Source: Bdellovibrionota bacterium (GTDB lineage Bacteria; Bdellovibrionota_C; UBA2361; OMII01). From it: a stretch of 64,000 bases of DNA. Location of the stretch: the NCBI GenBank assembly GCA_044356215.1, contig JBIKWQ010000003.1:953-64952 (forward strand). The letters are read 5' to 3'. The translations under genes were made by a program, and so were the position numbers. The notes beneath the pieces are model-generated. The model worked only from the letters and a program-made list of their open reading frames with translations. It was not told the DNA's origin and did no database searches. Positions 1 through 64,000 of the stretch are shown here, piece after piece (the first letter of the stretch is position 1; each line of letters opens with the position of its first letter).

Positions 1-2345
1 TCCGCGAATACCGGAGGGGATACTCCGATACGAGCCGCCGCGTACTTAAGGTGCACGCGTAGACGTGGGAATAAGAGATCATATCCACGCTCAAAAGCGA
101 GAACTAATCCGAGCGGGCCACGACACAACGCGCGGATCTCGTCGATCTGGTCCGCGCTCACCCGAGACGCCGTAAGCAGACTCTCACGAGCTATAAAGAC
201 CTCTGGCATCAGCACCAGCGACATCCGCTCAATAAGTTCGTCCTCGAGCATAGGAGCCTCATGGGCCTTTAATATGAACTCATCCAAGGCGATAAAGTGG
301 ACGCGCTCAAATGATTCCCTAATAAACCGCACAAAAGTGGGGGGAAGATCGCTGAGCTCCTCGATATTAGATAGATCTTCGTGAATAGCGTTTACTAGTG
401 GCTGCAGTTCCACTCCCGCCAGCAGCAAATCAGCCATTTGAAACGCCTCCGATGAGAGACAGTTCCTAAGAGCATCACGCAGCGTCATGCGTGGATCCGT
501 CAATTCGAAGAAAGCTCTCTCGACCCTATTCCTCTGGTCATAAGTTAAACCACTTAAGAAATCTAAAACTGGGCGATCAAGTTCACCTACATCTGCATCC
601 TGGTCGATTAACTGCGCTAAGCTTACAGCGTCCTCCTCGTCATCCGCGCGACTCTTGTACTCCCACTGCCACACCGTTGGCTCGGGTTCGACTCCGCGAA
701 ATCGCGCTAAGACATCAATAGTTAATGACCAGCGGCCGTTTCCGCCCATATACCTATCGATTAATACGACGCGTCCCTGCTCGCTTAAAGAAGGAGACAC
801 CCGCTCTAATCTTCTCTTTATGACATCTTCCAAATTATCACCAAAGACTATCTGGTAAGCTTGCTGAACCGCCAAACACTCTCTCGGCTCTCGAAAATGG
901 AGTGGGGCTATGATCTCAAATAGATCTCCAGACACCGCGATCCGCTCCGCTATCACAAGCGCCACGCGGCGAGGATCAAATACGCGCCTCGAGATAAAAA
1001 GCCGGGGATCAAGCTCGTACCCGTAAACCTCTTGTAGGGCTCTGTTTGTGGAGTTAAAACGCTCGCTCGATAAGGCATCTACCCTCTCGGCTATTAATTC
1101 AAATGAATTAAGCACTCTGTGATGAATCGACATCCGATCACGCCACATCCGGCGCTTCTTGAAATGCCTTAAGAATGGTCCGATTCCTTGAGTGTGGTCA
1201 CGATCCACGGAATCTCGCGGATCGCTTAATGTGTCCTCGATCTCGTCTAGGTGCGTCTTTGGGAAGAGTATATGATGAATAGTCTCCGCCTCGAGATGTG
1301 GTGACCAGCCCTTTAAAACATCCGCGAGTCGCTCCTGATCAGCCTGAGAGAATATCCTCCTGACATGGGCCTCTAGCCCCTCGTCGCTATCTAAGGCATC
1401 TGGCCCAGCTAATTCAAGATACATCCGCTTAACAAGCGACATCTCCTCTACGCTCCGGCCCAAGAAGAGATATCGTAGCGCCCTCGCGTCATCACGGGCT
1501 CTAAAGGCCTGCGCGCGCTTCTGCTCTACTACCTCATTCTTACCGATACTCTTGCGAGCTGGCGCTTTAGCCTCACTAGTCTGCGCGTTTAAAAGGGCGT
1601 GCGCCTGCTTTGCTAGGCTTTTGAAGGGGATCTTTAAGAATTCATCACGAACAGCGACTAGCTGACTCTCTGTGCAATCAAGTAGGATATCAGCGATTCG
1701 TTGCTCCTTGTCAGCGTGAGGCCCGTTGTAAAGCACCCAAAGACTCTCAGCTACTTTTTCAACATCCATCCCGTGGGCTATCCGAGCGATCCGCTCCTCT
1801 CCTTCATGGCCAACTCGCTTTATGATCTGGTAAGAGATCTCAGGTCGCTCTCCTCGATCTCTAATCGGAGTGTAATAGTGCTCTGTAAAGAAATCGTTCG
1901 CTCGGTCTAGAATCTCCTTGGACTCTCGCGGAGATCTATCGGACAAAACCACATTAAATGCGCTTAAATAAAGATCTATATCAGTTTCGCGGCTCTTCTG
2001 AGCGAGTTGATAGATCTGATGAGCTAAAGCTTCCGCCAACTCTTGATGCTTCGCCTCATACTCTTGGCGCTCTTGGCGCGATCTTCTGCGCGGTGGATCC
2101 TGAGGAACAGGTGGAGCCTTCGCGATCTCTCGGATTCTATCTAGACCACCCTTAACTGAGAGTGGTCGATAGAACTGATCAAAGACCTCTCCTTCATACT
2201 GTAATCTGGCCGCGGAGGCCGCCTCTCGCTCGCGCTCTAAAGCCTCCTCGGCCTCTCTTCTCGCGAGATCTTCCACAGGGCCACTCTTAGGGGCGAGGAT
2301 CCCTTTCTTAAAAACGATCTTCTTGTCGCCTGATCCGTCTACCAT
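1..2345 (-). CDS. large hypothetical protein, N-terminal part (at least 780 aa in window; C-terminus lies beyond the window start); partner of the upstream tandem AAA+ ATPase
   Basis: The reverse-strand frame is open without stops from ATG at 2345-2343 through position 1. A GAGG Shine-Dalgarno lies about 9 nt upstream, and the start is 44 bp after the ATPase stop. My own translation begins MVDGSGDKKIVFKKGILAPKSGPVEDLARREAEEALERE. The ORF is missing from the supplied track because its stop codon is outside the window. The small plus-strand ORFs at 491-2155 sit inside it. I recognised no family. Confidence 0.6.
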   Translation of the reverse strand, partial: MVDGSGDKKIVFKKGILAPKSGPVEDLARREAEEALEREREAASAARLQYEGEVFDQFYRPLSVKGGLDRIREIAKAPPVPQDPPRRRSRQERQEYEAKHQELAEALAHQIYQLAQKSRETDIDLYLSAFNVVLSDRSPRESKEILDRANDFFTEHYYTPIRDRGERPEISYQIIKRVGHEGEERIARIAHGMDVEKVAESLWVLYNGPHADKEQRIADILLDCTESQLVAVRDEFLKIPFKSLAKQAHALLNAQTSEAKAPARKSIGKNEVVEQKRAQAFRARDDARALRYLFLGRSVEEMSLVKRMYLELAGPDALDSDEGLEAHVRRIFSQADQERLADVLKGWSPHLEAETIHHILFPKTHLDEIEDTLSDPRDSVDRDHTQGIGPFLRHFKKRRMWRDRMSIHHRVLNSFELIAERVDALSSERFNSTNRALQEVYGYELDPRLFISRRVFDPRRVALVIAERIAVSGDLFEIIAPLHFREPRECLAVQQAYQIVFGDNLEDVIKRRLERVSPSLSEQGRVVLIDRYMGGNGRWSLTIDVLARFRGVEPEPTVWQWEYKSRADDEEDAVSLAQLIDQDADVGELDRPVLDFLSGLTYDQRNRVERAFFELTDPRMTLRDALRNCLSSEAFQMADLLLAGVELQPLVNAIHEDLSNIEELSDLPPTFVRFIRESFERVHFIALDEFILKAHEAPMLEDELIERMSLVLMPEVFIARESLLTASRVSADQIDEIRALCRGPLGLVLAFERGYDLLFPRLRVHLKYAAARIGVSPPVFA

Positions 2346-2389
2346 TAATTGAAACCTCGTCGCCGCCAGCCAAACGCTCTTCAGTTAAA

Positions 2390-4582
2390 CTAGGCGTACT
2401 CCATTTCCATCCAAGCGCGCTCTCGTCGATCTCTATCGGGATCCTCAACGATATCCTGTAATATTAAACGCCCGAGTCTCGCGTATATTACATCAATCGT
2501 GGCGTTTTTTCCGTCTAGATGGAGTGGATCAAGGAAATCCGGATGGAATCTAAGCATATGATCCATTACCGCTCGATCGTGCTCTGATTTGGCGATCATA
2601 GCCCAAACGTTCTTTCCTACCCAGGCAAAATCCGCTGAATTCCAATCTAGCATCCGTTGAACGTAGTGTCCGATAGAGAGCAATTCCTCTGGAGCTGGTG
2701 GGCGCTCGAATTGATACGTTCCCTGGCTATTACGCATCCTATCAGCTATCCAAACCAAGTTATTAACCAACTGAGGAAGACAGTGTTTAGAGAGTACGCG
2801 CCTCTCAAGGGTTGAATCTAGGTAGCTCATCCGCATCGGATGAACACGTCGTAAGAATGCATCATCTAGTCTGCGATTGAAGTTTTTGGTGAAAATCACC
2901 AGAAGATTATCTACGTTACAGTCTATCGGAGGACGAGATTCCAACCAGATTCGGGCATCTTGGATCGGTCCTAGAAAGAACGTATCGATATGACCATCTA
3001 CTTTATCGATCTCATCTATTAGTAAGATCACCGGCTGATTCTGAGATTTCAAAAAGGCTCGCGACAGGATTCCAAGATTCATCAACTTCTCTTTGGCTTG
3101 CGTCTCCTGGCCCGCCATCGATGACGCGATCGCCAAAGCTGAGGGAACCTCGATCAGATGCGCAGTGTTCATCCCATTGTAACAGCTAAGACACATCAAC
3201 TCCGCGCCCGTCGCTTTAGCCAGGCATTTCGCCAAAAAGCTCTTACCGCAACCAGAGGGTCCCTCAAGGAGGATCGCTCGTACCCTGTCAGATGGAGATG
3301 TTAAAAGTAACGACATCTGAGTAGCTGTAAAGCGCGCGCATTGATATCCAACCGCGGCCAATCGCCGAGACATCTCCTCTGGATCAGAGAACTGAGTGAG
3401 CCCTATCTTTTCGGGCTTATAGGCTCTCCCGCGACGCTTCGCGTCTGGATCATCAATCACACCCTCTAACAGCCACCGACCTAAGCGGGCATAGATCTGC
3501 TCAATCGTCGCGTTTCTGTTGTCTGGCACCAATGGATCGGTGAAATCAGGATGATAACGCAGAAGCTGCTCAAAGACTGTGCGGTCATGCTCAGACTTTG
3601 CCAACATATAGAAGAGATTCTTCCCTACGAAGGCGTAATCGATCAGATCCCAGCTTAAAAGATGTGTTAAATAATGTGCCGCTTTTAACAACTCCTCAGG
3701 AGCCGGCGGCCGCTCGAAAGGATAGCTACCATCTGAGCCGCGCATTAAATCAGCTACGCGAATGAGATTCTCCGCTAATTTTGGCTTACAGTGCGGCGCT
3801 AAAACTCTGCGCTCTAAAGCGGAATCCATGAACTTCATGCGCAACGGATGCACGCGTCGCAGTAGCGCCTCGTTAATTGGGCGCTCGAAGTTCTTGGTGA
3901 ACATGATTAAAAGATTGTCTAAGTTAGCGTCGATCGCCTCACCAGACTCACGCCAAACTCTACCATCTTGAATCGGCCCCAAGAAAAACGTATCGATCGC
4001 CACATCAACTTTATCTAACTCGTCGATCAGCAATATAACCGGCTTCTGTCGCGACATCGCGAAGGCCTTAGAGATCGGCCCAAGATTCATCAAGTCATCG
4101 ACTTTCTGGTCAGAAGCGCGGCCTGTCATCGCGTTTACCATTCCCAGTGTCGACGGCATCTCGATTAAGTGTTGCAGGTTCATCCCCTTGAAACACTGGA
4201 TACACATCAACTCGGCGCCAGTAATCTTGGCTAACGATTTAGCCATGAAGCTCTTACCGCAACCGGATGGTCCCTCTAACAAGATACACTTAACACTGTT
4301 AACTCTGGTGTTGAGCAACAGCGACATCTGAACAGCGTAAAACGGTAAACAGTGATAGCCGACCTCTCCTAACTTAATCTCAAGCTCCTCAGGGGTTCCA
4401 ACGTCCTTAAATCCGACCTTTTCTGGAGCGTAATTAGAGTGGAAATTGGGGTTAACGATCCCAAGCTCGCTACCATCAGTCTTGGGCTCAAGATCATTAG
4501 CCGCGCCGCGATTACGGAACGTAATCTTGCGTTGTGGGGCTCCTGCGGTGCTTTCAGAGTTGTTGTCGTCTTCTAACGCCAT
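2390..4582 (-). CDS. tandem-duplicated AAA+ ATPase (MoxR/CbbQ/NorQ-like AAA_5 type; two complete ATPase units)
   Basis: 730 aa. Two roughly 365-aa halves are clearly homologous to each other. Each half has a Walker A motif (LLEGPSGCGKSF[ML]AK), a Walker B motif (ILLIDE[LI]DKVD) and a sensor region (NLL[IV][MI]FTKNF). The start is ATG at 4582-4580. Confidence 0.8.
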   Translation of the reverse strand: MALEDDNNSESTAGAPQRKITFRNRGAANDLEPKTDGSELGIVNPNFHSNYAPEKVGFKDVGTPEELEIKLGEVGYHCLPFYAVQMSLLLNTRVNSVKCILLEGPSGCGKSFMAKSLAKITGAELMCIQCFKGMNLQHLIEMPSTLGMVNAMTGRASDQKVDDLMNLGPISKAFAMSRQKPVILLIDELDKVDVAIDTFFLGPIQDGRVWRESGEAIDANLDNLLIMFTKNFERPINEALLRRVHPLRMKFMDSALERRVLAPHCKPKLAENLIRVADLMRGSDGSYPFERPPAPEELLKAAHYLTHLLSWDLIDYAFVGKNLFYMLAKSEHDRTVFEQLLRYHPDFTDPLVPDNRNATIEQIYARLGRWLLEGVIDDPDAKRRGRAYKPEKIGLTQFSDPEEMSRRLAAVGYQCARFTATQMSLLLTSPSDRVRAILLEGPSGCGKSFLAKCLAKATGAELMCLSCYNGMNTAHLIEVPSALAIASSMAGQETQAKEKLMNLGILSRAFLKSQNQPVILLIDEIDKVDGHIDTFFLGPIQDARIWLESRPPIDCNVDNLLVIFTKNFNRRLDDAFLRRVHPMRMSYLDSTLERRVLSKHCLPQLVNNLVWIADRMRNSQGTYQFERPPAPEELLSIGHYVQRMLDWNSADFAWVGKNVWAMIAKSEHDRAVMDHMLRFHPDFLDPLHLDGKNATIDVIYARLGRLILQDIVEDPDRDRRERAWMEMEYA

Positions 4583-4613
4583 AATCTTCTTCTTCAGTCC
4601 CTATATGATGTAA

Positions 4614-4630
4614 GTCCACAATAAGTGGAC
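4614..4630. promoter_or_regulatory. palindrome GTCCAC-N5-GTGGAC 32-48 bp upstream of the ATPase start; candidate operator
   Basis: Perfect 6-bp inverted repeat with a 5-bp spacer, read directly from the sequence. It lies in the promoter region of the minus-strand ATPase gene. Confidence 0.25.
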
Positions 4631-4763
4631 AAATGCTTCTTATTACTTTGCAGGGCGGGATATATATCTGTAATTATTGAACTTATCTTTTAGTTGGCGC
4701 ATAACTACAACTCCCTTTCATTTTAGCTGAAGCGAACAGACTCGTTCTTGAGATGATATCATC

Positions 4764-5108
4764 ATGACTGATAATCCAAATACCGCGCGTACAGACCGCC
4801 CCTACCGTTCTAAGAGAACCCAGAGGGGAGAGGCGGAGCTAATGACCTTTGGTATAGTGGTAGTGCTAGCCATTCTGTTCTCAGGCACCGTTTGGGTTCT
4901 TAATTGGGTCAAGCACAACAAGCACTCAGAGCGCGAAGCGCGAAAGCTTGCCGCTATCCTTGAGAAGAAGAAAAGTCAATTCTCAGGGCGTCGCGACCCC
5001 GCTGAGTATCTAGTCTTCTGCGACAAACCAGCGTGGTCTCTTCTTCAGACTAAATACAACTGCGAAGTCCTTCCAGAATCGTATGGGGAGCTGTTTTTGA
5101 TGCCCTAG
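4764..5108 (+). CDS. small hypothetical membrane protein (one predicted TM helix)
   Basis: 114-aa ORF with a hydrophobic stretch FGIVVVLAILFSGTVWVLNWV. It is followed within a few bp by a GC hairpin (GCTCGG..CCGAGC). I recognised no homology, so the coding status is uncertain. Confidence 0.3.
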   Translation: MTDNPNTARTDRPYRSKRTQRGEAELMTFGIVVVLAILFSGTVWVLNWVKHNKHSEREARKLAAILEKKKSQFSGRRDPAEYLVFCDKPAWSLLQTKYNCEVLPESYGELFLMP

Positions 5109-5202
5109 GCTCGGCTCCGAGCGTCAAAAGCTCGGTATCTCGATGTTTTGTTAGTAACGGCGCGTTCGCGCTGTTACCGATAGGGTGTCGCAGTTCTTTA
5201 TC

Positions 5203-5288
5203 ACCACAGAGGACGCAGAGGACACAGAGAACGGCCATTTTATCGGCAATTATAAGGTTTTCTCTGTGTCCTCTGCGTCCTCTGTGGT
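5203..5288. repeat. perfect 29-bp inverted repeat (ACCACAGAGGACGCAGAGGACACAGAGAA / reverse complement) around a 27-nt loop; large hairpin or cruciform-capable element
   Basis: Arms at 5203-5231 and 5260-5288 are exact reverse complements. No confident CDS overlaps them. A 29-mer inverted repeat is far beyond chance expectation in 64 kb. Confidence 0.6.
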
Positions 5289-5389
5289 AAAAAATATTTT
5301 ACTAATTGTCTCAGCAACTTACCAAAAACACTGCGACGCCCTGTGTTACCGAGCAAATAATCGCTTAGGCGAGGTCTTGCCTCGGCGCT

Positions 5390-5431
5390 AAGGCAAACAT
5401 CGCCGCAGCGATGTTTTGCCTTTCTTTATTC
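5390..5431 (+). terminator. rho-independent terminator (about 13-bp stem, 4-nt loop, then a TCTTTATT U-rich tail)
   Basis: The hairpin is AAGGCAAACATCGC-cgca-GCGATGTTTTGCCTT followed by tttctttatt. On the minus strand it has no U-tail, so it should act in the plus direction. It sits in a region with no confident CDS. Confidence 0.5.
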
Positions 5432-6152
5432 TAGCCCAGAATCTTCGATGCTGCTCTCCGCATTCTCAGCCGCACCCAGAGCCACCGGCGGAGGGGGGTC
5501 CGCAATCGGGACTTGATTCGCTACCGTCCCCTGCTCATGTGGTGTTATCACGACCAACACAATCGGCAGGCACGGTAAGTCCACCAACGCTGTCGCGTTT
5601 CGCTGCTCTACATAATTTGAGATTAACCACTGGAAATCGGGGTCGCCCAGTTCTTGAGAAAAAATAGCTCTAGCCATATATAACGCTCCTCCATGATCGC
5701 CGCGCCGAATCAACTACCTCCAAACGCGACAAGCGCTCACAACGTTTAACCACCTACTCTTCCACTAATCGTCGTTAGGCGGTATTTTGCGACACCAATC
5801 CTTGTGTCATGCGCCAAAAATTTACTTCTAAAACCAGGCTTAGAGGATCCGATCCCGCCGCCTTAAAGAGTTATTCGGCCTCAGTGCCTCCGCACTTAAG
5901 CTATTAGAAGTTCTAGCGGAAAATACCAAAACAGCAGAACCACCTGTAACCATTACACAAAATAGGTAGTATGGAAGATTCCAGTAGATAATAATTCTGC
6001 TTTAACCACGTTTAAATTACCGTGGCGCTGTGGGGCCATTTCTCCACTTTTCCAAGGGATAGATTGCATCAAACACCCCTAACCCTTGAGAAATATCCAT
6101 CAGAACCGTACACTGACCGTCCTCAGAAAAATGCCCTAAATCAAAGAAGTAA

Positions 6153-7481
6153 ATGCCCAGGAAAGATATTGAACCAGCAGTAGAGAGCGGAAACAACAAG
6201 GACCGTAGCTCACCGGCTATTTACGAGGCTGAACAGCATACGATCAAGAAGGGCGATATTGACGAAGATGCCCGCAAGGTTGTTTACCGATTGCAGCGCG
6301 CTGGATTCAAAGCATACATAGTCGGTGGTGGCGTTCGCGACATCCTCCTTGGTAAAACACCCAAAGACTTTGATATCTCAACTGACGCGACTCCGCGGCA
6401 GATAAAAGCTCTTTTTAGAAACTGTCGCATTATCGGTCGCCGCTTTAAATTAGCTCACATATTCTTCGGCAGCGGAAAGATCCTTGAGGTATCAACTTTC
6501 CGCGATACCGCAGATATTCCAGAGCCCGCCGAACCTGATACGAGCGCGGGGACAGTCGCGACTCCGATGGTTACAAACGATAATATTTACGGGACTGAGC
6601 AGACCGATGCCTTACGCAGAGATCTAACGATAAACGGTCTATTTCTTGATGTATCGACGATGCAGATCATTGATTACGTTGATGGGATGCTGGATCTACA
6701 ACAGGGAACTATTCGAATCATCGGCGACCCAGACCTTAGGTTTAGCGAAGATCCTGTTCGTATGCTCCGCGCTGTTCGACACTCCGCTAGAAATGGATTT
6801 CACATCGAGCCTGGTTGCTGGTCCTCTATCTTGAGGAACTCTCAATTGATCGCGCAGTGCTCACAGGTGCGCGTATTTGATGAGCTACGCAAAGATGTAA
6901 GCTCCGGATGTTTCTTAACGATCCTCTCGCTGCTTGGGGAAACAGGTCTACTTGAGTACATCCTACCCGAGCTATTAGAGAACAATAGTCGCTTACTTTC
7001 CGCTGAAAGTGATTGTAGCGTTTGTCTCGAAAAGGTCGATGATTTAGTGAATGAGGGCGGAGAGGTTTCAGCTACCACCGTCTTCGCTATTTTAGCGATG
7101 TTCATTGCGGGGGATTCGATCTGGCTGCGTGACCTTGCTGAATCTATTCCTAGCGCGCCTGATCTCGGTCAGAGATTAGGCGCGTGCTTCACACGGCTAA
7201 CAGTGCCGCGCAAAGAGCGTGAGCGGATTCAGATCCTATTAAGTATGTGGGGACGACTGCGAGATGCGTCTCCGAAATCTTTCAAGCCTGGCTCCTACAA
7301 GCGCTCGGCCCTTCTGCCCGACTTAATATCACTAGTCGAGATTACCCAGTTTACTCGAGAGGATTCCCAGAGACTGAACTTGTTAAAGGAGATGGCCGAT
7401 AGAGAATCGGATCAGCATAATCATTCCGAATACGAACGGAAATCAACCCCGGCAAGACGTAGGCAAAGCGGACCTAGATAG
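6153..7481 (+). CDS. pcnB: poly(A) polymerase I (class II nucleotidyltransferase)
   Basis: It carries the [17 protein letters not shown] nucleotidyltransferase motif and the PcnB-diagnostic [20 protein letters not shown] segment. The length is 442 aa. Confidence 0.8.
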
Positions 7482-7485
7482 TTTT

Positions 7486-8217
7486 ATGTCGTCAATCACT
7501 CTTCAAACTAACAACGTGACCAAAAGCTATGGTGGGCGTAAGGTTGTAAACGGCGTATCAGTTTCAGTTAAATCTGGAGAGATAGTCGGTCTCCTGGGAC
7601 CAAACGGCGCGGGCAAAACAACCACCTTCTACATGTGTGTTGGACTAACCGCTCCTGACAGCGGAAGCGTTACATTAGCGGACCGCGATATCACTCGTGA
7701 GCCGATGTACTCACGCGCCCGCCTGGGGATCGGTTATCTGCCGCAAGAAGCCTCAGTTTTTCGCAAACTATCAGTGCGCGATAATATATTAGCTATCCTG
7801 GAGACGATGGATTTTGATTCCAAAGACGCTAGGGAAAGCCGACTACGGGAGCTTCTTGATGAGCTTGGGCTAAAGCACGTTGAGCACAGCATGGCGAGCG
7901 CCCTCTCTGGAGGTGAACGTCGCAGAGTCGAGATTAGCCGATGTTTAGCGCGCAATCCGATGTTCATCTTGCTCGATGAGCCGTTCGCTGGAATCGATCC
8001 ATTAGCGATTAAGGATATCCAAGATATCGTGTCGGCGCTGAAGAACAAAGGAATCGGGGTTTTGATTACTGACCACAACGTGCGAGAGACTCTCGGCATC
8101 TGCCACCGCTCTTACATACTGGTTGATGGCAAGGTTCTTGAGGAGGGAACGCCAGAGCACATCGCCTCATCAGAGAAGGCTCGTCGTTATTATTTGGGCG
8201 GTGATTTTAAACTCTAG
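7486..8217 (+). CDS. lptB: LPS export ABC transporter ATP-binding protein
   Basis: It has Walker A (GPNGAGKTT), the ABC signature ([11 protein letters not shown]) and Walker B (ILLDEP). It is 243 aa and lies directly upstream of rpoN, which is the conserved lptB-rpoN arrangement. Confidence 0.9.
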
Positions 8218-8422
8218 GGATCAGGGGTGAAACCCGTCTATCGGGACCCTCTATCTATACTATTGAAAACACCCATTATTTCAGATGCTTAGAGCGGACC
8301 GGCATCACATGGGACACTTTTTGCATAAGTATTTCACTTTAGCCGCCCCTTCTGGCTCACTTCGATCATCTATATCTCTAAGAATGAGTTAAAGTGGTTT
8401 AGCACTGAAGCAAACTGGCGTT

Positions 8423-9892
8423 ATGGGCTTAGAGAACAAGTTACTTCAAAAAATGGGGCAATCGCTCTTGATGACCCCACAGCTTCAGCAAGCTATCAAG
8501 CTGCTTCAGCTTGGACGCTTAGAGTATCAAGACGCGATCGAACGTGAGCTTTTAGAGAACCCATTCCTTGAAGAGATGCCAGAGGAGTTTGAGGGACGAG
8601 GGACACCACAATCTCCAGATCAGAATGATCCAGCCCCCACGGTTCTATCCGGGCCGCTGCAGAGCAATGAATCTACGCAAACCAGATCAGACTCACCCGA
8701 GCCACGTGCCGACTGGGATGACTACGCCGACTCCTTCACGGACTATCAGGGGTCCGCCTCAATTAAGGGGCACTCAAATTTCGACGATCGTCAACCGCCC
8801 GAGGTGGTTTCCACTCAATCAGAGACACTAGAGGCACATCTCCTCAGCCAGGTAAGAATGCAGGAGTTGACGAATCAAGACGCTCTGATAGCCAGACACA
8901 TCGCAGGAAACCTAAATCGTGATGGCTTATTAGAATGCGGCTATGGGGAGATAGCTGACGCCTGCTCTTGCGCGGCTGAGGATGTTATAGCGATCGCTGA
9001 CATAATGAGATTTATGGACCCTATCGGGTGCTGCACACGCTCACTTCAAGAGTGTTTATTAACTCAGATCGAGGCTATGGGATTGGCGGATGGTTTAGAG
9101 TTTAGGTTAATCAGGGATCACTTAGATAAACTAGAGAAACGGAAATACGAGGCGATCGCTAAGACCGAGGGTGTAACTCTTGATGCGATCAGTCGCGCCA
9201 TCAACACAATTAAATCGCTTGAGCCTCGACCTGGCCGACAATTCTCTGAGGAAACTGTGCGCTACATAGTACCAGACGCTTACGTTATTAAGGTAGGCAA
9301 TGACTTTGTTGTCTCATTAAACGAGGACGGCGTACCTAAGTTAAGGATTAATTCAACTTACTCCGATTTACTCAAGAATCCGGCCTATTCATCAGGTGAT
9401 AACAAAACCTACCTAAGCGAAAGAGCTCGCGCGGCTTCATGGTTAATTAAGAGCATTCAACAGCGTCAACAAACGATCTATCGGGTCACCGAAAGTATCG
9501 TTAAATTTCAGCGCGCTTTCTTCGAGAACGGGGTGTCTCACCTTAAACCTCTGGTATTGAAGGACGTCGCGGATGATATCGGGATGCACGAATCTACAGT
9601 TAGTAGAGTAACGACAGAAAAGTACATTCACACACCGCAAGGAACTTTTGAACTTAAATTCTTCTTTACCTCAAGTATTAAAACAGCTTCCGGAGGGGAT
9701 GTTTCCTCCTCTTCTGTAAAAGAGGAGATCAAGCAGATTATAGCCCAAGAATCACCTAGCAATCCGATTAGCGACCAACAAATTGTAACAATTTTAAAAG
9801 CTAAAAAGATCGATATCGCTCGGCGCACAGTCGCTAAGTATCGAGAGACGCTAGGAATTCCTTCTTCATCATTACGAAAGACGATCTTGTAG
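8423..9892 (+). CDS. rpoN: RNA polymerase sigma-54 factor
   Basis: It has the N-terminal Gln/Leu-rich region, a C-terminal HTH and the RpoN box (ARRTVAKYR). The length is 489 aa. Confidence 0.95.
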   Translation: MGLENKLLQKMGQSLLMTPQLQQAIKLLQLGRLEYQDAIERELLENPFLEEMPEEFEGRGTPQSPDQNDPAPTVLSGPLQSNESTQTRSDSPEPRADWDDYADSFTDYQGSASIKGHSNFDDRQPPEVVSTQSETLEAHLLSQVRMQELTNQDALIARHIAGNLNRDGLLECGYGEIADACSCAAEDVIAIADIMRFMDPIGCCTRSLQECLLTQIEAMGLADGLEFRLIRDHLDKLEKRKYEAIAKTEGVTLDAISRAINTIKSLEPRPGRQFSEETVRYIVPDAYVIKVGNDFVVSLNEDGVPKLRINSTYSDLLKNPAYSSGDNKTYLSERARAASWLIKSIQQRQQTIYRVTESIVKFQRAFFENGVSHLKPLVLKDVADDIGMHESTVSRVTTEKYIHTPQGTFELKFFFTSSIKTASGGDVSSSSVKEEIKQIIAQESPSNPISDQQIVTILKAKKIDIARRTVAKYRETLGIPSSSLRKTIL

Positions 9893-10106
9893 CTGATTAT
9901 GAAATATCCAATAAGCATGAGAGAAAAAATGCAGTCGATAAAAATTAACGCTGCTGCTGCCACTTTCCGTGCTATCATTAAATGAGCGAGGCGATTGCTC
10001 ACCTCCAAGGGGAGCAGATAAATCAGATGAATCTACAAACGCCGTTTAAAGACATCTATCCGCGCCCCTCTCTCATGGCGCAAAGATCTTCACTCTGTTA
10101 CGATCT

Positions 10107-10448
10107 ATGTCTAAGCTTACCGAAGGAGGAAGGATGAGCGAACCAAAGAAAGCAGTACACGTTAATATAGCTTTTTTAAACCTCGACTCGACTGAGGCGA
10201 TCAAACAGTACGCCACAGATAAAGTCAGCAACTGTGTGCGCAAATTCGCGCATCAGGACACCGAGGCTCACGTTGTGCTCAAAGTAGAGAAGTCCAGACA
10301 GATAGCGGAGCTATCGATGCACCTATCAGGTCATGATTTCTTTGTTAAGGAGGAGAGCCAAAACCTATACGCCTCGATCGATATGTTGACCGATGCGTTG
10401 AGCAATCAACTGCGAAAACACAAAGAAAAAGTCACTAGTCACCATTGA
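10107..10448 (+). CDS. hpf: ribosome hibernation promoting factor / sigma-54 modulation protein
   Basis: It lies immediately downstream of rpoN. The core VHVNIAFLNLDSTEAIKQYATDKVSNCVRKF matches the HPF/YfiA fold. The true start may be the internal Met (MSEPKK, about 10134). Confidence 0.8.
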   Translation: MSKLTEGGRMSEPKKAVHVNIAFLNLDSTEAIKQYATDKVSNCVRKFAHQDTEAHVVLKVEKSRQIAELSMHLSGHDFFVKEESQNLYASIDMLTDALSNQLRKHKEKVTSHH

Positions 10449-11341
10449 GCGCCGAAAATCTCGTCGAACACTTTGACTCACTAGTACTCGTTACGGGTGT
10501 ATCTGGAGCTGGCAAATCTACCGCCATGCACCTACTCTCGGATACGGGTTACTATGTGGTCGACAACCTGCCAGTGCCACTTCTTGAGAGCTTCCTTGAG
10601 TTTTCTGGAGCGGCTGGAGCGCGCTACCGCAAAACCGCACTCCTCCTTGATGTTGATACCGCGGATAGTCAGCGTCTTTTGATGCCACTACTTGAAGCGA
10701 GAAAGGCTACCGGGGGCAAGGTTAGGCTAGTTTTCCTGGATGCCGAAACATCTGTTGTCGTGAGGAGGTATAGCGAAACGCGCAGGCCTCATCCGGCCTT
10801 CGATCCCGCGCAAGATGACTCGATTCAGGACGCTATTTTTCGAGAACGTGAGCGGCTGCAGGCGATCAAAGAACGGGCCGATCTAGTGCTCGATACATCC
10901 GACTGCACAGTGCATGAACTCAAGAGGCAACTAAGAGAATTCCTCTCTAGCCTTGGGGTCTCGGGTGGCTACGCCATGAGGGTCAACTTCCTCTCTTTTG
11001 GATTCAAGTACGGCGCCCCGATCGATTGCGATCTTATAGCGGATGTTAGATTCCTTACGAATCCCCATTTTGTTGACTCTTTACGAGATCTTACCGGAAC
11101 TGACGATTCGGTAAGGGAATATGTTTTTAAATCACCAGACGCGGCGGAGTTTGTAAATCGCTACAGCGATCTACTTAAGTTTCTCCTGCCCAAATATCAA
11201 TTCGAGGGAAAAGCCTATCTAAATATAGGTATCGGATGTACCGGGGGAAAGCACAGATCAGTGGCGATCGCTGAGGCTCTCGTCAAAACGCTAGACATGC
11301 TGCCTTATTTGGTAAGCGTTAGACATCGCGACATCGGGTGA
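10445..11341 (+). CDS. rapZ: RNase adapter protein RapZ (YhbJ)
   Basis: It has an N-terminal P-loop ([13 protein letters not shown]) and is 298 aa. It sits in the conserved rpoN-hpf-rapZ neighbourhood and overlaps the hpf stop by 4 nt. Confidence 0.85.
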
Positions 11342-11444
11342 CACAAATCCAACGGATTTCTGCCTCTTTTTACTTGCTCAAATCACTTTATCAGGCTTAT
11401 TCTTCCGAAAACCAAGTTTTGGAATAAACCGCAAAGGAGACACA

Positions 11445-12620
11445 ATGGCACTTAAGGACTTTTTATTCACTTCTGAATCTGTAGGCGAAGGACACCCTGA
11501 TAAAGTTGCCGATCAACTGAGCGATACTGTACTAGACGAGTTTCTAAAGCACGATCCGAAGTCACGCGTAGCGTGCGAGGCGCTAGTAAAGAACGATGTA
11601 GTTATCTTGGCCGGAGAGATCACCTCCTCACACACAATCAACTATGAGAGGTTAGCTAGATCGGTTATCGCCGATATCGGCTACACAGAGCCAGCTCTTG
11701 GATTCGATTCACAGAGCTGCTCAGTAATGACCTTCATGAGCCAGCAGTCGAGCGATATCAGCATGGGAGTGAATGAGCATGAGGGGTTGCATAAGGAGCA
11801 AGGAGCAGGAGATCAGGGCTTAATGTTTGGGTTCGCGTGCGACGAGACACCTGAGCTAATGCCGCTTCCAATAGCGCTCTCTCATCAGATCATGAGAGCT
11901 CTCTCGAGAGCTCGTAGAAGTGAAAGCGGATCATTTTTAAAGCCTGACGCTAAAAGCCAGGTAACGGTTGAGTACAGAGATGGACGACCTTATGCGGTCA
12001 ATACAGTTGTAGTGTCATCGCAGCACGCCGAGGAAACCTCCTTAAAGCAGGTTGAGGAGTACATCGTCGACGAGATAGTTAAAAATGTGATCCCGAAAAA
12101 TCTACTCACCGATAAGACTAAATATATGATTAATCCTACTGGCCGATTCGTTGTTGGCGGTCCAGTTGGAGATTGCGGTCTAACTGGCCGTAAGATCATC
12201 GTTGACTCATACGGCGGATATAGCCGCCACGGTGGTGGAGCTTTCTCAGGTAAGGATCCGTCAAAGGTTGATCGTTCCGCCGCGTATGCAGCGCGTTACA
12301 TCGCTAAGAATGTCGTGGCCGCTGGATTAGCCGAGCGGTGCGAGGTGCAGGTAGCTTACGCGATCGGAGTAGCTAAGCCGGTGTCTGTTTACGTGAACAC
12401 CTTCGGAACCGGCAAGGTTAATGAAGAGACGATCGTTAAGGCTATCGACCGAGTCTTTGACCTGACTCCGCGTGGAATTATTGAGACTTTGGACCTATTA
12501 AAGCCGATCTACAGAGCCACAGCAGCTTATGGTCACTTCGGAAGAGAGCCCGGCCAAGACGGAAGCTTCTCGTGGGAGAGGACTAACAAGGTGGAAGAGC
12601 TGAAGGCCGCGTTAAAGTAG
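11445..12620 (+). CDS. metK: S-adenosylmethionine synthetase
   Basis: It has the canonical N-terminus [17 protein letters not shown] and the [19 protein letters not shown] loop. It is 391 aa with a good RBS (AAGGAGA). Confidence 0.95.
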
Positions 12621-12645
12621 CCTTAAATTCAGCAATTGCGGGTCT

Positions 12646-12671
12646 GAAAATGGCGCAGATGCGCCATTTTC
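12646..12671 (+). terminator. probable metK terminator hairpin (GAAAATGGCGCA..TGCGCCATTTTC)
   Basis: An 11-12 bp perfect stem lies 25 nt after the metK stop. It is followed by atcttcctt. The U-tract is partly inside the stem, so the call is moderate. Confidence 0.45.
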
Positions 12672-12885
12672 ATCTTCCTTAGCTGCTAAAGCTAGGCTAA
12701 CTAAACCTGACGCGTGTGATTTGCTGATTTCAAGGGATCTTTGTGTCCCTCGATTCCTCTAGCGACTTTTTTCCCACGAATTCTTAAAGAGGATGTTTTG
12801 GAGAGAAGCCTTCTTCGGAAAGGCTTGGCGATTTGTGTAATGCTGATCGGCACTTATATTTTAGCGTGAAATAATCGGGGTTGAC

Positions 12886-13179
12886 ATGGAAGTGGCCGCA
12901 AAAGATGGAATCAACTGGGTGCTTGCTGAGTACACGCTTAAGTTTAAAGCCTCACTTAAAAGAGGGGATCGGATAACAGTTACCTGCGAGCTAAAGCCAG
13001 TGGAGGGTAGTCGGTCTCGATTCGGCTTTCATCAGACGATTGTTCGAGATGGAAAAACCGCCGCTGAGGGTGATTTCACCGCCACTTGCGTTCCTGTAGC
13101 CGGTGGTCGGCCATTTATCCCGGAAGCTGTGCTTAGTAGATTTGCAGTAACTACTCAGCAAATTATGCCTCGACTATAA
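12886..13179 (+). CDS. hotdog-fold (4HBT/YbgC-like) acyl-CoA thioesterase, apparently 5'-truncated
   Basis: The 97 aa align to only the C-terminal two-thirds of YbgC-type thioesterases. The N-terminal catalytic segment is absent. An in-frame stop sits 4 codons upstream of the ATG, and no other upstream frame supplies the missing part. Confidence 0.45.
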   Translation: MEVAAKDGINWVLAEYTLKFKASLKRGDRITVTCELKPVEGSRSRFGFHQTIVRDGKTAAEGDFTATCVPVAGGRPFIPEAVLSRFAVTTQQIMPRL

Positions 13180-13809
13180 CCTATCCACCATCACGATTTC
13201 ACGATTCGAGCCACGCTTTTCCCGCAGCACCTCGGCCACATCGTTGATACTTAGTCCACGCGATCTAAGAAGCACCATTAAATGAAAGAGCAGATCCGCT
13301 GACTCGCTGAGCAACCTCGAGTCATCAGAGTTCTTAGCCTCTATTACCACCTCAATGGCCTCTTCCCCGACCTTCTGAGCTAGTCGATCTATCCCAGCAT
13401 CAAAAAGCGCGCTGGTATATGAGTCCTTTTTAGGACTGCTTTGACGGTCAGCTATAACACGACCTAGCTCAGCTAAAAACACGACCCCTTCTCCTAGCTT
13501 CTCCCCAAAGCAGGTATCAGAGCCCGTATGACACGTTGGTCCATCAGGTATTGCCTTAAATAAAATAGCATCGTTATCGCAATCCACACTGTGAGAAACC
13601 AAGTTGAGGTAGTTTCCTGAGGTTTCTCCCTTAATCCACAAGCGTCCCTTCGACCTACTAAAAAAAGTGACTCTTTTTGAAGCGACTGTAAGCTGGTAAG
13701 CCTCAAGGTTCATATACCCCAACATAAGAACCTCTTGTGTTACCGCGTGCTGTACTATCGCGGGCAATAAACTCTCTGGGGTTAGAAAATTGGGGTTGTT
13801 TTCGTTCAT
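13174..13809 (-). CDS. hisI: bifunctional phosphoribosyl-AMP cyclohydrolase / phosphoribosyl-ATP pyrophosphatase
   Basis: It has an N-terminal HisI domain (CDNDAILFKAIPDGPTCHTGSDTCF) and a C-terminal HisE domain. It is the last gene of the his operon. Confidence 0.9.
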   Translation of the reverse strand: MNENNPNFLTPESLLPAIVQHAVTQEVLMLGYMNLEAYQLTVASKRVTFFSRSKGRLWIKGETSGNYLNLVSHSVDCDNDAILFKAIPDGPTCHTGSDTCFGEKLGEGVVFLAELGRVIADRQSSPKKDSYTSALFDAGIDRLAQKVGEEAIEVVIEAKNSDDSRLLSESADLLFHLMVLLRSRGLSINDVAEVLREKRGSNREIVMVDRL

Positions 13810-14561
13810 CTTCGCACCTCTATGCCCTCTTTAGCTAAAAACTCCTTTACCTCACAAACCGACGTAATACCGTCATGAAACAACCCAGCTACTAAGGCCG
13901 CGTCGATATCAGAGCATCTGAAGAGATCTAGAAAATCCTTTAAATCTCCCGCTCCACCAGAAGCGATTACCGGCACATTCACCATCGTCGCAATATCTCT
14001 TAAAAGCCGCAGATCATAACCAGAACGGGTTCCATCGCGGTCCATAGAAGTTAACAGGATCTCTCCGGCTCCACGTTTTGTGACCTCATTCGCCCAGCTT
14101 CTTGTTGATAGTCCTGTGGCGACTTTACCACCTCTGGCGAATACGCAATCATCACCATCAACTAGTTTTGAATCGATAGCCACAACTACACACTGACTAC
14201 CGAACTCCCTGGCTAATGTGTCTATTAAATCAGGATTACTTATCGCACTTGAATTAACAGATACCTTATCAGCACCAGCGCTTAAGAGACGTGACACGTC
14301 ACTAGCTGACGAAATCCCTCCTCCAACTGTAAAGGGGATCGCAATCGCTTTAGCTACAGATCTGACCACATCAATTGTGGTTGAGCTTTCCTCTTCGCTT
14401 GCCGAGATATCAAGGAATACCAACTCATCAGCCCCCTCCTCTGAATAGCGGTGAGCAAGCTGAACCGGATCTCCCACATCCCTAAGATCAACAAAACGGG
14501 TCCCCTTAACCGTTCGTCCACCCTTGATATCGAGGCACGGGATTATTCGCTTAGCTACCAT
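13806..14561 (-). CDS. hisF: imidazole glycerol phosphate synthase cyclase subunit
   Basis: A (beta/alpha)8 protein with RIIPCLDIKGGRTVKG at the N-terminus and VIASGGAG further on. It overlaps hisIE and hisA. Confidence 0.95.
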   Translation of the reverse strand: MVAKRIIPCLDIKGGRTVKGTRFVDLRDVGDPVQLAHRYSEEGADELVFLDISASEEESSTTIDVVRSVAKAIAIPFTVGGGISSASDVSRLLSAGADKVSVNSSAISNPDLIDTLAREFGSQCVVVAIDSKLVDGDDCVFARGGKVATGLSTRSWANEVTKRGAGEILLTSMDRDGTRSGYDLRLLRDIATMVNVPVIASGGAGDLKDFLDLFRCSDIDAALVAGLFHDGITSVCEVKEFLAKEGIEVRR

Positions 14562-15292
14562 ATAAATTCCCCTGCTTGATCAAGTTTTAGACTTCCTGAA
14601 TAGAGTGCTTTTCCAACAATTACTTCACCTACTCCGAGATCTCTTAAGCGTTTAAGATCCGAAATATCTCGCACCCCTCCACTGGCGATCAGATTGATTC
14701 CTTGATAGCAGGAAAGTATCTCTCGATACGTCTCTATCCCTGGTCCACCCATCATTCCATCCTTACTTATATCGGTTGACATAACTGACCGAATTCCAAG
14801 ATTCCAGTAACCACTGAAGGCCTGATCAAAAGAGAGCCCAGACTCTTTGGTCCAGCCACTTACTCTTACAGTGCCTTCTAAGAGATCAAATCCTAGTATA
14901 CACCGCTCAGATCCTACCTCTTTAATCCATTCCTCGACCTCTTCACGTCTCTCAACCGCAGCTGAGCCGATAACCACATAAGCTGCACCTAGCTTAAGGA
15001 CCTCTCTTACTGATTCTATAGTTCTTATTCCTCCGCTGTAATCAACAGAGAGATTAGTCTCGGCGGTTATCTCCTGTAATACGCCTAAGTGCGCCGGCGC
15101 ACCTTGTTTTGCTCCTGTTAGATCCACCAGATGCAATCGAGTGAACCCCAGCCGCTCAAATCTCTTTGCCGTAGTGACGGGACACGCATCTACTACCTCT
15201 ACTTGATTAAAGTTACCTTGCCTAAGTCTAACGCACTTACCATCAATCAGATCTATCGCTGGAATTATTCGCGTTTTCATGACGACCTCCAC
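14555..15292 (-). CDS. hisA: ProFAR isomerase
   Basis: It starts IIPAIDLIDGKCVRL and carries ASGGVRDISDLKRL, which is the HisA signature. Confidence 0.9.
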   Translation of the reverse strand: MEVVMKTRIIPAIDLIDGKCVRLRQGNFNQVEVVDACPVTTAKRFERLGFTRLHLVDLTGAKQGAPAHLGVLQEITAETNLSVDYSGGIRTIESVREVLKLGAAYVVIGSAAVERREEVEEWIKEVGSERCILGFDLLEGTVRVSGWTKESGLSFDQAFSGYWNLGIRSVMSTDISKDGMMGGPGIETYREILSCYQGINLIASGGVRDISDLKRLRDLGVGEVIVGKALYSGSLKLDQAGEFIW

Positions 15293-15870
15293 TCTAAAAA
15301 GTTTCTTATAATTAATTCGCCTGTCGTTCCGCTCTTCTCAGGATGAAACTGAACTCCCACGAAGTTCCGCTTACAGATAGCGGCTGAGAAATCTTCCTCA
15401 TAATTACATACTGCTATTGCGTCAGCGGACACATCAACTCGGTAGCTGTGAACGAAGTAGAAATAATCGTCCTGTTTAACGCCTGCAAAGAGCGGGTGCT
15501 GCTTGTGTGAAACCCGACTCCAACCCATGTGGGGAACCTTGCGTGGAATGGTAAAGCGCTTAACTTGTGCCTTAACTATCCCAAGACACGCCGTGGAGTC
15601 GCCCTCTTCTGACTCCTCGCACATTAACTGCATCCCGAGACATATCCCGAGAAAAGGCGCCTTAATATCGCGTAAAATTCGATCTAGGCCCCGCTCTCTT
15701 AGATAAGCCATCGCGCTTCTCGCCTCACCTACTCCGGGAAAGATCACCCGGTCGGCGGATACTATCTCCTGCTCACTATCGCTAATCTTATAAGTTATAC
15801 CTAACCTATCAAGCGCGGTTGCTACTGATGAAATATTTCCCGCGTTGTACTTAACTATCACTACACTCAT
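15277..15870 (-). CDS. hisH: imidazole glycerol phosphate synthase glutamine amidotransferase subunit
   Basis: It is a class I glutamine amidotransferase with a GICLGMQ catalytic Cys motif and the His at HPEKS. Confidence 0.9.
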   Translation of the reverse strand: MSVVIVKYNAGNISSVATALDRLGITYKISDSEQEIVSADRVIFPGVGEARSAMAYLRERGLDRILRDIKAPFLGICLGMQLMCEESEEGDSTACLGIVKAQVKRFTIPRKVPHMGWSRVSHKQHPLFAGVKQDDYFYFVHSYRVDVSADAIAVCNYEEDFSAAICKRNFVGVQFHPEKSGTTGELIIRNFLEWRSS

Positions 15871-16970
15871 AGGACACCCTTAGTACTCGGGACATCATAT
15901 CCACTGCCATCAATCGCGCAGGCGGATCGCAGAGCCCTTCCGACACCTTTAAAAACAGCTTCCGCTTTGTGGTGCTCGTTCTCACCCCTAACTGATATGT
16001 GAAGTGCGCACCTTAAAGAACTAGTAAGTGACTCAAAGAAATGGGGTATCAGCTCTGTCGGTAGATCCCCTATCCGTTCGCGCATAAACTCTCCGCTCCA
16101 AACGAACTTAGGTCTGTTTGATAGATCAAGCGCGACCTCAGCAATAGATTCATCCATAGGCGCGAGGAATCCAAAACGACTAATCCCCCGTTTATCACCG
16201 AGAGCTTCACGGATCGCTTCACCCAGAACTATCCCCACGTCTTCAACTAGGTGATGCTCATCAACGTGTAGATCTCCCTTGGCATCGATTACAAGATCGA
16301 AACCAGCATGAGCCGCCAAGAGATCAAGCATGTGATCAAGAAACCCCAGACCGGTACTAATCCTCCGATTAGCCGAGCCAGCGAGGGCCAATTCGAGTGA
16401 AATCGAGGTTTCATTAGTAACTCGGCTGACTACCGCTCGGCGCCACTGGCCTAAAACAAACTTTGCTACTTCACTCCATGATGTTGTGGCCAACACCTCT
16501 CCGATTCCTCGCTTTTCCGCGAACAGGATTCCGGAAGCTCCAAGATTCTTCGCCAAAGCGATGTCAGTATCTCGGTCTCCCACCACAAAAGAGCGAGCTA
16601 GGTCGTATTCTCCAGCCATATATTTGCCGAGCAACGCTGTCCCTGGCTTGCGTGTTGGTAGGTTATCCTCCGGGAAAGATCGATCGATCAATATATCAGC
16701 AAAAACAACTCCCTCTCCAGAAAGTATCGAGAGCATCTTATTGTGCGCCGGCTCAAATGACTCATAAGGAAAAGAAGGCGTTCCCAATCCGTCCTGATTT
16801 GTAACCATTACAAGTTTGTACCCTGTTAGACGTGCGATTAGACTCAACGCGCCAATCGCTCCAGGTATGAAATTAAGCTTATCTAGTGAATCAACCTGCT
16901 TATTATCAGCAGGCTCCACTATCACCGTGCCGTCTCGATCTAAAAATATCGCTCTCTTTTTCACGCCCAC
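15867..16970 (-). CDS. hisB: bifunctional histidinol-phosphatase / imidazoleglycerol-phosphate dehydratase
   Basis: The N-terminal domain is HAD-like (FLDRDGTV). The C-terminal domain is an IGPD with HHxxE motifs (DEHHLVED, ENEHHKAEAVFK). The length is 367 aa. Confidence 0.9.
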   Translation of the reverse strand: MGVKKRAIFLDRDGTVIVEPADNKQVDSLDKLNFIPGAIGALSLIARLTGYKLVMVTNQDGLGTPSFPYESFEPAHNKMLSILSGEGVVFADILIDRSFPEDNLPTRKPGTALLGKYMAGEYDLARSFVVGDRDTDIALAKNLGASGILFAEKRGIGEVLATTSWSEVAKFVLGQWRRAVVSRVTNETSISLELALAGSANRRISTGLGFLDHMLDLLAAHAGFDLVIDAKGDLHVDEHHLVEDVGIVLGEAIREALGDKRGISRFGFLAPMDESIAEVALDLSNRPKFVWSGEFMRERIGDLPTELIPHFFESLTSSLRCALHISVRGENEHHKAEAVFKGVGRALRSACAIDGSGYDVPSTKGVL

Positions 16971-17995
16971 CTCCTTATTACCTCAATCAGCTCGTCGTTT
17001 TCTCTCGGTGTTCCCACTGTAATTCTTAAACATCCATCACAGAGCGGTTCCTTGGAGCGATCACGAACAATTATCCCGGAGCTCTGAAGACCCTTAAACA
17101 ACTCACAAGGCCTCTCGCACCTAACTAATAGAAAATTAGCTTCCGATGGAAACACCTCTAATATCCCCGCGATCTTATCCGTTAGCTCACTTCTTAGTCG
17201 CTCTCGTTCCTCAATAATTGATCTCACCTGGCTCTTAAACGATTCGATATCCAATAAACGCTTGATAGCGGCACTCTGAGAGAGTTGGTTAACGTTGTAA
17301 GGTAGCTTGATCCGGTTTAAAACTCCTATTAATTCACGACTCGCCAGAGCCATTCCGACCCGTGCGCCTGCTAAACACCACGCCTTAGACATAGTTTGCA
17401 GCACCACCAGACGATCACGGCTCTCTAGCAACCCGACGGCACTCGGCCCGGATGCAAAATCTATATACGCCTCATCAACTACTACTAGTCCAGGAAAGAG
17501 ATCTAACACACGTTGAATATCCGCTAGTGGTAGCTGATTTCCTGTCGGATTGTTTGGAGAGCAGAGAAAGAGTGCTTTAGCTCCATTATCAGCAGCTATC
17601 TTAATCAACTCAAAATCAAGCGAGAAATCCTTTTTTAACGGAGCAGAGAAGACCCCTACTCCATTTGTCCGTGCGGCGACTCCATACATCCCATAAGTAG
17701 GTGGCGTAATCGCTATCGCTTCTCCAGGACTAGCAACCGCTCTAATTATTAGATCGATCGCCTCATCGCTACCGTTGCCGACAAACACCTGACTCTTTTC
17801 TACACCTCGGATCTTGGCGATAATCGAGCGCAACTCATCGCTTCGCGGGTCTGGATACCGATTTAATCCGTCACCATATGGGTTCTCATTAGCGTCTAAA
17901 AAGACCCGAGCCTCACCCGAATACTCGTCACGAGCAGTTGAATACGGGGTTAGATTGAATATGTGCGGTCGTAATAGAGTTTTAAGCATATTCAC
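16961..17995 (-). CDS. hisC: histidinol-phosphate aminotransferase
   Basis: It is a class II PLP aminotransferase with the PNNPTG motif and the PLP lysine region (TMSKAWCLAGARVG). The length is 344 aa. Confidence 0.9.
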   Translation of the reverse strand: MNMLKTLLRPHIFNLTPYSTARDEYSGEARVFLDANENPYGDGLNRYPDPRSDELRSIIAKIRGVEKSQVFVGNGSDEAIDLIIRAVASPGEAIAITPPTYGMYGVAARTNGVGVFSAPLKKDFSLDFELIKIAADNGAKALFLCSPNNPTGNQLPLADIQRVLDLFPGLVVVDEAYIDFASGPSAVGLLESRDRLVVLQTMSKAWCLAGARVGMALASRELIGVLNRIKLPYNVNQLSQSAAIKRLLDIESFKSQVRSIIEERERLRSELTDKIAGILEVFPSEANFLLVRCERPCELFKGLQSSGIIVRDRSKEPLCDGCLRITVGTPRENDELIEVIRRWA

Positions 17996-18054
17996 CCTCC
18001 TGACGATAAATTACCGCACGTGCATGGGCTTCTAGCCCCTCCGCGCGCGCCATC

Positions 18055-18942
18055 TCACGCGATGACCTTCTCTATCGGTAAAACTAGAATTCCCTGCGCA
18101 CCCGCGATCTTAAGTTTCTCTATAAGTCCCCAGAAATCATCCTCGCCCACAACGGTATGGAGAGAACTCCAGCCAGGTGTAACGAGCGGTAATACACTGG
18201 GGCTCTTTAATCCTGGCAGAAGATTTACTATCTCTGGTATCGCTTCGTTTGGCGTGTTTAGTGTTATGTATTTAGTCTTGCGTGCCCGCGATACGGCGTC
18301 GATCCGAAACGCTAGTTGCTCTAAGATGGACACCTTTTCAGGGCTAAGCTCCGGAGAACTTATCAAGACTGCTTGCGAGCTAAAGATCGTCTCGACCTCA
18401 ACCAGGCCGTTACTGAGTAGAGTACTCCCAGAGCTAACTAGGTCACAGATCGCTTCTCCCAATCCGATACTTGGGGCGACCTCTACCGACCCGGAGATCT
18501 CCTGAATAGTAGCTGTAATACCTCGAGCCTTTAGAAAATCTCCCAAGATATTAGGATAAGACGTCGCTATGCATAGACCATTTAGTGACTCAATAGACCG
18601 GTATGAAGAGCCTTTTGGCACCGCGATCGACAATCTACACCGACCGAACCCAAGCTCCCTCACTATTTTAGCCAAACTCCTACCTTCAACGAGGACGTTT
18701 CGTCCAACTATCGCCGCGTCGATCACACCATCGTCGCAGTATCCGGGAACATCATCATCTCGCAGAAAGAGAACCTCTAATGGAAAATTAAAGGCTGGCG
18801 CCCTTAAGCTTGCCCCCATCTGCTCTAACTCAATACCGCACTCCGAGATTAGGGCGCGTGACGCGTCTGTTAGACGTCCCGATTTCTGAATAGCTATTCT
18901 AAGTAGGCTCACAATAACACCATGAATAAATATTAACCGCAC
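18055..18942 (-). CDS. hisG: ATP phosphoribosyltransferase, long form
   Basis: The segment LRIAIQKSGRLTDASRALISECGI matches the HisG N-terminus. It is the long form with a C-terminal regulatory domain. The real start may be GTG at 18912-18910 rather than ATG at 18942. Confidence 0.9.
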   Translation of the reverse strand: MRLIFIHGVIVSLLRIAIQKSGRLTDASRALISECGIELEQMGASLRAPAFNFPLEVLFLRDDDVPGYCDDGVIDAAIVGRNVLVEGRSLAKIVRELGFGRCRLSIAVPKGSSYRSIESLNGLCIATSYPNILGDFLKARGITATIQEISGSVEVAPSIGLGEAICDLVSSGSTLLSNGLVEVETIFSSQAVLISSPELSPEKVSILEQLAFRIDAVSRARKTKYITLNTPNEAIPEIVNLLPGLKSPSVLPLVTPGWSSLHTVVGEDDFWGLIEKLKIAGAQGILVLPIEKVIA

Positions 18943-19124
18943 CGCATTCCAGAGTCATATTAGACTTAGCGCGGATAGGCCCGAAAAAAAAAGAACTAGA
19001 TATGCTGAAAGGAAATGATATAAAGCGCGCTAGGCGCTATGGTGACGCGAATGAGAATGAGCTGTGAAATTTGAGAAGACGAAACTCATGGATGAGATAC
19101 TACGCTTTCTCGCGAGATAATCAA
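18943..19124 (-). promoter_or_regulatory. putative his leader region: sigma70-like promoter, His-enriched mini-ORF and a U10 tract
   Basis: A -35 TTGATT (19124-19119), a 16-nt spacer and a -10 TAGTAT (19102-19097) lie 7 nt before an ATG. The mini-ORF reads MSFVFSNFTAHSHSRHHSA. A U10 run (A-run on the plus strand, 18984-18993) lies between the mini-ORF and hisG. Confidence 0.35.
19030..19089 (-). CDS. candidate his leader peptide (19 aa, 4 His in the last 9 codons)
   Basis: It reads ATG AGT TTC GTC TTC TCA AAT TTC ACA GCT CAT TCT CAT TCG CGT CAC CAT AGC GCC TAG on the minus strand. It is not a classic run of seven His codons, so this is tentative. Confidence 0.3.
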   Translation of the reverse strand: MSFVFSNFTAHSHSRHHSA

Positions 19125-19197
19125 GTGAAAACTCTGGAACGTGACTAGATACGATTAACTAGTTGGCCGAAGCTCATCGCCGGTATAATTTATAGCA

Positions 19198-19656
19198 ATG
19201 ACAGGCAATATGCATATATCACTCAGAGAAGCCCAAGAATGCGACATGGACGCAGTATACTCTCTGTATCCTCACCTCCTAAGTGAGAACGATCCCTCAC
19301 CTGGCAGAGAGAAACTTCTTGAGTCGTGGAATAGATTAATTTCAAACCCAGCGATGACCTGCTTCATCGCAGAGGTTGACAAGAAGATTGTTGGCACATG
19401 CTGTCTGATCATTGTGCCTAATTTGACCCGCGGTGCTCGCCCCTACGCCCTAATAGAGACCGTAGTCGTGCACACTGAATTTCAAGGACGCGGGATTGGG
19501 CGCAAGATGATTGAGCACGCGATAGAAAAAGCTCGGAATGCCAGATGTTACAAGATTATGCTCCTTTCTGGTGTTGAGAATAAGAATCATGGCTTCTACG
19601 AGCGGCTAGGGTTTGATCGCAATATAAAAGTCGGCTTCGAGCTGCGGATGAGGTAG
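19198..19656 (+). CDS. GNAT family N-acetyltransferase
   Basis: It carries the acetyl-CoA binding motif A (VHTEFQGRGIGRKMIEHAIEKA). The length is 152 aa. Confidence 0.85.
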   Translation: MTGNMHISLREAQECDMDAVYSLYPHLLSENDPSPGREKLLESWNRLISNPAMTCFIAEVDKKIVGTCCLIIVPNLTRGARPYALIETVVVHTEFQGRGIGRKMIEHAIEKARNARCYKIMLLSGVENKNHGFYERLGFDRNIKVGFELRMR

Positions 19657-19666
19657 CTGAGGCAAG

Positions 19667-19684
19667 GCGGCGCGGGAGCGCCGC
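19667..19684. terminator. GC-rich stem-loop (GCGGCGC-ggga-GCGCCGC) between convergent genes; possible bidirectional terminator
   Basis: A 7-bp GC-only stem with a GGGA tetraloop lies 10 bp after the GNAT stop and 18 bp before the stop of the convergent gene. It has no U-tract. Confidence 0.25.
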
Positions 19685-19701
19685 GGTCCAAGGGAACCCT
19701 G

Positions 19702-20544
19702 CTAGGCTCTACGGCCTTCCAAATGAAAAACCCGTCGATAGCGCTCCTGCAGCTTTTTAGCCTTACTCTCCGAGTGCTCAACCCTCACGCTACACGACCA
19801 ACGACGACTGAGAAGAAGCTTGCGCAGCGACGCCCCTCCTTCGATCACTGTTCGGCTATCGTTTAATATACTCCTTAGTCTTAGCGCGAGCTCACGCGGA
19901 ATCTCCACTCTTAAAACGTATGGGCCGATCGTCGTGATATAAATATTCTCCTCTCCCTTAAATCCTCGCTCGGCAAATGTATAGTGAATTAAGTCCGACA
20001 CACGCGTCTTTACCCATGACTTCTCTATTGCTGAGGAACCGCCAAGAATTACATAGAGATTTCTTGATGACGCGTGAGTCGCCGCTTTAAACTGTTTTTC
20101 GACCTCCTCTTGAATAAGGGTAAACCATGCGGCAGGGCACCACTCATAGGTTACGCCATCAGAAACCTGTCTTCTAAGTGCTAGGGTCAATTGGACATAC
20201 ATCGCGTCCATACGGCAGAGATCATGAAACTTCCAGCGCCTCTTCTCTCCAACGGGTGGAAGCTCAAGAACCTCGGCTAGGTTTCGCACGTAATTTTTCT
20301 GAATATTGTAGGCTAGATCAGCCAGATCCTCGATCCATAAAAAACTAAGAGAGAAATTCTCGCCAACTTTTACAACACTCCCCAAAGCTTGGAGTTTACG
20401 AAGCTCATGGTAAACCCCTTGAATGGAGCACTCTCTTCCCTTGGCGAGTATGCGCGCGTGAAGGGTCTTAGCGCTTTGACGGGGCCGGTCCGCGAGAAAT
20501 CGAATTAGTAGCTCATCTAGATTATTTGTTCCGTGAGGGATCAT
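19702..20544 (-). CDS. hypothetical protein with N-terminal winged-helix-like segment; possible transcriptional regulator
   Basis: 280-aa ORF. The N-terminal segment KTLHARILAKGRECSIQGVYHELRKLQALGSVVKV looks like an HTH/wHTH. The rest is unrecognised. Confidence 0.5.
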   Translation of the reverse strand: MIPHGTNNLDELLIRFLADRPRQSAKTLHARILAKGRECSIQGVYHELRKLQALGSVVKVGENFSLSFLWIEDLADLAYNIQKNYVRNLAEVLELPPVGEKRRWKFHDLCRMDAMYVQLTLALRRQVSDGVTYEWCPAAWFTLIQEEVEKQFKAATHASSRNLYVILGGSSAIEKSWVKTRVSDLIHYTFAERGFKGEENIYITTIGPYVLRVEIPRELALRLRSILNDSRTVIEGGASLRKLLLSRRWSCSVRVEHSESKAKKLQERYRRVFHLEGRRA

Positions 20545-20564
20545 TTTAACGCATTTACTTGTTG

Positions 20565-20581
20565 TTAAAGTATTACTTTAA
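20565..20581. promoter_or_regulatory. perfect palindrome TTAAAGTA-t-TACTTTAA in the divergent promoter region
   Basis: 8-bp arms with a 1-bp spacer. It lies 21-37 bp upstream of the 19702-20544 gene start and about 75 bp upstream of the ACT-domain gene. Confidence 0.3.
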
Positions 20582-20657
20582 TACCTCACCCAAATCGAAA
20601 CAAGTGTGGTTCAGTGAGACATAATATTCTAGGTTTGTTGCTAGAGGAGAACATTCC

Positions 20658-21056
20658 ATGATTACCGACCTTAACCAACTTATGTCTGAGATGAATCCCG
20701 TCTTGACGGAATCAAACTACGCATTCTGCAGCTTGACTAAGTCTCAGCGAGAGGAACTTAAAGAAGACCCTCTATTAGAATTCAAGGAAAAAGAGGGAAT
20801 TACCGTCGTAATCACTCAAGCTGGCGCCGCCAAGTATGGATTCTCCTGGGAGTTCCCATCTCGCATGATAACGTTGCAAGTGTACTCGAGCCTTAACGCG
20901 GTGGGCTTTATGGCGGCTATCACCTCTCGTCTTGCCAGCCGCGGTATTAGCGTACAAGCCGTATCAGCTTTTCACCATGACTATTTATTTGTCCCGGAGA
21001 ATAGAGCTGAGGAGGCGTTGGAGGTGCTGCTGCAGTACAACACGGCTGCCTATTAA
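20658..21056 (+). CDS. ACT domain-containing small protein
   Basis: 132 aa. The C-terminal segment MITLQVYSSLNAVGFMAAITSRLASRGISVQAVSAFHHDYLFVPENRAEEALEVL has the beta-alpha-beta-beta-alpha-beta pattern of ACT regulatory domains. The RBS is GAGGAGA. Confidence 0.55.
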   Translation: MITDLNQLMSEMNPVLTESNYAFCSLTKSQREELKEDPLLEFKEKEGITVVITQAGAAKYGFSWEFPSRMITLQVYSSLNAVGFMAAITSRLASRGISVQAVSAFHHDYLFVPENRAEEALEVLLQYNTAAY

Positions 21057-21118
21057 ATCTTGCCAGCTTTGCTAATAACCGCTTAGGATTATCCAAGTTA
21101 TTACGGAACATTTGAGAT

Positions 21119-21829
21119 ATGCAGAAAAAATATGCAGTAATAATCGGCGCTAGTCGTGGAATAGGTCAAGCAATTGCTATTACACTCTCTAGTAAGGGCT
21201 TCAGCACTATCCTAGTTGGACGATCTAAAGACGGACTTGAGGAGACGGCTGCCATCTGCGCGAAGCACGCGGAATCCAAAATTATCGTTGGTGACATTAC
21301 TTCCAACATCTCAGAGATAGTTACCAATGTAAATTCGATTACATCATCTATCTCCGTCTTATGGCTAGGAGCGGCTGGATTCAGTGAAGAGCCGGTCTCT
21401 CAAATCGATGCGGTCTCTATACGCGAGCTAATCCGGTCCGGATTCGAGTCTCTAGTCGAGATGGTTCATTATCTCTACCCACTTCTAGCGGAGGGACGCG
21501 GTCATGTAATCGGCGCGTGCTCCGACTGGTCAGATTTTCTCTCCGGTGGACCGAGTGTCTTCGGATCAACTAAGGTCGCTCTCGCTGGATTCCTCGATAA
21601 ACTAAGAGTAGAAGCAAGACCTGATGGTGTCCAGGTCACCGCCTTAAAAATGGGTAATGTCTCAAACTCTCAGGGATTTAGACTTGGAGATACAGATCGC
21701 CAGATTCAAGAGACCGGAACCAGCTTAGTCGCGCTTGAGGATGTTTGCGCCGCGATTGAATTCATTATCTCACGAAAAACCGGCACCATCTCAGAGATGA
21801 CCCTGATCCCCGCTGATCTTGGTCGGTAA
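21119..21829 (+). CDS. short-chain dehydrogenase/reductase (SDR) family oxidoreductase
   Basis: It has the N-terminal cofactor motif AVIIGASRGIGQAIA and is 236 aa. The catalytic Tyr/Lys region is divergent (GSTKVALAGF). Confidence 0.75.
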   Translation: MQKKYAVIIGASRGIGQAIAITLSSKGFSTILVGRSKDGLEETAAICAKHAESKIIVGDITSNISEIVTNVNSITSSISVLWLGAAGFSEEPVSQIDAVSIRELIRSGFESLVEMVHYLYPLLAEGRGHVIGACSDWSDFLSGGPSVFGSTKVALAGFLDKLRVEARPDGVQVTALKMGNVSNSQGFRLGDTDRQIQETGTSLVALEDVCAAIEFIISRKTGTISEMTLIPADLGR

Positions 21830-23872
21830 TTAGAACCTCACCCGAACCCCCGCCATCGCTGATGCCCCTGGCAGCGGCGCTACGTCTTTAATAAAAGATA
21901 CATGATTTCTCGCCTTCTCAGAGAGTAGGTTCGTACCTCTAACAAATAACTCAACTCCTCCACCTACGTCCTTGCTTAAGTACAGATTCAACATCGTGTA
22001 ACCATCTGTTGATGTCTCGAAATCCGCGGTGCGATTCTGCGCGAAGACGTGCTGCGCCTCTATGCGGGCACGTAGGAGATCTTTGTTGTAATAGGTACTA
22101 CCTACGGTAAGCCTAAACGGAGTAATCCTTGGTAGAGCCTCATCATTGTCACGGTCTTGCGCCCACACATAATCAGGCTGAAGATCAAATGACAGCTCCT
22201 CACCCGGCCGATCAACTAAAAAGTAAGCGACCTGCGATTCAAATCCATAAAAATCGGCATTTACAGCCTGAAACGCATATACCGGCAGATCGTCTTCCTC
22301 TTTTCCTGTAGGATTAAGACTAATGTAATCCCAGAACCGATTGTAGAAGCCCCCGATAAATCCACGAACCCTACCCTCTTTCTTCCTCAGTGTCAGGTCT
22401 GTCCCTAAAGAGCGCTCTATACCAAGCTCAGCATCGCCTACCTCAAACGCCCCTGTAGCCACATGCGGACCGTTCGCAAATAGCTCTTGGCCCGTTGGCG
22501 CGCGCTCGGTGTGCGCTACAGAGAGAGCCAAAGCATAATCCGGCATAAAATCCCACACCGCCCCGGCGCTCTGACTAAACGTGTTCAGATCTACGTCAAG
22601 GTTATCCTCATCTGCTGATTCGAATCCAGTCGACGACAAACGATTCCAGTCGTAGCGACCGCCTAGTTGCAGCGTTAGCTTTTCGCTAACTAATAGCTCC
22701 TCTAAACCAAATAAAGAGTATGTTGTAGTATCAGTAGGCGGCTGGAAAGCTTCTTCACCGACTGCCTCAAAGCTACTATCCTGTAGTTGCAAACCCCAGG
22801 CACCTTTTACCGAAGACACCTCTCGGTGCGTTAAATCAAGTCTGGTATCAATTCCATTTTGGCGAAACTTTGTCCCTGTATCAGCCCCCTCGTACTCGGT
22901 GTGATCATAATCGACGATACCAGCGCGCACAGTCGCTGATTCAATAAACGCGCCGGTGTCGCGAACTCCTCCTCGTACATCAACGCGCCTCCTTCTTGCA
23001 TCAACGCTGATATCCGGTTCTCCATTTGGAACTCCATAAAGAGAGTTATACTCACTAACAGCGGCCCCCAAGAAGCCTTTATCAAAGATATAGCTACTAC
23101 CTAGAGTGATGTTATCGCTGTCAGTCGCGCTAAAAGGAACTTTACCTTTAGGTTCTGGATACTCGATCTCGTTATCATTTCGTTGCTGGGCGGTGCGGGC
23201 GAAGCCTGGAATATCATAATCGTCTGAGCGACGTTTAAATCCATCGAATTGAAATACAAACGGGCCCGCTGGCGCGTCCAAACTTAAAACTCCCGCTCTT
23301 GTGCGATCTACAGACTCTCCACGGATCTCCGCAGTTCCTGAGACTGGCTTATCGATCATCTTCTCAGCTATGCGGTTATCAAATACGTTAACAACTCCTC
23401 CAACAGCACTAGTGCCGTATAGAAGCGACGCGGGACCACGAACGACCTCGATACGATCAACTAAAGTAGACTCCACTGTTACCGCGTGATCAGGGCTGAC
23501 ATTTGAGATATCAAGAGTACCAACTCCGTTCTCAAGGATTCTTATGCGATCTCCCCCAATACCACGTATTACTGGACGCCCGGCTCCTGGACCGAAGCTT
23601 GATGAGGTAATTCCTGGCTCCTGCGCGAGCGTATCTCCTAAGTTGTTACGCGCCTTTTCATCTAGATCAATTCCAGTAAGTACCGAGACCGATTGAGCTG
23701 AGTTAAAAAGGGTATCTTGTAGCGCTGATGATTCAACCACCACTTTGTCTAAATGATACTCAGGATCTGAGTGCCCATGTATATCTTGATTATCAGCGTC
23801 GGCTGAGGAAACCGTAAGACATGCTATCGCTAAAAAATATGAAATATTCCGCAAATAAAAGTTATTCGTCAT
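21830..23872 (-). CDS. TonB-dependent outer-membrane receptor
   Basis: 680 aa. It has a signal peptide, a TonB-box-like DKVVVES, plug and beta-barrel regions, and a C-terminal aromatic residue (GVRVRF). It lies immediately downstream of a Fur-family regulator gene. Confidence 0.9.
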   Translation of the reverse strand: MTNNFYLRNISYFLAIACLTVSSADADNQDIHGHSDPEYHLDKVVVESSALQDTLFNSAQSVSVLTGIDLDEKARNNLGDTLAQEPGITSSSFGPGAGRPVIRGIGGDRIRILENGVGTLDISNVSPDHAVTVESTLVDRIEVVRGPASLLYGTSAVGGVVNVFDNRIAEKMIDKPVSGTAEIRGESVDRTRAGVLSLDAPAGPFVFQFDGFKRRSDDYDIPGFARTAQQRNDNEIEYPEPKGKVPFSATDSDNITLGSSYIFDKGFLGAAVSEYNSLYGVPNGEPDISVDARRRRVDVRGGVRDTGAFIESATVRAGIVDYDHTEYEGADTGTKFRQNGIDTRLDLTHREVSSVKGAWGLQLQDSSFEAVGEEAFQPPTDTTTYSLFGLEELLVSEKLTLQLGGRYDWNRLSSTGFESADEDNLDVDLNTFSQSAGAVWDFMPDYALALSVAHTERAPTGQELFANGPHVATGAFEVGDAELGIERSLGTDLTLRKKEGRVRGFIGGFYNRFWDYISLNPTGKEEDDLPVYAFQAVNADFYGFESQVAYFLVDRPGEELSFDLQPDYVWAQDRDNDEALPRITPFRLTVGSTYYNKDLLRARIEAQHVFAQNRTADFETSTDGYTMLNLYLSKDVGGGVELFVRGTNLLSEKARNHVSFIKDVAPLPGASAMAGVRVRF

Positions 23873-23900
23873 AAATTCTCCCCATTAAGATCTGTTCTGT

Positions 23901-24296
23901 TTAGCGACACTGCTTACAACTGCCGTAAAGCACCACTTCATGCCTGGTAATGGCGAACCCCGTCGGAACCCGAGCGTCTACACGCAATCCGCACCCAGGA
24001 ACATCAAAAACTTTTCCGCAATCATCGCAGTGAAAATGGTGGTGGTGATGATCAGCTTTAATTTTCGTCTCGTACCTATCTGACTCACCTGGAAGTGATA
24101 CAGCGACTATCTTTTGATCATCTTGCAGCGCACGGAGCGTTCGATAGACCGTGGCTACGCTAACTTTAGGTAGATCTTTAAGAGCCGCCTGATGCACCTC
24201 AGCGGGGCTCAAGGGGCGTCCTGACTGCTCAATAATCGACCAAACCAATCTTTTCTGCTTAGTGCTGCGAGTTTTAAGGTCCATAAATGTTACCAA
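23901..24296 (-). CDS. Fur family metalloregulator (Fur/Zur-like)
   Basis: It has a winged helix and the metal-site motif HHHHHFHCDDCGKVFDV...C..C. The track start at 24296 is TTG, and a more likely ATG is at 24284-24282 (MDLKT...). A 28-bp gap separates it from the downstream TonB receptor gene. Confidence 0.85.
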   Translation of the reverse strand: MVTFMDLKTRSTKQKRLVWSIIEQSGRPLSPAEVHQAALKDLPKVSVATVYRTLRALQDDQKIVAVSLPGESDRYETKIKADHHHHHFHCDDCGKVFDVPGCGLRVDARVPTGFAITRHEVVLYGSCKQCR

Positions 24297-24314
24297 TAGC
24301 GAGTTTTGCTATTG
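24294..24314. promoter_or_regulatory. palindrome CAATAGC-N7-GCTATTG at the 5' end of the Fur-family gene; candidate Fur/Zur-type autoregulatory box
   Basis: Perfect 7-bp inverted repeat with a 7-bp spacer. It overlaps the start region of the regulator gene. Confidence 0.35.
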
Positions 24315-24471
24315 ATAACGCATTAGCAGTAGGGGGTCAAGGGGGCTCGCTGAGGAAGCTTTACCCTGAATTACACACTTGCCCAACCGTTACTTTTAAC
24401 GTAATCATCATAAAAACAACCGTTACTTTAAACGGTTTTCCTTACATATCACCCGTCACTTATAGCATAAA

Positions 24472-25803
24472 ATGCTCCAACATATTGATATTACTAGAAC
24501 AGCATACCAAAAACTTGACACATGGCTAGAATCTAAATTTCGCAAGCCAATTCTTGTTCGAGGAGCCAGGCAGGTTGGAAAGTCTTTTACTGTAAGAACA
24601 TGGGGGCAAAAGAAAGCTGCCGCAGGTCAGTTTTTGGAGATTAATTTCGAAGAGCAACCCTCTTTAAAGTCTATATTTACCAAAGATCTAGTCATCCCAC
24701 GCATCCTGACTGAGCTGCAATTAGCTACAGGTATAAACCTTGAGAAGCCTGGAAGTATCCTTTTTATGGATGAGATCCAAGAGTGCCACGAAGCATTAAT
24801 GGCACTCAGATACTTTGCTGAGAAATATCCACAACTGCCGGTCCTCGCAGCAGGCTCGTTAGTAGATTTTGTTCTCAGTGAAATAGGATTTCCTGTGGGG
24901 CGCATAGATAACCTTGCGTTAACCCCGCTTTCTTTCTTTGAATTTCTCGCGGCCATTGGTAAACAGAAGCAGGTCGCGGAGCTTGCTACTGTATCTATTA
25001 CAACCGCCCTTCCTGAAGCATTACTACAAAGTCTCTTTTTAGATCTTCGATTGTATTTTCGCGTGGGGGGGATGCCTGAAGCTATAGCAGTCTATGCTAG
25101 TACTCACGACTTGAGTGAAGTTAGCAGGGTGCACTCTCGACTTATCAGAAACTACAGAGATGATTTTGCGAAGTATGCCAAGCAAAATGATTGGGAAGCG
25201 CTCAACATAGTATTTGATCGTCTCCCAGCCATGATTGGCCGTAACCGAATCAACTACTCTAAGTTTGATGCTCATATGCGCGGTGAAAAGATTCGTAGAG
25301 CGTTGACGCTACTTTCAACGGCAGGACTAGTTCACCGTGTTATTTCTTCTCAGGCGAACCAACCACCACTAAATGCTGAGAGTGACCCCCGTTTTTTTAA
25401 ACTGTTACTACTCGATATTGGATTGATGCAGGCTATGTTAGGTTTTGATTGGCGAAAAGTACGTCCTGATATGCCTGTTAATGAGATCCATGACGGTGCC
25501 TTTGCTGAGCAGTTTGTTGGCCAAGAGTTAATCTGTTCTGGAAGTAGTGACTCATTTTATCAACCTCATTACTGGTATCGCGGCGTAAAGGGTTCAGAGG
25601 CAGAGGTTGATTACGTCATTGTGCACAAAGGTTGTGTTACACCTGTTGAAGTTAAGTCTGGCTCGCGTGGTACACTGAAAAGTCTGGCGCTGTATCAAGA
25701 GAAATTCACTCCAGCGCAGTGCTTAGTACTTTCCATGCAGAACAGTGTTGAGCTTGAACGGATTAGATGGGTACCATTATTCTTAGCGAGTCGGCTGCTT
25801 TGA
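24472..25803 (+). CDS. AAA-superfamily ATPase (COG1373 / DUF4143-type)
   Basis: It has an N-terminal P-loop (ILVRGARQVGKSF), a Walker B (ILFMDEIQ), and a C-terminal region typical of this ATPase family. The length is 443 aa. Confidence 0.75.
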   Translation: MLQHIDITRTAYQKLDTWLESKFRKPILVRGARQVGKSFTVRTWGQKKAAAGQFLEINFEEQPSLKSIFTKDLVIPRILTELQLATGINLEKPGSILFMDEIQECHEALMALRYFAEKYPQLPVLAAGSLVDFVLSEIGFPVGRIDNLALTPLSFFEFLAAIGKQKQVAELATVSITTALPEALLQSLFLDLRLYFRVGGMPEAIAVYASTHDLSEVSRVHSRLIRNYRDDFAKYAKQNDWEALNIVFDRLPAMIGRNRINYSKFDAHMRGEKIRRALTLLSTAGLVHRVISSQANQPPLNAESDPRFFKLLLLDIGLMQAMLGFDWRKVRPDMPVNEIHDGAFAEQFVGQELICSGSSDSFYQPHYWYRGVKGSEAEVDYVIVHKGCVTPVEVKSGSRGTLKSLALYQEKFTPAQCLVLSMQNSVELERIRWVPLFLASRLL

Positions 25804-25905
25804 AACTTAGCTCGTCTGCTCCCTATTAAGGCTACTCACCGCGCTTCTCAAAAACGGTCAATCCCTGAATAAGCTTTACACGGCCATTATTTAAGGATTG
25901 GCCGC

Positions 25906-26343
25906 CTACCTATAATAATTCCCCAAAGTATTACCGTTATAATGGTAATGCCTATCAGACTCAGGCGGATTTCCTTGGTATCCTTCGTTCCTTAAATCTT
26001 CTCTCAGGGCGTCTAGCTCACGTTGGCGCTCAAAGATCTCCTCTTGGTTGGCGCGAATAATCTCTCCTTTGCGCTCAGCGACCTTAATATCGCTGTTGTA
26101 GTGATATAACGCTCCCAAAGCCAATCCCACCGGCAAACCGATCGCTCCTCCCATTAAGGCGCTCGCTCCTATGTCTCCATTTGAAATCACCGCGCCGATA
26201 ATCGCACCAGTTCCAGCTCCAGCCGCCGCACCCGCTAATCCTCCTGTAGCTACTGGGGCTGTGTACGAACTGCTGCATCCGGTGGCCCCGAGTAATAAAG
26301 CTCCGCTCACCGACAGTGATAAAAATGTTCTTAATAGTTTCAT
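25906..26343 (-). CDS. glycine-zipper outer-membrane lipoprotein (17-kDa antigen / SlyB-like)
   Basis: It has a lipoprotein signal (LLGATGCSS), a Gly-zipper block (GLAGAAAGAGTGAIIGAVISNGDIGASALMGGAIGLPVGLALGAL) and a charged C-terminal tail. Confidence 0.7.
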   Translation of the reverse strand: MKLLRTFLSLSVSGALLLGATGCSSSYTAPVATGGLAGAAAGAGTGAIIGAVISNGDIGASALMGGAIGLPVGLALGALYHYNSDIKVAERKGEIIRANQEEIFERQRELDALREDLRNEGYQGNPPESDRHYHYNGNTLGNYYR

Positions 26344-26694
26344 ACTAAAACTCTCTTAAAAGCGCCGAAGCGGTCTTTTAGAGTGTTATGGTGAATGGGC
26401 GGGGGAGTGTGACACGGAAAAGCTGGATATTTTAAACATTGATATATCAGAGGTTTAGGCTTGGCCATCATGCATCGGGGCGAGATTTGGCGCTCCAATT
26501 TAAGCCCGCTTAATTCCACCATATTCTATCAATTCACACAGATCTCACGCCCAAGGTGTGAATTTTCAATGAAAATCAACACCTTATACGTCCAAATTCT
26601 TGCGCTTCCCCAAAACCCCCTTTAGCATCAAGTATATAGGTCATTACACGCATCACATAGAGAATCCGATTAAAGCGCCCCCTACTGATATCTC

Positions 26695-29424
26695 ATGATT
26701 AAAAAGATCCCAAACGCCGAAAAGCTCCGCCTGCAAGAGGACGCCGACCGGTCTAAGAACTGGAAGCGTTGGGGTCCCTACCTCTCTGAGCGCCAGTGGG
26801 GAACGGTACGCGAAGACTACTCACCCGACGGATCTGTTTGGAATTACTTTACTCACGACCAGTCACGGAGCCGTGCTTACCGCTGGGGTGAGGATGGGCT
26901 GCTTGGGATCACTGATAGGCAGTGCCGCATCTGTTTCTCATTCGCGTTTTGGAACGGGCGTGACACCATCCTAAAAGAGCGGCTCTTCGGTCTAGGAGGA
27001 ACGGAAGGAAATCACGGCGAGGATGTAAAGGAGTGCTACTACTATTTAGACTCATCTCCTACTCACTCATACATGCGCGCTCTTTATAAGTATCCACAAA
27101 GAGCTTTCCCTTACGATCAATTGGTGCAGCAAAATAGATCGCGTGGACGTGGGGTTCCTGAGTTTGAGCTTGCAGACACCGGCATATTTGATAACCATGA
27201 ATACTTCGATCTAGAGATTGAGTACGCCAAAGCTGGTCCAGAAGATCTGCTGATACGTTTAACGGCGCGCAATAGAGACAACAAAGCCGCGCCACTTAGA
27301 ATTATCCCAACTATCTGGTTTCGAAATACGTGGGGCTGGGGCCGCACAGGAGAGGGATACACTACAAAACCATCTCTCTCCGCTATCTCCCCGGACCAGT
27401 TCCTACTACTTCACCCAAACCTAGATCCTTATATCTTTAGAGCTGAAGCTAGCGAATTGGCGTCACATCCTACACCTTTATTCACTGAAAATGAATCGAA
27501 TCGATTCCGGCTGTTCGGCGGCGAGAATCAGACCCCGTATGTTAAAGATGCTTTTCACTCTTATATAATCGAGGGAAAAAGCGATTCTGTAAATTCAAAG
27601 CTTAATGGGACAAAAGCCGGGTTGCTCTACTCAATCGAGATACCAGCACGTGGCTCTGTAAGCTTAAATTTCTCACTAAGACTATCTAGCGAACACAGCA
27701 AGGTTTTATCCGCTGATGAATTCGATCAGATCATTAGCTCTAGGCGCGAAGAGTGCCAGGAATTCTACGATTCCGTTGTTCCGCCGAATGCATCGCCGGA
27801 GCAACGAAAGATCCTCACTCAGGCATACGCGGGACTTCTCTGGACTAAGCAGTTTTACTATTACTCTGTGCGTGAGTGGCTTGAGGGGGATCCAACTCAG
27901 CCAACACCCGCTCCATCACGTCGGTCACTCAAAAATTCGGAGTGGGAACACCTATATAATAGAGACATAATCTCTGTTCCTGACAAATGGGAATACCCTT
28001 GGTACGCGGCTTGGGACCTCGCTTTCCACATGATCCCTTTCTGTAAGATCGATCCCGACTTCGCCAAGAGTCAGCTCCTACTATTCCTTCGCGAATGGTA
28101 CATGCATCCAAATGGACAGATACCAGCTTATGAGTTTGGATTCTCTAACGTAAACCCTCCAGTACACGCCTGGGCCTGTTGGCGTGTTTACCAGATCACA
28201 TCAAAAGATGGCGCGCCCGATCGACTCTTTCTTAAGCGCGCGTTTACAAAGCTTTTAATGAACTTTACCTGGTGGGTAAATCGCAAAGACTCTAGCGGGA
28301 GAAATCTATTCGCTGGGGGCTTCTTGGGACTTGATAATATCGGAGTATTCGATAGAAGCGCTCCGCTTCCAAAGGGAGGTAGTCTACAACAAGCTGACGC
28401 AACCGCGTGGATGGCTTTTTATTGCACGACAATGTTGTCGATGGCGCTTGAGCTAGCGACCGAGGACGAGGAGTATGAGGATCTAGCTTCAAAATTCTTT
28501 GAGCATTTTATCGCCATCTCATCAGCGATAAATAATTTCGGGGGAACCGGTCTTTGGGATGAGCTAGATGGTTTTTATTACGACCAGTTAGAGCTTGAGA
28601 CAACAACTATTCCACTAAGAGCTCGTTCATTAGTTGGAGTAATTCCGATGCTCGTGGTTGAGATCCTCAAAGACTCAAAGATCCGGGCTCTACCAGGATT
28701 TAAGAAACGGCTCGATTGGTTTATCGCTAATAACCCTGAACTAGCCAAACAGCTAGATACGTCGAGTCGCGCTCGACAGAGCGAAGATGGGTCCGGAGAT
28801 AAACTCTTATCGATCCCATCGACAAAGCAGCTAAGGCGGCTGTTAGCTTATGTTTTAGATGAGAAGGAATTTCTCTCACCTTATGGGATGCGCTCATTAT
28901 CAAGGATTCACGCTGAGTATCCCTACCGTCTGACCCTAGAGAATAAAGACTACGGGATCGACTACTGTCCTGGTGACTCAAACACCGATTTCTTCGGTGG
29001 CAACTCCAACTGGCGTGGCCCAGTGTGGTTCCCGATGAACGCGCTTTTGATTGAAGCCTTGGATAAATATCACGAGTTTTACGGGGATGATTTTAAAGTC
29101 GAGTGTCCGACAGGATCTGGCGTCTTTATGAATCTTAGCGAGGTAGCGACCGAGCTGTCACGTAGATTAACAGATCTTTTTATGCCTAATTCCGAGGGCT
29201 TTAGACCTTGCCACGGCGATTCACCGCTATACGCAACCGATAGAAACTGGCGCGATTTAGTGCTGTTTTACGAGCACTTTCACGGAGACACCGGCCGCGG
29301 AATAGGAGCCAGCCATCAGACTGGTTGGACGGCTTTAGTGACTGAGTGTATCGAAAGGCTAGGCTTCCCCGCTAAAGATTACTGTCGCAAAGTATCAACG
29401 CGAAAAACAGGGGAAGATAAATAA
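26695..29424 (+). CDS. large glycoside hydrolase, GH63-like (processing alpha-glucosidase / MGH family)
   Basis: 909 aa. The N-terminal beta-domain is followed by an (alpha/alpha)6-barrel region with many conserved Trp, Asp and Glu residues (e.g. [21 protein letters not shown]). I assigned the family from memory of these motifs, not from a search. Confidence 0.55.
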
Positions 29425-30265
29425 CGCTGGCCTGAAGTAGTAGCCTTGCATCACCTATAGAGCGTGTCCGCCACGATCTTATTCCAACCCCTAGCATCGC
29501 CACTCCGAGCGCTAGCATGCCGGCCGCGTAAACTACACCCGCCATCTGAAACATATATGGCAGCAGCGATACAGGTATCAAAAGCACCGAGAAACCGAGG
29601 ATCTGTCTAAAGGTGCGCACGCCATCTGGATAAACTACCGGCAACATCTTGAATCCACCACGCGCGTAGTCGTCTCGGTACATCCATGCTATCGCGTAAA
29701 AGTGCGGATGTTGCCAAACAAAAAGGATCAGAAAAATTATCCACGCCCCTAATCCAACCTCACCCGTTGCGGCTGCCCATCCCCCCATCGGAGGTAAGGC
29801 CCCTGGAATAGCCCCGATTACTGTATTCCACCACGTAATCCGTTTAAGTGGAGTGTAGACCACTACGTATAAAAAAGTCGTTAAGAGAGAGAGGAAGCCC
29901 GTTAGCAGGTTTACCTGCCAGATTAAGATAGACACTCCAAGGAGCGCCGTGATCCAACCGAAATTTAGCGCCTCATTAGGAGACAAGACTCCACGTTGAA
30001 TCGGTCTACTCTTGGTGCGATTCATCTCAAGATCGCAATCGCGCTCTAGGTAGTTATTTAGAGCGGCGGCACCAGCGGAGCTGATCGCTGTTCCCAAAAG
30101 CGCCATAAAGAAGGTCCATAAAGGCTCAACTGTCTGGGCACCCAAGAAATACCCCGCGGCGGTCATCAGAACGACCATTACTAAGATCCTTGGCTTACTA
30201 AGGGCGATAAAACCCGATAGCTTTGACCCATTTGATTTCGCGGAAATTGTCATATTAGAGATCAA
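29372..30265 (-). CDS. cyoE: protoheme IX farnesyltransferase (haem O synthase), UbiA family
   Basis: It has multiple TM helices and the UbiA Asp-rich motif NNYLERDCDLEMNRTKSRP. It is 297 aa. The 3' end overlaps the convergent GH63 gene by 53 bp. Confidence 0.85.
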   Translation of the reverse strand: MISNMTISAKSNGSKLSGFIALSKPRILVMVVLMTAAGYFLGAQTVEPLWTFFMALLGTAISSAGAAALNNYLERDCDLEMNRTKSRPIQRGVLSPNEALNFGWITALLGVSILIWQVNLLTGFLSLLTTFLYVVVYTPLKRITWWNTVIGAIPGALPPMGGWAAATGEVGLGAWIIFLILFVWQHPHFYAIAWMYRDDYARGGFKMLPVVYPDGVRTFRQILGFSVLLIPVSLLPYMFQMAGVVYAAGMLALGVAMLGVGIRSWRTRSIGDARLLLQASVIYLPLFFALILCDSNL

Positions 30266-30379
30266 CCAGTGCGAATCGTAGGCACTGGCGAGAGGGAAGT
30301 CAACTTGTCACCTGTTGCGGTGAGCTTTCTTAGGGAAAAGCACCAAAACCTCGCTTACGCGATGTTTTGCCTCGCCTCC

Positions 30380-31372
30380 TTAGGAAAGCGCCCTTATTCG
30401 TTCAATAACCTGGGTCGCCTCATCAAAGCTCAAGGTCTGGGCCGCGTCTGATTTAGCCTGCTCCGGCTTCTCATGCACTTCGAGTAGGGTCGCGTCAGCT
30501 CCCGCTATGACCCCAGCTAGAGCCATTTGGGCGACGTATTTTCTCACCCCTACCCCATGCGATGGATCTACTACTACCGGCAGGTGAGACTTGTCTTTTA
30601 GATATGGCACAGCGTTTAGATCTAAAACATTTCTGTAAGCTTTCTCAAATGTTCTTATCCCCCTCTCGCACAATAAGATCTTTTCATTGCCGTTAGAGAA
30701 AATATACTCAGCCGACTGCAATAACTCCTCGAGAGTTCCAGACATGCCCCGTTTTAGGAGAACCGGCTTATCAACTCGGCCTAGAGCATCTAATAAAGTA
30801 AAGTTCTGAGAGTTGCGCGCCCCGACCTGGTACATATCCACATATGGATAGATCATATCGATCTGACTCGCGTCTAGAACCTCGGTTACGATCTTTATCC
30901 CATTTTCGCGGGCGATATCAGACCACATCTTGAGTCCCTCTAAACCCAAGCCCCTAAATGAATAGGGAGAACTACGGGGCTTGAACACTCCGCCACGCAT
31001 TATGCGGGCACCAACACTAACAAGATGAGACATGCTAGTTCTAACTTGAGCCTCTCCCTCAATTGAGCAAGGGCCAGCTATAACCTGATGCTCACCAGCG
31101 CCTATCAGCACTCCATCGCCTAGATCGATTACCGTAGGTTTTACTTTCCACTGCCGGGAGACCAACTGATAAGGGTCACGGACGTAGTGCACATCCTTAA
31201 CCCCCTCGAGCCCTCCGATGACGCGGATATCGAACTCTGCTCCCCCAACGTACACTAAATAAAACCCCTCTTGGGTATTCACTTTAGTAGCGGTTCCGCC
31301 GTAAGTGCTTAAAGCATCCCTAATATCTTGAACCTGCTTCTCTGTTGCCGATTTCTGTAAGGTAATAATCAT
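30380..31372 (-). CDS. 3-deoxy-7-phosphoheptulonate (DAHP) synthase, type I-beta with N-terminal regulatory domain
   Basis: It has KDSA/AroA(G)-family motifs (GPCSIE, KPRSSPYSFRG, VDPSHG) after a roughly 80-aa N-terminal ferredoxin-like domain. It starts 2 bp after the trpA stop. Confidence 0.85.
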   Translation of the reverse strand: MIITLQKSATEKQVQDIRDALSTYGGTATKVNTQEGFYLVYVGGAEFDIRVIGGLEGVKDVHYVRDPYQLVSRQWKVKPTVIDLGDGVLIGAGEHQVIAGPCSIEGEAQVRTSMSHLVSVGARIMRGGVFKPRSSPYSFRGLGLEGLKMWSDIARENGIKIVTEVLDASQIDMIYPYVDMYQVGARNSQNFTLLDALGRVDKPVLLKRGMSGTLEELLQSAEYIFSNGNEKILLCERGIRTFEKAYRNVLDLNAVPYLKDKSHLPVVVDPSHGVGVRKYVAQMALAGVIAGADATLLEVHEKPEQAKSDAAQTLSFDEATQVIERIRALS

Positions 31373-31374
31373 AG

Positions 31375-32178
31375 CTACCTAACACCCACAACAAACTCTC
31401 TTACTACAGCGCGCAGACCGGAGTCATCACTTCTAGCGCTATCAGTCGGCGAAGCCGCTACGGCACTTAGTGCTCTTGTAAAAGCACTTCCGATAATGGC
31501 ACCGTTAGTATGTCTAGTTACACTATTAAAAGTCTCTCTGTCTCGCACGCCAAATCCAACGATAAGTGGGCTTTTTAGCCCCATAGCGGCGACCCTTTGA
31601 AAGAAATCATCGCGCTCCTGTGTGACCGATACCGCGCCTCCTGTTACCGCGTCTGATGATAAGAGATAAAGGAAAGCCGGATCCTCCTGATCAAAAGCCT
31701 TTATTCGCTCAGGAGTTGTTCTAGTAGTCACAAGAAATACTGGTTTAACTCCGTGGCGTTTAAAAAGCGGTTTGTACTCACTCTGATACCGATCAAATGG
31801 CATATCTGGGATAATCGCTCCATCGATGCCACACCGCGCCGCGTCACTTAAAAAACTCTCAAACCCGTACTGTTCGACGGGATTAATGTATCCCATCAGT
31901 AAAAGGGGGATACTAGTAACAGCGCGAACCTCACTTAGCTGTTTAAAAAGCACCTTAAGAGACATGCCATTTTTTAAAGCTATCTGACTGCTCTCTTGAA
32001 TCGTTGGACCATCTGAAACCGGATCTGAGAAGGGGAAACCGATCTCGACAAGATCTACACCACTATCACTTAACGCTGATAGTATCGGTAACGTGTCATT
32101 TAAACGTGGATATCCTGCTGTAAAGAAAATTGAGAGCGCTTTCGCTTTAAGCGCGCTATTAAAACGATTCTCTGTCAT
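31375..32178 (-). CDS. trpA: tryptophan synthase alpha chain
   Basis: Motifs LVEIGFPFSDPVSDGPTIQ and GFGV match the TrpA fold. It is 267 aa. Confidence 0.9.
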   Translation of the reverse strand: MTENRFNSALKAKALSIFFTAGYPRLNDTLPILSALSDSGVDLVEIGFPFSDPVSDGPTIQESSQIALKNGMSLKVLFKQLSEVRAVTSIPLLLMGYINPVEQYGFESFLSDAARCGIDGAIIPDMPFDRYQSEYKPLFKRHGVKPVFLVTTRTTPERIKAFDQEDPAFLYLLSSDAVTGGAVSVTQERDDFFQRVAAMGLKSPLIVGFGVRDRETFNSVTRHTNGAIIGSAFTRALSAVAASPTDSARSDDSGLRAVVREFVVGVR

Positions 32179-32182
32179 AAAA

Positions 32183-33373
32183 CTACTCTCCTATGCTCTC
32201 ACCAAAGGCCTCAAGATAAGTCGCCATATCCTTATCACCGCGTCCAGATAGAATCACAACTAATCTATCTCCTTCTTTTAAGCCGAGGCGATCTAACGCC
32301 GCTATCGCATGAGCTGTCTCAAGAGCGGGGATAATCCCCTCACTTCTCGCTAGTAATTTAGCCCCCTCTAGCGCCTCTTTATCTGTAACGCTTAGGTACG
32401 TGACCCGGCCAGTTCTCCAGAGATAGGCGTGTTGCGGCCCGATACCTGGATAATCTAAGCCCGCTGAGATAGAGTGCGCCTCCTCAACTTGACCATCTTC
32501 GGTCTGCATAAATACCGTCTTACTTCCGTGCAGCACTCCTGGCTTACCAAGCGCCAAGGTCGCGGCGGATCTGCCGCTAGACACTCCGCAACCAGCCGCC
32601 TCTACACCGATTAACTTAATCTCTGGGTCCTCAACGCAGTGATAAAATCCCCCCATCGCGTTACTTCCACCACCGACACACGCGATCACATGTGTCGGTT
32701 TGAGACCACCATCTGCCATACATTGCGCAAGTAGCTCAGCGCTTATAACTGATTGAAAGCGCGCCACCATATCTGGAAAAGGATGTGGTCCCACAACAGA
32801 GCCTATTATGTAATGAGTGTCGTGAGGGTTAGCGATCCAATCACGCATCGCCTCGTTAGTAGCGTCTTTAAGGGTTCGACTGCCGCTATTTACTGCTCGC
32901 ACTTCAGCCCCTAGCAGACGCATCCGGGCCACATTTAAAGCCTGGCGCGCCATATCTACAGCACCCATATACACAACACACGGTAGCCCCATTAACGCGC
33001 AAACTGTAGCGGTCGCTACGCCGTGTTGACCCGCTCCTGTCTCGGCGATAATTCTGGACCTTCCTAGCCTCTTAGCTAGGAGGATCTGCCCTATAGTATT
33101 GTTGATCTTGTGGGCTCCCGTGTGCAGAAGATCCTCGCGTTTTAAAAGGATCTCGGCTCCGAATCGTTCGGATAGATTCTTGGCCTTAAACAGCGGGGTG
33201 GGTCGTCCGGCGAAATTTTTTAGTAGATCATCTAACTCTGCTTTAAAATCAGGCCTCTCAATTATTGAGAGGTAGCGCTGCTGTAGCTCACGCACATTCG
33301 GGTACAACATCTCCGGTACGTAAGCCCCACCAAAATCACCAAAATATCCATCGTCACTTACCTGTAGCTTCAT
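32183..33373 (-). CDS. trpB: tryptophan synthase beta chain
   Basis: It has the PLP-lysine region LLHTGAHKINN, the GGGSNAMG loop and the HGSKT motif. It is 396 aa. Confidence 0.95.
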   Translation of the reverse strand: MKLQVSDDGYFGDFGGAYVPEMLYPNVRELQQRYLSIIERPDFKAELDDLLKNFAGRPTPLFKAKNLSERFGAEILLKREDLLHTGAHKINNTIGQILLAKRLGRSRIIAETGAGQHGVATATVCALMGLPCVVYMGAVDMARQALNVARMRLLGAEVRAVNSGSRTLKDATNEAMRDWIANPHDTHYIIGSVVGPHPFPDMVARFQSVISAELLAQCMADGGLKPTHVIACVGGGSNAMGGFYHCVEDPEIKLIGVEAAGCGVSSGRSAATLALGKPGVLHGSKTVFMQTEDGQVEEAHSISAGLDYPGIGPQHAYLWRTGRVTYLSVTDKEALEGAKLLARSEGIIPALETAHAIAALDRLGLKEGDRLVVILSGRGDKDMATYLEAFGESIGE

Positions 33374-33999
33374 ACCTTCCTCATTACATCTTTAACTAAC
33401 TGTAGCGATTTCACGCCTGGCGAGACCTCAACCCTAGAATTTATATCGATTCCAAGAAGCATCGAGTATTTATTAGCCAGCAACTTAACTTTATCGATGC
33501 TCGATGGGCCGATTCCACCAGCCAAAAAAAATGGGGTATCGCCTCTATACTTTGCTAGTTGGTCCCAGTTAAAACTCTCGCCGCTTCCTGGCTTAAAGCC
33601 GTCAAATATATAGAGGTCAGCTCCTTTAGGTGGTGATACTAACTCAGATCCGCTCTCTCCTACCGAAATAGCCTTAAAGATCTGACAGCTTGGTATAGCG
33701 CGCTTACAATCTGCGATATACAAACTATCCTCACTGCCGTGTAGCTGAACCGCCCAGAGCCGATACCTGCGCGCCGCAGCCTCTATTTCCTCTATATCGG
33801 TATCGCGAAACACACCGACTGTCCTAATAGTGGAGGGGATCCCCTGTAAAAGCGCGTCTCGCTTCTCTGCGGCCACGTACCTTGGGCTCTCAGGAACAAA
33901 TACAAAACCCAGATAATCCGCACCCGCGGCGGAAACCTCTTTAGAGTTCTCCAGATCACGCATTCCGCAAACTTTTACTAAGAGTCGCCTCGTTCTCAT
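33370..33999 (-). CDS. trpF: phosphoribosylanthranilate isomerase
   Basis: It starts KVCGMRDLENS, carries LAGGIGP, and is 209 aa. It overlaps trpB and trpC in operon fashion. Confidence 0.85.
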   Translation of the reverse strand: MRTRRLLVKVCGMRDLENSKEVSAAGADYLGFVFVPESPRYVAAEKRDALLQGIPSTIRTVGVFRDTDIEEIEAAARRYRLWAVQLHGSEDSLYIADCKRAIPSCQIFKAISVGESGSELVSPPKGADLYIFDGFKPGSGESFNWDQLAKYRGDTPFFLAGGIGPSSIDKVKLLANKYSMLLGIDINSRVEVSPGVKSLQLVKDVMRKV

Positions 34000-34814
34000 C
34001 TGATTTGCGCGCCCGCCCCTAAAAGAGATTCAGCCCGCGCGATAAACCTCGCGCACGCCTCCTGCGGTTCACCTTCTCGCATAAAGGTTTCTCCGATTAA
34101 AAAGCCTTTAAATCCGGCTTTTTTAAGCGCTACCAGGTCTTCTGGTTTTGAGATCCCACTTTCCGCCACTGCTACAGTAGTTTTTGGTATCTCAGATATT
34201 AATTGATGACTTAGGTCTATCGAGACATTAAAAGTCTTTAAGTCACGATTGTTCACGCCGACAAGAGATATCTCTTCACTAAAATGAGATTCAAGCTCTA
34301 CTTTCGAGTGCACCTCTAAAAGAACCTCTAATCCTAGTGAGCGAGCTTGCCGCGCCAACACCCCGCACTCTTTAGGTGTCAATGCGGCGGCGATTAGCAG
34401 GACAACATCAGCCCCGATCGCTTTAGCTTCAACTATCTGATACTCATCGATGATAAAATCTTTCCGCAGGATCGGCGCATAGTTGCACTTACGAGCTATC
34501 TTCAGATCCGCTGAGCTACCCCCAAAATACTCCTTGTCTGTTAAGACTGAGAGCGCGGAGGCCCCGGCCTGCATATACCCGATCGATATATCCTCTACTG
34601 ATATATGCTCTCGAATAACCCCCTTTGAAGGGGAACGTCTCTTTATCTCCGCTATGACTCCAACCAGATCTTCGCGACTTAAGTAGTGGCTTAAAGATAC
34701 AACTGGACTACTAAAATATATCTCTCGCTCAAGTAGCTTAGTGGGGAAAAGCTCTCTGCGCTCAAGCACCTCTCGTTTCTTAGTCGCTATAATCTTCTCT
34801 AAAATATTACTCAT
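33996..34814 (-). CDS. trpC: indole-3-glycerol phosphate synthase
   Basis: It has EIKRRSPSKG, ILRKDFIIDEYQI and VLLIAAAL motifs. It is 272 aa. Confidence 0.9.
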   Translation of the reverse strand: MSNILEKIIATKKREVLERRELFPTKLLEREIYFSSPVVSLSHYLSREDLVGVIAEIKRRSPSKGVIREHISVEDISIGYMQAGASALSVLTDKEYFGGSSADLKIARKCNYAPILRKDFIIDEYQIVEAKAIGADVVLLIAAALTPKECGVLARQARSLGLEVLLEVHSKVELESHFSEEISLVGVNNRDLKTFNVSIDLSHQLISEIPKTTVAVAESGISKPEDLVALKKAGFKGFLIGETFMREGEPQEACARFIARAESLLGAGAQIR

Positions 34815-34820
34815 AACTCT

Positions 34821-35816
34821 TTAAAGCTCCTGACATCTCCGCAACACCTTCAAGGCTCTTCCGGAATTTATTGACTCCTCGGCTATAGCTAAACACTCAC
34901 TGAGATTGCCTCTAGCTCCTTGATAGAACCAGATGGCGGATCCCGCATTAGCGACGACACACGATTTTTGGGCCCGATCAGAGGAATTTCTTAAGATACC
35001 CTCAATCAATTTGGCGCTTTCTATCGCTGAGGTTGGAGCGGCAATCTGAGCCGGAGATAATTTTGGACTACTCAAGTCACCTGGTCTAAGCTCAAAAGAT
35101 CCCGAAGAGGAAACTACTCTTGCTGTATCAGTAAGAGACAGCTCATCGTATCCATCTAAAGAATGAACTACTGCGAACTTTTTGTTTCTGCGATTAAGTA
35201 GGTAGCCATATAGCCTTTGAAGCTCAAGATTGTATACGCCAGTATATTGAAAATCGATCGTGGCCGGATTGATTAGTGGCCCAAGGGCATTAAATACCGT
35301 GCGAAATCCCAACTCTTTGCGAACTGGCGCCAAGCTCCTAAAAGCCTGATTAAATAGCAGAGCGTGGATAAAGCACACCCCAGCTTCTGCTAGGGATCGT
35401 TTAAGATGTTCCTGTTCTCCAGAAAGCTTAATCCCTAAAGCCTCCAATACATTTGAGGAGCCGCATGATGATGAGACTGCTATATTACCGTGCTTTGCTA
35501 CTTTATAGCCCGCGCCCGCGACAACAAAGGCCGCTGTCGTAGAGATGTTAAACGAGCTTTTTCCGTCACCACCCGTTCCGCACATGTCGATTAGCTCAGC
35601 GCAATCTAAATCAATAGGTGTAGCCAATTCAGCCGCTGCTGCTGAAAATCCATCAAGCAGATCGACGTCTAACCCCCGGGTAGCTAATGCTGTTAGTAGC
35701 GCCGCTAGATATGTTTCTGTGTAGCGACCGCTGGCGATGGCTAACATAAGCTCGCGGCTCTCAGCTACGGAGAGTCGTCTACCTGCGACTATCTCTTTAA
35801 GCGATACTAAACTCAT
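34821..35816 (-). CDS. trpD: anthranilate phosphoribosyltransferase
   Basis: It has CGTGGDG and KHGN.AVSS motifs. It is 331 aa. Confidence 0.9.
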   Translation of the reverse strand: MSLVSLKEIVAGRRLSVAESRELMLAIASGRYTETYLAALLTALATRGLDVDLLDGFSAAAAELATPIDLDCAELIDMCGTGGDGKSSFNISTTAAFVVAGAGYKVAKHGNIAVSSSCGSSNVLEALGIKLSGEQEHLKRSLAEAGVCFIHALLFNQAFRSLAPVRKELGFRTVFNALGPLINPATIDFQYTGVYNLELQRLYGYLLNRRNKKFAVVHSLDGYDELSLTDTARVVSSSGSFELRPGDLSSPKLSPAQIAAPTSAIESAKLIEGILRNSSDRAQKSCVVANAGSAIWFYQGARGNLSECLAIAEESINSGRALKVLRRCQEL

Positions 35817-36391
35817 AATGCCGCGATCCGCTCTATTATCTGAGCCCCTAGCGGCGTCAGAATAGATTCAGGGTGAAACTGAACACCATACACTCTATGG
35901 ACTCTATGCCTAAGCGCCATGATCAGACCCGAATCATCTTCTGCTGTAATCTGAAGTTCATTAGTGGGAAAATCCTCTTTATCGACTACCCAGGAGTGAT
36001 AGCGGCCAACGTCGAATCTCTCGGGAAGCTCACCTAAAATAGGATCATCTTTAAAGAAACGTTTAATCGATGTTGCTTTACCGTGAACAGGTGAGGCGAT
36101 ATTTCTCAGTTTGGCCCCATAAATCTCTCCGATGCACTGGTGACCCAAACAAACCCCAAATATCGTCTTCGTCGCACCAAAGCTACGAACTATATCAGGC
36201 ATCAATCCCGCTTCCATCGGTATCCCCGGCCCCGGCGAGAGAACGATCTTTTTAAAAGGCTCCACATCGGCGAGCGCAAGTTGATCATTTCTCTTAACGT
36301 GAACATTGACGTTACCCACACCCCGCAGCATGTGCACCAGGTTATAAGTAAATGAGTCGTAGTTATCTATTAGCAGGATCTCTTGCATCAC
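35813..36391 (-). CDS. trpG: anthranilate synthase component II (glutamine amidotransferase)
   Basis: It has the class I amidotransferase triad (GVCLGHQ, then the His at HPES). It is 192 aa. Confidence 0.9.
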   Translation of the reverse strand: MMQEILLIDNYDSFTYNLVHMLRGVGNVNVHVKRNDQLALADVEPFKKIVLSPGPGIPMEAGLMPDIVRSFGATKTIFGVCLGHQCIGEIYGAKLRNIASPVHGKATSIKRFFKDDPILGELPERFDVGRYHSWVVDKEDFPTNELQITAEDDSGLIMALRHRVHRVYGVQFHPESILTPLGAQIIERIAAL

Positions 36392-37827
36392 AGCACCTCT
36401 CCCCTTGTCGCGCTCTCCGCCTTATCTATAGCTAATCTAAGCGCCCTAAGCTTTATATGAGCCTCAGCCAATTCAGATTCCGGTTTTGAATCAAAGACGA
36501 TCCCCATTCCCGCTTGATACGCTAGTGTTTGACCGACACTTAAGAAAGATCGGATCATAATCCCAAGTACCACATCACCATTAAAGCCGATAAATCCAAC
36601 ACAGCCGCCGTAGTGACCACGCCCGTGGGGCTCAATTCGATCAAGTATAGTCATAGCGCTGTGCTTTGGAGCGCCTGAAAGAGTCCCTATCGGGAAGGTG
36701 TCACATATGACTCTTAGTACCGTCTCTACAGATCGGTCCGGAAGATTACCTAAAACTTTTGATACTAGATGAATTAGGTGCGAATAGAAGTGCGTCTCGC
36801 GATACGCTGCCACTCTTACCTCATTTGCGTAACGACTGAGATCGTTCCGCGCGAGATCTACAAGCATCGAGTGCTCGGCGTTCTCTTTCGGATCCTCTAA
36901 AAGGCGCTTAGCCTCTCTTAGATCTAGCTCATCATCACCACTTTTCTGGTATGTGCCAGCTATTGGGAATATTCCGGCGACCCCTTCGGTGATTGAGATC
37001 TGCGCCTCTGGCGACGAACCGATTAAGCGGTAAGAGCCGTAATCACAGTAAAAGAGATAAGGAGATGGGTTTATTGATCGAAGCGCCCGATAAACCTGAA
37101 AGTCATCTCCCTCGTATCTCCGTAGATAACGCCTGGATGGCACAATCTGAAACACATCCCCGCGGGCTATGTGGCGTTTGCAGGAATTGATGAGACCAAG
37201 AAAGTCCTGGTCACTCTGTACCGACACCTCATCACCCACGACTTTAAATGGATAAACCCGCGCGTCCCCGGTGAAAGCGGCTCTAATAAACTCCTCACGA
37301 GCTCGGCGTGTATCAGAATTATCTTGAGTTGTGTTCTCGAGTACATACGCCTCACCCTTGAATGGATTACACGCAATCACGTAACGGAAGAGTGAGAAGT
37401 GTGCGTCTGACACCTCGAATCCATCTGGCGCCTTAGCTGTAAATTTTATCTGCTCAAGATATGGGATCGCTGACCAGGAGATATGTCCAAAAACTCCGGG
37501 AGTAACTCCCTTAGGGATATCTCTATTAGAGGTATCTACCTCAATACCACGCATAAATCCGCCAAGAGCTTTTGCCAGGCCAGTTGCTGGCTCAATCTCA
37601 AACTTCACCTCTTCATTGTCCTCATAGCGAATCGAGCAGCTTCCCTTATCGATTACACATTCAGCGATCGGATCACAGCAGATAAACGAGCGGCAATCTC
37701 CAGGACCGTGATAATCCGAACTCTCGAACAAAAAGACTCGTGAGTAGCGGTCCCTTAGTCGGAGATAAATAGCGGCAGGCGTGGTTAAATCGAGGGGAAC
37801 TGTCGTGAAAGATGGGGAGATACGCAT
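36388..37827 (-). CDS. trpE: anthranilate synthase component I
   Basis: It has the chorismate-binding C-terminal domain (SPE..I.I.R, GAPK, GGCVGF). It is 479 aa with ATG at 37827. Confidence 0.9.
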   Translation of the reverse strand: MRISPSFTTVPLDLTTPAAIYLRLRDRYSRVFLFESSDYHGPGDCRSFICCDPIAECVIDKGSCSIRYEDNEEVKFEIEPATGLAKALGGFMRGIEVDTSNRDIPKGVTPGVFGHISWSAIPYLEQIKFTAKAPDGFEVSDAHFSLFRYVIACNPFKGEAYVLENTTQDNSDTRRAREEFIRAAFTGDARVYPFKVVGDEVSVQSDQDFLGLINSCKRHIARGDVFQIVPSRRYLRRYEGDDFQVYRALRSINPSPYLFYCDYGSYRLIGSSPEAQISITEGVAGIFPIAGTYQKSGDDELDLREAKRLLEDPKENAEHSMLVDLARNDLSRYANEVRVAAYRETHFYSHLIHLVSKVLGNLPDRSVETVLRVICDTFPIGTLSGAPKHSAMTILDRIEPHGRGHYGGCVGFIGFNGDVVLGIMIRSFLSVGQTLAYQAGMGIVFDSKPESELAEAHIKLRALRLAIDKAESATRGEVL

Positions 37828-38016
37828 AAAATATAAGCCAGGTTAGGACCAGTAGAATAAAAAGAGTAGCTAAAAAATATGAGGCGCCGGGAATATGTAG
37901 GGGCTAGGCCCACCAGGAGTGGGATGAGATATTGCCCCATTGGGACTTATTTTTATGAGCTTTTGCTGGCTGAACACTCATTTTTATAAGATACCTGGAG
38001 TTACAACGCTGGTCAA
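37828..38016 (-). promoter_or_regulatory. trp promoter and attenuator region
   Basis: A -35 TTGACC (38016-38011), a 17-nt spacer and a -10 TATCTT (37993-37988) lie 6 nt before the leader ATG, which implies a leaderless transcript. The trp-codon hairpin is CCCAC-uccug-GUGGG. A U6 tract (37876-37871) is followed by a second U5 tract before trpE. Confidence 0.5.
37904..37981 (-). CDS. trpL: trp operon leader peptide (25 aa, tandem Trp codons at the C-terminus)
   Basis: The minus strand reads ATG AGT GTT CAG CCA GCA AAA GCT CAT AAA AAT AAG TCC CAA TGG GGC AAT ATC TCA TCC CAC TCC TGG TGG GCC TAG, which is MSVQPAKAHKNKSQWGNISSHSWWA. It ends 77 nt upstream of trpE. A U6 run follows. Confidence 0.6.
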   Translation of the reverse strand: MSVQPAKAHKNKSQWGNISSHSWWA

Positions 38017-38022
38017 GAAATA

Positions 38023-39459
38023 TTAGGGGATGTCTTCTAGGAGCTTTAACAGGGAGCGAAATTTTATTAGGGGGCTATTGTGGCTCTCCAGATATGAAGC
38101 GGCTTTATCATCACTAAAAGGAGCATTTAAATCATCCCATATTGGCCAAATCAGCGATTTATACATGTGAACAGCCGCCGCTCTCATCGCTAAATGCTTT
38201 AGCTCCTCTCTTTGCTGAGGACCTTTCTCATATCCATTCATGAAACTATCAAATAGGCTTAAGTCTATCTCCCCATTCCTTGGCCATCTGCTCCAAATAT
38301 ATAGTATCCATCCTAGCATTACAGGCTCTGGAACGATCGCAACCCTTTCTAAATCCAGCATCGCTACTCTGCCGGAACCATTATTTCTATCGTACTGCCA
38401 GTTTCCTAAATGCGGATCTGAATGAGTCAAACAACACCTGTGATTCAGATTAAATGTATCTTCATACCAACTACATAATCTCGTGAAATTATGAGTATTA
38501 AAATTTAAGAGCTTGAGCGTGGCTTTTAGCTGCGGAGATCCTGACAGCTCCCGATTCAGCAACTCCTCTTCGTGGCTAAAGAGTCTTGCGACTGTCGCGC
38601 CTATTTTTCCTCCGCTGACGGTATTGCCTGTAAAGCCATCACTCGACACATATCCGAGACCTTCCACTTTTATATCAGCAATGCGCCGCATGAGTTCACC
38701 GGCTTTGCGCACAGCGCTGTGTAAAAGGCTCGCGTCTTCATCGCTCTTAGTGTTTTCAGCTCTTAGCAAGATCGCTCTAATCGTCTCTCCAGGTGCAAAA
38801 GTAAAAAAAGTATGCAAAAAAGGGGCGCTAGTAATCAGCTTACAATCGATCTGATCATGCACCCCATGCTGCTTAAAAAACTTTGATATCCTGTATCTCT
38901 GCTTGAGGCGCTCAAAGCTATCAGACTCAGATTTCTTGGCAACTAGCGCCACTATCTGCGACCTATCATCCCGTAATGCCCAGAAACTCATACCTTCGCC
39001 AATGATCTTGAAATCTAACGGTGACTCGTCCTGACTCCTAATAACGCCCCCTGGCAGCACCCTTTTACTAGTTACTTTAAGCAACTCATTTAGGGCCTTC
39101 TCGCGGAAATTATTGAAGCCGCCTCTTAGCTCGGTATTGTCCTTTAATGAGCCCCTCTTCAGCTCCGAGTCCATCGCCGCCAGGCTCAGCGGGAGTTCAT
39201 AAAGCGCCTGCTCGCATCCTTCTCCCGCGTCTGATATCAGATCTATTTTATCCAATACCCTGACTAAAAGCCGCTGCAACGGAGAATCTTGAGCATGTGC
39301 ACCAACAAACTCTTCCAAAGCCTTTCGAGTTAAAGCTACATCTGCAGCTAAACCTCTAAAGCTATTCTTTAAAAATGACTGTGGAGACAACCTACGCTGC
39401 TCATTTTCTAAATGGGGTATGAAGTCCGGTCTTACACCCGAACGCTGATCGAACGCCAT
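38023..39459 (-). CDS. protein-kinase-like fold phosphotransferase (APH/ChoK-type), function unknown
   Basis: 478 aa. It has a catalytic-loop-like THSDPHLGNW (HxDxxxxN) followed by LDLE (DxE metal site), and a helical N-terminal region. Confidence 0.5.
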   Translation of the reverse strand: MAFDQRSGVRPDFIPHLENEQRRLSPQSFLKNSFRGLAADVALTRKALEEFVGAHAQDSPLQRLLVRVLDKIDLISDAGEGCEQALYELPLSLAAMDSELKRGSLKDNTELRGGFNNFREKALNELLKVTSKRVLPGGVIRSQDESPLDFKIIGEGMSFWALRDDRSQIVALVAKKSESDSFERLKQRYRISKFFKQHGVHDQIDCKLITSAPFLHTFFTFAPGETIRAILLRAENTKSDEDASLLHSAVRKAGELMRRIADIKVEGLGYVSSDGFTGNTVSGGKIGATVARLFSHEEELLNRELSGSPQLKATLKLLNFNTHNFTRLCSWYEDTFNLNHRCCLTHSDPHLGNWQYDRNNGSGRVAMLDLERVAIVPEPVMLGWILYIWSRWPRNGEIDLSLFDSFMNGYEKGPQQREELKHLAMRAAAVHMYKSLIWPIWDDLNAPFSDDKAASYLESHNSPLIKFRSLLKLLEDIP

Positions 39460-39603
39460 AATCCACAGAAGCTCAAAAAATACACGCTCTCTGCTTCATT
39501 CTCGCGCTCTTTTTAATACTAATCAAAATTTCTGTGTCGGGTTTAGGGCGTCCTAGACCTTATGAGGGTGGGATAGTTTGTTTTGGATCTAAACACTACG
39601 CAG

Positions 39604-39975
39604 GTGATTTTTGAAAAAATCACTCGCAATAGCAGGGCGAGCGCAATCTTGGCGCCTGCAGATCAGTAGTAGCCCATTTGCGTCGTAAAAGACAAAAAAC
39701 ACTCGAGCCGCAGCGCAGGACTATCTAGTCGTTGAAAGGCGTAAGACTATTGGTGTGTGGGTCGATTTTTAAACGGACAGGAACGCAAATTACTGGCAAA
39801 AGAGCTACGGCTTGAGCGCTATGCGTGCTTCTTGAGATAGAATTAAGTGCATATTTCTGCTCGACGCCTTCACACGCTCGGCACGTAGGAGTTTGTTGTC
39901 TTCTACGGCTCAACTTGGCTCCGCCAAGATTGCGCTCGCCCAGCTATCCTAATTCATTTTTTTCAAAAATGAATT
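39604..39975. repeat. approximately 370-bp element bounded by roughly 50-bp inverted repeats (MITE-like); each arm is an A/T palindrome plus GGGCGAGCGCAATCTTGGCG
   Basis: An exact 20-mer inverted repeat lies at 39636-39655 and 39921-39940. The adjacent ATTTTTGAAAAAAT-containing palindromes are GTGATTTTTGAAAAAATCAC at 39604-39623 and CCTAATTCATTTTTTTCAAAAATGAATTAGG at 39945-39975. The arms are about 75% identical over about 50 bp. Confidence 0.45.
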
Positions 39976-39984
39976 AGGCTGGGT

Positions 39985-41085
39985 TTATACCCCAACCTTC
40001 CCCACATACCCAGTCATCTCAAGATAACCAAATATCCCCTCATCCTCCGAGGTTACCGGCCCCTCCCAGTATTTAACTCCGTGCGCTGATTGATCATCCA
40101 AACCACCGCCAACTTCGCATTGATTAACTCTGGCCTTCAAAACTGCATCGATCCCCTCTGACGGAACCACTACACGCCACTGTATCGGATAATCAGCTCC
40201 GCTCGCCGCGCTCTTCCAATTAACTAAAGGTGTAATCTCAAAATCACTCGCGCTAAGCGCGCGCGTCCCTGTAAGGCTCCTTATGCCACCGGAAGCGAAA
40301 TCCTGCACTCCGTTTTTATTCCTTAGCCTAAACAACATTAAGCTTCGGCCGTCTTTTAAATTCAGACCAAACCAATCCCACCCGACCTGATCAGAGCTAA
40401 GTGAGTTAGTCATAAACTCGTGATCCATCCAGACTAAGCCAGATAAATCCCTCAACTTCCCCGCTCCCTCTCGTAAAGTGGCGCTTACTGCGATTCGCGG
40501 CATCGAGTAATACATTGATGCGCATGACTGACAAGCAGCCTTTTTACTTAATCCAAGTTCACCCTGCAACCACGGCGGACTCAGATCCCCACTTAAGACC
40601 CGCAGCTCCAGATCGAAACCTCTCTCCCCGTCTCGCACTGCAAAACGCGCGAAAAAACGATTCCCCACTGAGTCTATCGTCCAGTCACCTGAGTGAGCCG
40701 CGAGAGAATCATTAGCCACAGATGATATGCCCAGCGCACCTCCACCGACTCTCTTTGCATGATATGTTTTCTGTTTTGAGATATCAGTTAAAGCGGCGTG
40801 CGCCATGTACTCACTTATTATCTTACCTGACTTGCGATCTGAGCGCCTAAAGAAAGTAAGTTGGAATCCATACAAAGGCTTATCCTCGAACAGCTTGGCT
40901 TCCTTACTGAAGAGATGTCCAGTGTAGTACCACCACTCAGTCTGATATTGGTCATGGGCTCCATGATCTCGTGGGAAACTCCATTCATACCCCTTCTCAG
41001 CATGTTTTAACTCCTGCGCTATGACTAACGGGAGAGCTAAGATAATCGCGAAAAAAGCCGATAATACCGAATAAATCTTACTCAT
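39985..41085 (-). CDS. secreted lipocalin-like / CrtC (hydroxyneurosporene synthase)-like protein, AttH family
   Basis: It has a signal peptide and the motifs FPRDHGAHDQYQTEWWYYTGHLF, which are typical of the CrtC/AttH family. It is 366 aa. The start overlaps the end of the FtsX permease gene by 8 nt. Confidence 0.7.
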   Translation of the reverse strand: MSKIYSVLSAFFAIILALPLVIAQELKHAEKGYEWSFPRDHGAHDQYQTEWWYYTGHLFSKEAKLFEDKPLYGFQLTFFRRSDRKSGKIISEYMAHAALTDISKQKTYHAKRVGGGALGISSVANDSLAAHSGDWTIDSVGNRFFARFAVRDGERGFDLELRVLSGDLSPPWLQGELGLSKKAACQSCASMYYSMPRIAVSATLREGAGKLRDLSGLVWMDHEFMTNSLSSDQVGWDWFGLNLKDGRSLMLFRLRNKNGVQDFASGGIRSLTGTRALSASDFEITPLVNWKSAASGADYPIQWRVVVPSEGIDAVLKARVNQCEVGGGLDDQSAHGVKYWEGPVTSEDEGIFGYLEMTGYVGKVGV

Positions 41086-43630
41086 CTTCTAGCCTACCTG
41101 AAGTAACTATCTTCCTAACCAGAAAGTAACTAACTAAACTTGCCACGATTGTTACCGCGATCAAGAAAGCCGCGGACTCAAGCGCGGGCTCAAGACTCAC
41201 TTTAAATACAAGACTCCATCCAAACACCAGCGGATTGATATAGTCCGTTAAACACCACCCTATCCCTATACCGGCCAACACTCCAACAAAAGTCGCCATT
41301 GCGGAGATAAGAGTCGTCTCAATAACTAGCGAGAGCATCAAGGTTTTAGGCGCTACACCGATGACCTCTGCTATCCTTAACTCGCGCCGCCTCTCCCAGA
41401 TATATTGAGCCCCTGTCGATACCAATCCTAACAGCGCTAAGACAAACACGATCCAACGCACACTCTCTGTTACTCTAAAGGTTCTGTTAAATAGTGTTTC
41501 AACTAGATCGAAGAGCTCGCGCTGATCGCGGATACCGAGTGTCACTGGCAATTGACGTTTTAGACGCGATTTAATCCCCTCTAGCTCAACCGGATCCTTT
41601 AGATCGATCGTTAAACTATCTGGATAGTGATTCGGATATATACTCTCAAAATCCTCCTGATCGATCACTATTAATGGCGCCTCTGTCCCAAACTCTTGAA
41701 CTACCCCAACAACCTCAAAATCCCTCCCTTCTAGATGTACACGGCCACCGATATCGAGCCTTAGCTTTCTCACCGCGTTTTCACTTATAAGCGCTCGTCC
41801 GCGCCACGATATGTTGTCGCTTAAGCAGTGGCCATTGGTGAATCTATAGACACCCCTTACACATTGAGTCTTGAGGTTAGCCCCTCCCACCACTGTAGGT
41901 ATACTAAATGAGCTAACAGTTGTCTCAAAGTACGGGACGACCGCTTTTACCCCTGACAGCCCCTCAATCTCTCTGGATATTACTGGTTCTACTCGCCCAT
42001 CGTTACCACTGCCTGGCAGTGCCGATGAGATAAAGATATCTCCCGCTAATCTGGTGCCGCACCAGCCTCTAAGAGTCTCTCTAAAGCTACTTACCATCAA
42101 GGCGAGCCCTACCATCAAAGATATCGATACGCTCGCCGCGACTGCGCTTAGAATAAAGTTAGCGCCTGACTCTCTTAAGACCGACGCCGCTAAACGAACA
42201 CTCAATCGGGCTCGAAAGGGCGCGATAAATCTCGGTATGAGCTGTAACGCTAACGGCAGAGTCATAGCGGCCCCTAACAGGATCGCGGCGATACTGAGAT
42301 AAGCTAACACTGGTCGCTCAAAATAGATCAGCGCGAGTAGAACAAAGAGCGCGCTGAGGATCCCAAAACTAGCCGCGGTAGCGGCGAAGTTAAAGCCTAT
42401 CTTATGAATCTGCCTCTGCTCACAACGAGTGCCACGATAAGGCGGAAGGACTAGAACCTTTCTAGATCCTACTAGCGCCGCTATGGCTCCCAAACAAGTC
42501 ATGACTAGCGTTACTAACGCCGTATTCCAAAGGGAATTAACCCCATGCGCTTGGTAGAGAGCCACATTATATATCTCTCCAGCCGTCGAGCTTAGAAACC
42601 CACTAATCCTCGTCACTATCGGAGCGCCTAAAGTTAGTCCAATAAGCGAACCAAAAAAGCTAACCAGGGCCGCTTCTATTACCACCAACGCTAAGCACTC
42701 TAAGGGGGATGTCCCGATAGTCCTTAAGATTGCAAGTTCTCTTATTAATCCGCGCAGAGCTATCTGAGTCGCCTGTGAAATCAGTATCGCGCAAACTAGC
42801 GCTGTGATCGCCGCCATAATTAAGATATTAAAGCGGTACGCTGAAAGAAGCTGTTCTCCGCGCTCAATCGGCGCCGCTACGGATTCAACTCGAACCGGCG
42901 TACTATCAGGCGAGCAAGATAAGAGCCAGCTCCTCGTTAAATCAACAAGCTCTCGGCTGAAGTTGTTCTTCTCCGCGCCTGCGGCATACTGATAGAATCT
43001 AAGAGCTAACGTATCAACGGCGCCTACTTGACCTAGATCTGATAACGCGATCGCGAGATCGCTCTGAGCCGGAATCGTGTCACCCTGGGTGGCGCGGTAT
43101 ACCTCCAACTCAAATTCACTATTACTTGTGGTCAGCGATATCGTCTTAGAATCCCCGACTCCTAATTCATCAGCTAGATCACTGGCGATGAGCCGTTTGG
43201 GGGCTGCGGCTTCGTCGCTCAGCTGACTAAATAGATACAGAGCCGCCACCCTAACGGCCTTTGTTTTACCAGCTACAGAAACTACCCCAGCCTCACGTTT
43301 CAGAGCCAATACTTCAGCCTTGCTCGACAATTCTCTTAAACACGACGCGTACCTGGAAATCTCTAAACTGCCCCCGACCGGCGATATCAATACGTGGTAT
43401 GGACGCTCACCTAACGAGATTCCTCGTTCAAATGAATCAATACTCGCTAAACTAACCCTTAAAACCGCGCTGACAAGAGTCGCCGCTAGAGCCACGGCGA
43501 TAAAAGCCATCGCTGAACGGGCGGGGTCGGTAACGATCCTGCGTAAACTAAAGCGGAACCATAACCACACCGCTGACTTGAACGCTGATCTAACACCTGC
43601 CGGCCGAGATCGCTCCTCGTCACGTCGCAT
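41078..43630 (-). CDS. ABC transporter permease with two FtsX domains (MacB/YbbP-like)
   Basis: 850 aa. It has two repeats of a 4-TM FtsX-type domain, each with a large extracytoplasmic domain. It overlaps the ATPase gene by 11 nt. Confidence 0.85.
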   Translation of the reverse strand: MRRDEERSRPAGVRSAFKSAVWLWFRFSLRRIVTDPARSAMAFIAVALAATLVSAVLRVSLASIDSFERGISLGERPYHVLISPVGGSLEISRYASCLRELSSKAEVLALKREAGVVSVAGKTKAVRVAALYLFSQLSDEAAAPKRLIASDLADELGVGDSKTISLTTSNSEFELEVYRATQGDTIPAQSDLAIALSDLGQVGAVDTLALRFYQYAAGAEKNNFSRELVDLTRSWLLSCSPDSTPVRVESVAAPIERGEQLLSAYRFNILIMAAITALVCAILISQATQIALRGLIRELAILRTIGTSPLECLALVVIEAALVSFFGSLIGLTLGAPIVTRISGFLSSTAGEIYNVALYQAHGVNSLWNTALVTLVMTCLGAIAALVGSRKVLVLPPYRGTRCEQRQIHKIGFNFAATAASFGILSALFVLLALIYFERPVLAYLSIAAILLGAAMTLPLALQLIPRFIAPFRARLSVRLAASVLRESGANFILSAVAASVSISLMVGLALMVSSFRETLRGWCGTRLAGDIFISSALPGSGNDGRVEPVISREIEGLSGVKAVVPYFETTVSSFSIPTVVGGANLKTQCVRGVYRFTNGHCLSDNISWRGRALISENAVRKLRLDIGGRVHLEGRDFEVVGVVQEFGTEAPLIVIDQEDFESIYPNHYPDSLTIDLKDPVELEGIKSRLKRQLPVTLGIRDQRELFDLVETLFNRTFRVTESVRWIVFVLALLGLVSTGAQYIWERRRELRIAEVIGVAPKTLMLSLVIETTLISAMATFVGVLAGIGIGWCLTDYINPLVFGWSLVFKVSLEPALESAAFLIAVTIVASLVSYFLVRKIVTSGRLEDE

Positions 43631-44303
43631 CTACTATCGCCCCATCTCGCATGCGAATAACTCTATTACATCTTGCTACCGCGCTCTCACTGTGAGTCGC
43701 CATTATTATCGGCGTCCCCTGGCGGTTCACATCTTGAAGTAAAGTGAGCACCGAGGCGCCAGAAACGGAATCAAGATTGCCCGTAGGTTCATCCGCAATT
43801 AGCAAAGCTGGAGGTCGCGCTACCGCTCTCGCAATCGCGACTCTCTGGGTCTCTCCGCCGGAGAGAGTCGCTGGCACAACCTTTAGCCGGTGAGACAGCC
43901 CCAAGGTACTCAAGATCTCATGAGATCTTCTAAGCGATTCTCTTTCTCCCCATCCATTCAAGATACAAGGCAGCATTACATTCTCCTCAACCGTCAAAGT
44001 TGATAGGAGATTAAAGCTCTGAAAAACATAACCTATCCGCGCACGTCGATACTCTCTTAGCTTCTTGTCGGTGAGATCTCTTAGCGACACCCCCTCAAAC
44101 ACGATCTCTCCAGAGCTGGGGATATCTATTAAACCTAGCAAGCTAAGCAGGGTGCTCTTACCACATCCAGAGGGTCCAATTAGCGCGATAAAATCCGGTC
44201 GGTTCACCACTAAAGAAACTGAGCGGACCGCGTTTACCTCGCGCTCCCCATCCTTGAAAACTCGGACCAACTCACGTGCCTCTAAAAGTGCGGCTTCAGC
44301 CAT
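43620..44303 (-). CDS. ABC transporter ATP-binding protein (MacB/LolD-type)
   Basis: It has Walker A (GPSGCGKST), the ABC signature (LSGGETQRVAIARA) and Walker B (LLIADEPTGNLD). It is 227 aa. Confidence 0.9.
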   Translation of the reverse strand: MAEAALLEARELVRVFKDGEREVNAVRSVSLVVNRPDFIALIGPSGCGKSTLLSLLGLIDIPSSGEIVFEGVSLRDLTDKKLREYRRARIGYVFQSFNLLSTLTVEENVMLPCILNGWGERESLRRSHEILSTLGLSHRLKVVPATLSGGETQRVAIARAVARPPALLIADEPTGNLDSVSGASVLTLLQDVNRQGTPIIMATHSESAVARCNRVIRMRDGAIVDAT

Positions 44304-45519
44304 CGCTATTAACCTTTTTTCCTGAGTGTCCAGGCAATCTAATGTGTCGTGCCACTGTGCGCATCACTGTCTGTTCTTTGGACATAGCGAAGATCCAACC
44401 ACCACAGATCTTAAATGAACTACCCTCGATTCCAAAGCGCTCTAGAGACGCTGATATACGCCTCTTCTCAATCGGCTGAGAGAGTTGATAAAGCGACGCG
44501 AATTTCTCAAAGCACTCAGCCGCGCTAAACCACCCCTTAAAGCGCTCCCGTGGCTCGCGCGCTCTTCGTATCAACTCAGCGAACTCAGAGAAGGCTCTGG
44601 CGTGAACCGCAACACGTCTCCCTTTAACCTCATAAAAGCCCATCAGATCTCTATGTTTGGGGGTTAATTTAAATGATCCCAACTTATCACGCGGCGCTCT
44701 CTCTAACTCACCTCTTAAGAACGAGCTTAAGTGTCGTCCGTGCAACTCAATCACTCGATTTAAAACACCACGCTCCTCTATAAAGACAAATTTACCCGAC
44801 GCCCTTAGACCTTTATTTTTAGAATTAAGTAGATCATAAGGAACCACCATCGGAAAGCTCCTTGGTACCCTACGAGCGCGCTTCGCCAAATTTACCAGCG
44901 CTTTAAATGATACAAGTAAACTACTCTCGCAACCTGGATATCTACGTTGAAGGAACCGCGAGCCAATGGCGATCTGCCTAAATGATTTAATAACAGATTC
45001 AGGAATCAGCAGAGGTCCATCGCGCCTAGCTATCTTAGCCTCTAAGCCGAGTCGGCCTTGGGATAAACTCACTCCGGCCAGCCCAGAAAGCTCTGGATCC
45101 GCTGGATGAAGGTAATCAGCGGCGGGAAGAAGTGAACCCAAGTAGTATGGTAGGCCAAACTTTTGAGGGGCTGGAATCGTGACTGTGATTAGAGATCCAG
45201 TTAATACACTCTTACCTTCTACAAGATACTGCCTCTCTGGGGTGGCGCCATCAAATAGCCACTGCTTAGTTTTCTCGATACTCTTATCGGCGATCCCTTG
45301 GCTCTCTTGAAGCATCCACTTCTGAAAGGTCTCGACCACGCACTCGAAAGCCGATTCTGAAACGAATAGTCCCTTAGGAACAACACGAATATCGTTCCTG
45401 CGAGCCTCAAACCCCTTGTTACCTTTGAGCGACTCAATGAATTTAACTAGCGACGCCTCGCGCGCCTGCTGCGCCTGTCCCTCTGCCATAAGAACCCCTT
45501 CCTTAGGGAAGGCCGGCAA
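44296..45519 (-). CDS. hypothetical basic protein, first gene of the ABC/CrtC-like cluster
   Basis: 407-aa ORF with no TM segment and a high Arg/Lys content. I recognised no family. It overlaps the downstream ATPase gene by 8 nt. The real start is probably the second Met (MAEGQAQQ, at 45489), because the first codons overlap the palindromic element. Confidence 0.5.
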   Translation of the reverse strand: MPAFPKEGVLMAEGQAQQAREASLVKFIESLKGNKGFEARRNDIRVVPKGLFVSESAFECVVETFQKWMLQESQGIADKSIEKTKQWLFDGATPERQYLVEGKSVLTGSLITVTIPAPQKFGLPYYLGSLLPAADYLHPADPELSGLAGVSLSQGRLGLEAKIARRDGPLLIPESVIKSFRQIAIGSRFLQRRYPGCESSLLVSFKALVNLAKRARRVPRSFPMVVPYDLLNSKNKGLRASGKFVFIEERGVLNRVIELHGRHLSSFLRGELERAPRDKLGSFKLTPKHRDLMGFYEVKGRRVAVHARAFSEFAELIRRAREPRERFKGWFSAAECFEKFASLYQLSQPIEKRRISASLERFGIEGSSFKICGGWIFAMSKEQTVMRTVARHIRLPGHSGKKVNSDG

Positions 45520-45699
45520 AACCTACCCGTAGCGAGAAAGTGGAGGTTGAGTTGATATTCGATTTTCGAGATGGGAAAAAACCGCAAGTGTATCCACTGT
45601 GATACATTGAGGATTTTTTCCCATCTCGAAAAGTCGAAGAGCAGCTCAAGATCCGCTTTCGCAGTAGGGAGGGGTTTTGCCGGCCTTCCTTAGGTTTCA
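45497..45699. repeat. nested palindromic element of about 200 bp (MITE-like): outer imperfect inverted repeat, a 19-bp perfect inner inverted repeat and a central 6-bp inverted repeat
   Basis: The outer arms GGAAGGCCGGCAAAACC (45507-45523) and GGTTTTGCCGGCCTTCC (45673-45689) are exact over 17 bp. The inner arms TTTTCGAGATGGGAAAAAA (45563-45581) and TTTTTTCCCATCTCGAAAA (45614-45632) are perfect. The centre is TGTATC-cactgt-GATACA. The motif CTTCCTTAGG occurs at both outer flanks. Confidence 0.45.
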
Positions 45700-45747
45700 A
45701 ACCCTCTATAAGTACCCTTTTTCGCGGCTTTCAGCTACAGTCACCTC

Positions 45748-46893
45748 GTGCAACAGCGCCTTAACTGCCAAATTGATGGTCGAGATTCCTGGTCCAAGGC
45801 CAGAGCTCTGACGATCTCTACTATCCATGGAACCGTAGAGACACCGATATTTATGCCGGTGGCTACCCAAGGCGCGCTGCGCCACATAGATCTCTCCTTC
45901 GCTGACGATCTCGGATACCAGGTATTGCTGGCAAACACATATCACCTAATGATCCGACCTGGCGTTGAACATTTTCAGAGTAACGGCGATCTGCATTCCT
46001 TTATGCGTTGGCCACGTTCTGTGCTAACCGATTCTGGAGGGTTCCAGCTCTTCTCACTTAGTAAGCAGATCCGCATAACCGAGGAAGGCGCCTCATTCAG
46101 AAGCTACACAGATGGCCGCAAGATGCTCCTATCGCCCGAAAGCAGCATCGCGACTCAACGAGCGATCGGCAGCGATATCATGATGGTATTAGATCACTGC
46201 ATCCCGTCGACCTCACCCATAACGGATCTGCGAAAGGCACTTCAGCTAACTACTCGGTGGGCCAAGAGATCTCTTGAGGCACGCGGAGAGTCCAGGCAGG
46301 CGCTCTTTGGAATAGTACAAGGTGGTTGCAACCAAGAGCTAAGGAGCGAGAGTGCCTCGGAGATAACTCAATTAGCTTTCGATGGGTTCGCGCTTGGCGG
46401 GTTAGCAGTCGGCGAGACTCGAGCCGAGAGGGAAGATACGATAGAGTTTGCGGCTCCCCTCTTACCAGATGACAGACCCCGCTATGTAATGGGAATAGGC
46501 ACCCCGATCGATCTCCTTGAGGCGGTGCGTCGCGGGGCGGATATGTTCGATTGCATCCTGCCGACTGCTTTGGCAACTCAAGGTGTAGCTTTTACGAGCC
46601 TAGGAAAAGTGGATCTAAGGAGAGGAGTTTACAAAAACGTAAATTCGCCACTTGATAAAGATTGCCCATGCCGAACATGTCAGAGATTCACGAGAGCCTA
46701 CCTGCATCATTTAGTTAAAGCGAAGGAATCGATCGTTCAACAGCACATCAGTGTCCATAACCTAACTTTCTACAGGTCTCTGATGCATAGAATGCGCCAG
46801 GCTATTCTTGGGAATAGCTTTAGCGAAATGTACGGCAAAGAGGCTGATAAGATAGCAGCGATGGATCTTGAGTTTCCAACGGTAACTGAATGA
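45748..46893 (+). CDS. tgt: queuine tRNA-ribosyltransferase
   Basis: It has the catalytic region VLTDSGGFQ and the zinc site (CPCRTCQRFTRAYLHHL). It is 381 aa. Confidence 0.9.
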   Translation: MQQRLNCQIDGRDSWSKARALTISTIHGTVETPIFMPVATQGALRHIDLSFADDLGYQVLLANTYHLMIRPGVEHFQSNGDLHSFMRWPRSVLTDSGGFQLFSLSKQIRITEEGASFRSYTDGRKMLLSPESSIATQRAIGSDIMMVLDHCIPSTSPITDLRKALQLTTRWAKRSLEARGESRQALFGIVQGGCNQELRSESASEITQLAFDGFALGGLAVGETRAEREDTIEFAAPLLPDDRPRYVMGIGTPIDLLEAVRRGADMFDCILPTALATQGVAFTSLGKVDLRRGVYKNVNSPLDKDCPCRTCQRFTRAYLHHLVKAKESIVQQHISVHNLTFYRSLMHRMRQAILGNSFSEMYGKEADKIAAMDLEFPTVTE

Positions 46894-47236
46894 CCGCAGC
46901 TCTCATATCACTCATGGCGGCCGCGACGATCTTTGGGACGAGCGGTTTGTTTGTAAAGTCACTTGGACTTTCCGCGCTTGTGATAGCGTCTTTTAGGTTA
47001 CTGACTCCTGCTCTCATCTTATTCGCCACGAGCCCAAAGCTGGGGCTATCAATAATTAAGTCTCCTAGCAGACCTCTTCTATTAGCATCTAACCTTACCG
47101 CGCTACGGGTATTTTTCTGGGTTGTCGCGTTGAAATACGCATCTATCAGTAAATCGGGATGTGCTGTATGTAATTATGCTAGGGGAGGAGCTGACTTATA
47201 GAACCGTTGTTGGTGGCACTTTGATTTTATTATCGG
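46890..47236 (+). pseudogene. EamA/DMT-family transporter fragment (N-terminal 3-4 helices, then a +1 frameshift into a C-terminal helix); pseudogene or half-size DMT with a frameshift
   Basis: The ORF 46890-47201 reads like an EamA N-terminus (...ALKYASISKS). The +1 frame is open from about 47135 to 47236 and reads ...LTYRTVVGGTLILLSAWYARYTRG*, which looks like an EamA C-terminal helix. Together they give about 115 aa, versus about 290 aa for a full 10-TM EamA protein. Confidence 0.4.
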
Positions 47237-47356
47237 CTTGGTATGCGAGGTACACCCGAGGATGAGGGGGGTAATCTAGCCATGTCGTCGTATACGGTGC
47301 CGCATAACGACGACATGCACGTTTCACTCAATAATTACTGGGGAGGTTTATGATTT

Positions 47357-47917
47357 CTATCTGGGCTTTCTCGAAAGTTGCCCCTTGTACTTTACTTGAT
47401 AGCATACGTAAAAATTACCAAGTCGTCTTCCACTCCCTCTCTCTCTACAACCAACATAGATGCTGTGTTCTGCCTTTGCAATTTCATCATTAAATTTGGC
47501 AATCTTCGTATCAAGGTTGAACACTCCACACGCAGCTGCCTGTCTGCCTCTTGGAGTTGGATCCCTGTCTGATGGCGCCGAAACTAGGTTAAAGGCAGGA
47601 GGGAGATCTTTATACCTAGACATTAGAAATCCCGTTCCTGGTCTTCCATTTACAGTACCGTTAGCAAGTATATCACTTGATCCACCGAGGCGAGGTCCTT
47701 CTACCTCTAGAGGGAGACTTTTGCCGAAATTTAATTTTCTAGCTTGGTTACAGAATCTACCATCGATTACCACCTGCCTTTTTACAAAATCGACACTCCC
47801 AGAAAAGCTCGCATTGCCATATTTTTGAGAATCTATCGTATCGATAGTATCCGGCCGTGATTGTGCAAAACAGTTTGAAGATAACAACATACAAACACTT
47901 ACAATTATCTTTTTCAC
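47357..47917 (-). CDS. secreted hypothetical protein (signal peptide)
   Basis: 186 aa with an N-terminal signal MKKIIVSVCMLLSSNCFAQ. There is no recognised domain. It sits in an AT-rich stretch (47202-48132). Confidence 0.5.
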   Translation of the reverse strand: MKKIIVSVCMLLSSNCFAQSRPDTIDTIDSQKYGNASFSGSVDFVKRQVVIDGRFCNQARKLNFGKSLPLEVEGPRLGGSSDILANGTVNGRPGTGFLMSRYKDLPPAFNLVSAPSDRDPTPRGRQAAACGVFNLDTKIAKFNDEIAKAEHSIYVGCRERGSGRRLGNFYVCYQVKYKGQLSRKPR

Positions 47918-48132
47918 AATACCTCCATATTTATCCGCTCTTATATAATGTAACTTATTGGCAGTATTTTACAAGTCAGTACTGGCCTTGTCAATTAAAT
48001 AATGCTCACATTTTACATTATTAGCTAGTATGTTGATTTAATTGGAATCTAGTGCGCGGGCTGACGGCTCTGAAGTATTTTGAGGTCGCGGTGTCCGAAC
48101 CTAAATTGAACCACGGCTGGTACATCCACAGC

Positions 48133-49233
48133 TCATTCAGCATCCCTACCAAAAAACTCCACCACCATCCTCTCAAGCCAGCTATCCCTCATGGTTAAAC
48201 TATCTATGAATCCTACATGACCTCCATAGCGAGGCGTCTCTAAAGTAATCAACCTAGAATTACTAGCCTGCTGATAAGGAAAACACTCCGGAGAAAGAAA
48301 CGGATCATCAAGAGCTGAAACCAGGAGTAGCGGCACCCTTACTGAATCCAGAAAACGGGAACCACTACACACGTCCCAGTAGTGGTCCACTGAATTAAAT
48401 CCATGTACTGGTGCTGTGTAACGGCTGTCGAACTCAGCGAATGAGGTGATATCATCAACGCCACTAGCGTCGATTAAATCTGGAAACATCGCAGCTTTCG
48501 ATTTAACTCTCTCCCGTAACGGGCGCATAAGATACTGCATGTACAAACGTCTAGATCGCCGCGCCAAGGTCAACGCCGACCCTCGCAGATCAAGTGGCGC
48601 CGATACCGAAACCGCCGCCATGATCTTGGCCGGTACCGACTTGCCTTGCTCACCCAGATACTTACACAGGATATTTCCGCCGATACTGATCCCGACTAAA
48701 AAGATCGAGGACTCCGGGTAGCACGCGTGCGCGTGGTCTACCACTGCCTTTAGGTCCTCGCTTTTCCCGCTATGATACCAAGATGGAAGCTTGTTCGGTT
48801 TAGATCCGCACCCGCGCATATTCCAGGTTAATGTCAGATAACCCGCTTGAGTTAGCGCCTTAGTTAGTCCAACTACATAACCACTATTAATCGATCCCTC
48901 CAGACCGTGGGTGATAATGGCTAGCCTATTATCCTTCCGATCGTTTAGGTCCCTCCCGAACCAGGCTAATTCAAGAGAGTCCCCGTCACTTAAATCAAGT
49001 GATTCTAATTGGGGGTGTAATTTATGGCTTTTGGGGCGAAACAGCGCCGGAAATATCGTCTGAATTGAGGGGGAGCGGAGCCAGACTGGGGGAGAAAATG
49101 TAGAGACTTCTAATGCAGGCATACCGCATAAGCTAAAAGGGGCTTCCGGATTCTGACCGTTACCCACAAGTAGTATTCGAGAGGAAAGATGCGTTGATAA
49201 TAATCTTGGAATTAGATCCGTCCTGCCAGGCAT
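48133..49233 (-). CDS. alpha/beta-fold hydrolase, YheT-like (COG0429)
   Basis: It has the HGLEGS motif, an RGCGSKPN loop and a nucleophile elbow GISIGGN. The real start is probably the internal MPALEVS. Confidence 0.75.
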   Translation of the reverse strand: MPGRTDLIPRLLSTHLSSRILLVGNGQNPEAPFSLCGMPALEVSTFSPPVWLRSPSIQTIFPALFRPKSHKLHPQLESLDLSDGDSLELAWFGRDLNDRKDNRLAIITHGLEGSINSGYVVGLTKALTQAGYLTLTWNMRGCGSKPNKLPSWYHSGKSEDLKAVVDHAHACYPESSIFLVGISIGGNILCKYLGEQGKSVPAKIMAAVSVSAPLDLRGSALTLARRSRRLYMQYLMRPLRERVKSKAAMFPDLIDASGVDDITSFAEFDSRYTAPVHGFNSVDHYWDVCSGSRFLDSVRVPLLLVSALDDPFLSPECFPYQQASNSRLITLETPRYGGHVGFIDSLTMRDSWLERMVVEFFGRDAE

Positions 49234-49382
49234 GGCTCGACATCTCTAATACTTCACTTTTCCCCTCCCCCTCTTTTCTCTCGCCGCTCTCTTTGTACAA
49301 AAAGGACCTGCTGAGCTTTTTCATTTAAACACCCGGATTAGGGGCGAGCGATAAACCCGCGCCCTATCCGGCTGCAACCGCT

Positions 49383-50465
49383 CTACCAGGCCAACGATCC
49401 CGCTGTCTGATACTCAGTTACTCGAGTCTCGAAGAAGTTCTTCTCCTTCCCTAGATCGATCGTCTCACTCATCCAAGGGAATGGGTTCTTCGATCCATAC
49501 TGGGTCTTTAAGCCGATGCGCTCTAATCTGCGATCTGCGATGTACTGAACGTAATCACGGAACATCGGAGCAGTTAGACCAAGGATACCACGCGGCAAGC
49601 AATCAGAGGCGTACTGATACTCAAGCTCAACCGCCTGCTTAATCTTGTTGGTGATATGCTCCTGGAACTCAGGAGACCACAGCTCTGGGTTTTCAGCCTT
49701 AATGCTGTTGATCAGATCAATACCGAAGTTTAAGTGGATCGTCTCATCGCGCAAGATGTACTGGAACTGCTCCCCGATTCCGGTCATCTTATTCTGACGG
49801 TGGAACGAGAGAATCATCACGAATCCGCTGTAGAAGAAGATACCTTCCATGATTACATAGAAGCCGATCAGGTTCTCAAGGAACTTCTGAGCGCCCTCCT
49901 TTGTTGCTGTCGAGAAATCAGGACGCAGAACATCTTCGGTGAGCTGCATCTCGAATTTATCCTTCTCATTAATTGAGTTTACCTCGTTGTACATGTTGAA
50001 CACCTCGCCCTGATCAAGAGAGAGTGACTCTACGATGTAGTGGAAGGTGTGCGTATGAACCGCCTCCTCAAAAGCCTGACGCAAGAGGTACTGACGGCAC
50101 TCAGGATTTGTCACATGCTTGAAGATAGCCAATGTGATGTTGTTACCTACAAGACTCTCCGCTGTACTGAAGAATCCCAAGTTACGAAGGATCACACGAC
50201 GCTCATCAGCCGATAACTTATCAGACTTCCAGAGCTCGATATCCTTGCCCATCGGAACTTCGCTCGGCAGCCAGTTATTGGCGCAACCATTCAGATAGTG
50301 CTCCCACGCCCACTTATACTTAAGCGGCATTAGCTGATTAACATCTACCTTAGCGCAATTAATTATGCGCTTATCTGACGCCTTAATGCGCTCACTGTTC
50401 TCGCTATCGTCAGATCCGTTGTTCCCAGCGCTTCCTGTGCTACCTGCATCATCAAAATTTAACAT
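49383..50465 (-). CDS. nrdB: ribonucleotide reductase class Ia beta subunit
   Basis: It has ferritin-like di-iron ligand motifs ([10 protein letters not shown]) and a C-terminal tail. It is 360 aa and lies immediately downstream of nrdA. Confidence 0.9.
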
Positions 50466-50516
50466 AATAACCTCTCTTAATTTTTACTAATTATACCAAT
50501 TACTACTTAATAACTA

Positions 50517-53500
50517 TTACTGACAACTCTCACAGTCACCATCTAGCCCGCACACCTTAGGTACAGATGGCTTTGCTACCGTGACCGCCGCTTTTGTAGC
50601 TGGCTCTGAGACTTGCGCCTCATCGACAGCCTTACGCTCCACTACAACTTCAGCTGAGGCCGACTTGTTCTTCATCCAGCGTGGTTGCAAACCGCGCTTG
50701 TTGATATCAGTTGTCGACTTCTCAATCTGAGTCGCTCCGAGCGAACGGAGGTAATAAGTTGTCTTAAGACCCTTTCTCCAGGCGCTCATGTACATCTCGT
50801 GGAGCTTCTTACCGCTAGGCTCAGCAATGTACAGATTTAGCGACTGACCCATATCGATCCACTTCTGGCGACGGCTACCACACTCGATTAGCCATTCTGG
50901 CTCGATCTCAAAAGCTGTCAGGTAGACCTTCTTGAGCTCATCAGGGATACGCTCGATCTCCTGAATTGAGCCGTCGAAGTACTTTAGATCATCGATCATA
51001 TCCTCATCCCAGATGTTGAGCTTCTTTAGCTCATCAACTAGGAACTCGTTATGAACGATAAACTCACCAGACAGGTTCGACTTAGCGTAGAGATGCTTGT
51101 AGTTAGGCTCGATCGACTGGCTAACTCCTGTAATGTTGGAGATAGTCGCCGTTGGAGCGATCGCCATCGTGTTGCTGTTACGCACGCCGTGCTTCTTAAC
51201 AGCCTCACGCACCTTGCTCCAGTCGAGCTTTGTCGATGTGTCGACGTCTACATTATCGCTACCACGCTCATCTACTAGGATCTTGATGGTATCGATCGGC
51301 AACAAGCCACGATCCCACTTTGATCCCTTATATGAAGAGTAAGCACCGCGCTCAGCAGCCAACTCAGTCGAAGCCAAGATCGCGTAGTACGAGATAGCCT
51401 CCATGCTGATATCAGCGAACTTCACCGCCTCTGGGCTCGCGTAGCTAATGCGCTGCGCGTAGAGAGCATCCTGGAATCCCATGATACCTAAACCGATCGG
51501 ACGGTGCTTGAGATTTGAGCTACGCGCCTCAGCAGTCGGATAGAAGTTGATATCGATTACGTTATCAAGCATCCGCACCGCGGTCTTAACGGTCTTACCG
51601 ATCAGTTCGATATCAAGACCCTCTTTGCCCACGTGTCTGACCAGATTGACAGAACCTAGGTTACACACTGCAGTCTCATCGGCTGATGTGTTTAGTAGGA
51701 TCTCTGTGCAGAGGTTTGAGCTGTGCACAACACCTACGTGATCCTGAGGCGATCTTAGGTTCGATGGATCCTTGAAGGTAATCCATGGATGACCTGTCTC
51801 GAAGACCATGCTTAGCATCTTACGCCAGAGCGTTAGAGCCTCGATCCTCTTGAAGAGCTTGATCTCACCCCGCTCTGCTTTAGCCTCATACTCCGCGTAG
51901 CGATCCTCGAACTTCTTGCCATACAAGTCGTGAAGATCTGGTACATCACTTGGGCTAAACAACGTCCACATCCCGTTCTGAGCAACACGCTTCATGAAGA
52001 GATCCGGGATCCAGTTAGCCGTGTTCATATCGTGAGTACGACGACGCTCATCACCGGTATTCTTGCGAAGCTCGAGGAAATCCTCGATATCAAGATGCCA
52101 AGTCTCTAGGTAAGCGCACATAGCTCCCTTACGCTTGCCACCCTGATTAACAGCTACCGCAGTGTCATTAGCTACCTTAAGGAAAGGTATAACACCCTGA
52201 CTCCTGCCGTTAGTTCCCTTAATCCGAGCTCCCGTAGCGCGCACGTTAGTCCAATCGTTTCCTAGTCCCCCTGCCCACTTTGAGAGTTGCGCATCATCGG
52301 CAACACACTTAAAGATGTGCTGAAGATCATCCATCACGGTTGTGAGGTAGCACGAGCTTAGCTGCGGATGTAGAGTTCCGGCGTTAAACAACGTTGGGGT
52401 ACTTGATGTGAAGAGGAACTTGGAGAGCACATCGTAGAACTCAATAGCGCGCTCATTCTTCTTAGCGCCCTCGTTAACACTCAATCCCATCGCTACGCGC
52501 ATCCAGAAGATCTGAGGTGTCTCTAGTCGCACATCCTCGTGGTGGATCAGATAGCGATCGTAAAGGGTCTGCAAACCGAGGTACTGAAACTGAAGATCGC
52601 GCTCGAGCTTAATCGCCTTGGCTAGCTTATCTAAATCGAAATCTAGTAGCTCTGGCGCCATGCGCTCCACTGAAACACCCTTCTTTAAGCACGCCTTGAA
52701 GTAATCTTGGTGGGCCTTCTCAAGGTTCTTATTGTAACCATCGACGTTCATAGTCTCGCGATAGATGATATCGAGAAGCAGACGCGCCGCTACTAAGGAG
52801 TATGCTGGATCCTTCTCAATCTTCGACCTCGCCGCCATGATGTTGGCTTGATCGATCTCCTCTAGCTTAATTCCCTGGTAGAAGTTCTTGATAGACTCTT
52901 GAAGGATCTCCTCGCCAGAAACTAGATTCTCTAGCCCCGCGCAAGCGTACTGAATACGCGAACGCAACTGACCTTCGGTAATCTGAAGCTCTTCTCCCTT
53001 CGCTCCCGAAACCTTAAAGGTCTGGCCGGCATCAACTGGAGCGACTAACTCGCGAACCTCAACCTTAGCTGTCGCTGGCTGCTCAGTCTCTAGCATCCGC
53101 TGCGCGGCGCGCTGAGCTCGATAAATGATAAAGTCCTTGGCTACCTGATAGTACCCCTCGGCCATCATCTGGCGCTCGACTTCGTCCTGAATCAACTCTA
53201 CATGTAACTCAGTGCCTTCGCGCGATAGCTGCTTAGCGCGAGCTACTACTTTGTTAGTTAAAAGGTTAACGGAGTCGATAACCTCTTGTGATGTTGGACC
53301 ATCGATCTTCATTGACGCCCGAAAAGCGCGCTCGAGCGCTGAAGCGATCTTCATCGGATTAAAACGAACTACTGTTGAACCATCACGGCGGGTGATCTTT
53401 AAGCTGCGAGGGGAGTCATCGCGAGCGGACTTGTGCTCATCGCGGTAGATGATGTAGTTGCGCGCCACATCATAGAGCTCTGCCTGCATTAACTTAACTT

Positions 53501-53828
53501 CTACAGTGTCCTGGATCCCCTCTACGGTAACGCAGGCACCCTTGGCGGCTTCGATAGCTACTGCCTCAACTACCTCGTTGGTTACCTGTTGGGCCACGCT
53601 GTAAAGATTCTGCGGAAGGGGCGCGCTTGGGGCTATCGAGTTGGTGGCGCGCAGAGCAAGCTCAATCGCTCTAAAGATCCTAGAACGGCGGAAAGGAACT
53701 AGCTGACCATCCCTTTTTACTACCGTACAGTTCTCTAGCTCAGCCGCAGATATCGCCTGAACCCCCTTCTTGGCTAAGAGTCCGTTTAACTGTCCACTCC
53801 CTTGCATCTCTCCCGCTGCTACTGTCAT
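50517..53828 (-). CDS. nrdA: ribonucleotide reductase class Ia alpha subunit with two (possibly three) N-terminal ATP-cone domains
   Basis: 1103 aa. Two VxKRDG...IIYR ATP-cone units are present (VVKRDGQLVPF... and ITRRDGSTVVRF...). It has the catalytic Cys/Glu region (NLCTEI) and a C-terminal CxxC tail (CESCQ). Confidence 0.95.
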   Translation of the reverse strand: MTVAAGEMQGSGQLNGLLAKKGVQAISAAELENCTVVKRDGQLVPFRRSRIFRAIELALRATNSIAPSAPLPQNLYSVAQQVTNEVVEAVAIEAAKGACVTVEGIQDTVEVKLMQAELYDVARNYIIYRDEHKSARDDSPRSLKITRRDGSTVVRFNPMKIASALERAFRASMKIDGPTSQEVIDSVNLLTNKVVARAKQLSREGTELHVELIQDEVERQMMAEGYYQVAKDFIIYRAQRAAQRMLETEQPATAKVEVRELVAPVDAGQTFKVSGAKGEELQITEGQLRSRIQYACAGLENLVSGEEILQESIKNFYQGIKLEEIDQANIMAARSKIEKDPAYSLVAARLLLDIIYRETMNVDGYNKNLEKAHQDYFKACLKKGVSVERMAPELLDFDLDKLAKAIKLERDLQFQYLGLQTLYDRYLIHHEDVRLETPQIFWMRVAMGLSVNEGAKKNERAIEFYDVLSKFLFTSSTPTLFNAGTLHPQLSSCYLTTVMDDLQHIFKCVADDAQLSKWAGGLGNDWTNVRATGARIKGTNGRSQGVIPFLKVANDTAVAVNQGGKRKGAMCAYLETWHLDIEDFLELRKNTGDERRRTHDMNTANWIPDLFMKRVAQNGMWTLFSPSDVPDLHDLYGKKFEDRYAEYEAKAERGEIKLFKRIEALTLWRKMLSMVFETGHPWITFKDPSNLRSPQDHVGVVHSSNLCTEILLNTSADETAVCNLGSVNLVRHVGKEGLDIELIGKTVKTAVRMLDNVIDINFYPTAEARSSNLKHRPIGLGIMGFQDALYAQRISYASPEAVKFADISMEAISYYAILASTELAAERGAYSSYKGSKWDRGLLPIDTIKILVDERGSDNVDVDTSTKLDWSKVREAVKKHGVRNSNTMAIAPTATISNITGVSQSIEPNYKHLYAKSNLSGEFIVHNEFLVDELKKLNIWDEDMIDDLKYFDGSIQEIERIPDELKKVYLTAFEIEPEWLIECGSRRQKWIDMGQSLNLYIAEPSGKKLHEMYMSAWRKGLKTTYYLRSLGATQIEKSTTDINKRGLQPRWMKNKSASAEVVVERKAVDEAQVSEPATKAAVTVAKPSVPKVCGLDGDCESCQ

Positions 53829-53991
53829 ACCGCCCTTATTCCCTTTCTATCGTTTTATCAGTCCTTGTTAGCACCTGATATCAACTAGTTAACGCCGCTT
53901 TAGACAATGAGGTACCGTTCGCTTATTTCTAAGCGTTTTTCGGACCCACCGTTGCACTTCTAAATGTAATATTAGTTTTTAGAGCAACCAA

Positions 53992-54040
53992 CTACTATAT
54001 GTAGTAGCCACTCAACGAACCAACCACAATATATATGTAC
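53992..54040 (-). promoter_or_regulatory. two NrdR-box-like AT-core palindromes upstream of nrdA
   Basis: Box A is CTACTATATGTAGTAG (53992-54007). It is a 6-bp-arm palindrome resembling the NrdR consensus acaCwAtATaTwGtgt. Box B is CACAATATATATGTAC (54025-54040), which is an imperfect match. The centres are about 33 bp apart, roughly 170-210 bp upstream of the nrdA start. Confidence 0.3.
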
Positions 54041-54318
54041 GAGGTTGGCAATAAAGTTGTCCATACGAAAATGTATGCTTACCGCAAAAAAAATATTTTT
54101 GCGGGCTAAGCTCCACTAAGAACTACGCTTTTCAAAATGAAACTGCTTTCTATCTTTGTGCGGCCTACCAGAAAGGCCTCTCTGAATCCTAATCCGCTCG
54201 ATTAAGTCACTAATATAGCTACATTTTTATCTTTTTATGGATCTAGCGGATATGTACACCTAATATTTTTCAAATTTAGTTTGAAAACCAGGTCTATTGG
54301 CATTACCTCTCTTTTGTG

Positions 54319-54789
54319 TCACCGCTGCGGCGATAGCTCCTTGGCCCGCTCGAAACCGAAGTTCTCGAGGTACCACAAGATCCCCTCGACATTTGACTCA
54401 TCTGATCCGTGACACGCGCACGATACGTACTGAATCACATCATCAAAGCTGGCCGTTAGATCTTTAAAACCCAGCCACTGATAAACCTCAACTATTCGCG
54501 AGATCCACTCAGACAAGCTGAAATCACTACATTGCGCGCGCTCAAAGAGATCCGGTAACGCCGAACTTGCGGTCGGTGTCCCCTTACATTCTTTGTAAGT
54601 GTAGCGCGCGAACTTTGAGGCTAGCTCCGCTGAGATAACGCTAAAGGCCTCTCTTTGATAAGTGTTAAGTCGCGCAAGCGAGAAAGAAGTCTCTAATATC
54701 TCTAACGAGTCCATTCGGCTCTCTCTCATAAATCGCGCGGCAAAAACGTACGGACAACTTGTTCTATCGACGAAAACGCCGCGGCTCAA
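54319..54789 (-). CDS. hypothetical protein
   Basis: 156-aa ORF between metH and nrdA. A likely real start is an internal Met (MDSLEILE...). I recognised no family. Confidence 0.4.
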   Translation of the reverse strand: MSRGVFVDRTSCPYVFAARFMRESRMDSLEILETSFSLARLNTYQREAFSVISAELASKFARYTYKECKGTPTASSALPDLFERAQCSDFSLSEWISRIVEVYQWLGFKDLTASFDDVIQYVSCACHGSDESNVEGILWYLENFGFERAKELSPQR

Positions 54790-54805
54790 TCAGACACCGA
54801 ACTCC

Positions 54806-57800
54806 CTAATATCCCAGATTAGGCGCCAACCAACGCTCGGCTTCCTCTATTGATATCCCTTTTCGCTTAGCGTAATCCATAACTTGATCGCGGTCGATCT
54901 TACCAACATTGAAATACTTCGCTTGCGCGTTAGCGAAGTAATAACCAGAAACGCTACTCGCTGGAGTCATCGCGAAATTCTCTGTAAGCGATAATCCGAT
55001 AGCATCTTTCACCTTTAAAAGATCCCAAATCTTGGACTTCTCTGTGTGATCTGGACACGCCGGATATCCCGGCGCTGGGCGGATTCCTCGATATTCCTCA
55101 TTAATTAACTGCTCAACTGACAAAGCTTCATCCTTGCCGTAGCTCCACAACTTGCGCGCCTCTTGGTGCGCGTATTCAGCAAGAGCCTCAGCAAATCGGT
55201 CGCCAATAGCCTTCACCATAATCGATTGATAATCATCACCGCGTTGCTCATACTCACCAGCAAGCCTCTCTACACCGTGACAAACAACGGCGAAGGCGCC
55301 GATATAGTCGGTTATCTTATGCTCCTTAGGCGCCACATAATCCGCTAAGCAGAGGTTATGCAAGCCTTGCCGCTCCCTCTGCTGACGCAGGAAACACAAC
55401 CTCTCCACCTCGTGCAGACACCTCTCATCGTCATAGATCACGATATCATCGTGATCTCCGCGCGCCGGGAAAAATCCCAATACAGCCTCAAGCCTAAAAC
55501 TCTTATCCTTGATGATTTGCTCTATTAAGACATTCGCCTCATGAAAGATCTCTCGCGCCTGCTCGCCATAAGATTTGTTACTTAAAATACTTGGATACGA
55601 TCCTTTAAGTTCCCAGGTCCAGAAAAGCGGGGACCAATCAAAAAGCTTGTATACCTCGCGAAGATCTATCTCGCGATAAACTTTCACCCCCAGAGCCTCG
55701 GGAGCTGCGATAGAGTCCACACTACACTTAAACTTATTCTCTCTAGCGCGCTCTATCGACACAAATGACTGCTCCTCACGTCCCGCCGCGAAAACCCGTC
55801 GTTGCTCTTCCTGAGCTACTTTTAAATTCCTTACGTAATCACCGCGGCGCTCTTTGCTGATGAGGTTAGCGCACACCTCTACCGCGAGAGACGCGTCCGC
55901 TACATGCGCAACCGCGCCAGTGTAATTAGGCGCCAATTTAATAGCTGTATGTGGACGAGATGTAGTCGCTCCGCCAATTAGAACTGGGATATTAACCCCC
56001 TCGCGCTCAAACTCCTTTAAGTTGTTAGCCATCTCATCTAACGACGGGGTGATCAGACCACTCATACCGATTAGGTCTGCGTTGTGCTCGCGCGCGGCTT
56101 TTAGGATCTCGTTACACTGAACCATTACCCCGAGGTCGACTACTTTGTATCCGTTACAAGCTAAAACGACCCCTACTATATTCTTACCGATATCGTGCAC
56201 ATCGCCCTTAACTGTAGCGATCACAAACGTCTTCTGTTGCGCGCTACTGCCCAGAGCCGCTTTTTCCGCCTCCATGAAAGGCTCAAGGTAGGCGACCGCC
56301 TTCTTCATCACCCGAGCGCTCTTGACCACCTGTGGCAGGAACATCTTTCCAGCGCCGAAGAGATCTCCAACATGCTTCATCCCATCCATTAGCGGCCCCT
56401 CAATAACCGCTAAGGGCTTCCCAAGAGCTACACGCGCCTCCTCAGTATCGACTTCGATAAAATCAACTATACCTTTTACTAGAGCATGCGAGACGCGTTC
56501 CGCTAGAGGTAGCTGGCGCCACGCGACGACGGATTCAGCCTCTCGCTCCTTTGATTGACCTTTAAATCTCTCGGCGTATTGGATTAAAGCTTCAGTAGCG
56601 TCACTATCTCGGCACAGAATCACATCTTCTACCCGCTTCAAAAGCTCTGGCTCTATCTCCTCATACACCTCAAGCATACCGGCGTTGACTATACCCATAT
56701 CGAGGCCAGCTTTTATGGCGTGATATAAAAACACCGCGTGCATTGCCTCACGCACTCGATTATTTCCCCTAAAAGAGAAAGAAACGTTGCTGATTCCTCC
56801 ACTTGTTAAACACCCGGGGCAGGTAGCTTTTATCTCGCGTACAGCCTCGATAAAATCGAGCGCGTATGAATTATGCTCCTCTATGCCCGTAGCCACGGTC
56901 AGCACATTCGGATCGAATATAATATCGTGCGGAGCTATCCCAACTTCCTCTGTCAGTATCCTAAAAGCGCGTTGCGATATCCTGACTTTATCCTCTAGAG
57001 TCGCCGCTTGCCCTCGCTCATCGAAGGCCATCACCACCATCGCCGCTCCATAGCGCGCTATGGTCCCAGCCTGCTCCTTAAAACGCTCCTCTCCCTCTTT
57101 AAGGCTAATAGAATTAACGATCGCCTTACCCTGAACGCACTGCAGTCCCGCCTCAAGCACCGACCACTTCGAGCTATCGATCATGATAGGAACTCGAGCT
57201 ATGTCAGGCTCACTGGCTATGAGGTTCAAGAAGCGGCGCATGCACGCCTCACTATCTAAAAGTCCCTCATCAAAATTTACATCGATAATATTAGCGCCAT
57301 TCTCAACTTGCTGCCTGGCTATCGCTAGCGCCTCCTCGAATTTATCCTGTTCGATTAGAGCTTTGAATTTAGGCGAACCCGTCACGTTAGAGCGCTCGCC
57401 CACTAAGATAAACGGATTGTCTGGAGCGATTACTAACGGTTCAAGTCCCGCGAGGGCCAAGCGACCGCTTGCCGCTGGTGTAATTCGCGGTTTCAAATCT
57501 GCCACCCTAGAACGGATCGCCTCGATATGTTCAGGTGTTGTACCACAACACCCTCCGACTATATTTAACAGCCCCTCATCGGCGACCGCTCCTAAAGCAT
57601 TAGAGGTATCAACTGGGGTCTCATCGTACCCGGTCTCACTTAGTGGATTCGGCAGTCCGGCGTTTGGGTAGCAGCTGATAAAGCAATCAGCGACCGAGGC
57701 CAAATCCCTCAAGTAAGGTCGCATCTCATGGGCTCCGAGAGCGCAGTTTATTCCTACGCTAATCGGTCGAGCATGTTGAACTGAATACCAGAATGCCCTA

Positions 57801-58501
57801 GCAGTCTGCCCCGATAGTGTCCTTCCGGATTGGTCAGTGATCGTAACCGATATCATCACCGGCATCCGTTTTCCGATCTGCTCAAAAACTCGCTCTGTGG
57901 CGCTAATCGCCGCTTTCGCGTTTAAGGTGTCGAATATCGTCTCCACCAACAGGATATCCACACCCTCTTCCACGAGAACCAAAGCCTGCTCGTAGTAGCT
58001 ATCCTCTAACTGCTTGTAGGTTACGGCCCTAAAGGCAGGGTTGTTTACATCTGGCGAGAGCGACGCAGTGCGGTTGGTTGGCCCTATCGCGCCCGCGACA
58101 AATATACGCCGAGATGGTTGCTTTTGCTTGACTAACGCGACCGCCTCTTTAGCCAATCGCGCCCCCATGCGGTTTAGATCTTGGACATACTTCTCAAGGG
58201 CGTAGTCGGCCTGCGCTATCGATGTTGATGAGAAGGTATTCGTCTCTATTACATCTGAACCAGCAAGGAGATACTTAGTGTGAATTTCACGAACAATCTC
58301 CGGCCTAGTGATATTTAATAGGTCGTTATTACCTTTAAGGAGCTGCGGGTGATTCGCTAAAGCCTGGTCTCTAAAATCTCCTTCTTCAAGTCGATACCCT
58401 TGAATCATAGTACCCATGCCGCCGTCTAAAATGACGTGGCGCTCACGCAAGAGGTCGGTAATATCGGCGAAGGAGTCGGTGTATTTCATGTAACTACTCA
58501 C
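54806..58501 (-). CDS. metH: cobalamin-dependent methionine synthase
   Basis: 1231 aa with Hcy-binding, pterin-binding, B12-binding (DxHxxG: GDVHDIGKN) and AdoMet-activation domains. Confidence 0.95.
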
Positions 58502-58640
58502 CGGAGTTTTTGGATCGTTGCAGTCATTATATCGCTAAATAGAGGCGCCGTTAGATTAGCAGATGAGATCAGACCTTTCAAACCAGAGACTTAAGCGTAA
58601 CTCTTGCCTCCGGCGCAAATAAATCGGATCTTACGACAGT

Positions 58641-59762
58641 ATGAATAAAAACAGCTCTTTTAGCCTAAAAACGCTTACTATCTCGGCACTGCTCGGAGCA
58701 GTCATCGTTTTACTGTCATACGTATTTTTCAGGCGAGTCGCATATCAACCAACAAATCTAGCTAAACCCCGCCCTATCGCCAGCCGCGCAGATCTCGGCG
58801 ATGACGAAACCTCCACTATCAAGCTATTTGAAAACGCCCAAGCCTCGGTGGTCTATATAACGAGCTTGTCGGTAGAGCGTGATTTTATCAGCATGAACGT
58901 CTTTGAGATCCCGCAAGGAGCCGGTTCGGGTTTTATCTGGGACAGCTCTGGTCACATAGTCACAAATTTCCACCTTATTCAAAACGCGCAAGCTGCCACG
59001 GTAACTCTCTCTGATCAATCTATCCATCAGGCGAAGCTAATTGGGGCGGAACCTGATAAAGATATCGCCGTTCTGAAGATAGAAGGCGCTGACTTACGTT
59101 TCATTCCGATACCTATTGGGACATCAAAGGATCTCCGTGTCGGTCAAAAGGTCTTCGCTATCGGTAATCCTTTCGGCTTTGATCACACATTGACTACGGG
59201 AATAATAAGTGGACTCGGTCGTGAGATCAGGTCTGTTACTGAACGACCGATTCAGGGAGTGATTCAAACAGACGCCGCAATTAATCCAGGGAACTCAGGC
59301 GGACCGCTGCTCGATAGCTCTGGACGCTTAATCGGTATGAATACCGCGATAGTTAGCCCATCAGGGGCGTATTCAGGGATCGGATTTGCGGTGCCTGTTG
59401 ATACTATTAATCGAATCGTTCCTCAGATCATAAAAACCGGTAAAGCGACCAAGCCAGGCCTCGGTATTCGTGTGATTGAGAGCGATCTAGCCCGCAAACA
59501 CGGGGTGATCGGCGCGATCGTCGCTAATGTTTTACCTGGATCACCCGCAGAGAAGATCGGCTTAGAGGGGATTCACCGCTTAGCGAACGGGGCTATAGAG
59601 CTAGGCGATGTGATAACAGCGATAGATGATCTACCTGTTGAGGATGGAAACGATCTCCTAAGGGTACTAGACGAAAAAGCGCCTGGGGATAAAGTAACTC
59701 TACAGATAAATCGACGCGGCAAGTCCCGCGCCGAGACGGCGCGGTTAGGGATCATTGAATAA
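58641..59762 (+). CDS. periplasmic serine endoprotease, DegS/HhoB-like (trypsin domain plus one PDZ)
   Basis: It has an N-terminal TM/signal and the catalytic triad context (HxxTN, D, GNSGGPL), followed by one PDZ domain. It is 373 aa. Confidence 0.9.
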   Translation: MNKNSSFSLKTLTISALLGAVIVLLSYVFFRRVAYQPTNLAKPRPIASRADLGDDETSTIKLFENAQASVVYITSLSVERDFISMNVFEIPQGAGSGFIWDSSGHIVTNFHLIQNAQAATVTLSDQSIHQAKLIGAEPDKDIAVLKIEGADLRFIPIPIGTSKDLRVGQKVFAIGNPFGFDHTLTTGIISGLGREIRSVTERPIQGVIQTDAAINPGNSGGPLLDSSGRLIGMNTAIVSPSGAYSGIGFAVPVDTINRIVPQIIKTGKATKPGLGIRVIESDLARKHGVIGAIVANVLPGSPAEKIGLEGIHRLANGAIELGDVITAIDDLPVEDGNDLLRVLDEKAPGDKVTLQINRRGKSRAETARLGIIE

Positions 59763-59814
59763 AACCTGCGCTCATGATTTTTAATAAAAATCATTATGAA
59801 TTGCTCGGTTTAGT

Positions 59815-60165
59815 TTAACCCAAAAGCTTCTCGACCTCCTGAAGATCTATCGGCTTAGTCAGATGGCCGTCGCATCCAGACTCCCCACTTTTTATCTTAT
59901 CTTGCTCAGATCCCCACCCCGTTACCGCTATTATTCGCGGAGTCTTTCCGTTTGGCATCTCACGTATATAGCGCGCCACCTCATATCCATTCATCCCCGG
60001 TAGACCGATATCAAGAAAAACAAACTCAGGCATCTCTCTTTTGACACACTCGATAGCCTCAAGACCGGTATGAGCCACGACCGCTGAGTGCCCAAGAAGC
60101 TCAAGAAACAACTGAAAGCTTACAGCGCCATCAACATTATCATCTACGACTAATATCTTCCTCAT
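59815..60165 (-). CDS. single-domain response regulator (CheY-like receiver)
   Basis: The receiver starts MRKILVVDDN, has the phospho-acceptor Asp in FVFLDIGLP and a conserved K (HLTKP). I preferred the ATG at 60165 with a GGTGAG RBS over the track start at 60282, which would overlap the kinase gene by 100 bp. Confidence 0.8.
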   Translation of the reverse strand: MRKILVVDDNVDGAVSFQLFLELLGHSAVVAHTGLEAIECVKREMPEFVFLDIGLPGMNGYEVARYIREMPNGKTPRIIAVTGWGSEQDKIKSGESGCDGHLTKPIDLQEVEKLLG

Positions 60166-60181
60166 CGCATAACTCACCGAA

Positions 60182-63100
60182 CTAGACCTGATCCTTTGAA
60201 GCAGGAAGTCTGACAGTAAATGTACTGCCCTTACCCAACCCATCGCTTTCCCCGTGAACATGCCCACCGTGCATCTGCACAACCCTCCTTACCAAGGCAA
60301 GCCCAATACCGAGTCCTCCTTGAGTGCGATCTAACGGGGAATATACCTGACTGAACATCTCAAATATCTCAGATAACTTATCAGGCGGAATGCCTATTCC
60401 TGTATCCACAACTCGAATAACGATCTCATTTCCATCGAGGTCCGCGATTAAAGAGATCTTCCCACCTGGTGGTGTATACTTGGCAGCGTTAATCAGTAGA
60501 TTGCTGAGAACCTGCGACAATCTAGCAAGGTCACCCTTTAAATAGACCTCTTCCCTTGGCAGCCTTACAGCAAGCTGATGCATCGCCGCCTCGATAGCCG
60601 GCCTGCTACTTTCCAGCGCCGAGTCAACTACCGCTTTAAGAGTTATCTTCTCAATACGGAGCTCAAGTCGACCGAGGCTAATTCGCGATATATCAAGTAG
60701 ATCCTCGATAAGCCGGACCATATGGAGAAGCTGCCTGCTCATCATCTCTCGAGCTTGTATTGCCGTTGGTCCAGACGGATCGCGTTTTATGATCTCAAGT
60801 CCAGTTCTTATTGGAGCCAGGGGATTCCTTAGCTCGTGCGCCAGGGTAGCTATAAACTCATCCTTCTTCCTGGCCTCTGAGTTTAGCTTCTCGCGGATCA
60901 TTCTTTGCTCGTGGATATCAGCGTGAATACCCACAGCTCTGATAGCCTTACCCTGCGAATCTCGTTCGACTACTCGCCCTCGATCCAAGATCCATATCCA
61001 CGCGCCAGACTTAGAACGCAGTCGATGCTCTACCTCGTACACAGACGTTAGCCCCTCGAGGTGCTTCTTTAACTCCCTCTCTACCCTCGCTCTATCATCG
61101 GGATGCACGAGCTCCTCCCAAGCCCTAACGTGCGGCTCGATCTCATCTGGTCTGTAGCCGATCATACTGGCCCAAGTTCCCCCAAAATTCACTACCCCGG
61201 TGGGTATGTGCCAATCCCACAACCCGAGGTTTCCTGCCTCTAGCGCCAGATTGAGTCGCTCCTGAGATCTCTTTACCTCCTCCTCGATCTTTTTCCTCTC
61301 AGTGATATCAATCACAACACCGATCATGCGAGTAGCGTGACCATCCTTATCGTATGACAACTCTCCCTGGTCCGAGTTCCACCGCACTTCACCAGATAAA
61401 TGAATTATTCGATACTCGTACTTAAAAGATCGCTCCTTATCAGCTATTAATTTATTCAGGCGCGCGGCAACCATCTCAACATCATCGGGGTGAACCCGTT
61501 TCCTCCACCCCTCATAGCTCCCCTCAAAGGTACCCACGCTAAGACCAAAGATCTCCTCTAATTGAGGCGTCCAAATCACCGTCCCTGTCTGAGGATTCCA
61601 GTCGAATACTCCTATCCTTCCGGCTCGCTCAGCGTATTGTAACCGCTCTGTAGTGGTCGTCAGTTGTTCCAGAAACGCTTTGCGCTCAATCAGCGTGGCC
61701 GCTAGCCGGACTAAAACATCTAGGTGATCCCGCTCTGACTGAGTTGGCTTCTGTTTGATCGTAGTGTGATGTATCGCCAAGGCACCCCAGACCTCTCCAT
61801 TAGATAAAATGATAGGCCTAATCCAGCACGAGCGGTAACCAGCCTCCCTTACTCTCTCGATAAATCCCGACGCAGAAATATCTGATATATCCGATATCAG
61901 CACCTCCTCGCGTTTCTCGATAACATCAGAAACTACCTTAAGATCTGCTATCGAAAATGGCTTAGAGAAGAGTTTCTCTACCACCGGACTCGACATCCTC
62001 ATTAAGGGTGTTAACATTTTCGCTCCGCTGGCTTTCAGTATGCAACTCTCAGCCCCCGGAAAAATTCCCTCTACTGCCACTGTAAATGAATTGAGAACTT
62101 TTTCTAATGACTCTGCTGGACTATCTACATCCAGTATCGCGCGGTGCGCTCGGTGCTCTTCCATCGAGCGACGATCCTCGGTGATATCGTCAGTAACTAT
62201 ATTAACCCCAATAATTCGATCCTCTGGGGTGATTAATGGATAAAAATTAGTACTCCAAGTTCGTATTGAGCCCGGAGTGATGGGGCATTCTCCAGACATC
62301 TCTACATTCAATACAGCACCCCTAGTCGCGATCGCCTTTTGAAGATGGAGATCAAACACATCAGCGATCATTGGAACTAATTCGCGAATTGACTTCCCGA
62401 TAAAATCCTCAGGACGCTTGCCGAAGTAATCAGCCATCACCTTATTAACGCGCACCCATCGGCGCTGCTCATCAACTACCGCCAAACCTACGGGCGCATA
62501 TGTGTATACTGACTCAAGCTCCTGTAGCTGATTTCGCGAGGCTATAGTCGCTTGCTGCAGGGCGGCTTCCGCTTCCTTGCGGCGCGTTATATCAACAGTA
62601 ACTCCCGGGAATCTCGCTGGCTTGCCTGATGTGTCGGCCAAAACTTTTCCCGTAGCAGAGACCCATCTAACCTGACCATTTTTACCTACTACTCGATACT
62701 CCTCCGAGTAGACCTCCCCAGACTGCAAGGCCATCTGAATTCGCTGTTGTATACGCTCGCGATCCTCTGGGTAGATGTGGTCCAAAAACTTGGCTACAGA
62801 AGCTCCTCGAAGATAGTCCGTTGGCATCCCATAGAAATCAATTAGGACGGGATCGCCGTAAACAACATCTCGCTGGATATTCCACTCCCACGTCGCCAGG
62901 GAACCGGTGGCTAAGGCGGCGGATAAGCGCTCGCGAGCCTCAACAAGCTTGCTCTCATTCTCTTTTAGCTGGGTAATCTCCTCAGCCTGAATCGCGAACA
63001 TGTCGGTATTTTTAGCGCCATCATGAATCGGAAAAACACACGCTGAAAACCACTGCCTTTGACCCGGCTTCTCCGTCTGAAACTCAAAACGCACCGGAGC

Positions 63101-63595
63101 GTTTCTGGCTTGGCTTTCAAGACACTGCTCATACCAGATCGACTCAACAGGTTGTTGCGCATGTGGTGTTGTACTAGACCCGCTACGGCCCTCAAGCCCC
63201 CGAGATAGAAATCTGCTCGCTGCCTGGTTGTCATAAATGTGGTCGAGCTGATCACCGTTAAGCTTAACTATGGCTACTAGAGACGTTGTTGCTGCCAGAA
63301 ACTCCTCTAGGTCAATCGCTAAGTCGGCCCCTCTCTTTCCTCTTTTTTCTTTAATACTAATAAGCGCCCCATTCCGGTGGCGCTTTGAATATAGCCCGTA
63401 CCTGGCCCCTGCCAAAACTCCTGTAAATAACGCGATAGTTGCCAGAAATAGTGGAAGAAAGCTCACCAATTCGGAGTTAACGATCAGCCAGGCAAAGATC
63501 CCGGAGAAGATCGAAACAAGTAGCAGCGCCGCGGCGGTGCCAGAGAACTTAAACGGCCTGCGATGCTCTAGTTCATAGTTTTCGCTAATCTGCAT
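60182..63595 (-). CDS. membrane-anchored multi-PAS sensor histidine kinase
   Basis: 1137 aa. It has two N-terminal TM helices, then several PAS/PAC-like repeats and a GAF-like region. The HisKA domain carries the H-box ATLAHELRNPLAPI, and the HATPase_c domain carries the G2 box GGLGIGLALV. Confidence 0.9.
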   Translation of the reverse strand: MQISENYELEHRRPFKFSGTAAALLLVSIFSGIFAWLIVNSELVSFLPLFLATIALFTGVLAGARYGLYSKRHRNGALISIKEKRGKRGADLAIDLEEFLAATTSLVAIVKLNGDQLDHIYDNQAASRFLSRGLEGRSGSSTTPHAQQPVESIWYEQCLESQARNAPVRFEFQTEKPGQRQWFSACVFPIHDGAKNTDMFAIQAEEITQLKENESKLVEARERLSAALATGSLATWEWNIQRDVVYGDPVLIDFYGMPTDYLRGASVAKFLDHIYPEDRERIQQRIQMALQSGEVYSEEYRVVGKNGQVRWVSATGKVLADTSGKPARFPGVTVDITRRKEAEAALQQATIASRNQLQELESVYTYAPVGLAVVDEQRRWVRVNKVMADYFGKRPEDFIGKSIRELVPMIADVFDLHLQKAIATRGAVLNVEMSGECPITPGSIRTWSTNFYPLITPEDRIIGVNIVTDDITEDRRSMEEHRAHRAILDVDSPAESLEKVLNSFTVAVEGIFPGAESCILKASGAKMLTPLMRMSSPVVEKLFSKPFSIADLKVVSDVIEKREEVLISDISDISASGFIERVREAGYRSCWIRPIILSNGEVWGALAIHHTTIKQKPTQSERDHLDVLVRLAATLIERKAFLEQLTTTTERLQYAERAGRIGVFDWNPQTGTVIWTPQLEEIFGLSVGTFEGSYEGWRKRVHPDDVEMVAARLNKLIADKERSFKYEYRIIHLSGEVRWNSDQGELSYDKDGHATRMIGVVIDITERKKIEEEVKRSQERLNLALEAGNLGLWDWHIPTGVVNFGGTWASMIGYRPDEIEPHVRAWEELVHPDDRARVERELKKHLEGLTSVYEVEHRLRSKSGAWIWILDRGRVVERDSQGKAIRAVGIHADIHEQRMIREKLNSEARKKDEFIATLAHELRNPLAPIRTGLEIIKRDPSGPTAIQAREMMSRQLLHMVRLIEDLLDISRISLGRLELRIEKITLKAVVDSALESSRPAIEAAMHQLAVRLPREEVYLKGDLARLSQVLSNLLINAAKYTPPGGKISLIADLDGNEIVIRVVDTGIGIPPDKLSEIFEMFSQVYSPLDRTQGGLGIGLALVRRVVQMHGGHVHGESDGLGKGSTFTVRLPASKDQV

Positions 63596-63732
63596 ATAGT
63601 TTTCGCCCCTACGTGTGACTATATCACGTGGTGATAACTTGCGCGCTGAGGGGGACTCTAGGCTAGAGAGTTAGCGTGAATAAATACTCGGGAATATGAT
63701 GTATGATCGGGATCATGTAATAAAGGGCCTCC

Positions 63733-64000
63733 CTAAGCCCCCCAATACCTCTGCCTCCTAAACCACACAGAGATCTTGGTGCTCTTGCCAAGATCACTGG
63801 CAACGCTTACATCACCTCCAAAAAGGCGAGCCAACCGCCGGACGGCGTCGACTCCTATACCACGTCCAGATAGACTCGTTACCTTACTACACGATGAGAA
63901 TCCTGGCTCACAGATAAGCATCAAAGCTTCCTCCCGTGTGAGTCCCTCAGGCACTGACAGGCCCCTTGAGCGCGCGATTGCTACTAATTTTTCAGGATCA
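63733..64000 (-). CDS. C-terminal HATPase domain of a CheA-family histidine kinase (5' part beyond the window end)
   Basis: The frame is open to the window edge (...DPEKLVAIARSRGLSVPEGLTREEALMLICEPGFSSCSKVTSLSGRGIGVDAVRRLARLFGG...). It matches the CheA HATPase G1/G2 region. The protein stops about 40 aa after the G2 box, with no CheW-like P5 domain. Confidence 0.55.
   Translation of the reverse strand, partial: DPEKLVAIARSRGLSVPEGLTREEALMLICEPGFSSCSKVTSLSGRGIGVDAVRRLARLFGGDVSVASDLGKSTKISVWFRRQRYWGA

Follow-up and report, generated by a model that had tools for sequence, protein, structure and literature searches.

The window analyzed here, a stretch of 64,000 nucleotides from a Bdellovibrionota bacterium (contig JBIKWQ010000003.1), opens with two genes on the reverse strand, one encoding a tandem AAA+ ATPase and the other a large partner protein that continues beyond the window edge (Table 1). 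Numerous full-length homologues show that both ORFs are real genes rather than chance reading frames. Also present in the window are MetH, tryptophan-pathway, and RNR genes; Rfam and tRNA scans returned nothing within it.

Table 1. Features of the ATPase–partner locus, with positions counted from the first letter of the window.
Feature	Position	Strand	Basis or conservation
Partner gene, first 781 of 1054 codons, cut by window edge	1..2345	(-)	
Partner stretch best matching Pfam Annexin, aa 213-246	1608..1709	(-)	PF00191
Partner basic N-terminal motif DKKIVFKKG, aa 7-15	2301..2327	(-)	K8, K9, and I10 nearly invariant in 48 homologues
44-nt spacer with GAGG ribosome-binding site, no terminator	2346..2389	(-)	Sequence, terminator scan
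Tandem AAA+ ATPase gene, 730 aa, ATG start, stop codon included	2390..4582	(-)	ORF list, translation
C-terminal AAA+ unit, aa 389-730	2393..3418	(-)	Half-versus-half alignment; single-unit orthologues 59-67% identical
Walker B, unit 2, ILLIDE, aa 519-524	3011..3028	(-)	D523, E524 invariant
Walker A, unit 2, GPSGCGKS, aa 441-448	3239..3262	(-)	G441, P442, G444, C445, G446, K447, S448 invariant
N-terminal AAA+ unit, aa 50-388	3419..4435	(-)	Aligned to C-terminal unit, 59% identity; NJ tree
Walker B, unit 1, ILLIDE, aa 183-188	4019..4036	(-)	D187, E188 invariant
Walker A, unit 1, GPSGCGKS, aa 104-111	4250..4273	(-)	G104, P105, G107, C108, G109, K110 invariant in 35 homologues
ATPase basic N-terminal motif QRKITFRNR, aa 17-25, disordered tail	4508..4534	(-)	pLDDT; motif variants in relatives

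The duplicated ATPase and its place among AAA+ proteins

The sequence-only reading had described a 730-aa ORF carrying two complete AAA+ units, and the ORF list, two GPSGCGKS P-loops in the translation, and the alignment of the two halves (59% identity over 336 aa, E 1e-154, BLASTP) all bear this out. Pfam AAA_5 and AAA each match the protein in two stretches, and the Walker A/B, sensor-1, and arginine-finger residues are intact in both units. Judged from its sequence, the ATPase arose by genuine tandem duplication and consists of ~340-aa units arranged head-to-tail, both with intact motifs. In a neighbor-joining tree, the N-terminal units of all tandem ATPases formed one clade, and the C-terminal units clustered with single-unit orthologues. 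Because such orthologues exist, the duplication represents a derived and unusual architecture, as had been suspected. Homologues of the ATPase are 59–100% identical. The AlphaFold2 model (pLDDT 79.7, pTM 0.55) falls below pLDDT 50 at residues 1–31, the region of the basic motif, which occurs in close homologues as the variants RKITFR, KKFSFR, and KFKFR.

The earlier description of the units as "MoxR/CbbQ/NorQ-like" survives only in its broad sense. Pfam AAA_5 (PF07728) scores 75.1 bits against a cutoff of 22, in two stretches, but this match is not discriminating because the generic AAA model (PF00004) does almost as well, with 71 bits. None of the curated MoxR, CbbQ, and NorQ models came close to its own cutoff, GvpN (TIGR02640) reached 32.5 of the required 266.8 bits, and CbbQ_C was not among the best 25 of 53 Pfam matches. 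The best-scoring curated model was the NCBIfam MadB family (NF047784, E 4.6e-35). It covers most of a unit, but membership was rejected at 121.2 bits against a cutoff of 475. We found no role for a MadB AAA ATPase in the literature, where the name refers to unrelated subjects (a malonyl-ACP decarboxylase, a lantibiotic dehydratase, a Phycomyces gene, and MADB disease).

DSSP assignment of the AlphaFold2 model placed short strands at ~208–218, ahead of the sensor-1 strand, together with an insertion at 141–167, both mirrored in unit 2. Read from the secondary-structure string without superposition, this predicted pre-sensor-1 β-hairpin and helix-2 insert are compatible with the H2-insert clade. 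Homologues are labeled "MoxR-like ATPase" by JGI, and among PDB sequences midasin matches best. Foldseek searches with the whole model returned only multi-AAA proteins, at low TM scores, with midasin/Rea1, dynein, p97, and ClpA/B at the top, and so said little as to clade. Like the ATPase, these proteins carry multiple AAA modules in each chain; unlike them, it has only two modules, 59% identical and both active-looking, and lacks a linker, stalk, MIDAS, or N-domain. Overall, the unit of this divergent AAA+ ATPase appears to fall nearest the AAA_5 / MoxR-dynein-midasin group.

An annexin-repeat partner

As the sequence-only reading had stated, a second ORF of at least 780 aa begins 44 nt after the ATPase gene and runs off the window; 781 codons are open from the ATG at 2345. 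Completing it, as that reading had proposed, gave a protein of 1054 aa, recovered from contigs that encode an identical ATPase. The view that the partner belongs to no recognized family must be revised, since it is an annexin-repeat protein. PF00191 scores 23.8 bits on the full-length partner against a cutoff of 25, and five orthologues (P0123, P0129, P0144, P0151, and P0190) score 25.2–35.5 bits, with different repeats matched. The protein comprises 58 helices, corresponding to ~11–12 five-helix units over 1054 aa, and contains no β-sheet. The annexin-type five-helix repeat fold of ~70 aa is present, and the structural matches are annexins. A C-terminal VWA/MIDAS domain, which the sequence-only reading had suggested looking for, is missing: neither Pfam nor NCBIfam gave a VWA match to the complete protein. 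Since the partner is all-α and the VWA fold is α/β, the proposed analogy to CbbQ-CbbO and NorQ-NorD fails on the defining feature of the partner.

The partner also departs from annexins in several respects. Its global arrangement differs, with TM scores against annexins of only 0.08–0.26, and its ~11–12 repeats compare with the usual 4, the 8 of annexin VI, and the 1 to few of described bacterial annexins. Given this repeat number and the low global TM, a four- or eight-repeat disc-shaped annexin core was rejected. The GxGT Ca2+ loops of annexins are absent: the type II pattern [KR]G.G[TS][DNE] occurs in 0 of 48 partner family members, and G.GT is missing from 44 of the 48. No signal peptide or transmembrane segment was found. 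The partner is a soluble, acidic, all-helical protein of ~11–12 degenerate annexin-type repeats without canonical Ca2+ loops, and its roughly one dozen repeats form the largest annexin-type array of which we are aware. The family is an orphan, with 65 matches among 1.84 billion representatives. At the same loci, partner identity ranges from 45 to 100% and ATPase identity from 79 to 100%, indicating that the partner evolves much faster. The basic motif is nonetheless kept, as KKIVIKK, in the divergently arranged, 23%-identical partners at L027/L028.

Conservation of the gene pair

The GAGG lies ~11 nt before the partner ATG, and the spacing between the two genes varies from –44 to +87 nt across 31 related loci, as measured from our own first-start ORF calls. 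Scanning detected no terminator-like site between the genes, nor did it yield a convincing promoter ahead of the ATPase gene, and promoter and terminator predictions showed no excess over shuffled sequence. A palindrome upstream of the ATPase (GTCCAC-N5-GTGGAC) was dismissed because four close relatives do not preserve it.

The partner adjoins the ATPase in co-directional (31), divergent (3), and convergent (2) loci, all from uncultured Bdellovibrionota, and, wherever the contig extends far enough, is its neighbor at all close-clade loci. Flanking genes differ between loci as the pair remains together. At L001, the partner is closely followed downstream by a PIN/PhdYeFM toxin-antitoxin pair. 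The linked ATPase/large-partner module posited from sequence is thereby upheld, its adjacency persisting through divergent and convergent rearrangements. The two genes are a genuine, evolutionarily linked module and probably form a conserved two-gene operon in an uncultured, mostly freshwater Bdellovibrionota clade.

Each component can also occur without the other nearby. No partner was present within 6 kb at 11 tandem-ATPase loci with adequate flanks or at 26 single-unit loci, and searching around these ATPases with a broadened partner profile revealed none that had been missed. Conversely, no ATPase lies near the distant partner relatives at L084, L087, and L088, which have several kb of flank, or near that at L090, for which the upstream side was covered. 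The pairing is therefore not obligatory in gene order. Divergent tandem ATPases at L043-45 and L047 begin with a fused 611-aa ORF, which was considered as a partner candidate and discarded: it has no Pfam match, and hhalign showed it not to be homologous to the partner (probability 0.1).

A possible annexin-repeat remodeling machine

The best explanation overall, which we advance tentatively but consider quite possibly correct, is that the linked ATPase and annexin-repeat partner work together, with a ring-shaped remodeler acting with or on a scaffold. The ATPase would assemble as a ring, and three tandem chains would probably form a pseudo-hexamer, given that no linker separates the units, which are complete and near-identical copies, and that single-unit orthologues exist. 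A stacked double ring is also possible because the relative orientation of the AAA units is uncertain in the model (pTM 0.55). Driven by ATP, the ring could act on the annexin-repeat protein by remodeling, assembling, or disassembling it, or could itself be targeted by that protein. By analogy with annexins, the site of action would most plausibly be a membrane or other surface, an expectation weakened by the absence of canonical annexin Ca2+ and membrane-binding loops. Of the two, the ATPase may be the older core component, slow to evolve and able in other lineages to work with no partner gene beside it, and the annexin-repeat protein may be a lineage-specific, fast-evolving client or adaptor in the place of the VWA protein found in classical MoxR systems.

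Those systems (CbbQ-CbbO, NorQ-NorD, and RavA-ViaA) offer one point of comparison, and a classical chaperone pair, in which a C-terminal VWA/MIDAS domain of the partner bridges the ATPase to a metalloenzyme client, would account for several observations. As in the known pairs, an AAA_5-type ATPase gene precedes a large partner gene and both proteins are soluble and cytoplasmic; the predicted hairpin and helix-2 insertion are compatible with the clade, AAA_5 is the top Pfam match, and homologues bear the JGI label. Known MoxR members have one AAA module, however, where tandem ~340-aa units are found here. The complete partner is an all-helical, annexin-like solenoid with no VWA/MIDAS, no conserved metalloenzyme client gene is linked to the pair, and scores against curated MoxR-type models (as for GvpN) are far below cutoff. 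We consider this explanation very improbable. A different possibility is that the two proteins are independent neighbors, the ATPase serving a housekeeping role, the annexin-repeat protein acting separately, and the operon reflecting a lineage-specific accident of gene order. The 11 tandem and 26 single-unit loci without an adjacent partner are consistent with this view, as are the unrelated housekeeping contexts of partner-less ATPases (Wza/Wzc, Liv permeases, NtrC, LpxA/LpxI) and the location of ATPase-less partner relatives beside rnc-der or ABC_tran_2 genes. Simple inherited synteny, however, does not predict adjacency in three orientations with partners only 23% identical, and the tight or overlapping spacing, the lack of a terminator, the persistence of the pair amid varying flanks, and the N-terminal motif common to linked pairs also argue against it. 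Chance neighborhood thus seems unlikely, if still a serious contender.

Bdellovibrionota is a largely predatory phylum, and the partner could instead be an exported predation or host-interaction effector acting at prey membranes, with the ATPase as an unfoldase or secretion chaperone dedicated to it and the basic motif as an export or engagement tag. The partner's rapid evolution and the conserved motif in the disordered N-terminal tails of both proteins would fit such a role. Yet the partner lacks a signal peptide and transmembrane segments, the neighborhood contains no conserved secretion-system genes, the motif is also carried by the ATPase itself, and the sole effector-type match (RisK1, E 0.15) is noise; the MetH, tryptophan-pathway, and RNR genes are, moreover, typical of a self-sufficient chromosome. 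These considerations make export improbable. Least of all do the data suggest an anti-phage or other conflict system composed of an AAA+ ATPase and a large effector, which strikes us as hardly credible. The PADLOC matches that hint at one (TRIP13, 59 bits; PDC-M37B, 46 bits) are weak and confined to generic AAA segments, the partner's best E value is 0.0087, and PADLOC identified no defense system and no full-length match of both components. The toxin-antitoxin pair at L001 could be taken as a sign of conflict, but the core-genome synteny is conserved, inheritance across the clade is vertical, and the ATPase is unusually conserved (59–100%), unlike a variable defense island.

Returning to the ring remodeler, a more specific version would be a membrane-remodeling or repair machine in which a Ca2+-independent annexin-repeat scaffold coats or bridges membranes, a tandem MoxR-like pseudo-hexamer assembles or strips this scaffold, and the basic N-terminal tail serves as an engagement tag. 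Eukaryotic membrane repair by annexins, ESCRT-III, and Vps4 offers a conceptual analogy, as it too combines annexin-fold membrane binders with a scaffold-recycling AAA+ ATPase; unlike that pathway, the locus contains no ESCRT-III-like genes, and the ATPase probably does not belong to the classical (Vps4) clade. We regard this version as distinctly unlikely. If true, bacteria would have a functional counterpart to annexin/ESCRT-Vps4 repair, the annexin fold would for the first time be seen as the client of an AAA+ protein, and a MoxR-class motor would for the first time be found to use a non-VWA partner.

A 2014 survey of bacterial annexins reported no general neighborhood clue, and its text makes no mention of Bdellovibrio (PMC3894181). 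Our literature search found no bacterial precedent for pairing an annexin with a MoxR or other AAA+ protein. Almost all understanding of MoxR-class ATPases comes from their VWA partners, and a conserved pairing with annexin repeats would broaden how this class recruits clients. We know of no established function for bacterial annexins; the linked ATPase would provide the first testable functional handle on them. Finally, the occurrence of single-unit and tandem orthologues in one phylum offers a natural experiment on the covalent duplication of an AAA+ ring.

The tandem ATPase and its surroundings

The ORF list, the translation (730 aa, with two GPSGCGKS P-loops), the spacer and a partner frame that stays open for 781 codons from its ATG to the window edge confirmed the two-gene module proposed in the sequence-only reading. 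The N- and C-terminal halves of the ATPase aligned over 336 residues at 59% identity (BLASTP, E 1e-154), upholding the proposal of two complete AAA units; the protein consists of a complete ~340-aa unit genuinely duplicated head to tail, with practically no linker.

Features of the window, with strand and source or description
Feature	Position	Strand	Source or description
Tandem AAA+ ATPase ORF	2390..4582	-	ORF list, 730 aa
Intergenic spacer	between ATPase stop codon and partner ATG at 2345	-	sequence; 44 nt with GAGG
Partner basic motif DKKIVFKKG	2301-2327	-	disordered N-terminal tail
ATPase basic motif QRKITFRNR	4508-4534	-	disordered N-terminal tail
Perfect palindrome GTCCAC-N5-GTGGAC	4583-4640	-	~30 nt 5' of ATPase start codon
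114-aa ORF	4764-5108	+	divergent from ATPase
Region up to CCA/poly(A)-polymerase gene	5109-6152		~1 kb; solely short ORFs (60-95 aa)
AAA_14 + DUF4143 ATPase gene	24472-25803	+	stand-alone; in GC dip (0.44 vs ~0.48)

In an alignment of 35 homologues, Walker A (G104-K110, G441-S448), Walker B (D187/E188, D523/E524), the sensor-1 asparagine (N231, N567) and an RR pair (R242-243, R578-579) are invariant in both units, so that, judged by these residues, both modules look catalytically competent. Sequence-based family assignment is weak. Pfam AAA_5 (75 bits) and generic AAA (71 bits) each matched two stretches, the best NCBIfam model, 'MadB family AAA-type ATPase', scored 121 bits, far under its 475-bit cutoff, and the GvpN, CdvC and PAN models reached only 30-40 bits. 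Matches to sequences of solved structures, midasin best, were limited to the surroundings of Walker A. The suggested MoxR/CbbQ/NorQ-like label is only partly borne out: AAA_5 outscores generic AAA by little, and curated cutoffs are missed by far. In the AF2 model (pLDDT 79.7, pTM 0.55), each unit has an insertion separating strand 2 from helix 2 and, right ahead of the sensor-1 strand, a hairpin of short strands, a pattern typical of the H2-insert/PS1-hairpin clade, which includes MoxR, midasin and dynein. Because this pattern was read solely from the DSSP string of the predicted model, we regard membership of that clade as likely, not proven. Foldseek with the whole model returned multi-AAA proteins (dynein, p97, Rea1, ClpA) at low TM, telling little more than that there are two AAA modules.

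The 114-aa ORF had no Pfam match and occupies the same place in the nearest relatives (L001-L006, L049); the adjoining ~1 kb had no match in an Rfam scan. In four relatives with ATPases ~92% identical, the palindrome is not conserved. In the contig matching the window (L001), the partner gene is followed immediately on its 3' side by a PIN / PhdYeFM toxin-antitoxin pair (6181-6802), just past the window's left edge. The AAA_14 + DUF4143 gene is perhaps an insertion of mobile or conflict-related origin.

Annexin-type repeats in the partner

Two contigs with an identical ATPase completed the partner, truncated in the window, to 1054 aa. It had no notable match among NCBIfam, PADLOC or PDB sequences, and its lone Pfam match, Annexin, was sub-threshold (23.8 bits vs cutoff 25). 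A 48-homologue profile searched against 1.84 billion representative proteins gave only 65 matches, all 930-1110 aa or fragments thereof; the partner is a narrow orphan family. Its confident AF2 model (pLDDT 87.1, pTM 0.81) is all-helical, with 58 helices and zero sheet, which excludes the alpha/beta VWA fold that the sequence-only reading proposed to look for in the C-terminus.

Three kinds of comparison show the repeats to be annexin-type; the sequence-only reading had recognised no family. Annexins or annexin fusion constructs account for 46 of the top 50 Foldseek matches in the PDB, the top match being annexin VI, with its eight repeats (E 1.2e-5, 729 aligned columns); five orthologues pass the Pfam Annexin gathering score (25.2-35.5 bits), at differing positions; and hhalign of family-alignment segments detects ~70-aa internal repeats (285-358 vs 588-656, 92.8%; 592-730 vs 736-848, 78%; 735-806 vs 812-878, 68%). 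Going by the helix list, we put the number of five-helix units at about 11-12. The canonical Ca2+ loop, [KR]GxG[TS][DNE], occurs in 0 of 48 family members, the partner is acidic (pI 5.4), and hydropathy indicated no TM segments in either protein. The partner shares the annexin repeat fold but lacks the Ca2+ loops and four-repeat core; we class it as a divergent, giant annexin-repeat protein. A 2014 survey found no general neighbourhood clue to the function of bacterial annexins, and a text search of it found no mention of Bdellovibrio (PMC3894181). The literature searched gave no precedent for a bacterial annexin-AAA+ pair.

Linkage and evolution of the two genes

One genome per GTDB species was scanned for the RPPAPEELL motif, a search blind to relatives without it. 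This gave 78 loci, many from freshwater lakes and all in MAGs of uncultured organisms that bear the label Bdellovibrionota, Bdellovibrionales or Oligoflexia or older 'delta/proteobacterium' names. The ORFs of these loci were then searched with HMMs. Within the close clade, whose ATPases are at least 79% identical to that of the window, the partner lies directly downstream and co-directional in 31/31 sufficiently long contigs, with spacers of -44 to +87 nt (first-start ORF calls) and flanking genes that differ by locus (flagellin, HAD hydrolase, CDF transporter, glutathione peroxidase, CCA/poly(A) polymerase, LptB). At three loci with ATPases 64-66% identical (L027, L028, L031), a full-length partner homologue (23% identical, hhalign probability 100) lies upstream on the opposite strand, and the distant partner relatives P0232 and P0260 face a tandem AAA gene convergently. 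Linkage kept across three orientations argues for a functional connection over inherited synteny.

Not every locus has the pair. No partner occurs within 6 kb at 11 tandem-ATPase loci with adequate flanks or at 26 single-unit loci (370-460 aa), and the neighbours of these partner-less ATPases are various housekeeping genes (Wza/Wzc, Liv permeases, NtrC, LpxA/LpxI). Conversely, no ATPase lies near distant partner relatives at L084, L087 and L088 (several kb of flank) or L090 (upstream side only). MAG GCA_012514925.1 carries both genes on separate contigs (L048, L088). At L084 (2065-5775; also L085, 31-3741), a 1236-aa bona fide annexin (PF00191, 65.5 bits; weak C-terminal JAB-like match) is encoded immediately upstream of the distant partner homologue P0262, with no ATPase within 6 kb. 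A 611-aa ORF without Pfam match (L043, 3776-5611; also L044, L045, L047) overlaps the start codon of a divergent tandem ATPase (~52% identical); rejected as a homologue of the annexin-repeat partner, it may be an alternative partner.

In an NJ tree of AAA units, all N-units form one clade and C-units cluster with single-unit proteins, which are 59-67% identical to the C-unit of the window ATPase; this fits a single old duplication. The single-unit orthologues (L055-L080, e.g. L061 5794-7065), 370-460 aa long with N-tails that vary, are commonly flanked by Wza/Wzc-type polysaccharide-export genes on one side and Liv-type ABC permease genes on the other. Tandem ATPases L033, L039 and L051 share this Wzc/Liv synteny, which suggests duplication in place first and association with the partner later. 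Within the close clade the ATPase evolves slowly (79-100% identity) and the partner fast (45-100% over the same set).

Proposed action of the pair

What we observe is that both AAA modules are intact, that the partner has annexin repeats and no VWA, that the two genes are linked in a conserved operon and that the proteins are soluble; the mechanism we infer. The ATPase would assemble as a ring, most simply a pseudo-hexamer of three tandem chains, since its units are near-identical, complete, linker-free copies and orthologues with one unit presumably form homo-oligomers. A stacked double ring is a possible alternative. This ring would remodel, assemble or disassemble the partner, or be targeted by it, likely, by analogy with annexins, at a membrane or similar surface, although the missing Ca2+ loops weaken the membrane part. 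The similar short basic motifs in both N-terminal tails could be docking or engagement peptides. In the linked partners of L027/L028, which are 23% identical, the partner motif survives as KKIVIKK; it is mostly absent from unlinked partner relatives. The L081 ATPase carries KINFQK, and distant ATPases that lack a partner and have long acidic tails show RLDF/KIDF motifs instead.

A ring ATPase acting on or with its operon-linked annexin-repeat partner is an explanation we hold tentatively, a little short of an even chance. That the genes are independent neighbours, against which the three orientations speak, seems unlikely; a partner acting as effector, with the ATPase as its dedicated chaperone, is more doubtful still. 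MoxR-type ATPase-plus-partner modules are closest in working to this pair, but a VWA partner is their defining feature and their curated cutoffs are not reached; we therefore do not file it as CbbQ/NorQ/RavA-type, and the CbbQ-CbbO/NorQ-NorD comparison falls on the VWA feature. A classical MoxR-VWA chaperone pair, contradicted by the absent VWA, is very improbable, and a defence system, which lacks PADLOC support and would not be expected from a locus in core-genome synteny, marginally more so. The pair is a real, conserved module, which would belong with the AAA+ remodellers that have an accessory protein; all of its members are from uncultured organisms, and its interest lies in two well-known protein superfamilies linked in a way that we did not find described.

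Follow-up and report, generated by a model that had tools for sequence, protein, structure and literature searches.

A single polypeptide of 730 aa, encoded on the minus strand of the window (the whole stretch of DNA analysed, 64,000 nucleotides), consists of two complete AAA+ modules of the MoxR class (CbbQ/NorQ-like), arranged head to tail. MoxR ATPases are a widespread group of chaperone-like motors about which little is understood. Translation at the exact coordinates gave a head of 50 aa, two abutting units of 337 aa and a tail of 7 aa, and a profile (HMM) built from both halves recovered two abutting domains at residues 51-386 and 388-722. Identity and history of the halves leave hardly any doubt that a unit of 337 codons was duplicated once, in tandem and in frame, in an ancient event. 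The features of the gene and of its downstream neighbour are:

2390..4582, minus strand: gene of the tandem double MoxR-class AAA+ ATPase, 730 aa, a complete open reading frame with the stop codon at 2390-2392
4433..4582, minus strand: N-terminal extension, residues 1-50, unique and predicted to be disordered, with the conserved motif VNPNFHSN at its C-terminal end
3422..4432, minus strand: unit N, residues 51-387 (Y51-A387), with AAA+ core, lid and a helical extension of ~85 aa
2414..3421, minus strand: unit C, residues 388-723 (Y388-A723), the second complete copy of the module (HMM domain 388-722)
2393..2413, minus strand: C-terminal tail WMEMEYA, 7 aa; an AW..EY ending is also present in single-unit relatives
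4250..4273, minus strand: Walker A of unit N, GPSGCGKS with K110, from the translation; G104, G109 and K110 are invariant in 113/113 relatives
4010..4033, minus strand: Walker B of unit N, LLIDELDK with D187 and E188, from translation and alignment
3890-3901, minus strand: sensor-1 FTKN of unit N (N231), from translation and alignment
3854..3859, minus strand: arginine pair R242 R243 of unit N, a putative arginine finger, invariant in 113/113 relatives
3239..3262, minus strand: Walker A of unit C, GPSGCGKS with K447, from translation and alignment
3002..3025, minus strand: Walker B of unit C, LLIDEIDK with D523 and E524, from translation and alignment
2882-2893, minus strand: sensor-1 FTKN of unit C (N567), from translation and alignment
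2846..2851, minus strand: arginine pair R578 R579 of unit C, from translation and alignment
2346..2389, minus strand: spacer of 44 nt between the ATPase and the partner gene, with a Shine-Dalgarno-like GAGG 9 nt 5' of the partner ATG
1..2345, minus strand: partner gene, of which the first 781 codons are present before it runs off the left end of the window; its product is an annexin-fold repeat protein of 1054 aa, all-alpha

A BLASTP self-alignment of residues 1-385 against 386-730 revealed 197/334 identities (59 %) and 75 % positives with one gap (E=6e-154). The similarity between the halves, on which the preliminary description had made its proposal of an internal tandem duplication depend, is thus significant. 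The open reading frame at 2390..4582 was confirmed; the repeat borders, formerly placed at residues 1-365 and 366-730, had to be moved to 51-387 and 388-723. The block FHPDF[TL]DPL, thought to end both halves, is present in the C half (FHPDFLDPL) but reads YHPDFTDPL in the N half, while the other blocks quoted in that description are present. The Walker A and Walker B motifs are indeed intact in each half, with GPSGCGKS twice, LLIDELDK in the N half and LLIDEIDK in the C half. Residues 1-31 and 40-49 had a pLDDT below 50 in the AlphaFold2 model, and the N-terminal extension, ranging from 50 to 270 aa, is the sole part of the architecture that varies among the best 120 of 257 relatives. The single-unit relatives P0123-P0126 terminate in AWKNNEYF, AWEQIENY and similar sequences.

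The class of the modules was assigned by family models and by fold. The Pfam models AAA_5 (75 bits, cutoff 22) and AAA each matched two stretches of the ATPase. The best NCBIfam model for both units was NF047784, 'MadB family AAA-type ATPase', with 121.2 bits against a cutoff of 475, so the protein is not a member by score; single-unit and ~300-aa relatives reached 60-93 bits and distant VWA-paired ~300-aa relatives 302 bits. MadB, together with NF047783 'MadC family VWA protein', is the best-scoring named family for both window units, and the literature search returned no paper explaining the MadB/MadC names. Sequence comparison with the PDB yielded weak matches centred on the P-loop, the best to midasin (E 1.4e-7), and fold comparison was used instead. 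The AlphaFold2 model, calculated with 46 family members as input, had a mean pLDDT of 80 and a pTM of 0.60, which gives the geometry between the modules moderate confidence. Each unit of the model contains an AAA+ alpha/beta core, a helix-2 insert, a pre-sensor-1 beta-hairpin, a helical lid and a helical region of ~85 residues. According to DSSP, two strands (141-143, 165-167) and helices lie between beta2 and beta3 of unit N, beta4 is preceded by a hairpin (208-218), and unit C of the model has the same helix-2 insert and hairpin elements. The closest solved folds to the module were MoxR proteins.

With Walker A and B, sensor-1 and the arginine pair, the roles of the latter two being assigned by position in the model and by alignment, the modelled modules carry the characters of the AAA+ superfamily, and the predicted fold with helix-2 insert and hairpin agrees with the MoxR class (clade 7; CbbQ/NorQ/RavA). 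MoxR, which assembles into hexameric rings, has been placed in clade 7 alongside the dynein families (PMC9976466). The architecture departs from the class in having two modules per chain, where MoxR proteins have one, and in lacking an adjacent VWA/MIDAS gene at the locus: downstream lies the all-alpha protein, upstream an ORF of 114 aa. CbbQ and NorQ (CGN subfamily; PDB 6l1q, 9qh4) have a single module per chain of ~255-270 aa, whereas the window ATPase fuses two, each with an extra helical extension of ~85 aa and a sequence identity of 15-16 % to them. In CbbQ/NorQ systems the gene of a VWA/MIDAS adaptor (CbbO, NorD) adjoins, whereas the neighbour here is an all-alpha annexin-fold protein without VWA domain. 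MadB likewise has one module and a MadC/VWA neighbour, in contrast to two modules and no such neighbour at this locus. From type II AAA+ proteins the ATPase shares the two modules per chain, but the modules are not of the classical or HCLR clades. A defence system was considered and rejected, as PADLOC reported generic partial AAA matches (TRIP13, IetA, others) and nothing for the partner. In the literature searched, with incomplete coverage, no description of a tandem MoxR-class ATPase was found.

The halves share 60 % of their nucleotides and 39 % of their third codon positions. The identical 730-aa protein is recorded on other contigs (P0001, two contigs, the longest of 80,465 bases), and near-identical proteins (P0002, P0003) occur on further contigs. 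A search of 5.8 billion proteins retrieved 257 relatives, of which the best 120, with identities of 57-100 %, were analysed; all 120 have exactly two abutting units. Named records among the relatives are metagenome-assembled genomes of uncultured Bdellovibrionota or 'delta proteobacterium', several of them recovered from lakes and rivers. In 113 full-length proteins, the mean identity was 70 % between N units, 74 % between C units and 59 % between N and C units, and the nearest neighbour of each unit was of its own type in 226 of 226 cases. In a neighbour-joining tree of the half-domains, N units grouped with N units and C units with C units, the split having a bootstrap support of 48/50. Separate N and C clades imply a single duplication before diversification, without concerted evolution. 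In age, the duplication equals or exceeds the entire sampled family, whose diversification it preceded.

The long blocks in which the halves are strikingly alike could be taken as sign of a recent duplication, of an assembly artefact or of a repeat homogenised by gene conversion. A third-codon identity of 39 % shows the repeat to be old, neither recent nor artificial, and more than 110 relatives from many independent assemblies have the same architecture down to ~57 % identity. Since the separate clades of N and C units (48/50) exclude concerted evolution as well, the probability of these explanations is negligible, and an ancient duplication stands. Both units of all 113 proteins have invariant Walker A G/G/K, Walker B D/E, sensor-1 N, the RR pair and an RPPAPEE motif. 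At a conservation of 90 % or more, 123 alignment columns have the same residue in both units, and just 2 conserved columns differ between the units. Judged from this sequence conservation, the ATPase is under purifying selection across an uncultured, mostly freshwater lineage of Bdellovibrionota, with the same strong constraint acting on both modules. Because every catalytic motif is kept in both modules, both probably bind and hydrolyse ATP, a reading held with good confidence.

Relatives with a single unit and divergent doubles were obtained with a profile of the unit, which found 28 proteins below E=1e-30 among 1.84 billion representative proteins. These comprised the doubles P0121 and P0122, some fragments and the full-length single-unit proteins P0123-P0127 (390-469 aa); beyond this set the scores of the representative search dropped sharply to AAA+ proteins of ~300 aa. 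A metagenome scan with P0123 alone as query gave no match, the alignment as query gave matches, and about 18 single-unit proteins were collected. Their genes are complete and located mid-contig (L025; L026 on a 261-kb contig), and the N-terminal extension of the proteins is acidic. With the ~300-aa proteins as outgroups for rooting, the single-unit proteins were monophyletic in 160/200 replicates and were united with the C units in 148-155/200. The trees do not support them as the simple pre-duplication ancestor, as a clade of N and C units excluding the single-unit proteins appeared in 0/200 trees. An origin as recombinant N/C chimeras was rejected, since N-type and C-type states are interleaved at nine diagnostic positions without a switch point. 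The relation of single-unit proteins, N units and C units appears as a near-trichotomy, to be read either as a very early loss of the N module or as a branching approximately at the duplication, with a slightly faster rate of the N unit misleading the distance tree.

The divergent double P0122 (705 aa, in NCBI 'AAA family ATPase [bacterium]') has an N unit without the helix-2 insert. In this unit Walker B (LLIEDIDA) and sensor-1 (TKG) are both lost, Walker A and the RR pair are retained; by its motifs, the N module of P0122 is decaying. Another protein, P0400, has a deletion around Walker B of the C module, which may be real or an artefact of the gene call. Two AAA+ modules ~280 aa apart were observed in P0143 (1012 aa), an unrelated protein with a low-GC appearance from the wider MadB-like clade. 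As read from its sequence, P0143 is an independent doubling of the module and indicates that such fusions recur in the wider clade. A second paralogue of the ATPase is not encoded within the 64-kb window.

The gene directly downstream encodes a protein that is 1054 aa in its full-length form (P0271). Its family consists of ~100 clusters of 'hypothetical proteins', nearly all of ~1050 aa. The N-terminus of P0271 (KKIVFKK) is basic, disordered and conserved. The partner gene follows the double ATPase directly in 12 of the 12 related loci that extend far enough, with gaps of 22-87 nt in the loci read (window, L006, L008, L019), and a scan of 2200-6200 detected no terminator-like site in the 44-nt spacer. 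The two genes are arranged in the manner of an operon. The partner evolves faster, with 47-62 % identity to the copy in L006, versus 79-92 % of the ATPases to the window copy. The predicted structure is all-alpha and conforms to the annexin repeat fold, with five-helix units of ~70 aa. Pfam PF00191 scored 21.0 bits for the portion inside the window, against a cutoff of 25, and 25.3 bits for the L006 orthologue; some, not all, members of the partner family carry a precomputed match to this model. The canonical type II Ca2+-binding motif of annexins consists of GxGT and an acidic residue ~38 residues further on; GxGT is missing from P0271 and from 50 of 54 members of the partner family. Classical annexins have ~320 aa and four repeats, in contrast to the 1054 aa of the partner. 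A VWA domain hidden in the partner was rejected, as the confident model contains no beta-strands and no VWA model of Pfam matched. Proteins of this kind are not covered by a survey of bacterial annexins (PMC3894181). The double ATPases P0098 and P0116, at ~60 % identity, have no annexin-fold partner; the partner is limited to the sub-clade of the window. To our knowledge, no role has been assigned to bacterial annexin-fold proteins.

Within this sub-clade, the strict adjacency makes a functional coupling of the ATPase to the annexin-fold protein fairly likely, and the partner could be its substrate, an adaptor or a membrane anchor. Across the family as a whole, the ATPase is independent of the partner, because neither the divergent doubles nor the single-unit relatives have an adjoining one. 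The P0116 double lies directly 3' of ftsA-ftsZ, at the end of a division/cell-wall cluster, the P0098 double after the lipid A genes lpxA/lpxI, and the single-unit genes have unrelated, variable neighbours. The two divergent doubles thus located in neighbourhoods of core genes are at L097 7001-9418 and L096 7001-9376. In a lake metagenome (L023 3-9986), the gene of an 811-aa double overlaps by 4 nt the end of a gene for a 611-aa protein without Pfam match. The latter follows a gene of >1841 aa for a GH94 protein (cellobiose/chitobiose phosphorylase-like, cyclic glucan synthase-type), and this gene group may represent a different partner set. The genes for ~300-aa MadB-like proteins are followed by a gene for a ~467-aa VWA_CoxE/'MadC' protein in 32 loci (L027-L095, from soil and other metagenomes). 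In 18 loci a protein that recurs in differing lengths, without Pfam or NCBIfam match and presumably 'MadA', is encoded before these MadB-like genes. As the ~300-aa relatives keep the classical MoxR-VWA pair, the window lineage has lost the adjacent VWA gene, and one sub-clade has gained the annexin-fold neighbour.

Upstream, an ORF of 114 aa (4764-5108, plus strand) is divergent from the ATPase gene and encodes a hydrophobic stretch with weak LapA/FliL-like matches. A DNA conservation of 72-75 % in L001, L002 and L004 makes it probable that this ORF is a real gene of a small membrane protein. The 1.5 kb between the ATPase gene and pcnB are poor in ORFs and contain a block of ~70-150 nt at ~5549-5696 with 71-77 % conservation in L002, L003 and L013. 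No convincing ORF and no Rfam match were found for this block, for which a small gene, regulatory DNA or an RNA is conceivable. Rfam returned nothing for positions 1..12000, and tRNA genes are absent from the whole 64-kb window. By reading the translations, the plus strand at 6153-12620 was seen to encode a poly(A) polymerase/CCA-adding-type enzyme, lptB, rpoN, hpf, rapZ and metK. These housekeeping flanks place the ATPase pair in a core chromosomal region rather than on a mobile element.

For the assembly of the ATPase, we tentatively favour a single ring over a stacked double ring. Three chains, as in the trimer of dimers proposed in the preliminary description, would close into one ring of six modules in which N and C alternate (3x2), and the ATP sites of one module type would be completed by the arginine pairs of the other. 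Such a ring would repeat the concatenation pattern of midasin and dynein, proteins classed with MoxR, in which all six AAA+ modules are located in tandem within one ring (PMC4047620). The preference is based on the single-layer hexamers of solved MoxR proteins, on the in-ring concatenation of midasin and dynein and on P0122, which keeps the arginine pair of its N module. In this one sequence, the N arginines are kept despite the dying ATP site of their own module, as expected if they act at the C site, which is still active. Midasin (Rea1/Mdn1) and dynein heavy chains are eukaryotic proteins with six diverged modules, the whole ring in one chain, whereas the window ATPase has two modules of 59 % identity, whose placement side by side in a ring is a proposal.

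An assembly like that of type II proteins, with six chains and a ring of N modules stacked on a ring of C modules (ClpB, p97, NSF), would contain twelve modules per particle. Stacking is usual among known two-module AAA+ chains, each unit has the complete and self-sufficient set of motifs that homotypic rings require, and Foldseek with the full model retrieved chains of p97, ClpA and ClpC as readily as dynein. The predicted coil of ~14 residues between the units (387-400) could reach either geometry. The type II unfoldases (ClpB/Hsp104, ClpA, p97/Cdc48, NSF) share with the window ATPase two AAA+ modules per chain with nucleotide-binding motifs, but their D1 and D2 are from other clades, mostly have separate origins and form stacked rings, whereas the modules here are MoxR-class copies from one internal duplication. 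Midasin and dynein, the multi-module proteins grouped with MoxR, join their modules within one ring, and an arginine pair retained in the decaying N module of P0122 is hard to explain if it served dead N sites alone. Superposition of both modules on the stacked templates p97 and ClpA was poor (TM 0.19-0.30, from a monomer model with pTM 0.60); it was also poor on dynein and Mdn1, so that no two-module template matched. On balance, the stacked double ring is the principal alternative, somewhat less likely than the single ring. Some AAA+ relatives act as switches, not as closed rings. Accordingly, the modules could pack within one chain, the protein being a monomer, a dimer or an open spiral and working as an ATP-driven switch or clamp on its partner, a geometry left possible by the moderate pTM of 0.60. 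Every solved MoxR member among the top fold matches is a hexamer (CbbQ, NorQ), however, and the strict conservation of trans-acting arginines in both modules points to ATP sites between modules as in rings, which makes a switch or clamp quite improbable.

In the sub-clade of the window, the proposed alternating ring would act on, or be targeted by, the putatively co-transcribed 1054-aa annexin-fold repeat protein, and this protein would substitute for the usual VWA adaptor of MoxR ATPases. Taken as a whole, the combination of an ancient duplication, two active modules, a 3x2 ring and a coupling to the annexin-fold protein is the best explanation of the locus, and we consider it reasonably probable.

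The solved examples of MoxR proteins are one-module hexamers that need a VWA adaptor; here the whole module was doubled, with both copies intact, and the MoxR-class motor has no adjacent VWA partner. The protein offers a natural experiment in the possible origin of concatenated AAA+ rings, as in midasin and dynein, from a homo-oligomer, and material for comparison is at hand in the single-unit relatives and in one lineage with a decaying N module. If the 3x2 ring were true, the fixed alternation of module types would allow a clean mutational dissection of the communication between subunits. The locus also suggests that an AAA+ motor and a bacterial annexin-fold protein are functionally linked, which can be tested. 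In the most far-reaching reading, which we consider rather unlikely in its entirety, the ATPase would be a living two-module intermediate between homo-hexameric MoxR and midasin/dynein-type rings, a 3x2 pseudo-hexamer with specialising N and C modules. Its VWA adaptor would have been exchanged for a giant annexin-repeat scaffold without Ca2+ motif, forming a previously undescribed, membrane-associated, ATP-driven remodelling machine in Bdellovibrionota. The tandem ATPase itself is real and conserved, and the leads most worth following are the geometry of its ring and its annexin-fold neighbour.

Follow-up and report, generated by a model that had tools for sequence, protein, structure and literature searches.

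The 1.57-kb interval between the genes for an AAA+ ATPase and poly(A) polymerase I (pcnB), located within the 64-kb stretch of DNA that was analyzed (the window), is very probably ordinary gene-dense DNA with one recent transposon insertion. Two small protein genes with a lineage-restricted distribution are arranged convergently here, and the segment 5181-5343 between them is a recently inserted MITE; the noncoding remainder of the interval consists of two divergent promoter regions of an ordinary kind and, where the genes converge, a 317-nt spacer (Table 1). Apart from a single arm sequence within the MITE, which recurs almost unchanged in many unrelated phyla, the locus is ordinary. A previous reading, made from the sequence alone (the sequence-only reading), had portrayed the interval as devoid of a convincing gene and as a candidate small-RNA locus or a decayed element. 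The last of these suggestions came close, with the addition that the element is a mobile one, namely a MITE, a non-autonomous transposable element.

Table 1. Features of the interval and its flanking genes (positions in the window; an empty strand cell means that no strand is assigned)
Feature	Position	Strand	Basis
AAA+ ATPase gene, 730 aa, two tandem AAA modules	2390-4582	-	ORF list, Pfam
Divergent promoter region, 181 nt, ATPase/114-aa gene	4583-4763		function inferred from position between diverging conserved genes
114-aa protein gene	4764-5108	+	homologs, dN/dS, synteny
Small hairpin directly after the 114-aa stop codon, GCUCG-GCUC-CGAGC	5109-5122	+	fold
10-bp hairpin; 3' half contains the MITE insertion target	5157-5180	+	fold
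Left target-site duplication copy, 9 bp, TGTTACCGA	5172-5180		read from sequence; single copy in L005-L008
MITE, 163 bp, noncoding, between the converging genes	5181-5343		empty sites, copies, duplications
Left terminal inverted repeat, TAGGGTGTCGCAGT	5181-5194		pairs with 5330-5343
Left arm of perfect 29-bp inverted repeat, three 9-nt units CAGAGGACR	5203-5231		sequence
Right arm of 29-bp inverted repeat (loop 5232-5259, 28 nt)	5260-5288		sequence
Right terminal inverted repeat, ACTGCGACGCCCTG	5330-5343		pairs with 5181-5194
Right target-site duplication copy, 9 bp, TGTTACCGA	5344-5352		read from sequence; L005-L008 comparison
Fifth hairpin, adjoining the terminator	5362-5387		folds of both strands
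Predicted intrinsic terminator, stem 5390-5422, U-rich tail to 5431	5390-5431	+	terminator scan, folds
83-aa protein gene, ATG at 5677, stop codon 5426-5428	5426-5677	-	homologs, dN/dS
Divergent promoter region, 475 nt, 83-aa gene/pcnB	5678-6152		alignments
Shine-Dalgarno sequence GGAGGAG, 8 nt before the 83-aa ATG	5686-5692	-	invariant in six relatives
Promoter-like site TTGAGA-17-TACACT upstream of pcnB	6086-6114	+	consensus scan
pcnB, poly(A) polymerase I	6153-7481	+	TIGR01942, Pfam PolyA_pol

Two small genes in a conserved neighborhood

Contrary to the view that the interval lacks a convincing gene, strong purifying selection acts on the ORFs 4764-5108 and 5426-5677 (dN/dS of 0.07 for the 114-aa gene and 0.07-0.11 for the 83-aa gene), which are represented by 52 and 12 clusters of homologs, respectively. 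Both are called as genes on independent contigs (the 83-aa gene on L001 and L002), and the 114-aa gene is called and syntenic in the relatives. The 114-aa protein, which is 45-85% identical to its homologs with 14 invariant alignment columns, contains a QRGEAE motif, a C-terminal part with two invariant cysteines and, in the predicted model, one long membrane-type helix (residues 18-70). The alignment of the 83-aa protein includes 23 invariant columns; residues 1-48 form the conserved part, ahead of a proline-rich, acidic tail. The AlphaFold models (mean pLDDT of 68.9 for the 114-aa protein, confident in the long helix only, and 57.2 for the 83-aa protein) are too weak for a fold search, and searches with PADLOC and NCBIfam yielded no match for either protein or for the neighboring protein of 1052-1054 aa. 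For annotation purposes, these are two small conserved genes that are easily overlooked by eye.

The order of five genes, namely pcnB, the 83-aa gene, the 114-aa gene, the AAA ATPase gene and the gene for the 1052-1054-aa protein, is conserved, being kept in seven relatives (L003, L005, L144, L145, L147, L254 and a 134-kb contig). The ATPase, in which Pfam AAA_5/AAA matches occur twice along the protein and a MadB-like NCBIfam match is weak and below the cut-off, is encoded on the left in all relatives, with transcription running away from the 114-aa gene. The right neighbor matches the pcnB profile TIGR01942 with 309 bits (cut-off 305.65). Given this arrangement, each small gene would share a divergent promoter region with its outer neighbor, the ATPase gene in one case and pcnB in the other. 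Alignments of 5678-6152 with the relatives revealed no conserved ORF and a block (5747-5807) that is kept in close relatives only; a sigma-54 promoter in this block was rejected on account of the wrong GG-to-GC spacing. Both hexamers of the promoter-like site upstream of pcnB are retained in L005 and L003, where the second one is TAAACT. Two further ORFs, 5185-5391 (68 aa) and 5953-6072 (39 aa), were rejected as genes, having no family match and lying in regions that are not conserved.

A recently inserted MITE

The insertion is apparent from comparison with the closest relatives (L005-L008), which are without exactly the segment 5181-5352 and have the target as a single copy, whereas in the window the insert is bounded on both sides by TGTTACCGA, with 9 of 9 positions matching. 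The terminal inverted repeats are 14 nt long and complementary at 12 of the 14 positions, the family consensus being YAGGGCGTCGCAGT. The element is carried by 17 metagenome stretches, and at least 10 full copies, 154-163 bp in length and 85-94% identical, are embedded in differing flanks; conservation at the left end of the family is biased because the search pattern fixed that end. Seven of the eight copies with both flanks readable, the window copy included, show 9-bp duplications in which 8 or 9 of the 9 positions match; in the L137 copy the flank match is 5 bp only. The 64-kb window contains a single copy, with no further copies of the arm, of the terminal repeat or of the whole element, and the ORFs that run through the 163 bp are chance ones only. 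Contigs L001, L002 and many of L126-L142 break at or near the MITE, as is usual for assemblers at repeats. The family marks recent transposition in an uncultured lineage and accounts for the breaks in metagenome assemblies at this locus.

These observations suggest the following scenario. The ancestral locus would have had approximately 145 nt between the two stop codons, holding a few hairpins that included a terminator on the + strand. The 163-bp MITE would then have entered the 3' side of the hairpin 5157-5180, duplicating 9 bp of its target and bringing into the spacer the perfect 29-bp inverted repeat along with the outer one. As a result, the 3' untranslated region belonging to the 114-aa gene would now include the 29-bp hairpin, which, if transcribed, would form a 29-bp double-stranded RNA stem that is likely to serve as an RNase III substrate or as a block to exonucleases.

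The noncoding MITE would have to be mobilized by a transposase encoded elsewhere, and the CAGGG ends of the element together with the 9-bp duplication point to the ISAs1 family as the candidate source of this enzyme. Most of the MITE copies have CAGGG at one or both ends, and several begin with TAGGG or AAGGG. The E. coli H-repeat element around yhhI is presumably a member of the ISAs1 family; CAGGG and CCCTG motifs are found on either side of yhhI, which the record annotates only as 'putative transposase', at positions fitting the ends of the element. The inverted repeats of ISAs1 elements are 14-22 bp long, begin with CAGGG and are accompanied by a 10-bp direct repeat (PMC11946415). An IS4-like (DDE_Tnp_1) insertion sequence within the L142 copy has different ends and was therefore rejected as a parent of the MITE.

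A hairpin arm that recurs across phyla

The hairpin formed by the two 29-nt arms has a predicted energy of -63.2 kcal/mol (z = -12.6), and none of the shuffled versions of the window contained the 29-nt arm twice. The arm reads [A/G]CC[A/G]CAGAGGAC[A/G]CAGAGGAC[A/G]CAGAG and contains no stop codon in any frame. Outside the MITE, many phyla as well as viral contigs have the CAGAGGACR module in stand-alone hairpins between genes, with a varying number of 9-nt units, and the 27-29-nt arm is near-identical in Bacteroidota, Cyanobacteriota, Planctomycetota, Acidobacteriota, Gemmatimonadota, Chloroflexota, Proteobacteria and phage contigs. Permuted 9-mers used as controls gave 11-19 viral matches versus 75 for the module, indicating that part of the raw viral count represents generic tandem repeats, some of them coding. 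Among cellular genomes, two Gemmatirosa replicons have such hairpins in 13 and 15 places, they also occur in 11 B. finegoldii records, and none was found in 5,426 E. coli genomes. None of the papers in the library searched contains the arm sequence in a bacterial context, and no Rfam family was found for the hairpin module. We consider it conceivable, albeit unlikely, that the arm belongs, as a module, to a pan-bacterial class of hairpins between genes that has yet to be described, with its sequence kept near-identical in eight or more phyla as well as in phage contigs; under this interpretation, a conventional MITE would have captured the module at the present locus.

The neighborhoods of approximately 190 sampled copies were also searched for associated proteins. 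No recurrent protein family was identified within 0.6-1.5 kb of these copies, in a survey that would miss a single distant gene per genome, and no RAYT (Y1 transposase) gene was seen near them; likewise, the ORFs adjoining the viral copies contain no transposase domain. The possibility that the arms are the ends of an autonomous insertion sequence was rejected since no transposase lies between arms in these loci, one distant partner arm being present in L125, 554 nt away. A link to PDDEXK_3/GxxExxY proteins, suspected from PDDEXK_3 fragments in a relative, was rejected as well, no such ORF being found near the sampled copies. An integron attC site does not fit a perfect stem with no extrahelical bases and no RYYYAAC/GTTRRRY cores.

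It is possible, if somewhat doubtful, that the hairpin is itself the functional unit and the MITE only its carrier, such that a REP/REPIN-like 27-29-bp CAGAGGACR stem would be kept for its action at the RNA level, be it as an RNase III processing site, as a protector of 3' ends or as an insulator between genes; at this locus, the stem would modulate the 3' ends of both converging genes. Such a role would be in line with the use of the same arms in intergenic hairpins of so many phyla and viral contigs, and with their location, which is usually about 30 nt past a stop codon (22 tandem, 12 convergent and 4 divergent settings) and, in one 33.5-kb viral contig, in 10 or more of the gaps that separate co-directional genes. 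Furthermore, the closing bases of the 63 stand-alone hairpins covary (A-T in 34, G-C in 27, mismatch in 2), and among the MITE copies, base substitutions are concentrated in the loop, the part of the left arm outside the search pattern being identical in 10 copies; variation in the right arm consists mostly of deletions of 9-nt units in two copies, with an overall variability of 0.083 versus 0.079 for the loop. However, the conservation of the arms could also stem from intra-palindrome repair or recent spread, the relatives do without this hairpin at the site, and the control matches reduce the weight of the viral count.

Another interpretation, which we regard as improbable, is that a second, nested mobile element, a hairpin-shaped mini-element with the 29-bp arms as its terminal repeats, would have entered the ancestor of the MITE. 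Similar nested hairpins are present in other genomes (e.g., L059 and L026), the number of 9-nt units varies, and in L142 and L129 an IS4-like element is inserted in the hairpin arm. Against this stand the lack of any target duplication beside the 63 stand-alone hairpins, where flank matches are at the chance level, the lack of partner arms around a transposase in the sampled loci, and the presence of the hairpin already in all copies of the MITE.

Hairpins, a predicted terminator and the small-RNA question

The four hairpins described in the sequence-only reading are all present at the positions given there, as judged from folds and from reading of the inverted repeats. Three features come in addition to these: the hairpin 5362-5387, the outer inverted repeat of the MITE (5182-5194/5330-5342) and the direct repeat at 5172-5180/5344-5352. 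The hairpin 5109-5122 (-7.8 kcal/mol, z = -1.4) is not significant alone; its fifth pair, G-C here, shows a compensatory change to T-A (U-A) in L005. The hairpin 5157-5180 (-16.2 kcal/mol, z = -3.2) is kept in L005-L008, with a G-U pair here versus G-C there. The hairpin 5362-5387, partly conserved in the same relatives, is followed on the - strand by AUUAUUUG, a weak U-run, and so may contribute to ending the transcript of the 83-aa gene.

The intrinsic terminator noticed previously has the expected form: a G+C-rich stem of 14 pairs with one bulge is followed by UUUCUUUAUUC, and the stop codon of the 83-aa gene lies inside the U-rich tail. This predicted terminator lies on the strand of the 114-aa gene, 281 nt past its stop codon (109 nt when the MITE and its duplication are not counted), and most likely ends the transcript of that gene, the role that the sequence-only reading had offered as a fallback and that we favor. 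Its 9-bp core stem is conserved in L005-L008. The distance from the stop codon speaks against this role, as do the lower stem and the U-tract in L005, which are weaker.

Beyond the nearest lineage, the spacer between the converging genes is not conserved, ranging from 10 nt to about 1.5 kb in the relatives (it is as short as 10-12 nt in L144 and L145, measures 89, 133 and 147 nt in L256, L147 and L005, respectively, and in L254 comprises 244 nt of unrelated sequence), which argues against a small-RNA gene. The spacer of L003 harbors a BrnT/BrnA toxin-antitoxin pair, that of the 134-kb contig PDDEXK_3 fragments, and that of L258 an uncharacterized gene. In a search of the whole window, Rfam yielded nothing at gathering scores, and the matches in the region at E-values up to 5 are to miRNA-precursor models only, below threshold and spurious because such models fit any long hairpin. 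It is highly improbable that the two genes enclose a stand-alone small-RNA gene some 200-250 nt long, ending at 5431 and with the hairpins as its structure: the + strand terminator is good and the segment 5100-5440 folds far better than its shuffles (z = -12.4), but the MITE, a recent insertion whose 163 nt make up half of the proposed RNA and are absent in L005-L008, accounts for most of the fold energy, a consensus scan detected no sigma-70-like site on the + strand between 5109 and 5390, there is no Rfam family, and L254, L256 and L147 have unrelated sequence in the spacer, while L144 and L145 have hardly any spacer at all. That the 29-bp repeat might belong to a repeat family, which the sequence-only reading had listed, in combination with the lack of a transcript, as an observation that would speak against a small RNA, is borne out by the dispersed copies. 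What looked like a small-RNA locus is a MITE inserted at a variable site between converging genes.

Comparison with known systems

The arrangement of the spacer resembles that of rho-independent terminators shared by converging genes, with a G+C-rich stem and U-run at 5390-5431, converging flanks, and a second hairpin with a weak U-run on the other strand. It differs in that the U-tract runs into the end of the opposing coding sequence and in that the terminator is conserved in the nearest lineage only.

The bacterial MITEs, such as Correia/NEMIS in Neisseria, Nezha in cyanobacteria and RUP in Streptococcus pneumoniae, share with the present element the short length, the absence of coding sequence, the terminal inverted repeats, the target duplication of fixed length, the many dispersed copies, the presence or absence among close relatives, the fold into a long hairpin and the intergenic or 3' position. 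However, this sequence family is not known to match a described MITE, no partner insertion sequence or autonomous element with the same ends was found for it, and it is distinguished by the internal perfect 29-bp palindrome built of 9-nt units that also occurs outside the element in other phyla. The MITE, with its 14-nt YAGGG... repeat and its 9-bp duplication, resembles ISAs1 elements in its ends and in the length of the target repeat, whereas the match at the ends is limited to the first five or six bases.

The stand-alone hairpins resemble REP, REPIN and BIME sequences in having palindromic arms 25-30 nt long, a high copy number in the genomes of some hosts, a position just 3' of genes, no target duplication, and covarying arms. 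REP sequences are lineage-specific; in contrast, the arms of the module are near-identical across phyla, have no GTAG head and no RAYT-type gene nearby, and consist of tandem 9-nt units that vary in number, and the MITE that carries the module here has a target duplication. Thus, an arm that is nearly letter-identical across phyla fits neither the lineage-specific REP elements nor the ordinary MITEs and, if the module is real and undescribed, would suggest either a common trans-acting factor or a new route for the mobility or maintenance of small palindromes.

Two conserved small genes between the AAA ATPase gene and pcnB

The interval 4583-6152, in which the sequence-only reading had recognized no convincing gene, contains two convergent open reading frames that are called genes on independent metagenome contigs. 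The 114-aa protein, represented by 52 homologue clusters (45-85% identity), has a membrane-type helix, and its GE.E motif and two of its cysteines are invariant; the 83-aa protein, encoded from an ATG at 5677 with GGAGGAG just upstream, is represented by 12 clusters (44-96% identity), with 23 invariant columns in the alignment. In comparisons with the orthologs from the related loci L003 and L005, where synonymous sites are close to saturation, the 114-aa gene gave a dN/dS of 0.07 and the 83-aa gene values of 0.07-0.11. Neither protein has a match in Pfam, NCBIfam or PADLOC, and their structures were modelled with low confidence (pLDDT 68.9 for the 114-aa protein, whose model shows one long helix, and 57.2 for the 83-aa protein).

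Seven relatives (L003, L005, L144, L145, L147, L254 and a 134-kb contig) retain the gene order pcnB, 83-aa gene, 114-aa gene, 730-aa AAA ATPase and ~1052-aa protein, which is also present on a 39-kb contig. The pcnB product scores above the NCBIfam cut-off for TIGR01942. The ATPase consists of two AAA modules, an internal duplication, and was matched weakly by MadB-type and TRIP13-type models; the ~1052-aa protein is uncharacterized. In L003, the matching stretch of the conserved cluster is 3929-9294. Alignment with relatives revealed no conserved open reading frame between the 83-aa gene and pcnB. The block at 5747-5807, upstream of the 83-aa gene, is shared only by close relatives: it is retained in L003, whose synonymous sites are saturated, but is not conserved at greater distance, and it is probably a promoter or operator.

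Features of the interval and its surroundings (window positions)
Feature	Position	Strand	Details
~1052-aa protein gene	1-2381	-	
AAA ATPase gene	2390-4582	-	
114-aa gene	4764-5108	+	
Hairpin	5109-5122		GCUCG-GCUC-CGAGC; -7.8 kcal/mol, z = -1.4
Hairpin	5157-5180		10 pairs; -16.2 kcal/mol, z = -3.2
Direct repeat, 9 bp	5172-5180 and 5344-5352		TGTTACCGA
Inserted element	5181-5343		163 bp
Outer inverted repeat	5182-5194 / 5330-5342		
Perfect 29-bp inverted repeat	5203-5231 / 5260-5288		28-nt loop; -63.2 kcal/mol, z = -12.6
Fifth hairpin	5362-5387		
Intrinsic terminator stem (predicted)	5390-5422	+	then UUUCUUUAUUC
83-aa gene	5426-5677	-	
Conserved block	5747-5807		
Divergent promoter region (putative)	83-aa gene to pcnB		475 nt
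Promoter-like site	6086-6114		TTGAGA-17-TACACT; kept in relatives

A MITE in the spacer between the converging genes

When the window was read from 4300 to 6500 and folds and z-scores were computed, all hairpins reported in the sequence-only reading were found in place; the fifth hairpin, the outer inverted repeat and the direct repeat had been missed. The 29-bp arm occurs in the 64-kb window only as the two arms of the repeat, with none in shuffles, and each arm is composed of three tandem 9-nt units (CAGAGGACG, CAGAGGACA and CAGAGAACG). The closest relatives (L005-L008), in which the 83-aa protein is 87% identical to that of the window, align with it through the ends of the two genes and every small hairpin, lack 5181-5352 (172 bp) and contain a single copy of the target TGTTACCGA. 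The inserted element has the ends TAGGGTGTCGCAGT and ACTGCGACGCCCTG, with the target sequence on either side. A metagenome scan with the left end and the start of the arm as the query yielded 17 stretches. Ten copies are full-length (154-163 bp); they share 85-94% identity with the window copy and have unrelated flanks. Duplications of 9 bp are present in 7 of the 8 copies with both flanks readable, the window copy included (e.g., GAGAATCAT, identical at 9/9 positions, and TATTGGTGG versus TATTGGCGG). Given the empty site, the terminal ends, the target duplication and the dispersed copies, the 29-bp inverted repeat is part of an element that fits the definition of a MITE, a small non-coding transposable element. 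Many contigs that bear it, as well as L001 and L002, terminate at or near it, as one would expect for a repeat.

Within the MITE, a weak promoter-like site (TTGGTA-18-TAAAAT, 9/12; 5296-5325, - strand) faces the 3' end of the 114-aa gene; the regional number of such sites is about that expected by chance. Two different MITE copies (L142, 1-1533; L129, 1-110) contain an IS4-like insertion sequence within the hairpin arm, after GAGGAC in one and after GCGTCC in the other, with a 450-aa DDE_Tnp_1 transposase and the end CAATGCCACTTACTAAC.

The proposal of a small-RNA locus is not supported: a recent insertion accounts for most of the predicted structure, and the spacer is not conserved. A consensus scan detected no + strand promoter-like site for such an RNA between 5109 and 5390, and there is no Rfam match. 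The proposal was to fall if the inverted repeat belonged to a genomic repeat family and had no transcript; the first half of this condition, membership in a repeat family, is what we found. Since the small hairpins are common only to the window and the L005 lineage and the spacer is otherwise variable, the predicted + strand terminator most plausibly ends the 114-aa gene transcript; its U-tract includes the stop codon (5426-5428) of the 83-aa gene. Between the window and the L005 lineage, the hairpin at 5109-5122 shows a compensatory change and that at 5157-5180 a G-U to G-C change. The 83-aa gene may rely on the - strand hairpin 5387-5362 and the AUUAUUUG that follows it. The interval resolves into features of known kinds, namely a pair of small genes, a MITE and a terminator.

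The stop-to-stop spacer is 10-12 nt long in L144 and L145, 89 nt in L256, 133 nt in L147 and 147 nt in L005; in L254, it comprises 244 nt of unrelated sequence. A BrnT/BrnA toxin-antitoxin pair occupies it in L003, PDDEXK_3 gene fragments in the 134-kb contig and a gene of unknown kind in L258, and the window itself has the MITE; the spacer (5109-5425 in the window) thus gathers cargo that differs among relatives.

A hairpin module across bacterial phyla

The part of these findings that merits pursuit is the hairpin module itself, the remainder being of modest interest. In species-representative genomes, the pattern CAGAGGACNCAGAGGACNCAGAG had more than 117 matching stretches; among the matches listed, the hosts include Bacteroides, Nostoc, Microcoleus, Planctomycetota, Acidobacteriota, Gemmatimonadota, Chloroflexota, Burkholderiales, Bdellovibrionota and Sorangium, ~42% are paired with an inverted copy no more than 300 nt away, 63% start with ACCA, GCCA or ACCG, and a few are coding D-A-E repeats in Actinobacteria. 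The pattern also matched 75 viral contigs, whereas two controls with permuted units matched 19 and 11. In L009-L125, L143 and L148-L222, the arm of CAGAGGACR units recurs with little change as stand-alone intergenic hairpins from many bacterial phyla and viral contigs; none was detected in 5,426 E. coli genomes. In Bacteroides finegoldii, the arms are identical to those of the window over 27 nt, and the copy immediately follows a stop codon, in a gap between converging genes; in Gemmatirosa, the module is present at 13 and 15 places on two megaplasmids.

Target duplications are absent from 63 stand-alone hairpins, whose closing bases covary (A-T in 34, G-C in 27, mismatch in 2). The hairpins are mostly located ~30 nt past a gene end, in 22 tandem, 12 convergent and 4 divergent settings. 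They do not share the loop and flanks of the window element, and no protein family recurs beside them. The arms contain no stop codon in any frame because T is absent from one and A from the other. We found no Rfam family for the module, and a text search, with figure sequences outside its coverage, retrieved no paper on the arm sequence in a bacterial context.

The 33.5-kb viral contig IMGVR_UViG_3300024048_000009 (L163, L191, L218) contains hairpins in at least 10 intergenic gaps; in this phage-like contig, a CACAGAG-type hairpin is present, punctuation-like, in almost all gaps between co-directional genes. Other viral contigs (L151, L154, L158, L166, L170, L185, L186 and L222) contain a single arm two to four codons past an ATG, which would read TTEDTEDTE at the start of the phage open reading frame, often with a second ATG just after.

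Possible relationship of the MITE to known insertion sequences

In the ISAs1 family, the repeats begin with CAGGG and span 14-22 bp, and the direct repeat is 10 bp long (PMC11946415). The MITE fits this family in its CAGGG ends and 9-bp duplication, an assignment that is only a lead because the parent element was not found. In E. coli, CAGGG and CCCTG motifs are located on the flanks of yhhI, and the H-repeat element around this gene is presumably an ISAs1 member.

Follow-up and report, generated by a model that had tools for sequence, protein, structure and literature searches.

The trp operon of the Bdellovibrionota bacterium studied here, which lies within a 64,000-nt stretch of DNA (the window), is preceded by a short reading frame ending in tryptophan codons. 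Such a leader raises the question of how the ribosome translating it could control the genes downstream, and whether this happens through the alternative hairpins of a classical attenuator.

The tryptophan operon and its DAHP synthase gene

The genes of this operon, all located on the minus strand, follow the order trpEGDCFBA-DAHP synthase, and the identities proposed for them in a preliminary description of the locus are confirmed by NCBIfam models. They encode anthranilate synthase components I (trpE, 36388..37827; TIGR00564, E = 6e-102) and II (trpG, 35813..36391, with a 4-nt overlap with trpE), anthranilate phosphoribosyltransferase (trpD, 34821..35816; TIGR01245, above the curated cut-off), indole-3-glycerol phosphate synthase (trpC, 33996..34814), phosphoribosylanthranilate isomerase (trpF, 33370..33999), and the beta (trpB, 32183..33373; TIGR00263, 578 bits) and alpha (trpA, 31375..32178) subunits of tryptophan synthase. 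The last gene (30380..31372; NF006421, 398 bits) is, as had been proposed, a type I-beta DAHP synthase gene, whose product aligns over its full length, N-terminal regulatory domain included, with the Thermotoga maritima DAH7PS (1RZM). Only 2 nt separate the trpA stop from its ATG, and the remaining junctions are 4-nt overlaps or gaps of 4–6 nt. Co-transcription of the DAHP synthase gene with the trp genes is supported, with the same position 3' of trpA found in three relatives (L003, L004, and L005), in agreement with the co-regulation suggested earlier; in the Cytophagales locus L006, no DAHP synthase gene occupies this position. A terminator-like hairpin with a GUAA tetraloop (30333..30369, minus strand; −17.9 kcal/mol), followed by GUGCUUUU, probably marks the end of the operon, and the heme o synthase gene that comes next has a promoter-like site of its own (30303-30275).

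The gene order behind the term supraoperon is therefore real, but not new: the linkage between trpA and DAHP synthase genes is already known from Sargasso Sea metagenomic contigs, with trpA and aroG/aroH 3–20 bp apart (PMC2395257). As in these contigs and in the aro supraoperon of Bacillus subtilis, a DAHP synthase gene 2–20 bp past trpA implies that the first common step of aromatic synthesis is co-expressed with the tryptophan branch. Compared with both, the enzyme found here is of the Thermotoga-like I-beta type and carries an allosteric domain at its N terminus, and the gene arrangement is invariant clade-wide (in the same three relatives), whereas the B. subtilis supraoperon holds a different gene set and is regulated by TRAP.

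A leader reading frame ending in tryptophan codons

The leader (37904..37981, minus strand, ATG at 37981) consists of 25 codons and a UAG stop, and encodes MSVQPAKAHKNKSQWGNISSHSWWA. Its proposed sensor is a pair of tandem UGG codons, W23-W24 (37910..37915, minus strand). These had been placed directly before the stop; both are indeed close to it, but one Ala codon intervenes. Similarly, the distance between the stop and the trpE ATG (37827) is 76 nt rather than the 77 nt first given. Comparison across 16 non-redundant trp loci from an uncultured Bdellovibrionota-like lineage, with TrpE identities from 92% down to 39%, shows that the peptide is variable except for its C-terminal (W)W-A-stop, the leader ending in WWA, WA, or WWWA before the stop in 16/16 loci, although these loci share phylogeny and such counts overstate their independence. 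Thus, L010, with a 92% identical TrpE, has an unrelated leader peptide that nevertheless ends in SWWA-stop, and in L009, Ser is found in place of W15. Exactly one codon separates the last regulatory codon from the stop in all 26 leaders of the trp and his types, compared with 3–13 codons in nine classical outgroup leaders.

The promoter layout claimed upstream of the leader was recovered as described, with a −35 hexamer TTGACC (38011..38016, minus strand) and, 17 nt 3' of it, a −10 hexamer TATCTT (37988..37993, minus strand), 6 nt 5' of the leader ATG. Taken alone, this match to the promoter consensus is not above chance, the region containing 10 promoter-like matches against 13.6 expected from shuffles. 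The element as a whole is above chance because each relative examined shows the promoter spacing, the leader reading frame, and the W-A-stop ending upstream of trpE; the preliminary description had put forward leader conservation among relatives as a check. TTGAC[CTA] is present at a constant offset from the ATG in 16/16 trp loci, and relatives hold a TAnnnT hexamer 6–8 nt upstream of the leader ATG. The distance from the −35 hexamer to the ATG is 35–38 nt in 16 trp and 7 his loci, while the sequence in between is unconserved. This fixed spacing, together with the use of ATG in 26/26 leaders, makes it probable that the transcript starts at or adjoining the AUG and that the leader is translated without a 5' leader, as had been suggested.

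Leaderless leader peptides as such are already known. Those predicted in Deinococcus deserti, including one before trpEGD (PMC4007540), likewise precede amino-acid biosynthesis genes and have their transcription start at the leader AUG; however, they have been read as classical terminator/antiterminator attenuators, and no stop-codon hairpin module has been described for them.

The lack of conservation of the peptide, and the absence of any enrichment of promoter-like hexamers in the region, are what would be expected of a chance reading frame or of a separate small protein without regulatory function. Such an origin is nevertheless extremely improbable, as the reading frame, the fixed distance between −35 and start, the Trp-Ala-stop end, and the position before trpE recur in 16/16 loci; a counterpart upstream of hisG ends in His codons; and a match between codons and operon is the signature of attenuation leaders. 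Judged from these sequences, the mini-gene ending in Trp-Trp-Ala-stop before the trp operon is real and conserved, and it almost certainly senses the tryptophan supply.

A shared module after the stop and an unstructured spacer

The leader's stop codon lies in a small hairpin, GGGC-CUA-GCCC (37901..37911, minus strand; −7.4 kcal/mol), whose 5' arm is formed by the last GG of W24 and the GC of Ala25, with the UAG running from the loop into the first nucleotide of the 3' arm. Across the 16 trp loci, this hairpin is a GC stem of 4–5 bp whose loop holds the stop codon, and it is maintained in two registers, with loops of 3 and 4 nt. Four nucleotides 3' of it lies an AUAY box, here AUAU (37893..37896, minus strand; context CUACAUAUUCC). 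Across 26 loci, AUAY is found within 22 nt past the stop in 21, compared with 10% of background windows.

The same module is present at the his operon, outside the region discussed so far. The his leader (19030..19124, minus strand) has the promoter TTGATT(19124-19119)-16-TAGTAT(19102-19097)-7-ATG(19089) and encodes MSFVFSNFTAHSHSRHHSA followed by a stop. Its stop-codon hairpin, AGCGC-CUAGC-GCGCU (19038-19024), reaches just past the reading frame, and an AUAU box follows at 19021-19018. Downstream are hisG (18912-18055) and then hisC, B, H, A, F, and IE. This his leader module is conserved in six relatives (L059, L061, L062, and L064–L066), and the module also follows His codons in three cultured Pontibacter species (L067–L069). 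The stems, GGGC/GCCC in trp, (A/C)GCGC/GCGC(U/G) in his, and UCCUC/GAGGA in Pontibacter, show compensatory changes; since the stem is invariant within the trp set, this covariation comes solely from the comparison among the three. Across the elements, the stem is retained with loops of 3, 4, or 5 nt and stabilities of −6.7 to −10.8 kcal/mol. In the window (128 kb searched over both strands), the hairpin occurs at the trp and his leaders only, and the same holds for the clade's loci within the 831 kb of sequence examined.

The 76-nt spacer before trpE (37828..37903, minus strand) is pyrimidine-rich, G-poor, and unstructured (C 0.29, G 0.11, Y 0.72), and is at least 68 nt long in all loci. C exceeds G on both sides of the stop (C 0.37–0.40 and G 0.08–0.15 in positions +1 to +30; C 0.34–0.38 and G 0.12–0.15 from −40 to −10), and in 12 of the 16 trp loci the excess over the first 50 nt is within about the top 3% of windows. 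In 17/20 loci, the 60 nt 3' of the hairpin rank within the 5% of 60-nt windows with the least structure, and the extra structured DNA inserted in L013 and L028 is located solely past the first ~60 nt of the spacer.

These properties bear directly on attenuation of the Escherichia coli type, in which alternative leader hairpins would form an antiterminator or an intrinsic terminator. The U-tracts noted earlier after the leader do exist, at 37877-37872 and 37863-37859; RNAfold can draw a long-range pair, AUGGGGC/GCCUCAU, ending directly before the U6 run; and the UGG codons pair weakly with downstream CCRG motifs in a few loci. However, the preliminary description had proposed looking for hairpins that exclude one another and had named the lack of a conserved terminator-like structure before trpE as counting against its reading, and the leader folds no better than its shuffles (z = +0.38), while a compact GC hairpin followed by a U-run is found in 0/24 clade loci, against 9/9 outgroup loci, with terminators of −11.5 to −27.7 kcal/mol. 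Moreover, in L009, which is 98% identical, the 5' arm of the long-range pair carries changes that nothing compensates, the U-tracts are missing from four relatives (L004, whose spacer has no U-run, L016, L017, and L019), and the L010 spacer is nearly G-free (about 6 G in 76 nt). Neither leader matches an Rfam Trp or His leader. Classical attenuation is thus very improbable, and the strong conservation of the leader in the absence of a terminator indicates an element that is real but works differently. Like trpL and hisL of E. coli and Salmonella, it places a short reading frame enriched in codons for the end product before a biosynthetic operon, and the charged-tRNA level is presumably signaled by ribosome stalling. 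Unlike them, it lacks both the 1:2, 2:3, and 3:4 alternative hairpins and the intrinsic terminator, it holds its regulatory codons at the extreme C-terminus, one codon from the stop, it is probably translated from a leaderless mRNA, and its spacer is unstructured rather than highly structured.

Possible outputs of a stalled ribosome

The reading we favor, with a probability of roughly 0.45, is that the trpEGDCFBA-DAHP synthase operon is controlled by a leaderless ribosome-stalling attenuator with a factor-dependent output, most likely Rho. The anatomy of the element, its conservation, the absence of a terminator, and the composition of the RNA are seen in the sequences; where transcription starts, that stalling is the signal, and that Rho is the effector are what we infer. 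A sigma-70-type promoter would start the transcript at or next to the leader AUG, so that a 70S ribosome would load on the 5' end. Only the last residues of the reading frame would matter: after one to three Trp codons come a single Ala codon and then the stop, and a shortage of charged tRNA-Trp would stall the ribosome one or two codons before the stop. What follows would be a generic output module, independent of the amino acid sensed, that comprises the 4–5 bp GC hairpin with the stop in its loop, the AUAY box, and an unstructured, C-rich and G-poor stretch of at least 68 nt, with neither intrinsic terminator nor antiterminator. With ample tryptophan, the ribosome would reach the stop and leave, the hairpin would re-form, and ~100 nt of RNA with more C than G (the 3' part of the reading frame and the spacer) would be free for Rho, which would halt RNA polymerase before or early in trpE. 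Conversely, a ribosome stalled at the regulatory codons would mask the pyrimidine-rich RNA, the proposed rut-like zone, so that Rho could not load and the operon would be transcribed. The minimum spacer length of 68 nt is close to the stretch of RNA bound by a Rho hexamer.

A precedent is provided by tnaC-tnaAB, speFL-speF, and cruR, where a stalled ribosome shields a rut site adjoining the stop of the upstream reading frame (uORF) (PMC12360218). As in these systems, the stop adjoins a C-rich untranslated stretch of ~70 nt or more, and a ribosome that arrests on reaching the uORF's end would cover a Rho entry site, the role of Rho being here a prediction. However, in those systems a conserved arrest peptide detects a free ligand, the ribosome stalls at the stop, the genes controlled are catabolic or transport genes, and neither a stop-codon hairpin nor an AUAY box is present, whereas here the peptide is unconserved, stalling would occur at hungry sense codons, the operons are biosynthetic, and both features are present.

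Although rut sites require C-rich unstructured RNA, such RNA is not specific to them. Such a spacer would suit SD-independent translation initiation equally well, since only 14 of the 46 genes of the window have an SD. In addition, a ribosome stalled at the Trp codons covers ~12–15 nt downstream and leaves at least 55 nt of the spacer free, so that the exclusion of Rho is not obvious. Two features are conserved above all others, the hairpin and the AUAY box, and the Rho model has no need of either.

These two features would have a role if the stalled ribosome governed trpE translation initiation or mRNA decay instead of transcription, which would also explain their placement within its footprint; we consider such a post-transcriptional output unlikely, though closest in plausibility to the Rho reading. 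In one version, the hairpin and the single-stranded AUAY would form an entry site for an RNase E-type endonuclease, exposed once the ribosome is gone. RNase E sites usually lie where a stem-loop adjoins a single-stranded A/U-rich box, which favors this version; AUAY, however, differs from the published RNase E consensus. A post-transcriptional output also leaves unexplained why the spacer is C-rich and in every case at least 68 nt long. In the other version, the regulatory codons would pair with the downstream initiation region, as in the leaderless Cys-sORF of mycobacteria, and leaderless sORFs with regulatory codons at their 3' ends do act translationally in M. smegmatis (10.1101/834739). 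The polycysteine sORFs resemble the element described here in being a leaderless first cistron with regulatory codons clustered at the 3' end, in lacking a terminator hairpin, and in having poly-pyrimidine tracts in the spacer (10.1101/834739), and a role for Rho was earlier speculated for the same cys leaders (PMC1262725). Nevertheless, their Cys codons form a very stable duplex with the downstream SD/start region (10.1101/834739), a pairing not found here, where the leader is unusually unstructured. When the last 21 nt of the leader reading frame are paired with the trpE or hisG initiation region, the duplex energies are no better than those obtained with other windows of the same locus (rank fractions 0.05–0.97 over 20 loci), so direct sequestration of that region is not supported.

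Somewhat less likely again is that the hairpin and AUAY box act without Rho, as the site of a lineage-specific factor or as a hairpin-stabilised signal for RNA polymerase pausing or termination, disabled when a ribosome occupies the regulatory codons. Nothing else in the leader is nearly as conserved as this module, which is retained across Bdellovibrionota-like MAGs and Pontibacter and is common to the trp and his leaders, and hence generic; these points count in favor of this alternative. On the other hand, we know of no candidate factor, the sequence by inspection misfits the consensus elemental pause (G−10, Y−1, G+1), and termination of bacterial RNA polymerase is not known for a 4–5 bp hairpin with no U-tract.

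Under the Rho-dependent reading, the his operon would be controlled by the same output module, placed after His codons in place of Trp codons. Together, the trp and his modules suggest a previously undescribed way to switch amino-acid operons off.

The trp operon and its leader peptide

The trp operon of the window lies on the minus strand, and its genes are assigned by NCBIfam, in order, to trpE, trpG, trpD, trpC, trpF, trpB, trpA, and a 3-deoxy-7-phosphoheptulonate (DAHP) synthase. The seven trp genes make up the whole trpEGDCFBA pathway on one strand, each overlapping the next or separated from it by less than 10 nt, and the operon junctions are either 4-nt overlaps or gaps of 2–6 nt. In L003, a locus from the same uncultured Bdellovibrionota-like lineage (hereafter the clade), trpE and trpG are separated by 427 nt (4799–5226 of that locus), where the window has a 4-nt overlap. 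The DAHP synthase matches NF006421 with 398 bits (positions 1–329 of 338; cut-off 335) and aligns over 1–329 with the Thermotoga maritima DAH7PS 1RZM (E = 7.5e-83). This full-length similarity takes in the N-terminal regulatory domain (residues 1–65, before the catalytic barrel), and the enzyme is therefore of type I-beta, as had been proposed in the preliminary description. The co-transcription of this gene with trp, claimed there as well, holds, given its close junction to trpA and an arrangement that is fixed in the clade (L003, L004, and L005); no DAHP synthase follows trpA in the Cytophagales locus L006. The adjacency of trpA and a DAHP synthase gene has been noted earlier (PMC2395257). 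The stop codon of the DAHP synthase is followed by a hairpin of −17.9 kcal/mol and then GUGCUUUU, and the next gene, encoding heme o synthase, holds a promoter-like site of its own, so that the operon plausibly ends with the DAHP synthase.

Upstream of trpE, the promoter and the leader start read ttcTTGACCagcgttgtaactccaggTATCTTataaaaATG on the minus strand, and the leader ORF (ATG at 37981, stop at 37904, minus strand) comprises 25 codons encoding MSVQPAKAHKNKSQWGNISSHSWWA. A pair of Trp codons immediately before the stop, 77 nt from trpE, had originally been described; the pair is indeed near the end of a leader upstream of trpE, with one Ala codon between it and the stop, and the gap to the trpE ATG (37827) is 76 nt. 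The closest TrpE relatives (71–72% identity) come from MAGs labelled Bdellovibrionota and more distant ones (45–47%) from Cytophagales, while a metagenome scan with TrpE provided additional loci with identities between 98% and about 32%. After removal of near-duplicates, the comparative set consisted of 16 clade trp loci and nine outgroup loci with a recognisable leader, the outgroup being relatives with classical trpL-type leaders.

Conservation of the leader in related genomes, one of the checks put forward in the preliminary description, is borne out, as the promoter, the ORF, and the W-A-stop ending are kept in every clade locus. The promoter always follows the scheme TTGAC[CTA], 17–18 nt, TAnnnT, 6–8 nt, ATG; the distance from the −35 element to the ATG is 35–38 nt in all loci, and the intervening bases differ. 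This is the geometry expected if transcription were to begin at the A of the leader ATG. All 26 leaders start with ATG, a codon replaced by GTG or TTG in about a quarter of the ordinary genes of the window. The leaderless start that had been suggested is probable, judging from the −35-to-ATG distance and the exclusive use of ATG. The gene upstream of the promoter varies among loci (the APH-family gene of the window, for instance, is missing in the clade locus L010), and therefore the promoter travels with the leader. That gene (38023–39459, minus strand) encodes a 478-residue protein that matches Pfam APH (phosphotransferase) only weakly, lies between a CrtC-like gene and the trp promoter, and has its stop codon 6 nt from the trp −35 element. 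The CrtC-like gene abuts the trp promoter in L010, whose TrpE is 92% identical, so the APH-like gene resembles a recent insertion.

Elsewhere in the window, the ATG of a GNAT acetyltransferase gene at 19198 (plus strand) is preceded by a TATAAT whose end is 8 nt away, and that of a gene at 24472 (plus strand) by a TATAGC-like hexamer at 5 nt. An SD-like motif precedes only 14 of 46 window genes, and mRNAs without a leader or an SD may be frequent in this genome.

The leader peptide itself is not conserved. L010 encodes MRSLSINIQPTTFKAVAASLSWWA, and Trp15 of the window leader is a Ser in the 98%-identical L009. Only the ending, WWA, WA, or WWWA plus the stop, is maintained; in clade trp loci the last Trp is always separated from the stop by a single codon, versus 3–13 codons in the classical leaders of the outgroup.

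The hairpin, the AUAY box, and the spacer at trp

Leader-peptide attenuation in its textbook form is defined by competing RNA hairpins and an intrinsic terminator, and such a mechanism was implied for the trp leader in the preliminary description, with RNAfold suggested for the detection of mutually exclusive hairpins. However, the window trp leader (37820–37985) folds no better than shuffled sequence (z = +0.38), the his leader of the window yields z = −0.6 against shuffles, and in each locus the spacer belongs to the RNA with the least structure. No intrinsic terminator, defined as a GC hairpin plus a U-run, was found between the leader ORF and the first structural gene in 24 clade loci, where a uniform terminator scan returned only loose, long-range, and weak-tailed structures, often outside the spacer. 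The same scan recovered textbook terminators in all nine outgroup loci, with contiguous stems of 9–15 bp and −11.5 to −27.7 kcal/mol. The spacer of the clade locus L004 lacks a U-run and that of L010 has about 6 G in 76 nt; the U-tracts of the window are therefore a local feature of an AT-richer genome and no conserved terminator. The classical alternative-hairpin attenuator is thus rejected, the absence of a conserved terminator-like structure before trpE having been named beforehand as the outcome that would refute it. What stands of the original interpretation is the operon with its co-transcribed DAHP synthase and the leader peptide with its probable leaderless start, but not terminator-based attenuation. 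Rfam returned nothing at E ≤ 1 in 29000–40000, nothing at gathering score across the window, and nothing in 20 loci, a negative of little power, as it missed the classical outgroup leaders too.

Four high-GC outgroup loci (L030, L033, L044, and L050; TrpE 33–37% identical) hold classical trpL leaders, with WW to WWWW, before trpE. Their terminator, AACCCATCTCCG...GGGATGGGTTTTT, is strongly conserved, and their promoters, TTGAC(G/T)-17/18-NATACT, end 6–9 nt before the leader ATG, so that they look leaderless too.

What the clade conserves at the end of the trp leader is a compact module, consisting of a GC hairpin with the stop codon in its loop, an AUAY box, and a C-rich, G-poor spacer. The invariant bases are UGGGC-N-UAR-(G)CCC. 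The hairpin has 4–5 bp and a predicted stability of about −7 to −11 kcal/mol; its 5′ arm is formed by the end of the last Trp codon and the GC of the Ala codon, and two stem registers are found, one with an NUA loop in which the G of UAG is paired, and the other with an NUAA, NUAG, or NUGA loop followed by GCCC. The AUAY box follows the hairpin by a few nucleotides and is located at most 22 nt from the stop in 21 of 26 leaders, compared with 10% of background windows. The spacer measures 68–117 nt and exceeds this range only where repeats have been inserted, as in L013 and L028, and its first 30 nt have a C content of 0.37–0.40 and a G content of 0.08–0.15. For 12 of 16 trp loci, the excess of C over G in the first 50 nt places this stretch in roughly the highest 3% of windows, and for 17 of 20 loci the 60 nt past the hairpin belong to the 5% of 60-nt windows with the least structure. 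Since the last 30–40 nt of the leader ORF are likewise C-rich and G-poor, the hairpin occupies the centre of a C>G zone of approximately 100 nt. This C-rich, G-poor, and unstructured RNA beside a uORF stop has the makeup of a rut-like site, in a purely compositional sense.

In L013 (about 1050–1135), the trp spacer carries three tandem, GC-rich palindromic units of about 29 nt (GTTCAGCGGACGCGCTCGCGCGCCGAGGA), REP-like and located downstream of the conserved first ~60 nt. L028 (1256–1336 of contig FKKE01001005.1), with a TrpE only 39% identical to that of the window, holds the full module (…NWWWA-stop, UGGGC-UUAG-GCCCG, CACAUAC), so that the design extends beyond the TrpE clade.

The his leader and its Pontibacter relatives

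The window was scanned in two independent ways, by promoter-ATG geometry and by a stop codon within a GC hairpin that ends a short ORF, and both revealed only one further convincing leader. It lies at 19124–18913 on the minus strand, upstream of hisG (18912–18055), with the arrangement TTGATT-16-TAGTAT-7-ATG (19089), and encodes MSFVFSNFTAHSHSRHHSA followed by a stop. A hairpin, AGCGC-CUAGC-GCGCU, carries the stop in its loop and is followed by UUAUAUC and a pyrimidine-rich spacer, which includes a U9 run at about 18993–18985 with no hairpin before it. The operon is hisG-hisC-hisB-hisH-hisA-hisF-hisIE, with an interval of only 60 nt between hisG and hisC (18055–16961 region); hisD, which follows hisG in the his relatives L059 and L061–L066, is missing from it.

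Six relatives found through HisG have His-rich leaders ending in HH(H)-S/R-A-stop, a stop-loop hairpin, an AUAY box, and a spacer of 68–83 nt. In three of them (L062, L065, and L066) the promoter has TTGCTT at the right distance and a conserved TGTGAGAACAC where the −10 element is expected, a poor sigma-70 match that may reflect recognition by another sigma factor or an extended −10. Three cultured Pontibacter species (Bacteroidota; L067–L069), with HisG 63–65% identical, have leaders ending in ...HHSS-stop; their hairpin of 6–7 bp, (A)UUCCUC/GAGGAA(U), encloses the stop UAA within a GUAA loop and is followed by CAUA...ACCAUAUUGCCCCC. Stem pair types were tabulated by script because MAFFT misaligned the cores of the three groups (trp, his, and Pontibacter). 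The outer his stem pair covaries, being A-U with the Ser codon AGC and C-G with the Arg codon CGC, and the third stem pair, G-C in trp, is inverted to C-G in his.

Leader codons matched to the end product stand directly upstream of each operon (WWA-stop before trpE, HSHSRHHSA-stop before hisG) and are kept in relatives. One and the same module is found behind Trp codons at trp and behind His codons at his; it must therefore serve as a general-purpose output, with specificity residing in the codons as the sensor. The module was found at no other operon in the 831 kb searched, a sequence that contains no other amino-acid operons of the clade.

Proposed reading of ribosome occupancy and its significance

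The correspondence between codons and operon points to sensing by ribosome stalling at hungry codons, the established logic for attenuation. As for the output, UGGUGGG/CCCAUCA complementarity with trpE codons 4–6 is seen in some loci, and mycobacterial sORF attenuators pair their regulatory codons with the downstream SD or start region; unlike them, the leaders studied here show no enrichment of such pairing at the trpE or hisG start over the background of each locus (RNAduplex rank fractions 0.05–0.97, 20 loci). An outer helix YCUGG/CCRG around the stop hairpin is present in the window, L001, L003, and L020 and, by inspection, absent in L010, L011, L013, and L029, and is thus not conserved. 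The palindrome TGGGCGTAAGCCCA could be read as a DNA operator, an option rejected on account of a distance to the promoter that varies with ORF length, of its being always in frame with the ORF stop, and of the differing his sequence. Termination-reinitiation or 70S scanning from the leader to trpE would reverse the logic, with more Trp giving more trpE, and would have to bridge a spacer of at least 68 nt; a consensus elemental pause (G-10, Y-1, G+1) does not fit the AUAY box on inspection. Once an intrinsic terminator, alternative folding, and pairing between the codons and the start region are excluded, what remains is a factor acting on the single-stranded C-rich RNA beside the stop.

Rho is tentatively favoured as this factor, with slightly worse than even odds, because the arrangement resembles that of tnaC, speFL, and cruR, uORF attenuators that depend on Rho and in which the rut site is shielded by a ribosome halted at the uORF end (PMC12360218). 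With ample Trp, the ribosome would terminate and depart, exposing about 100 nt of C>G RNA, while a ribosome stalled on the UGG codons would cover the centre of this zone, including the hairpin and the first spacer nucleotides. Consistent with this idea, spacers are never shorter than 68 nt and accept insertions only past the first 60 nt or so. However, a stalled ribosome would leave most of the spacer free, Rho would need neither the hairpin nor the AUAY box, and C-rich, unstructured RNA would equally suit translation initiation in a genome poor in SD motifs (14 of 46 window genes). The 64-kb window contains no rho gene. Alternatively, the module, unmasked when the ribosome departs, may be an endonuclease entry site, a pause signal, or the site of an unknown factor. 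The Rho-based reading also differs from tnaC and speFL on the sensor side, as their conserved arrest peptide senses a free ligand in the exit tunnel, whereas the clade peptide is unconserved except for W-A-stop.

An unproven role of Rho has also been put forward for mycobacterial cys leaders that lack a terminator (PMC1262725). Deinococcus deserti (PMC4007540) and mycobacteria (10.1101/834739) provide known or predicted cases of leaderless leader peptides, the mycobacterial sORF having its regulatory codons at the 3′ end, a geometry similar to that of the predicted leaderless ORF of the window; together with the outgroup trpL loci, this means that leaderlessness is not the novelty. The combined design (codons one before a hairpin-loop stop, AUAY, polypyrimidine spacer, no terminator, two operons and two phyla) was not found in a full-text literature search or in Rfam. 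The element is regarded as a new variant of ribosome-mediated attenuation whose mechanism we infer. With a probability of roughly 0.45, it represents a previously undescribed attenuator class, with a leaderless peptide, a stop codon in the hairpin loop, and an AUAY-polypyrimidine output, serving trp and his in this Bdellovibrionota-like lineage and his in Pontibacter, in which ribosome occupancy would be read by Rho or an unknown factor and not by RNA refolding. Within this class, the Pontibacter leader would be near-leaderless, with the sensing codons two before the stop, compared with one elsewhere.

The element keeps the sensor of classical attenuation, the end-product codons in a leader ORF, and replaces the textbook output with a compact module across two operons and two phyla. 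Through its linkage to the trp genes, the DAHP synthase would bring the first step of the aromatic pathway under the control of Trp-tRNA in the clade. The motif provides a simple rule by which such leaders can be annotated in little-studied phyla, in which they escape Rfam and attenuator finders that look for terminators, and the Pontibacter species offer a cultured system for the module. Should the output not be Rho, the hairpin-AUAY module would be the sign of an effector still to be described; if it is Rho, the element would be a starvation-sensing, biosynthetic counterpart of tnaC, in which a single stalled ribosome can gate Rho without an RNA switch.
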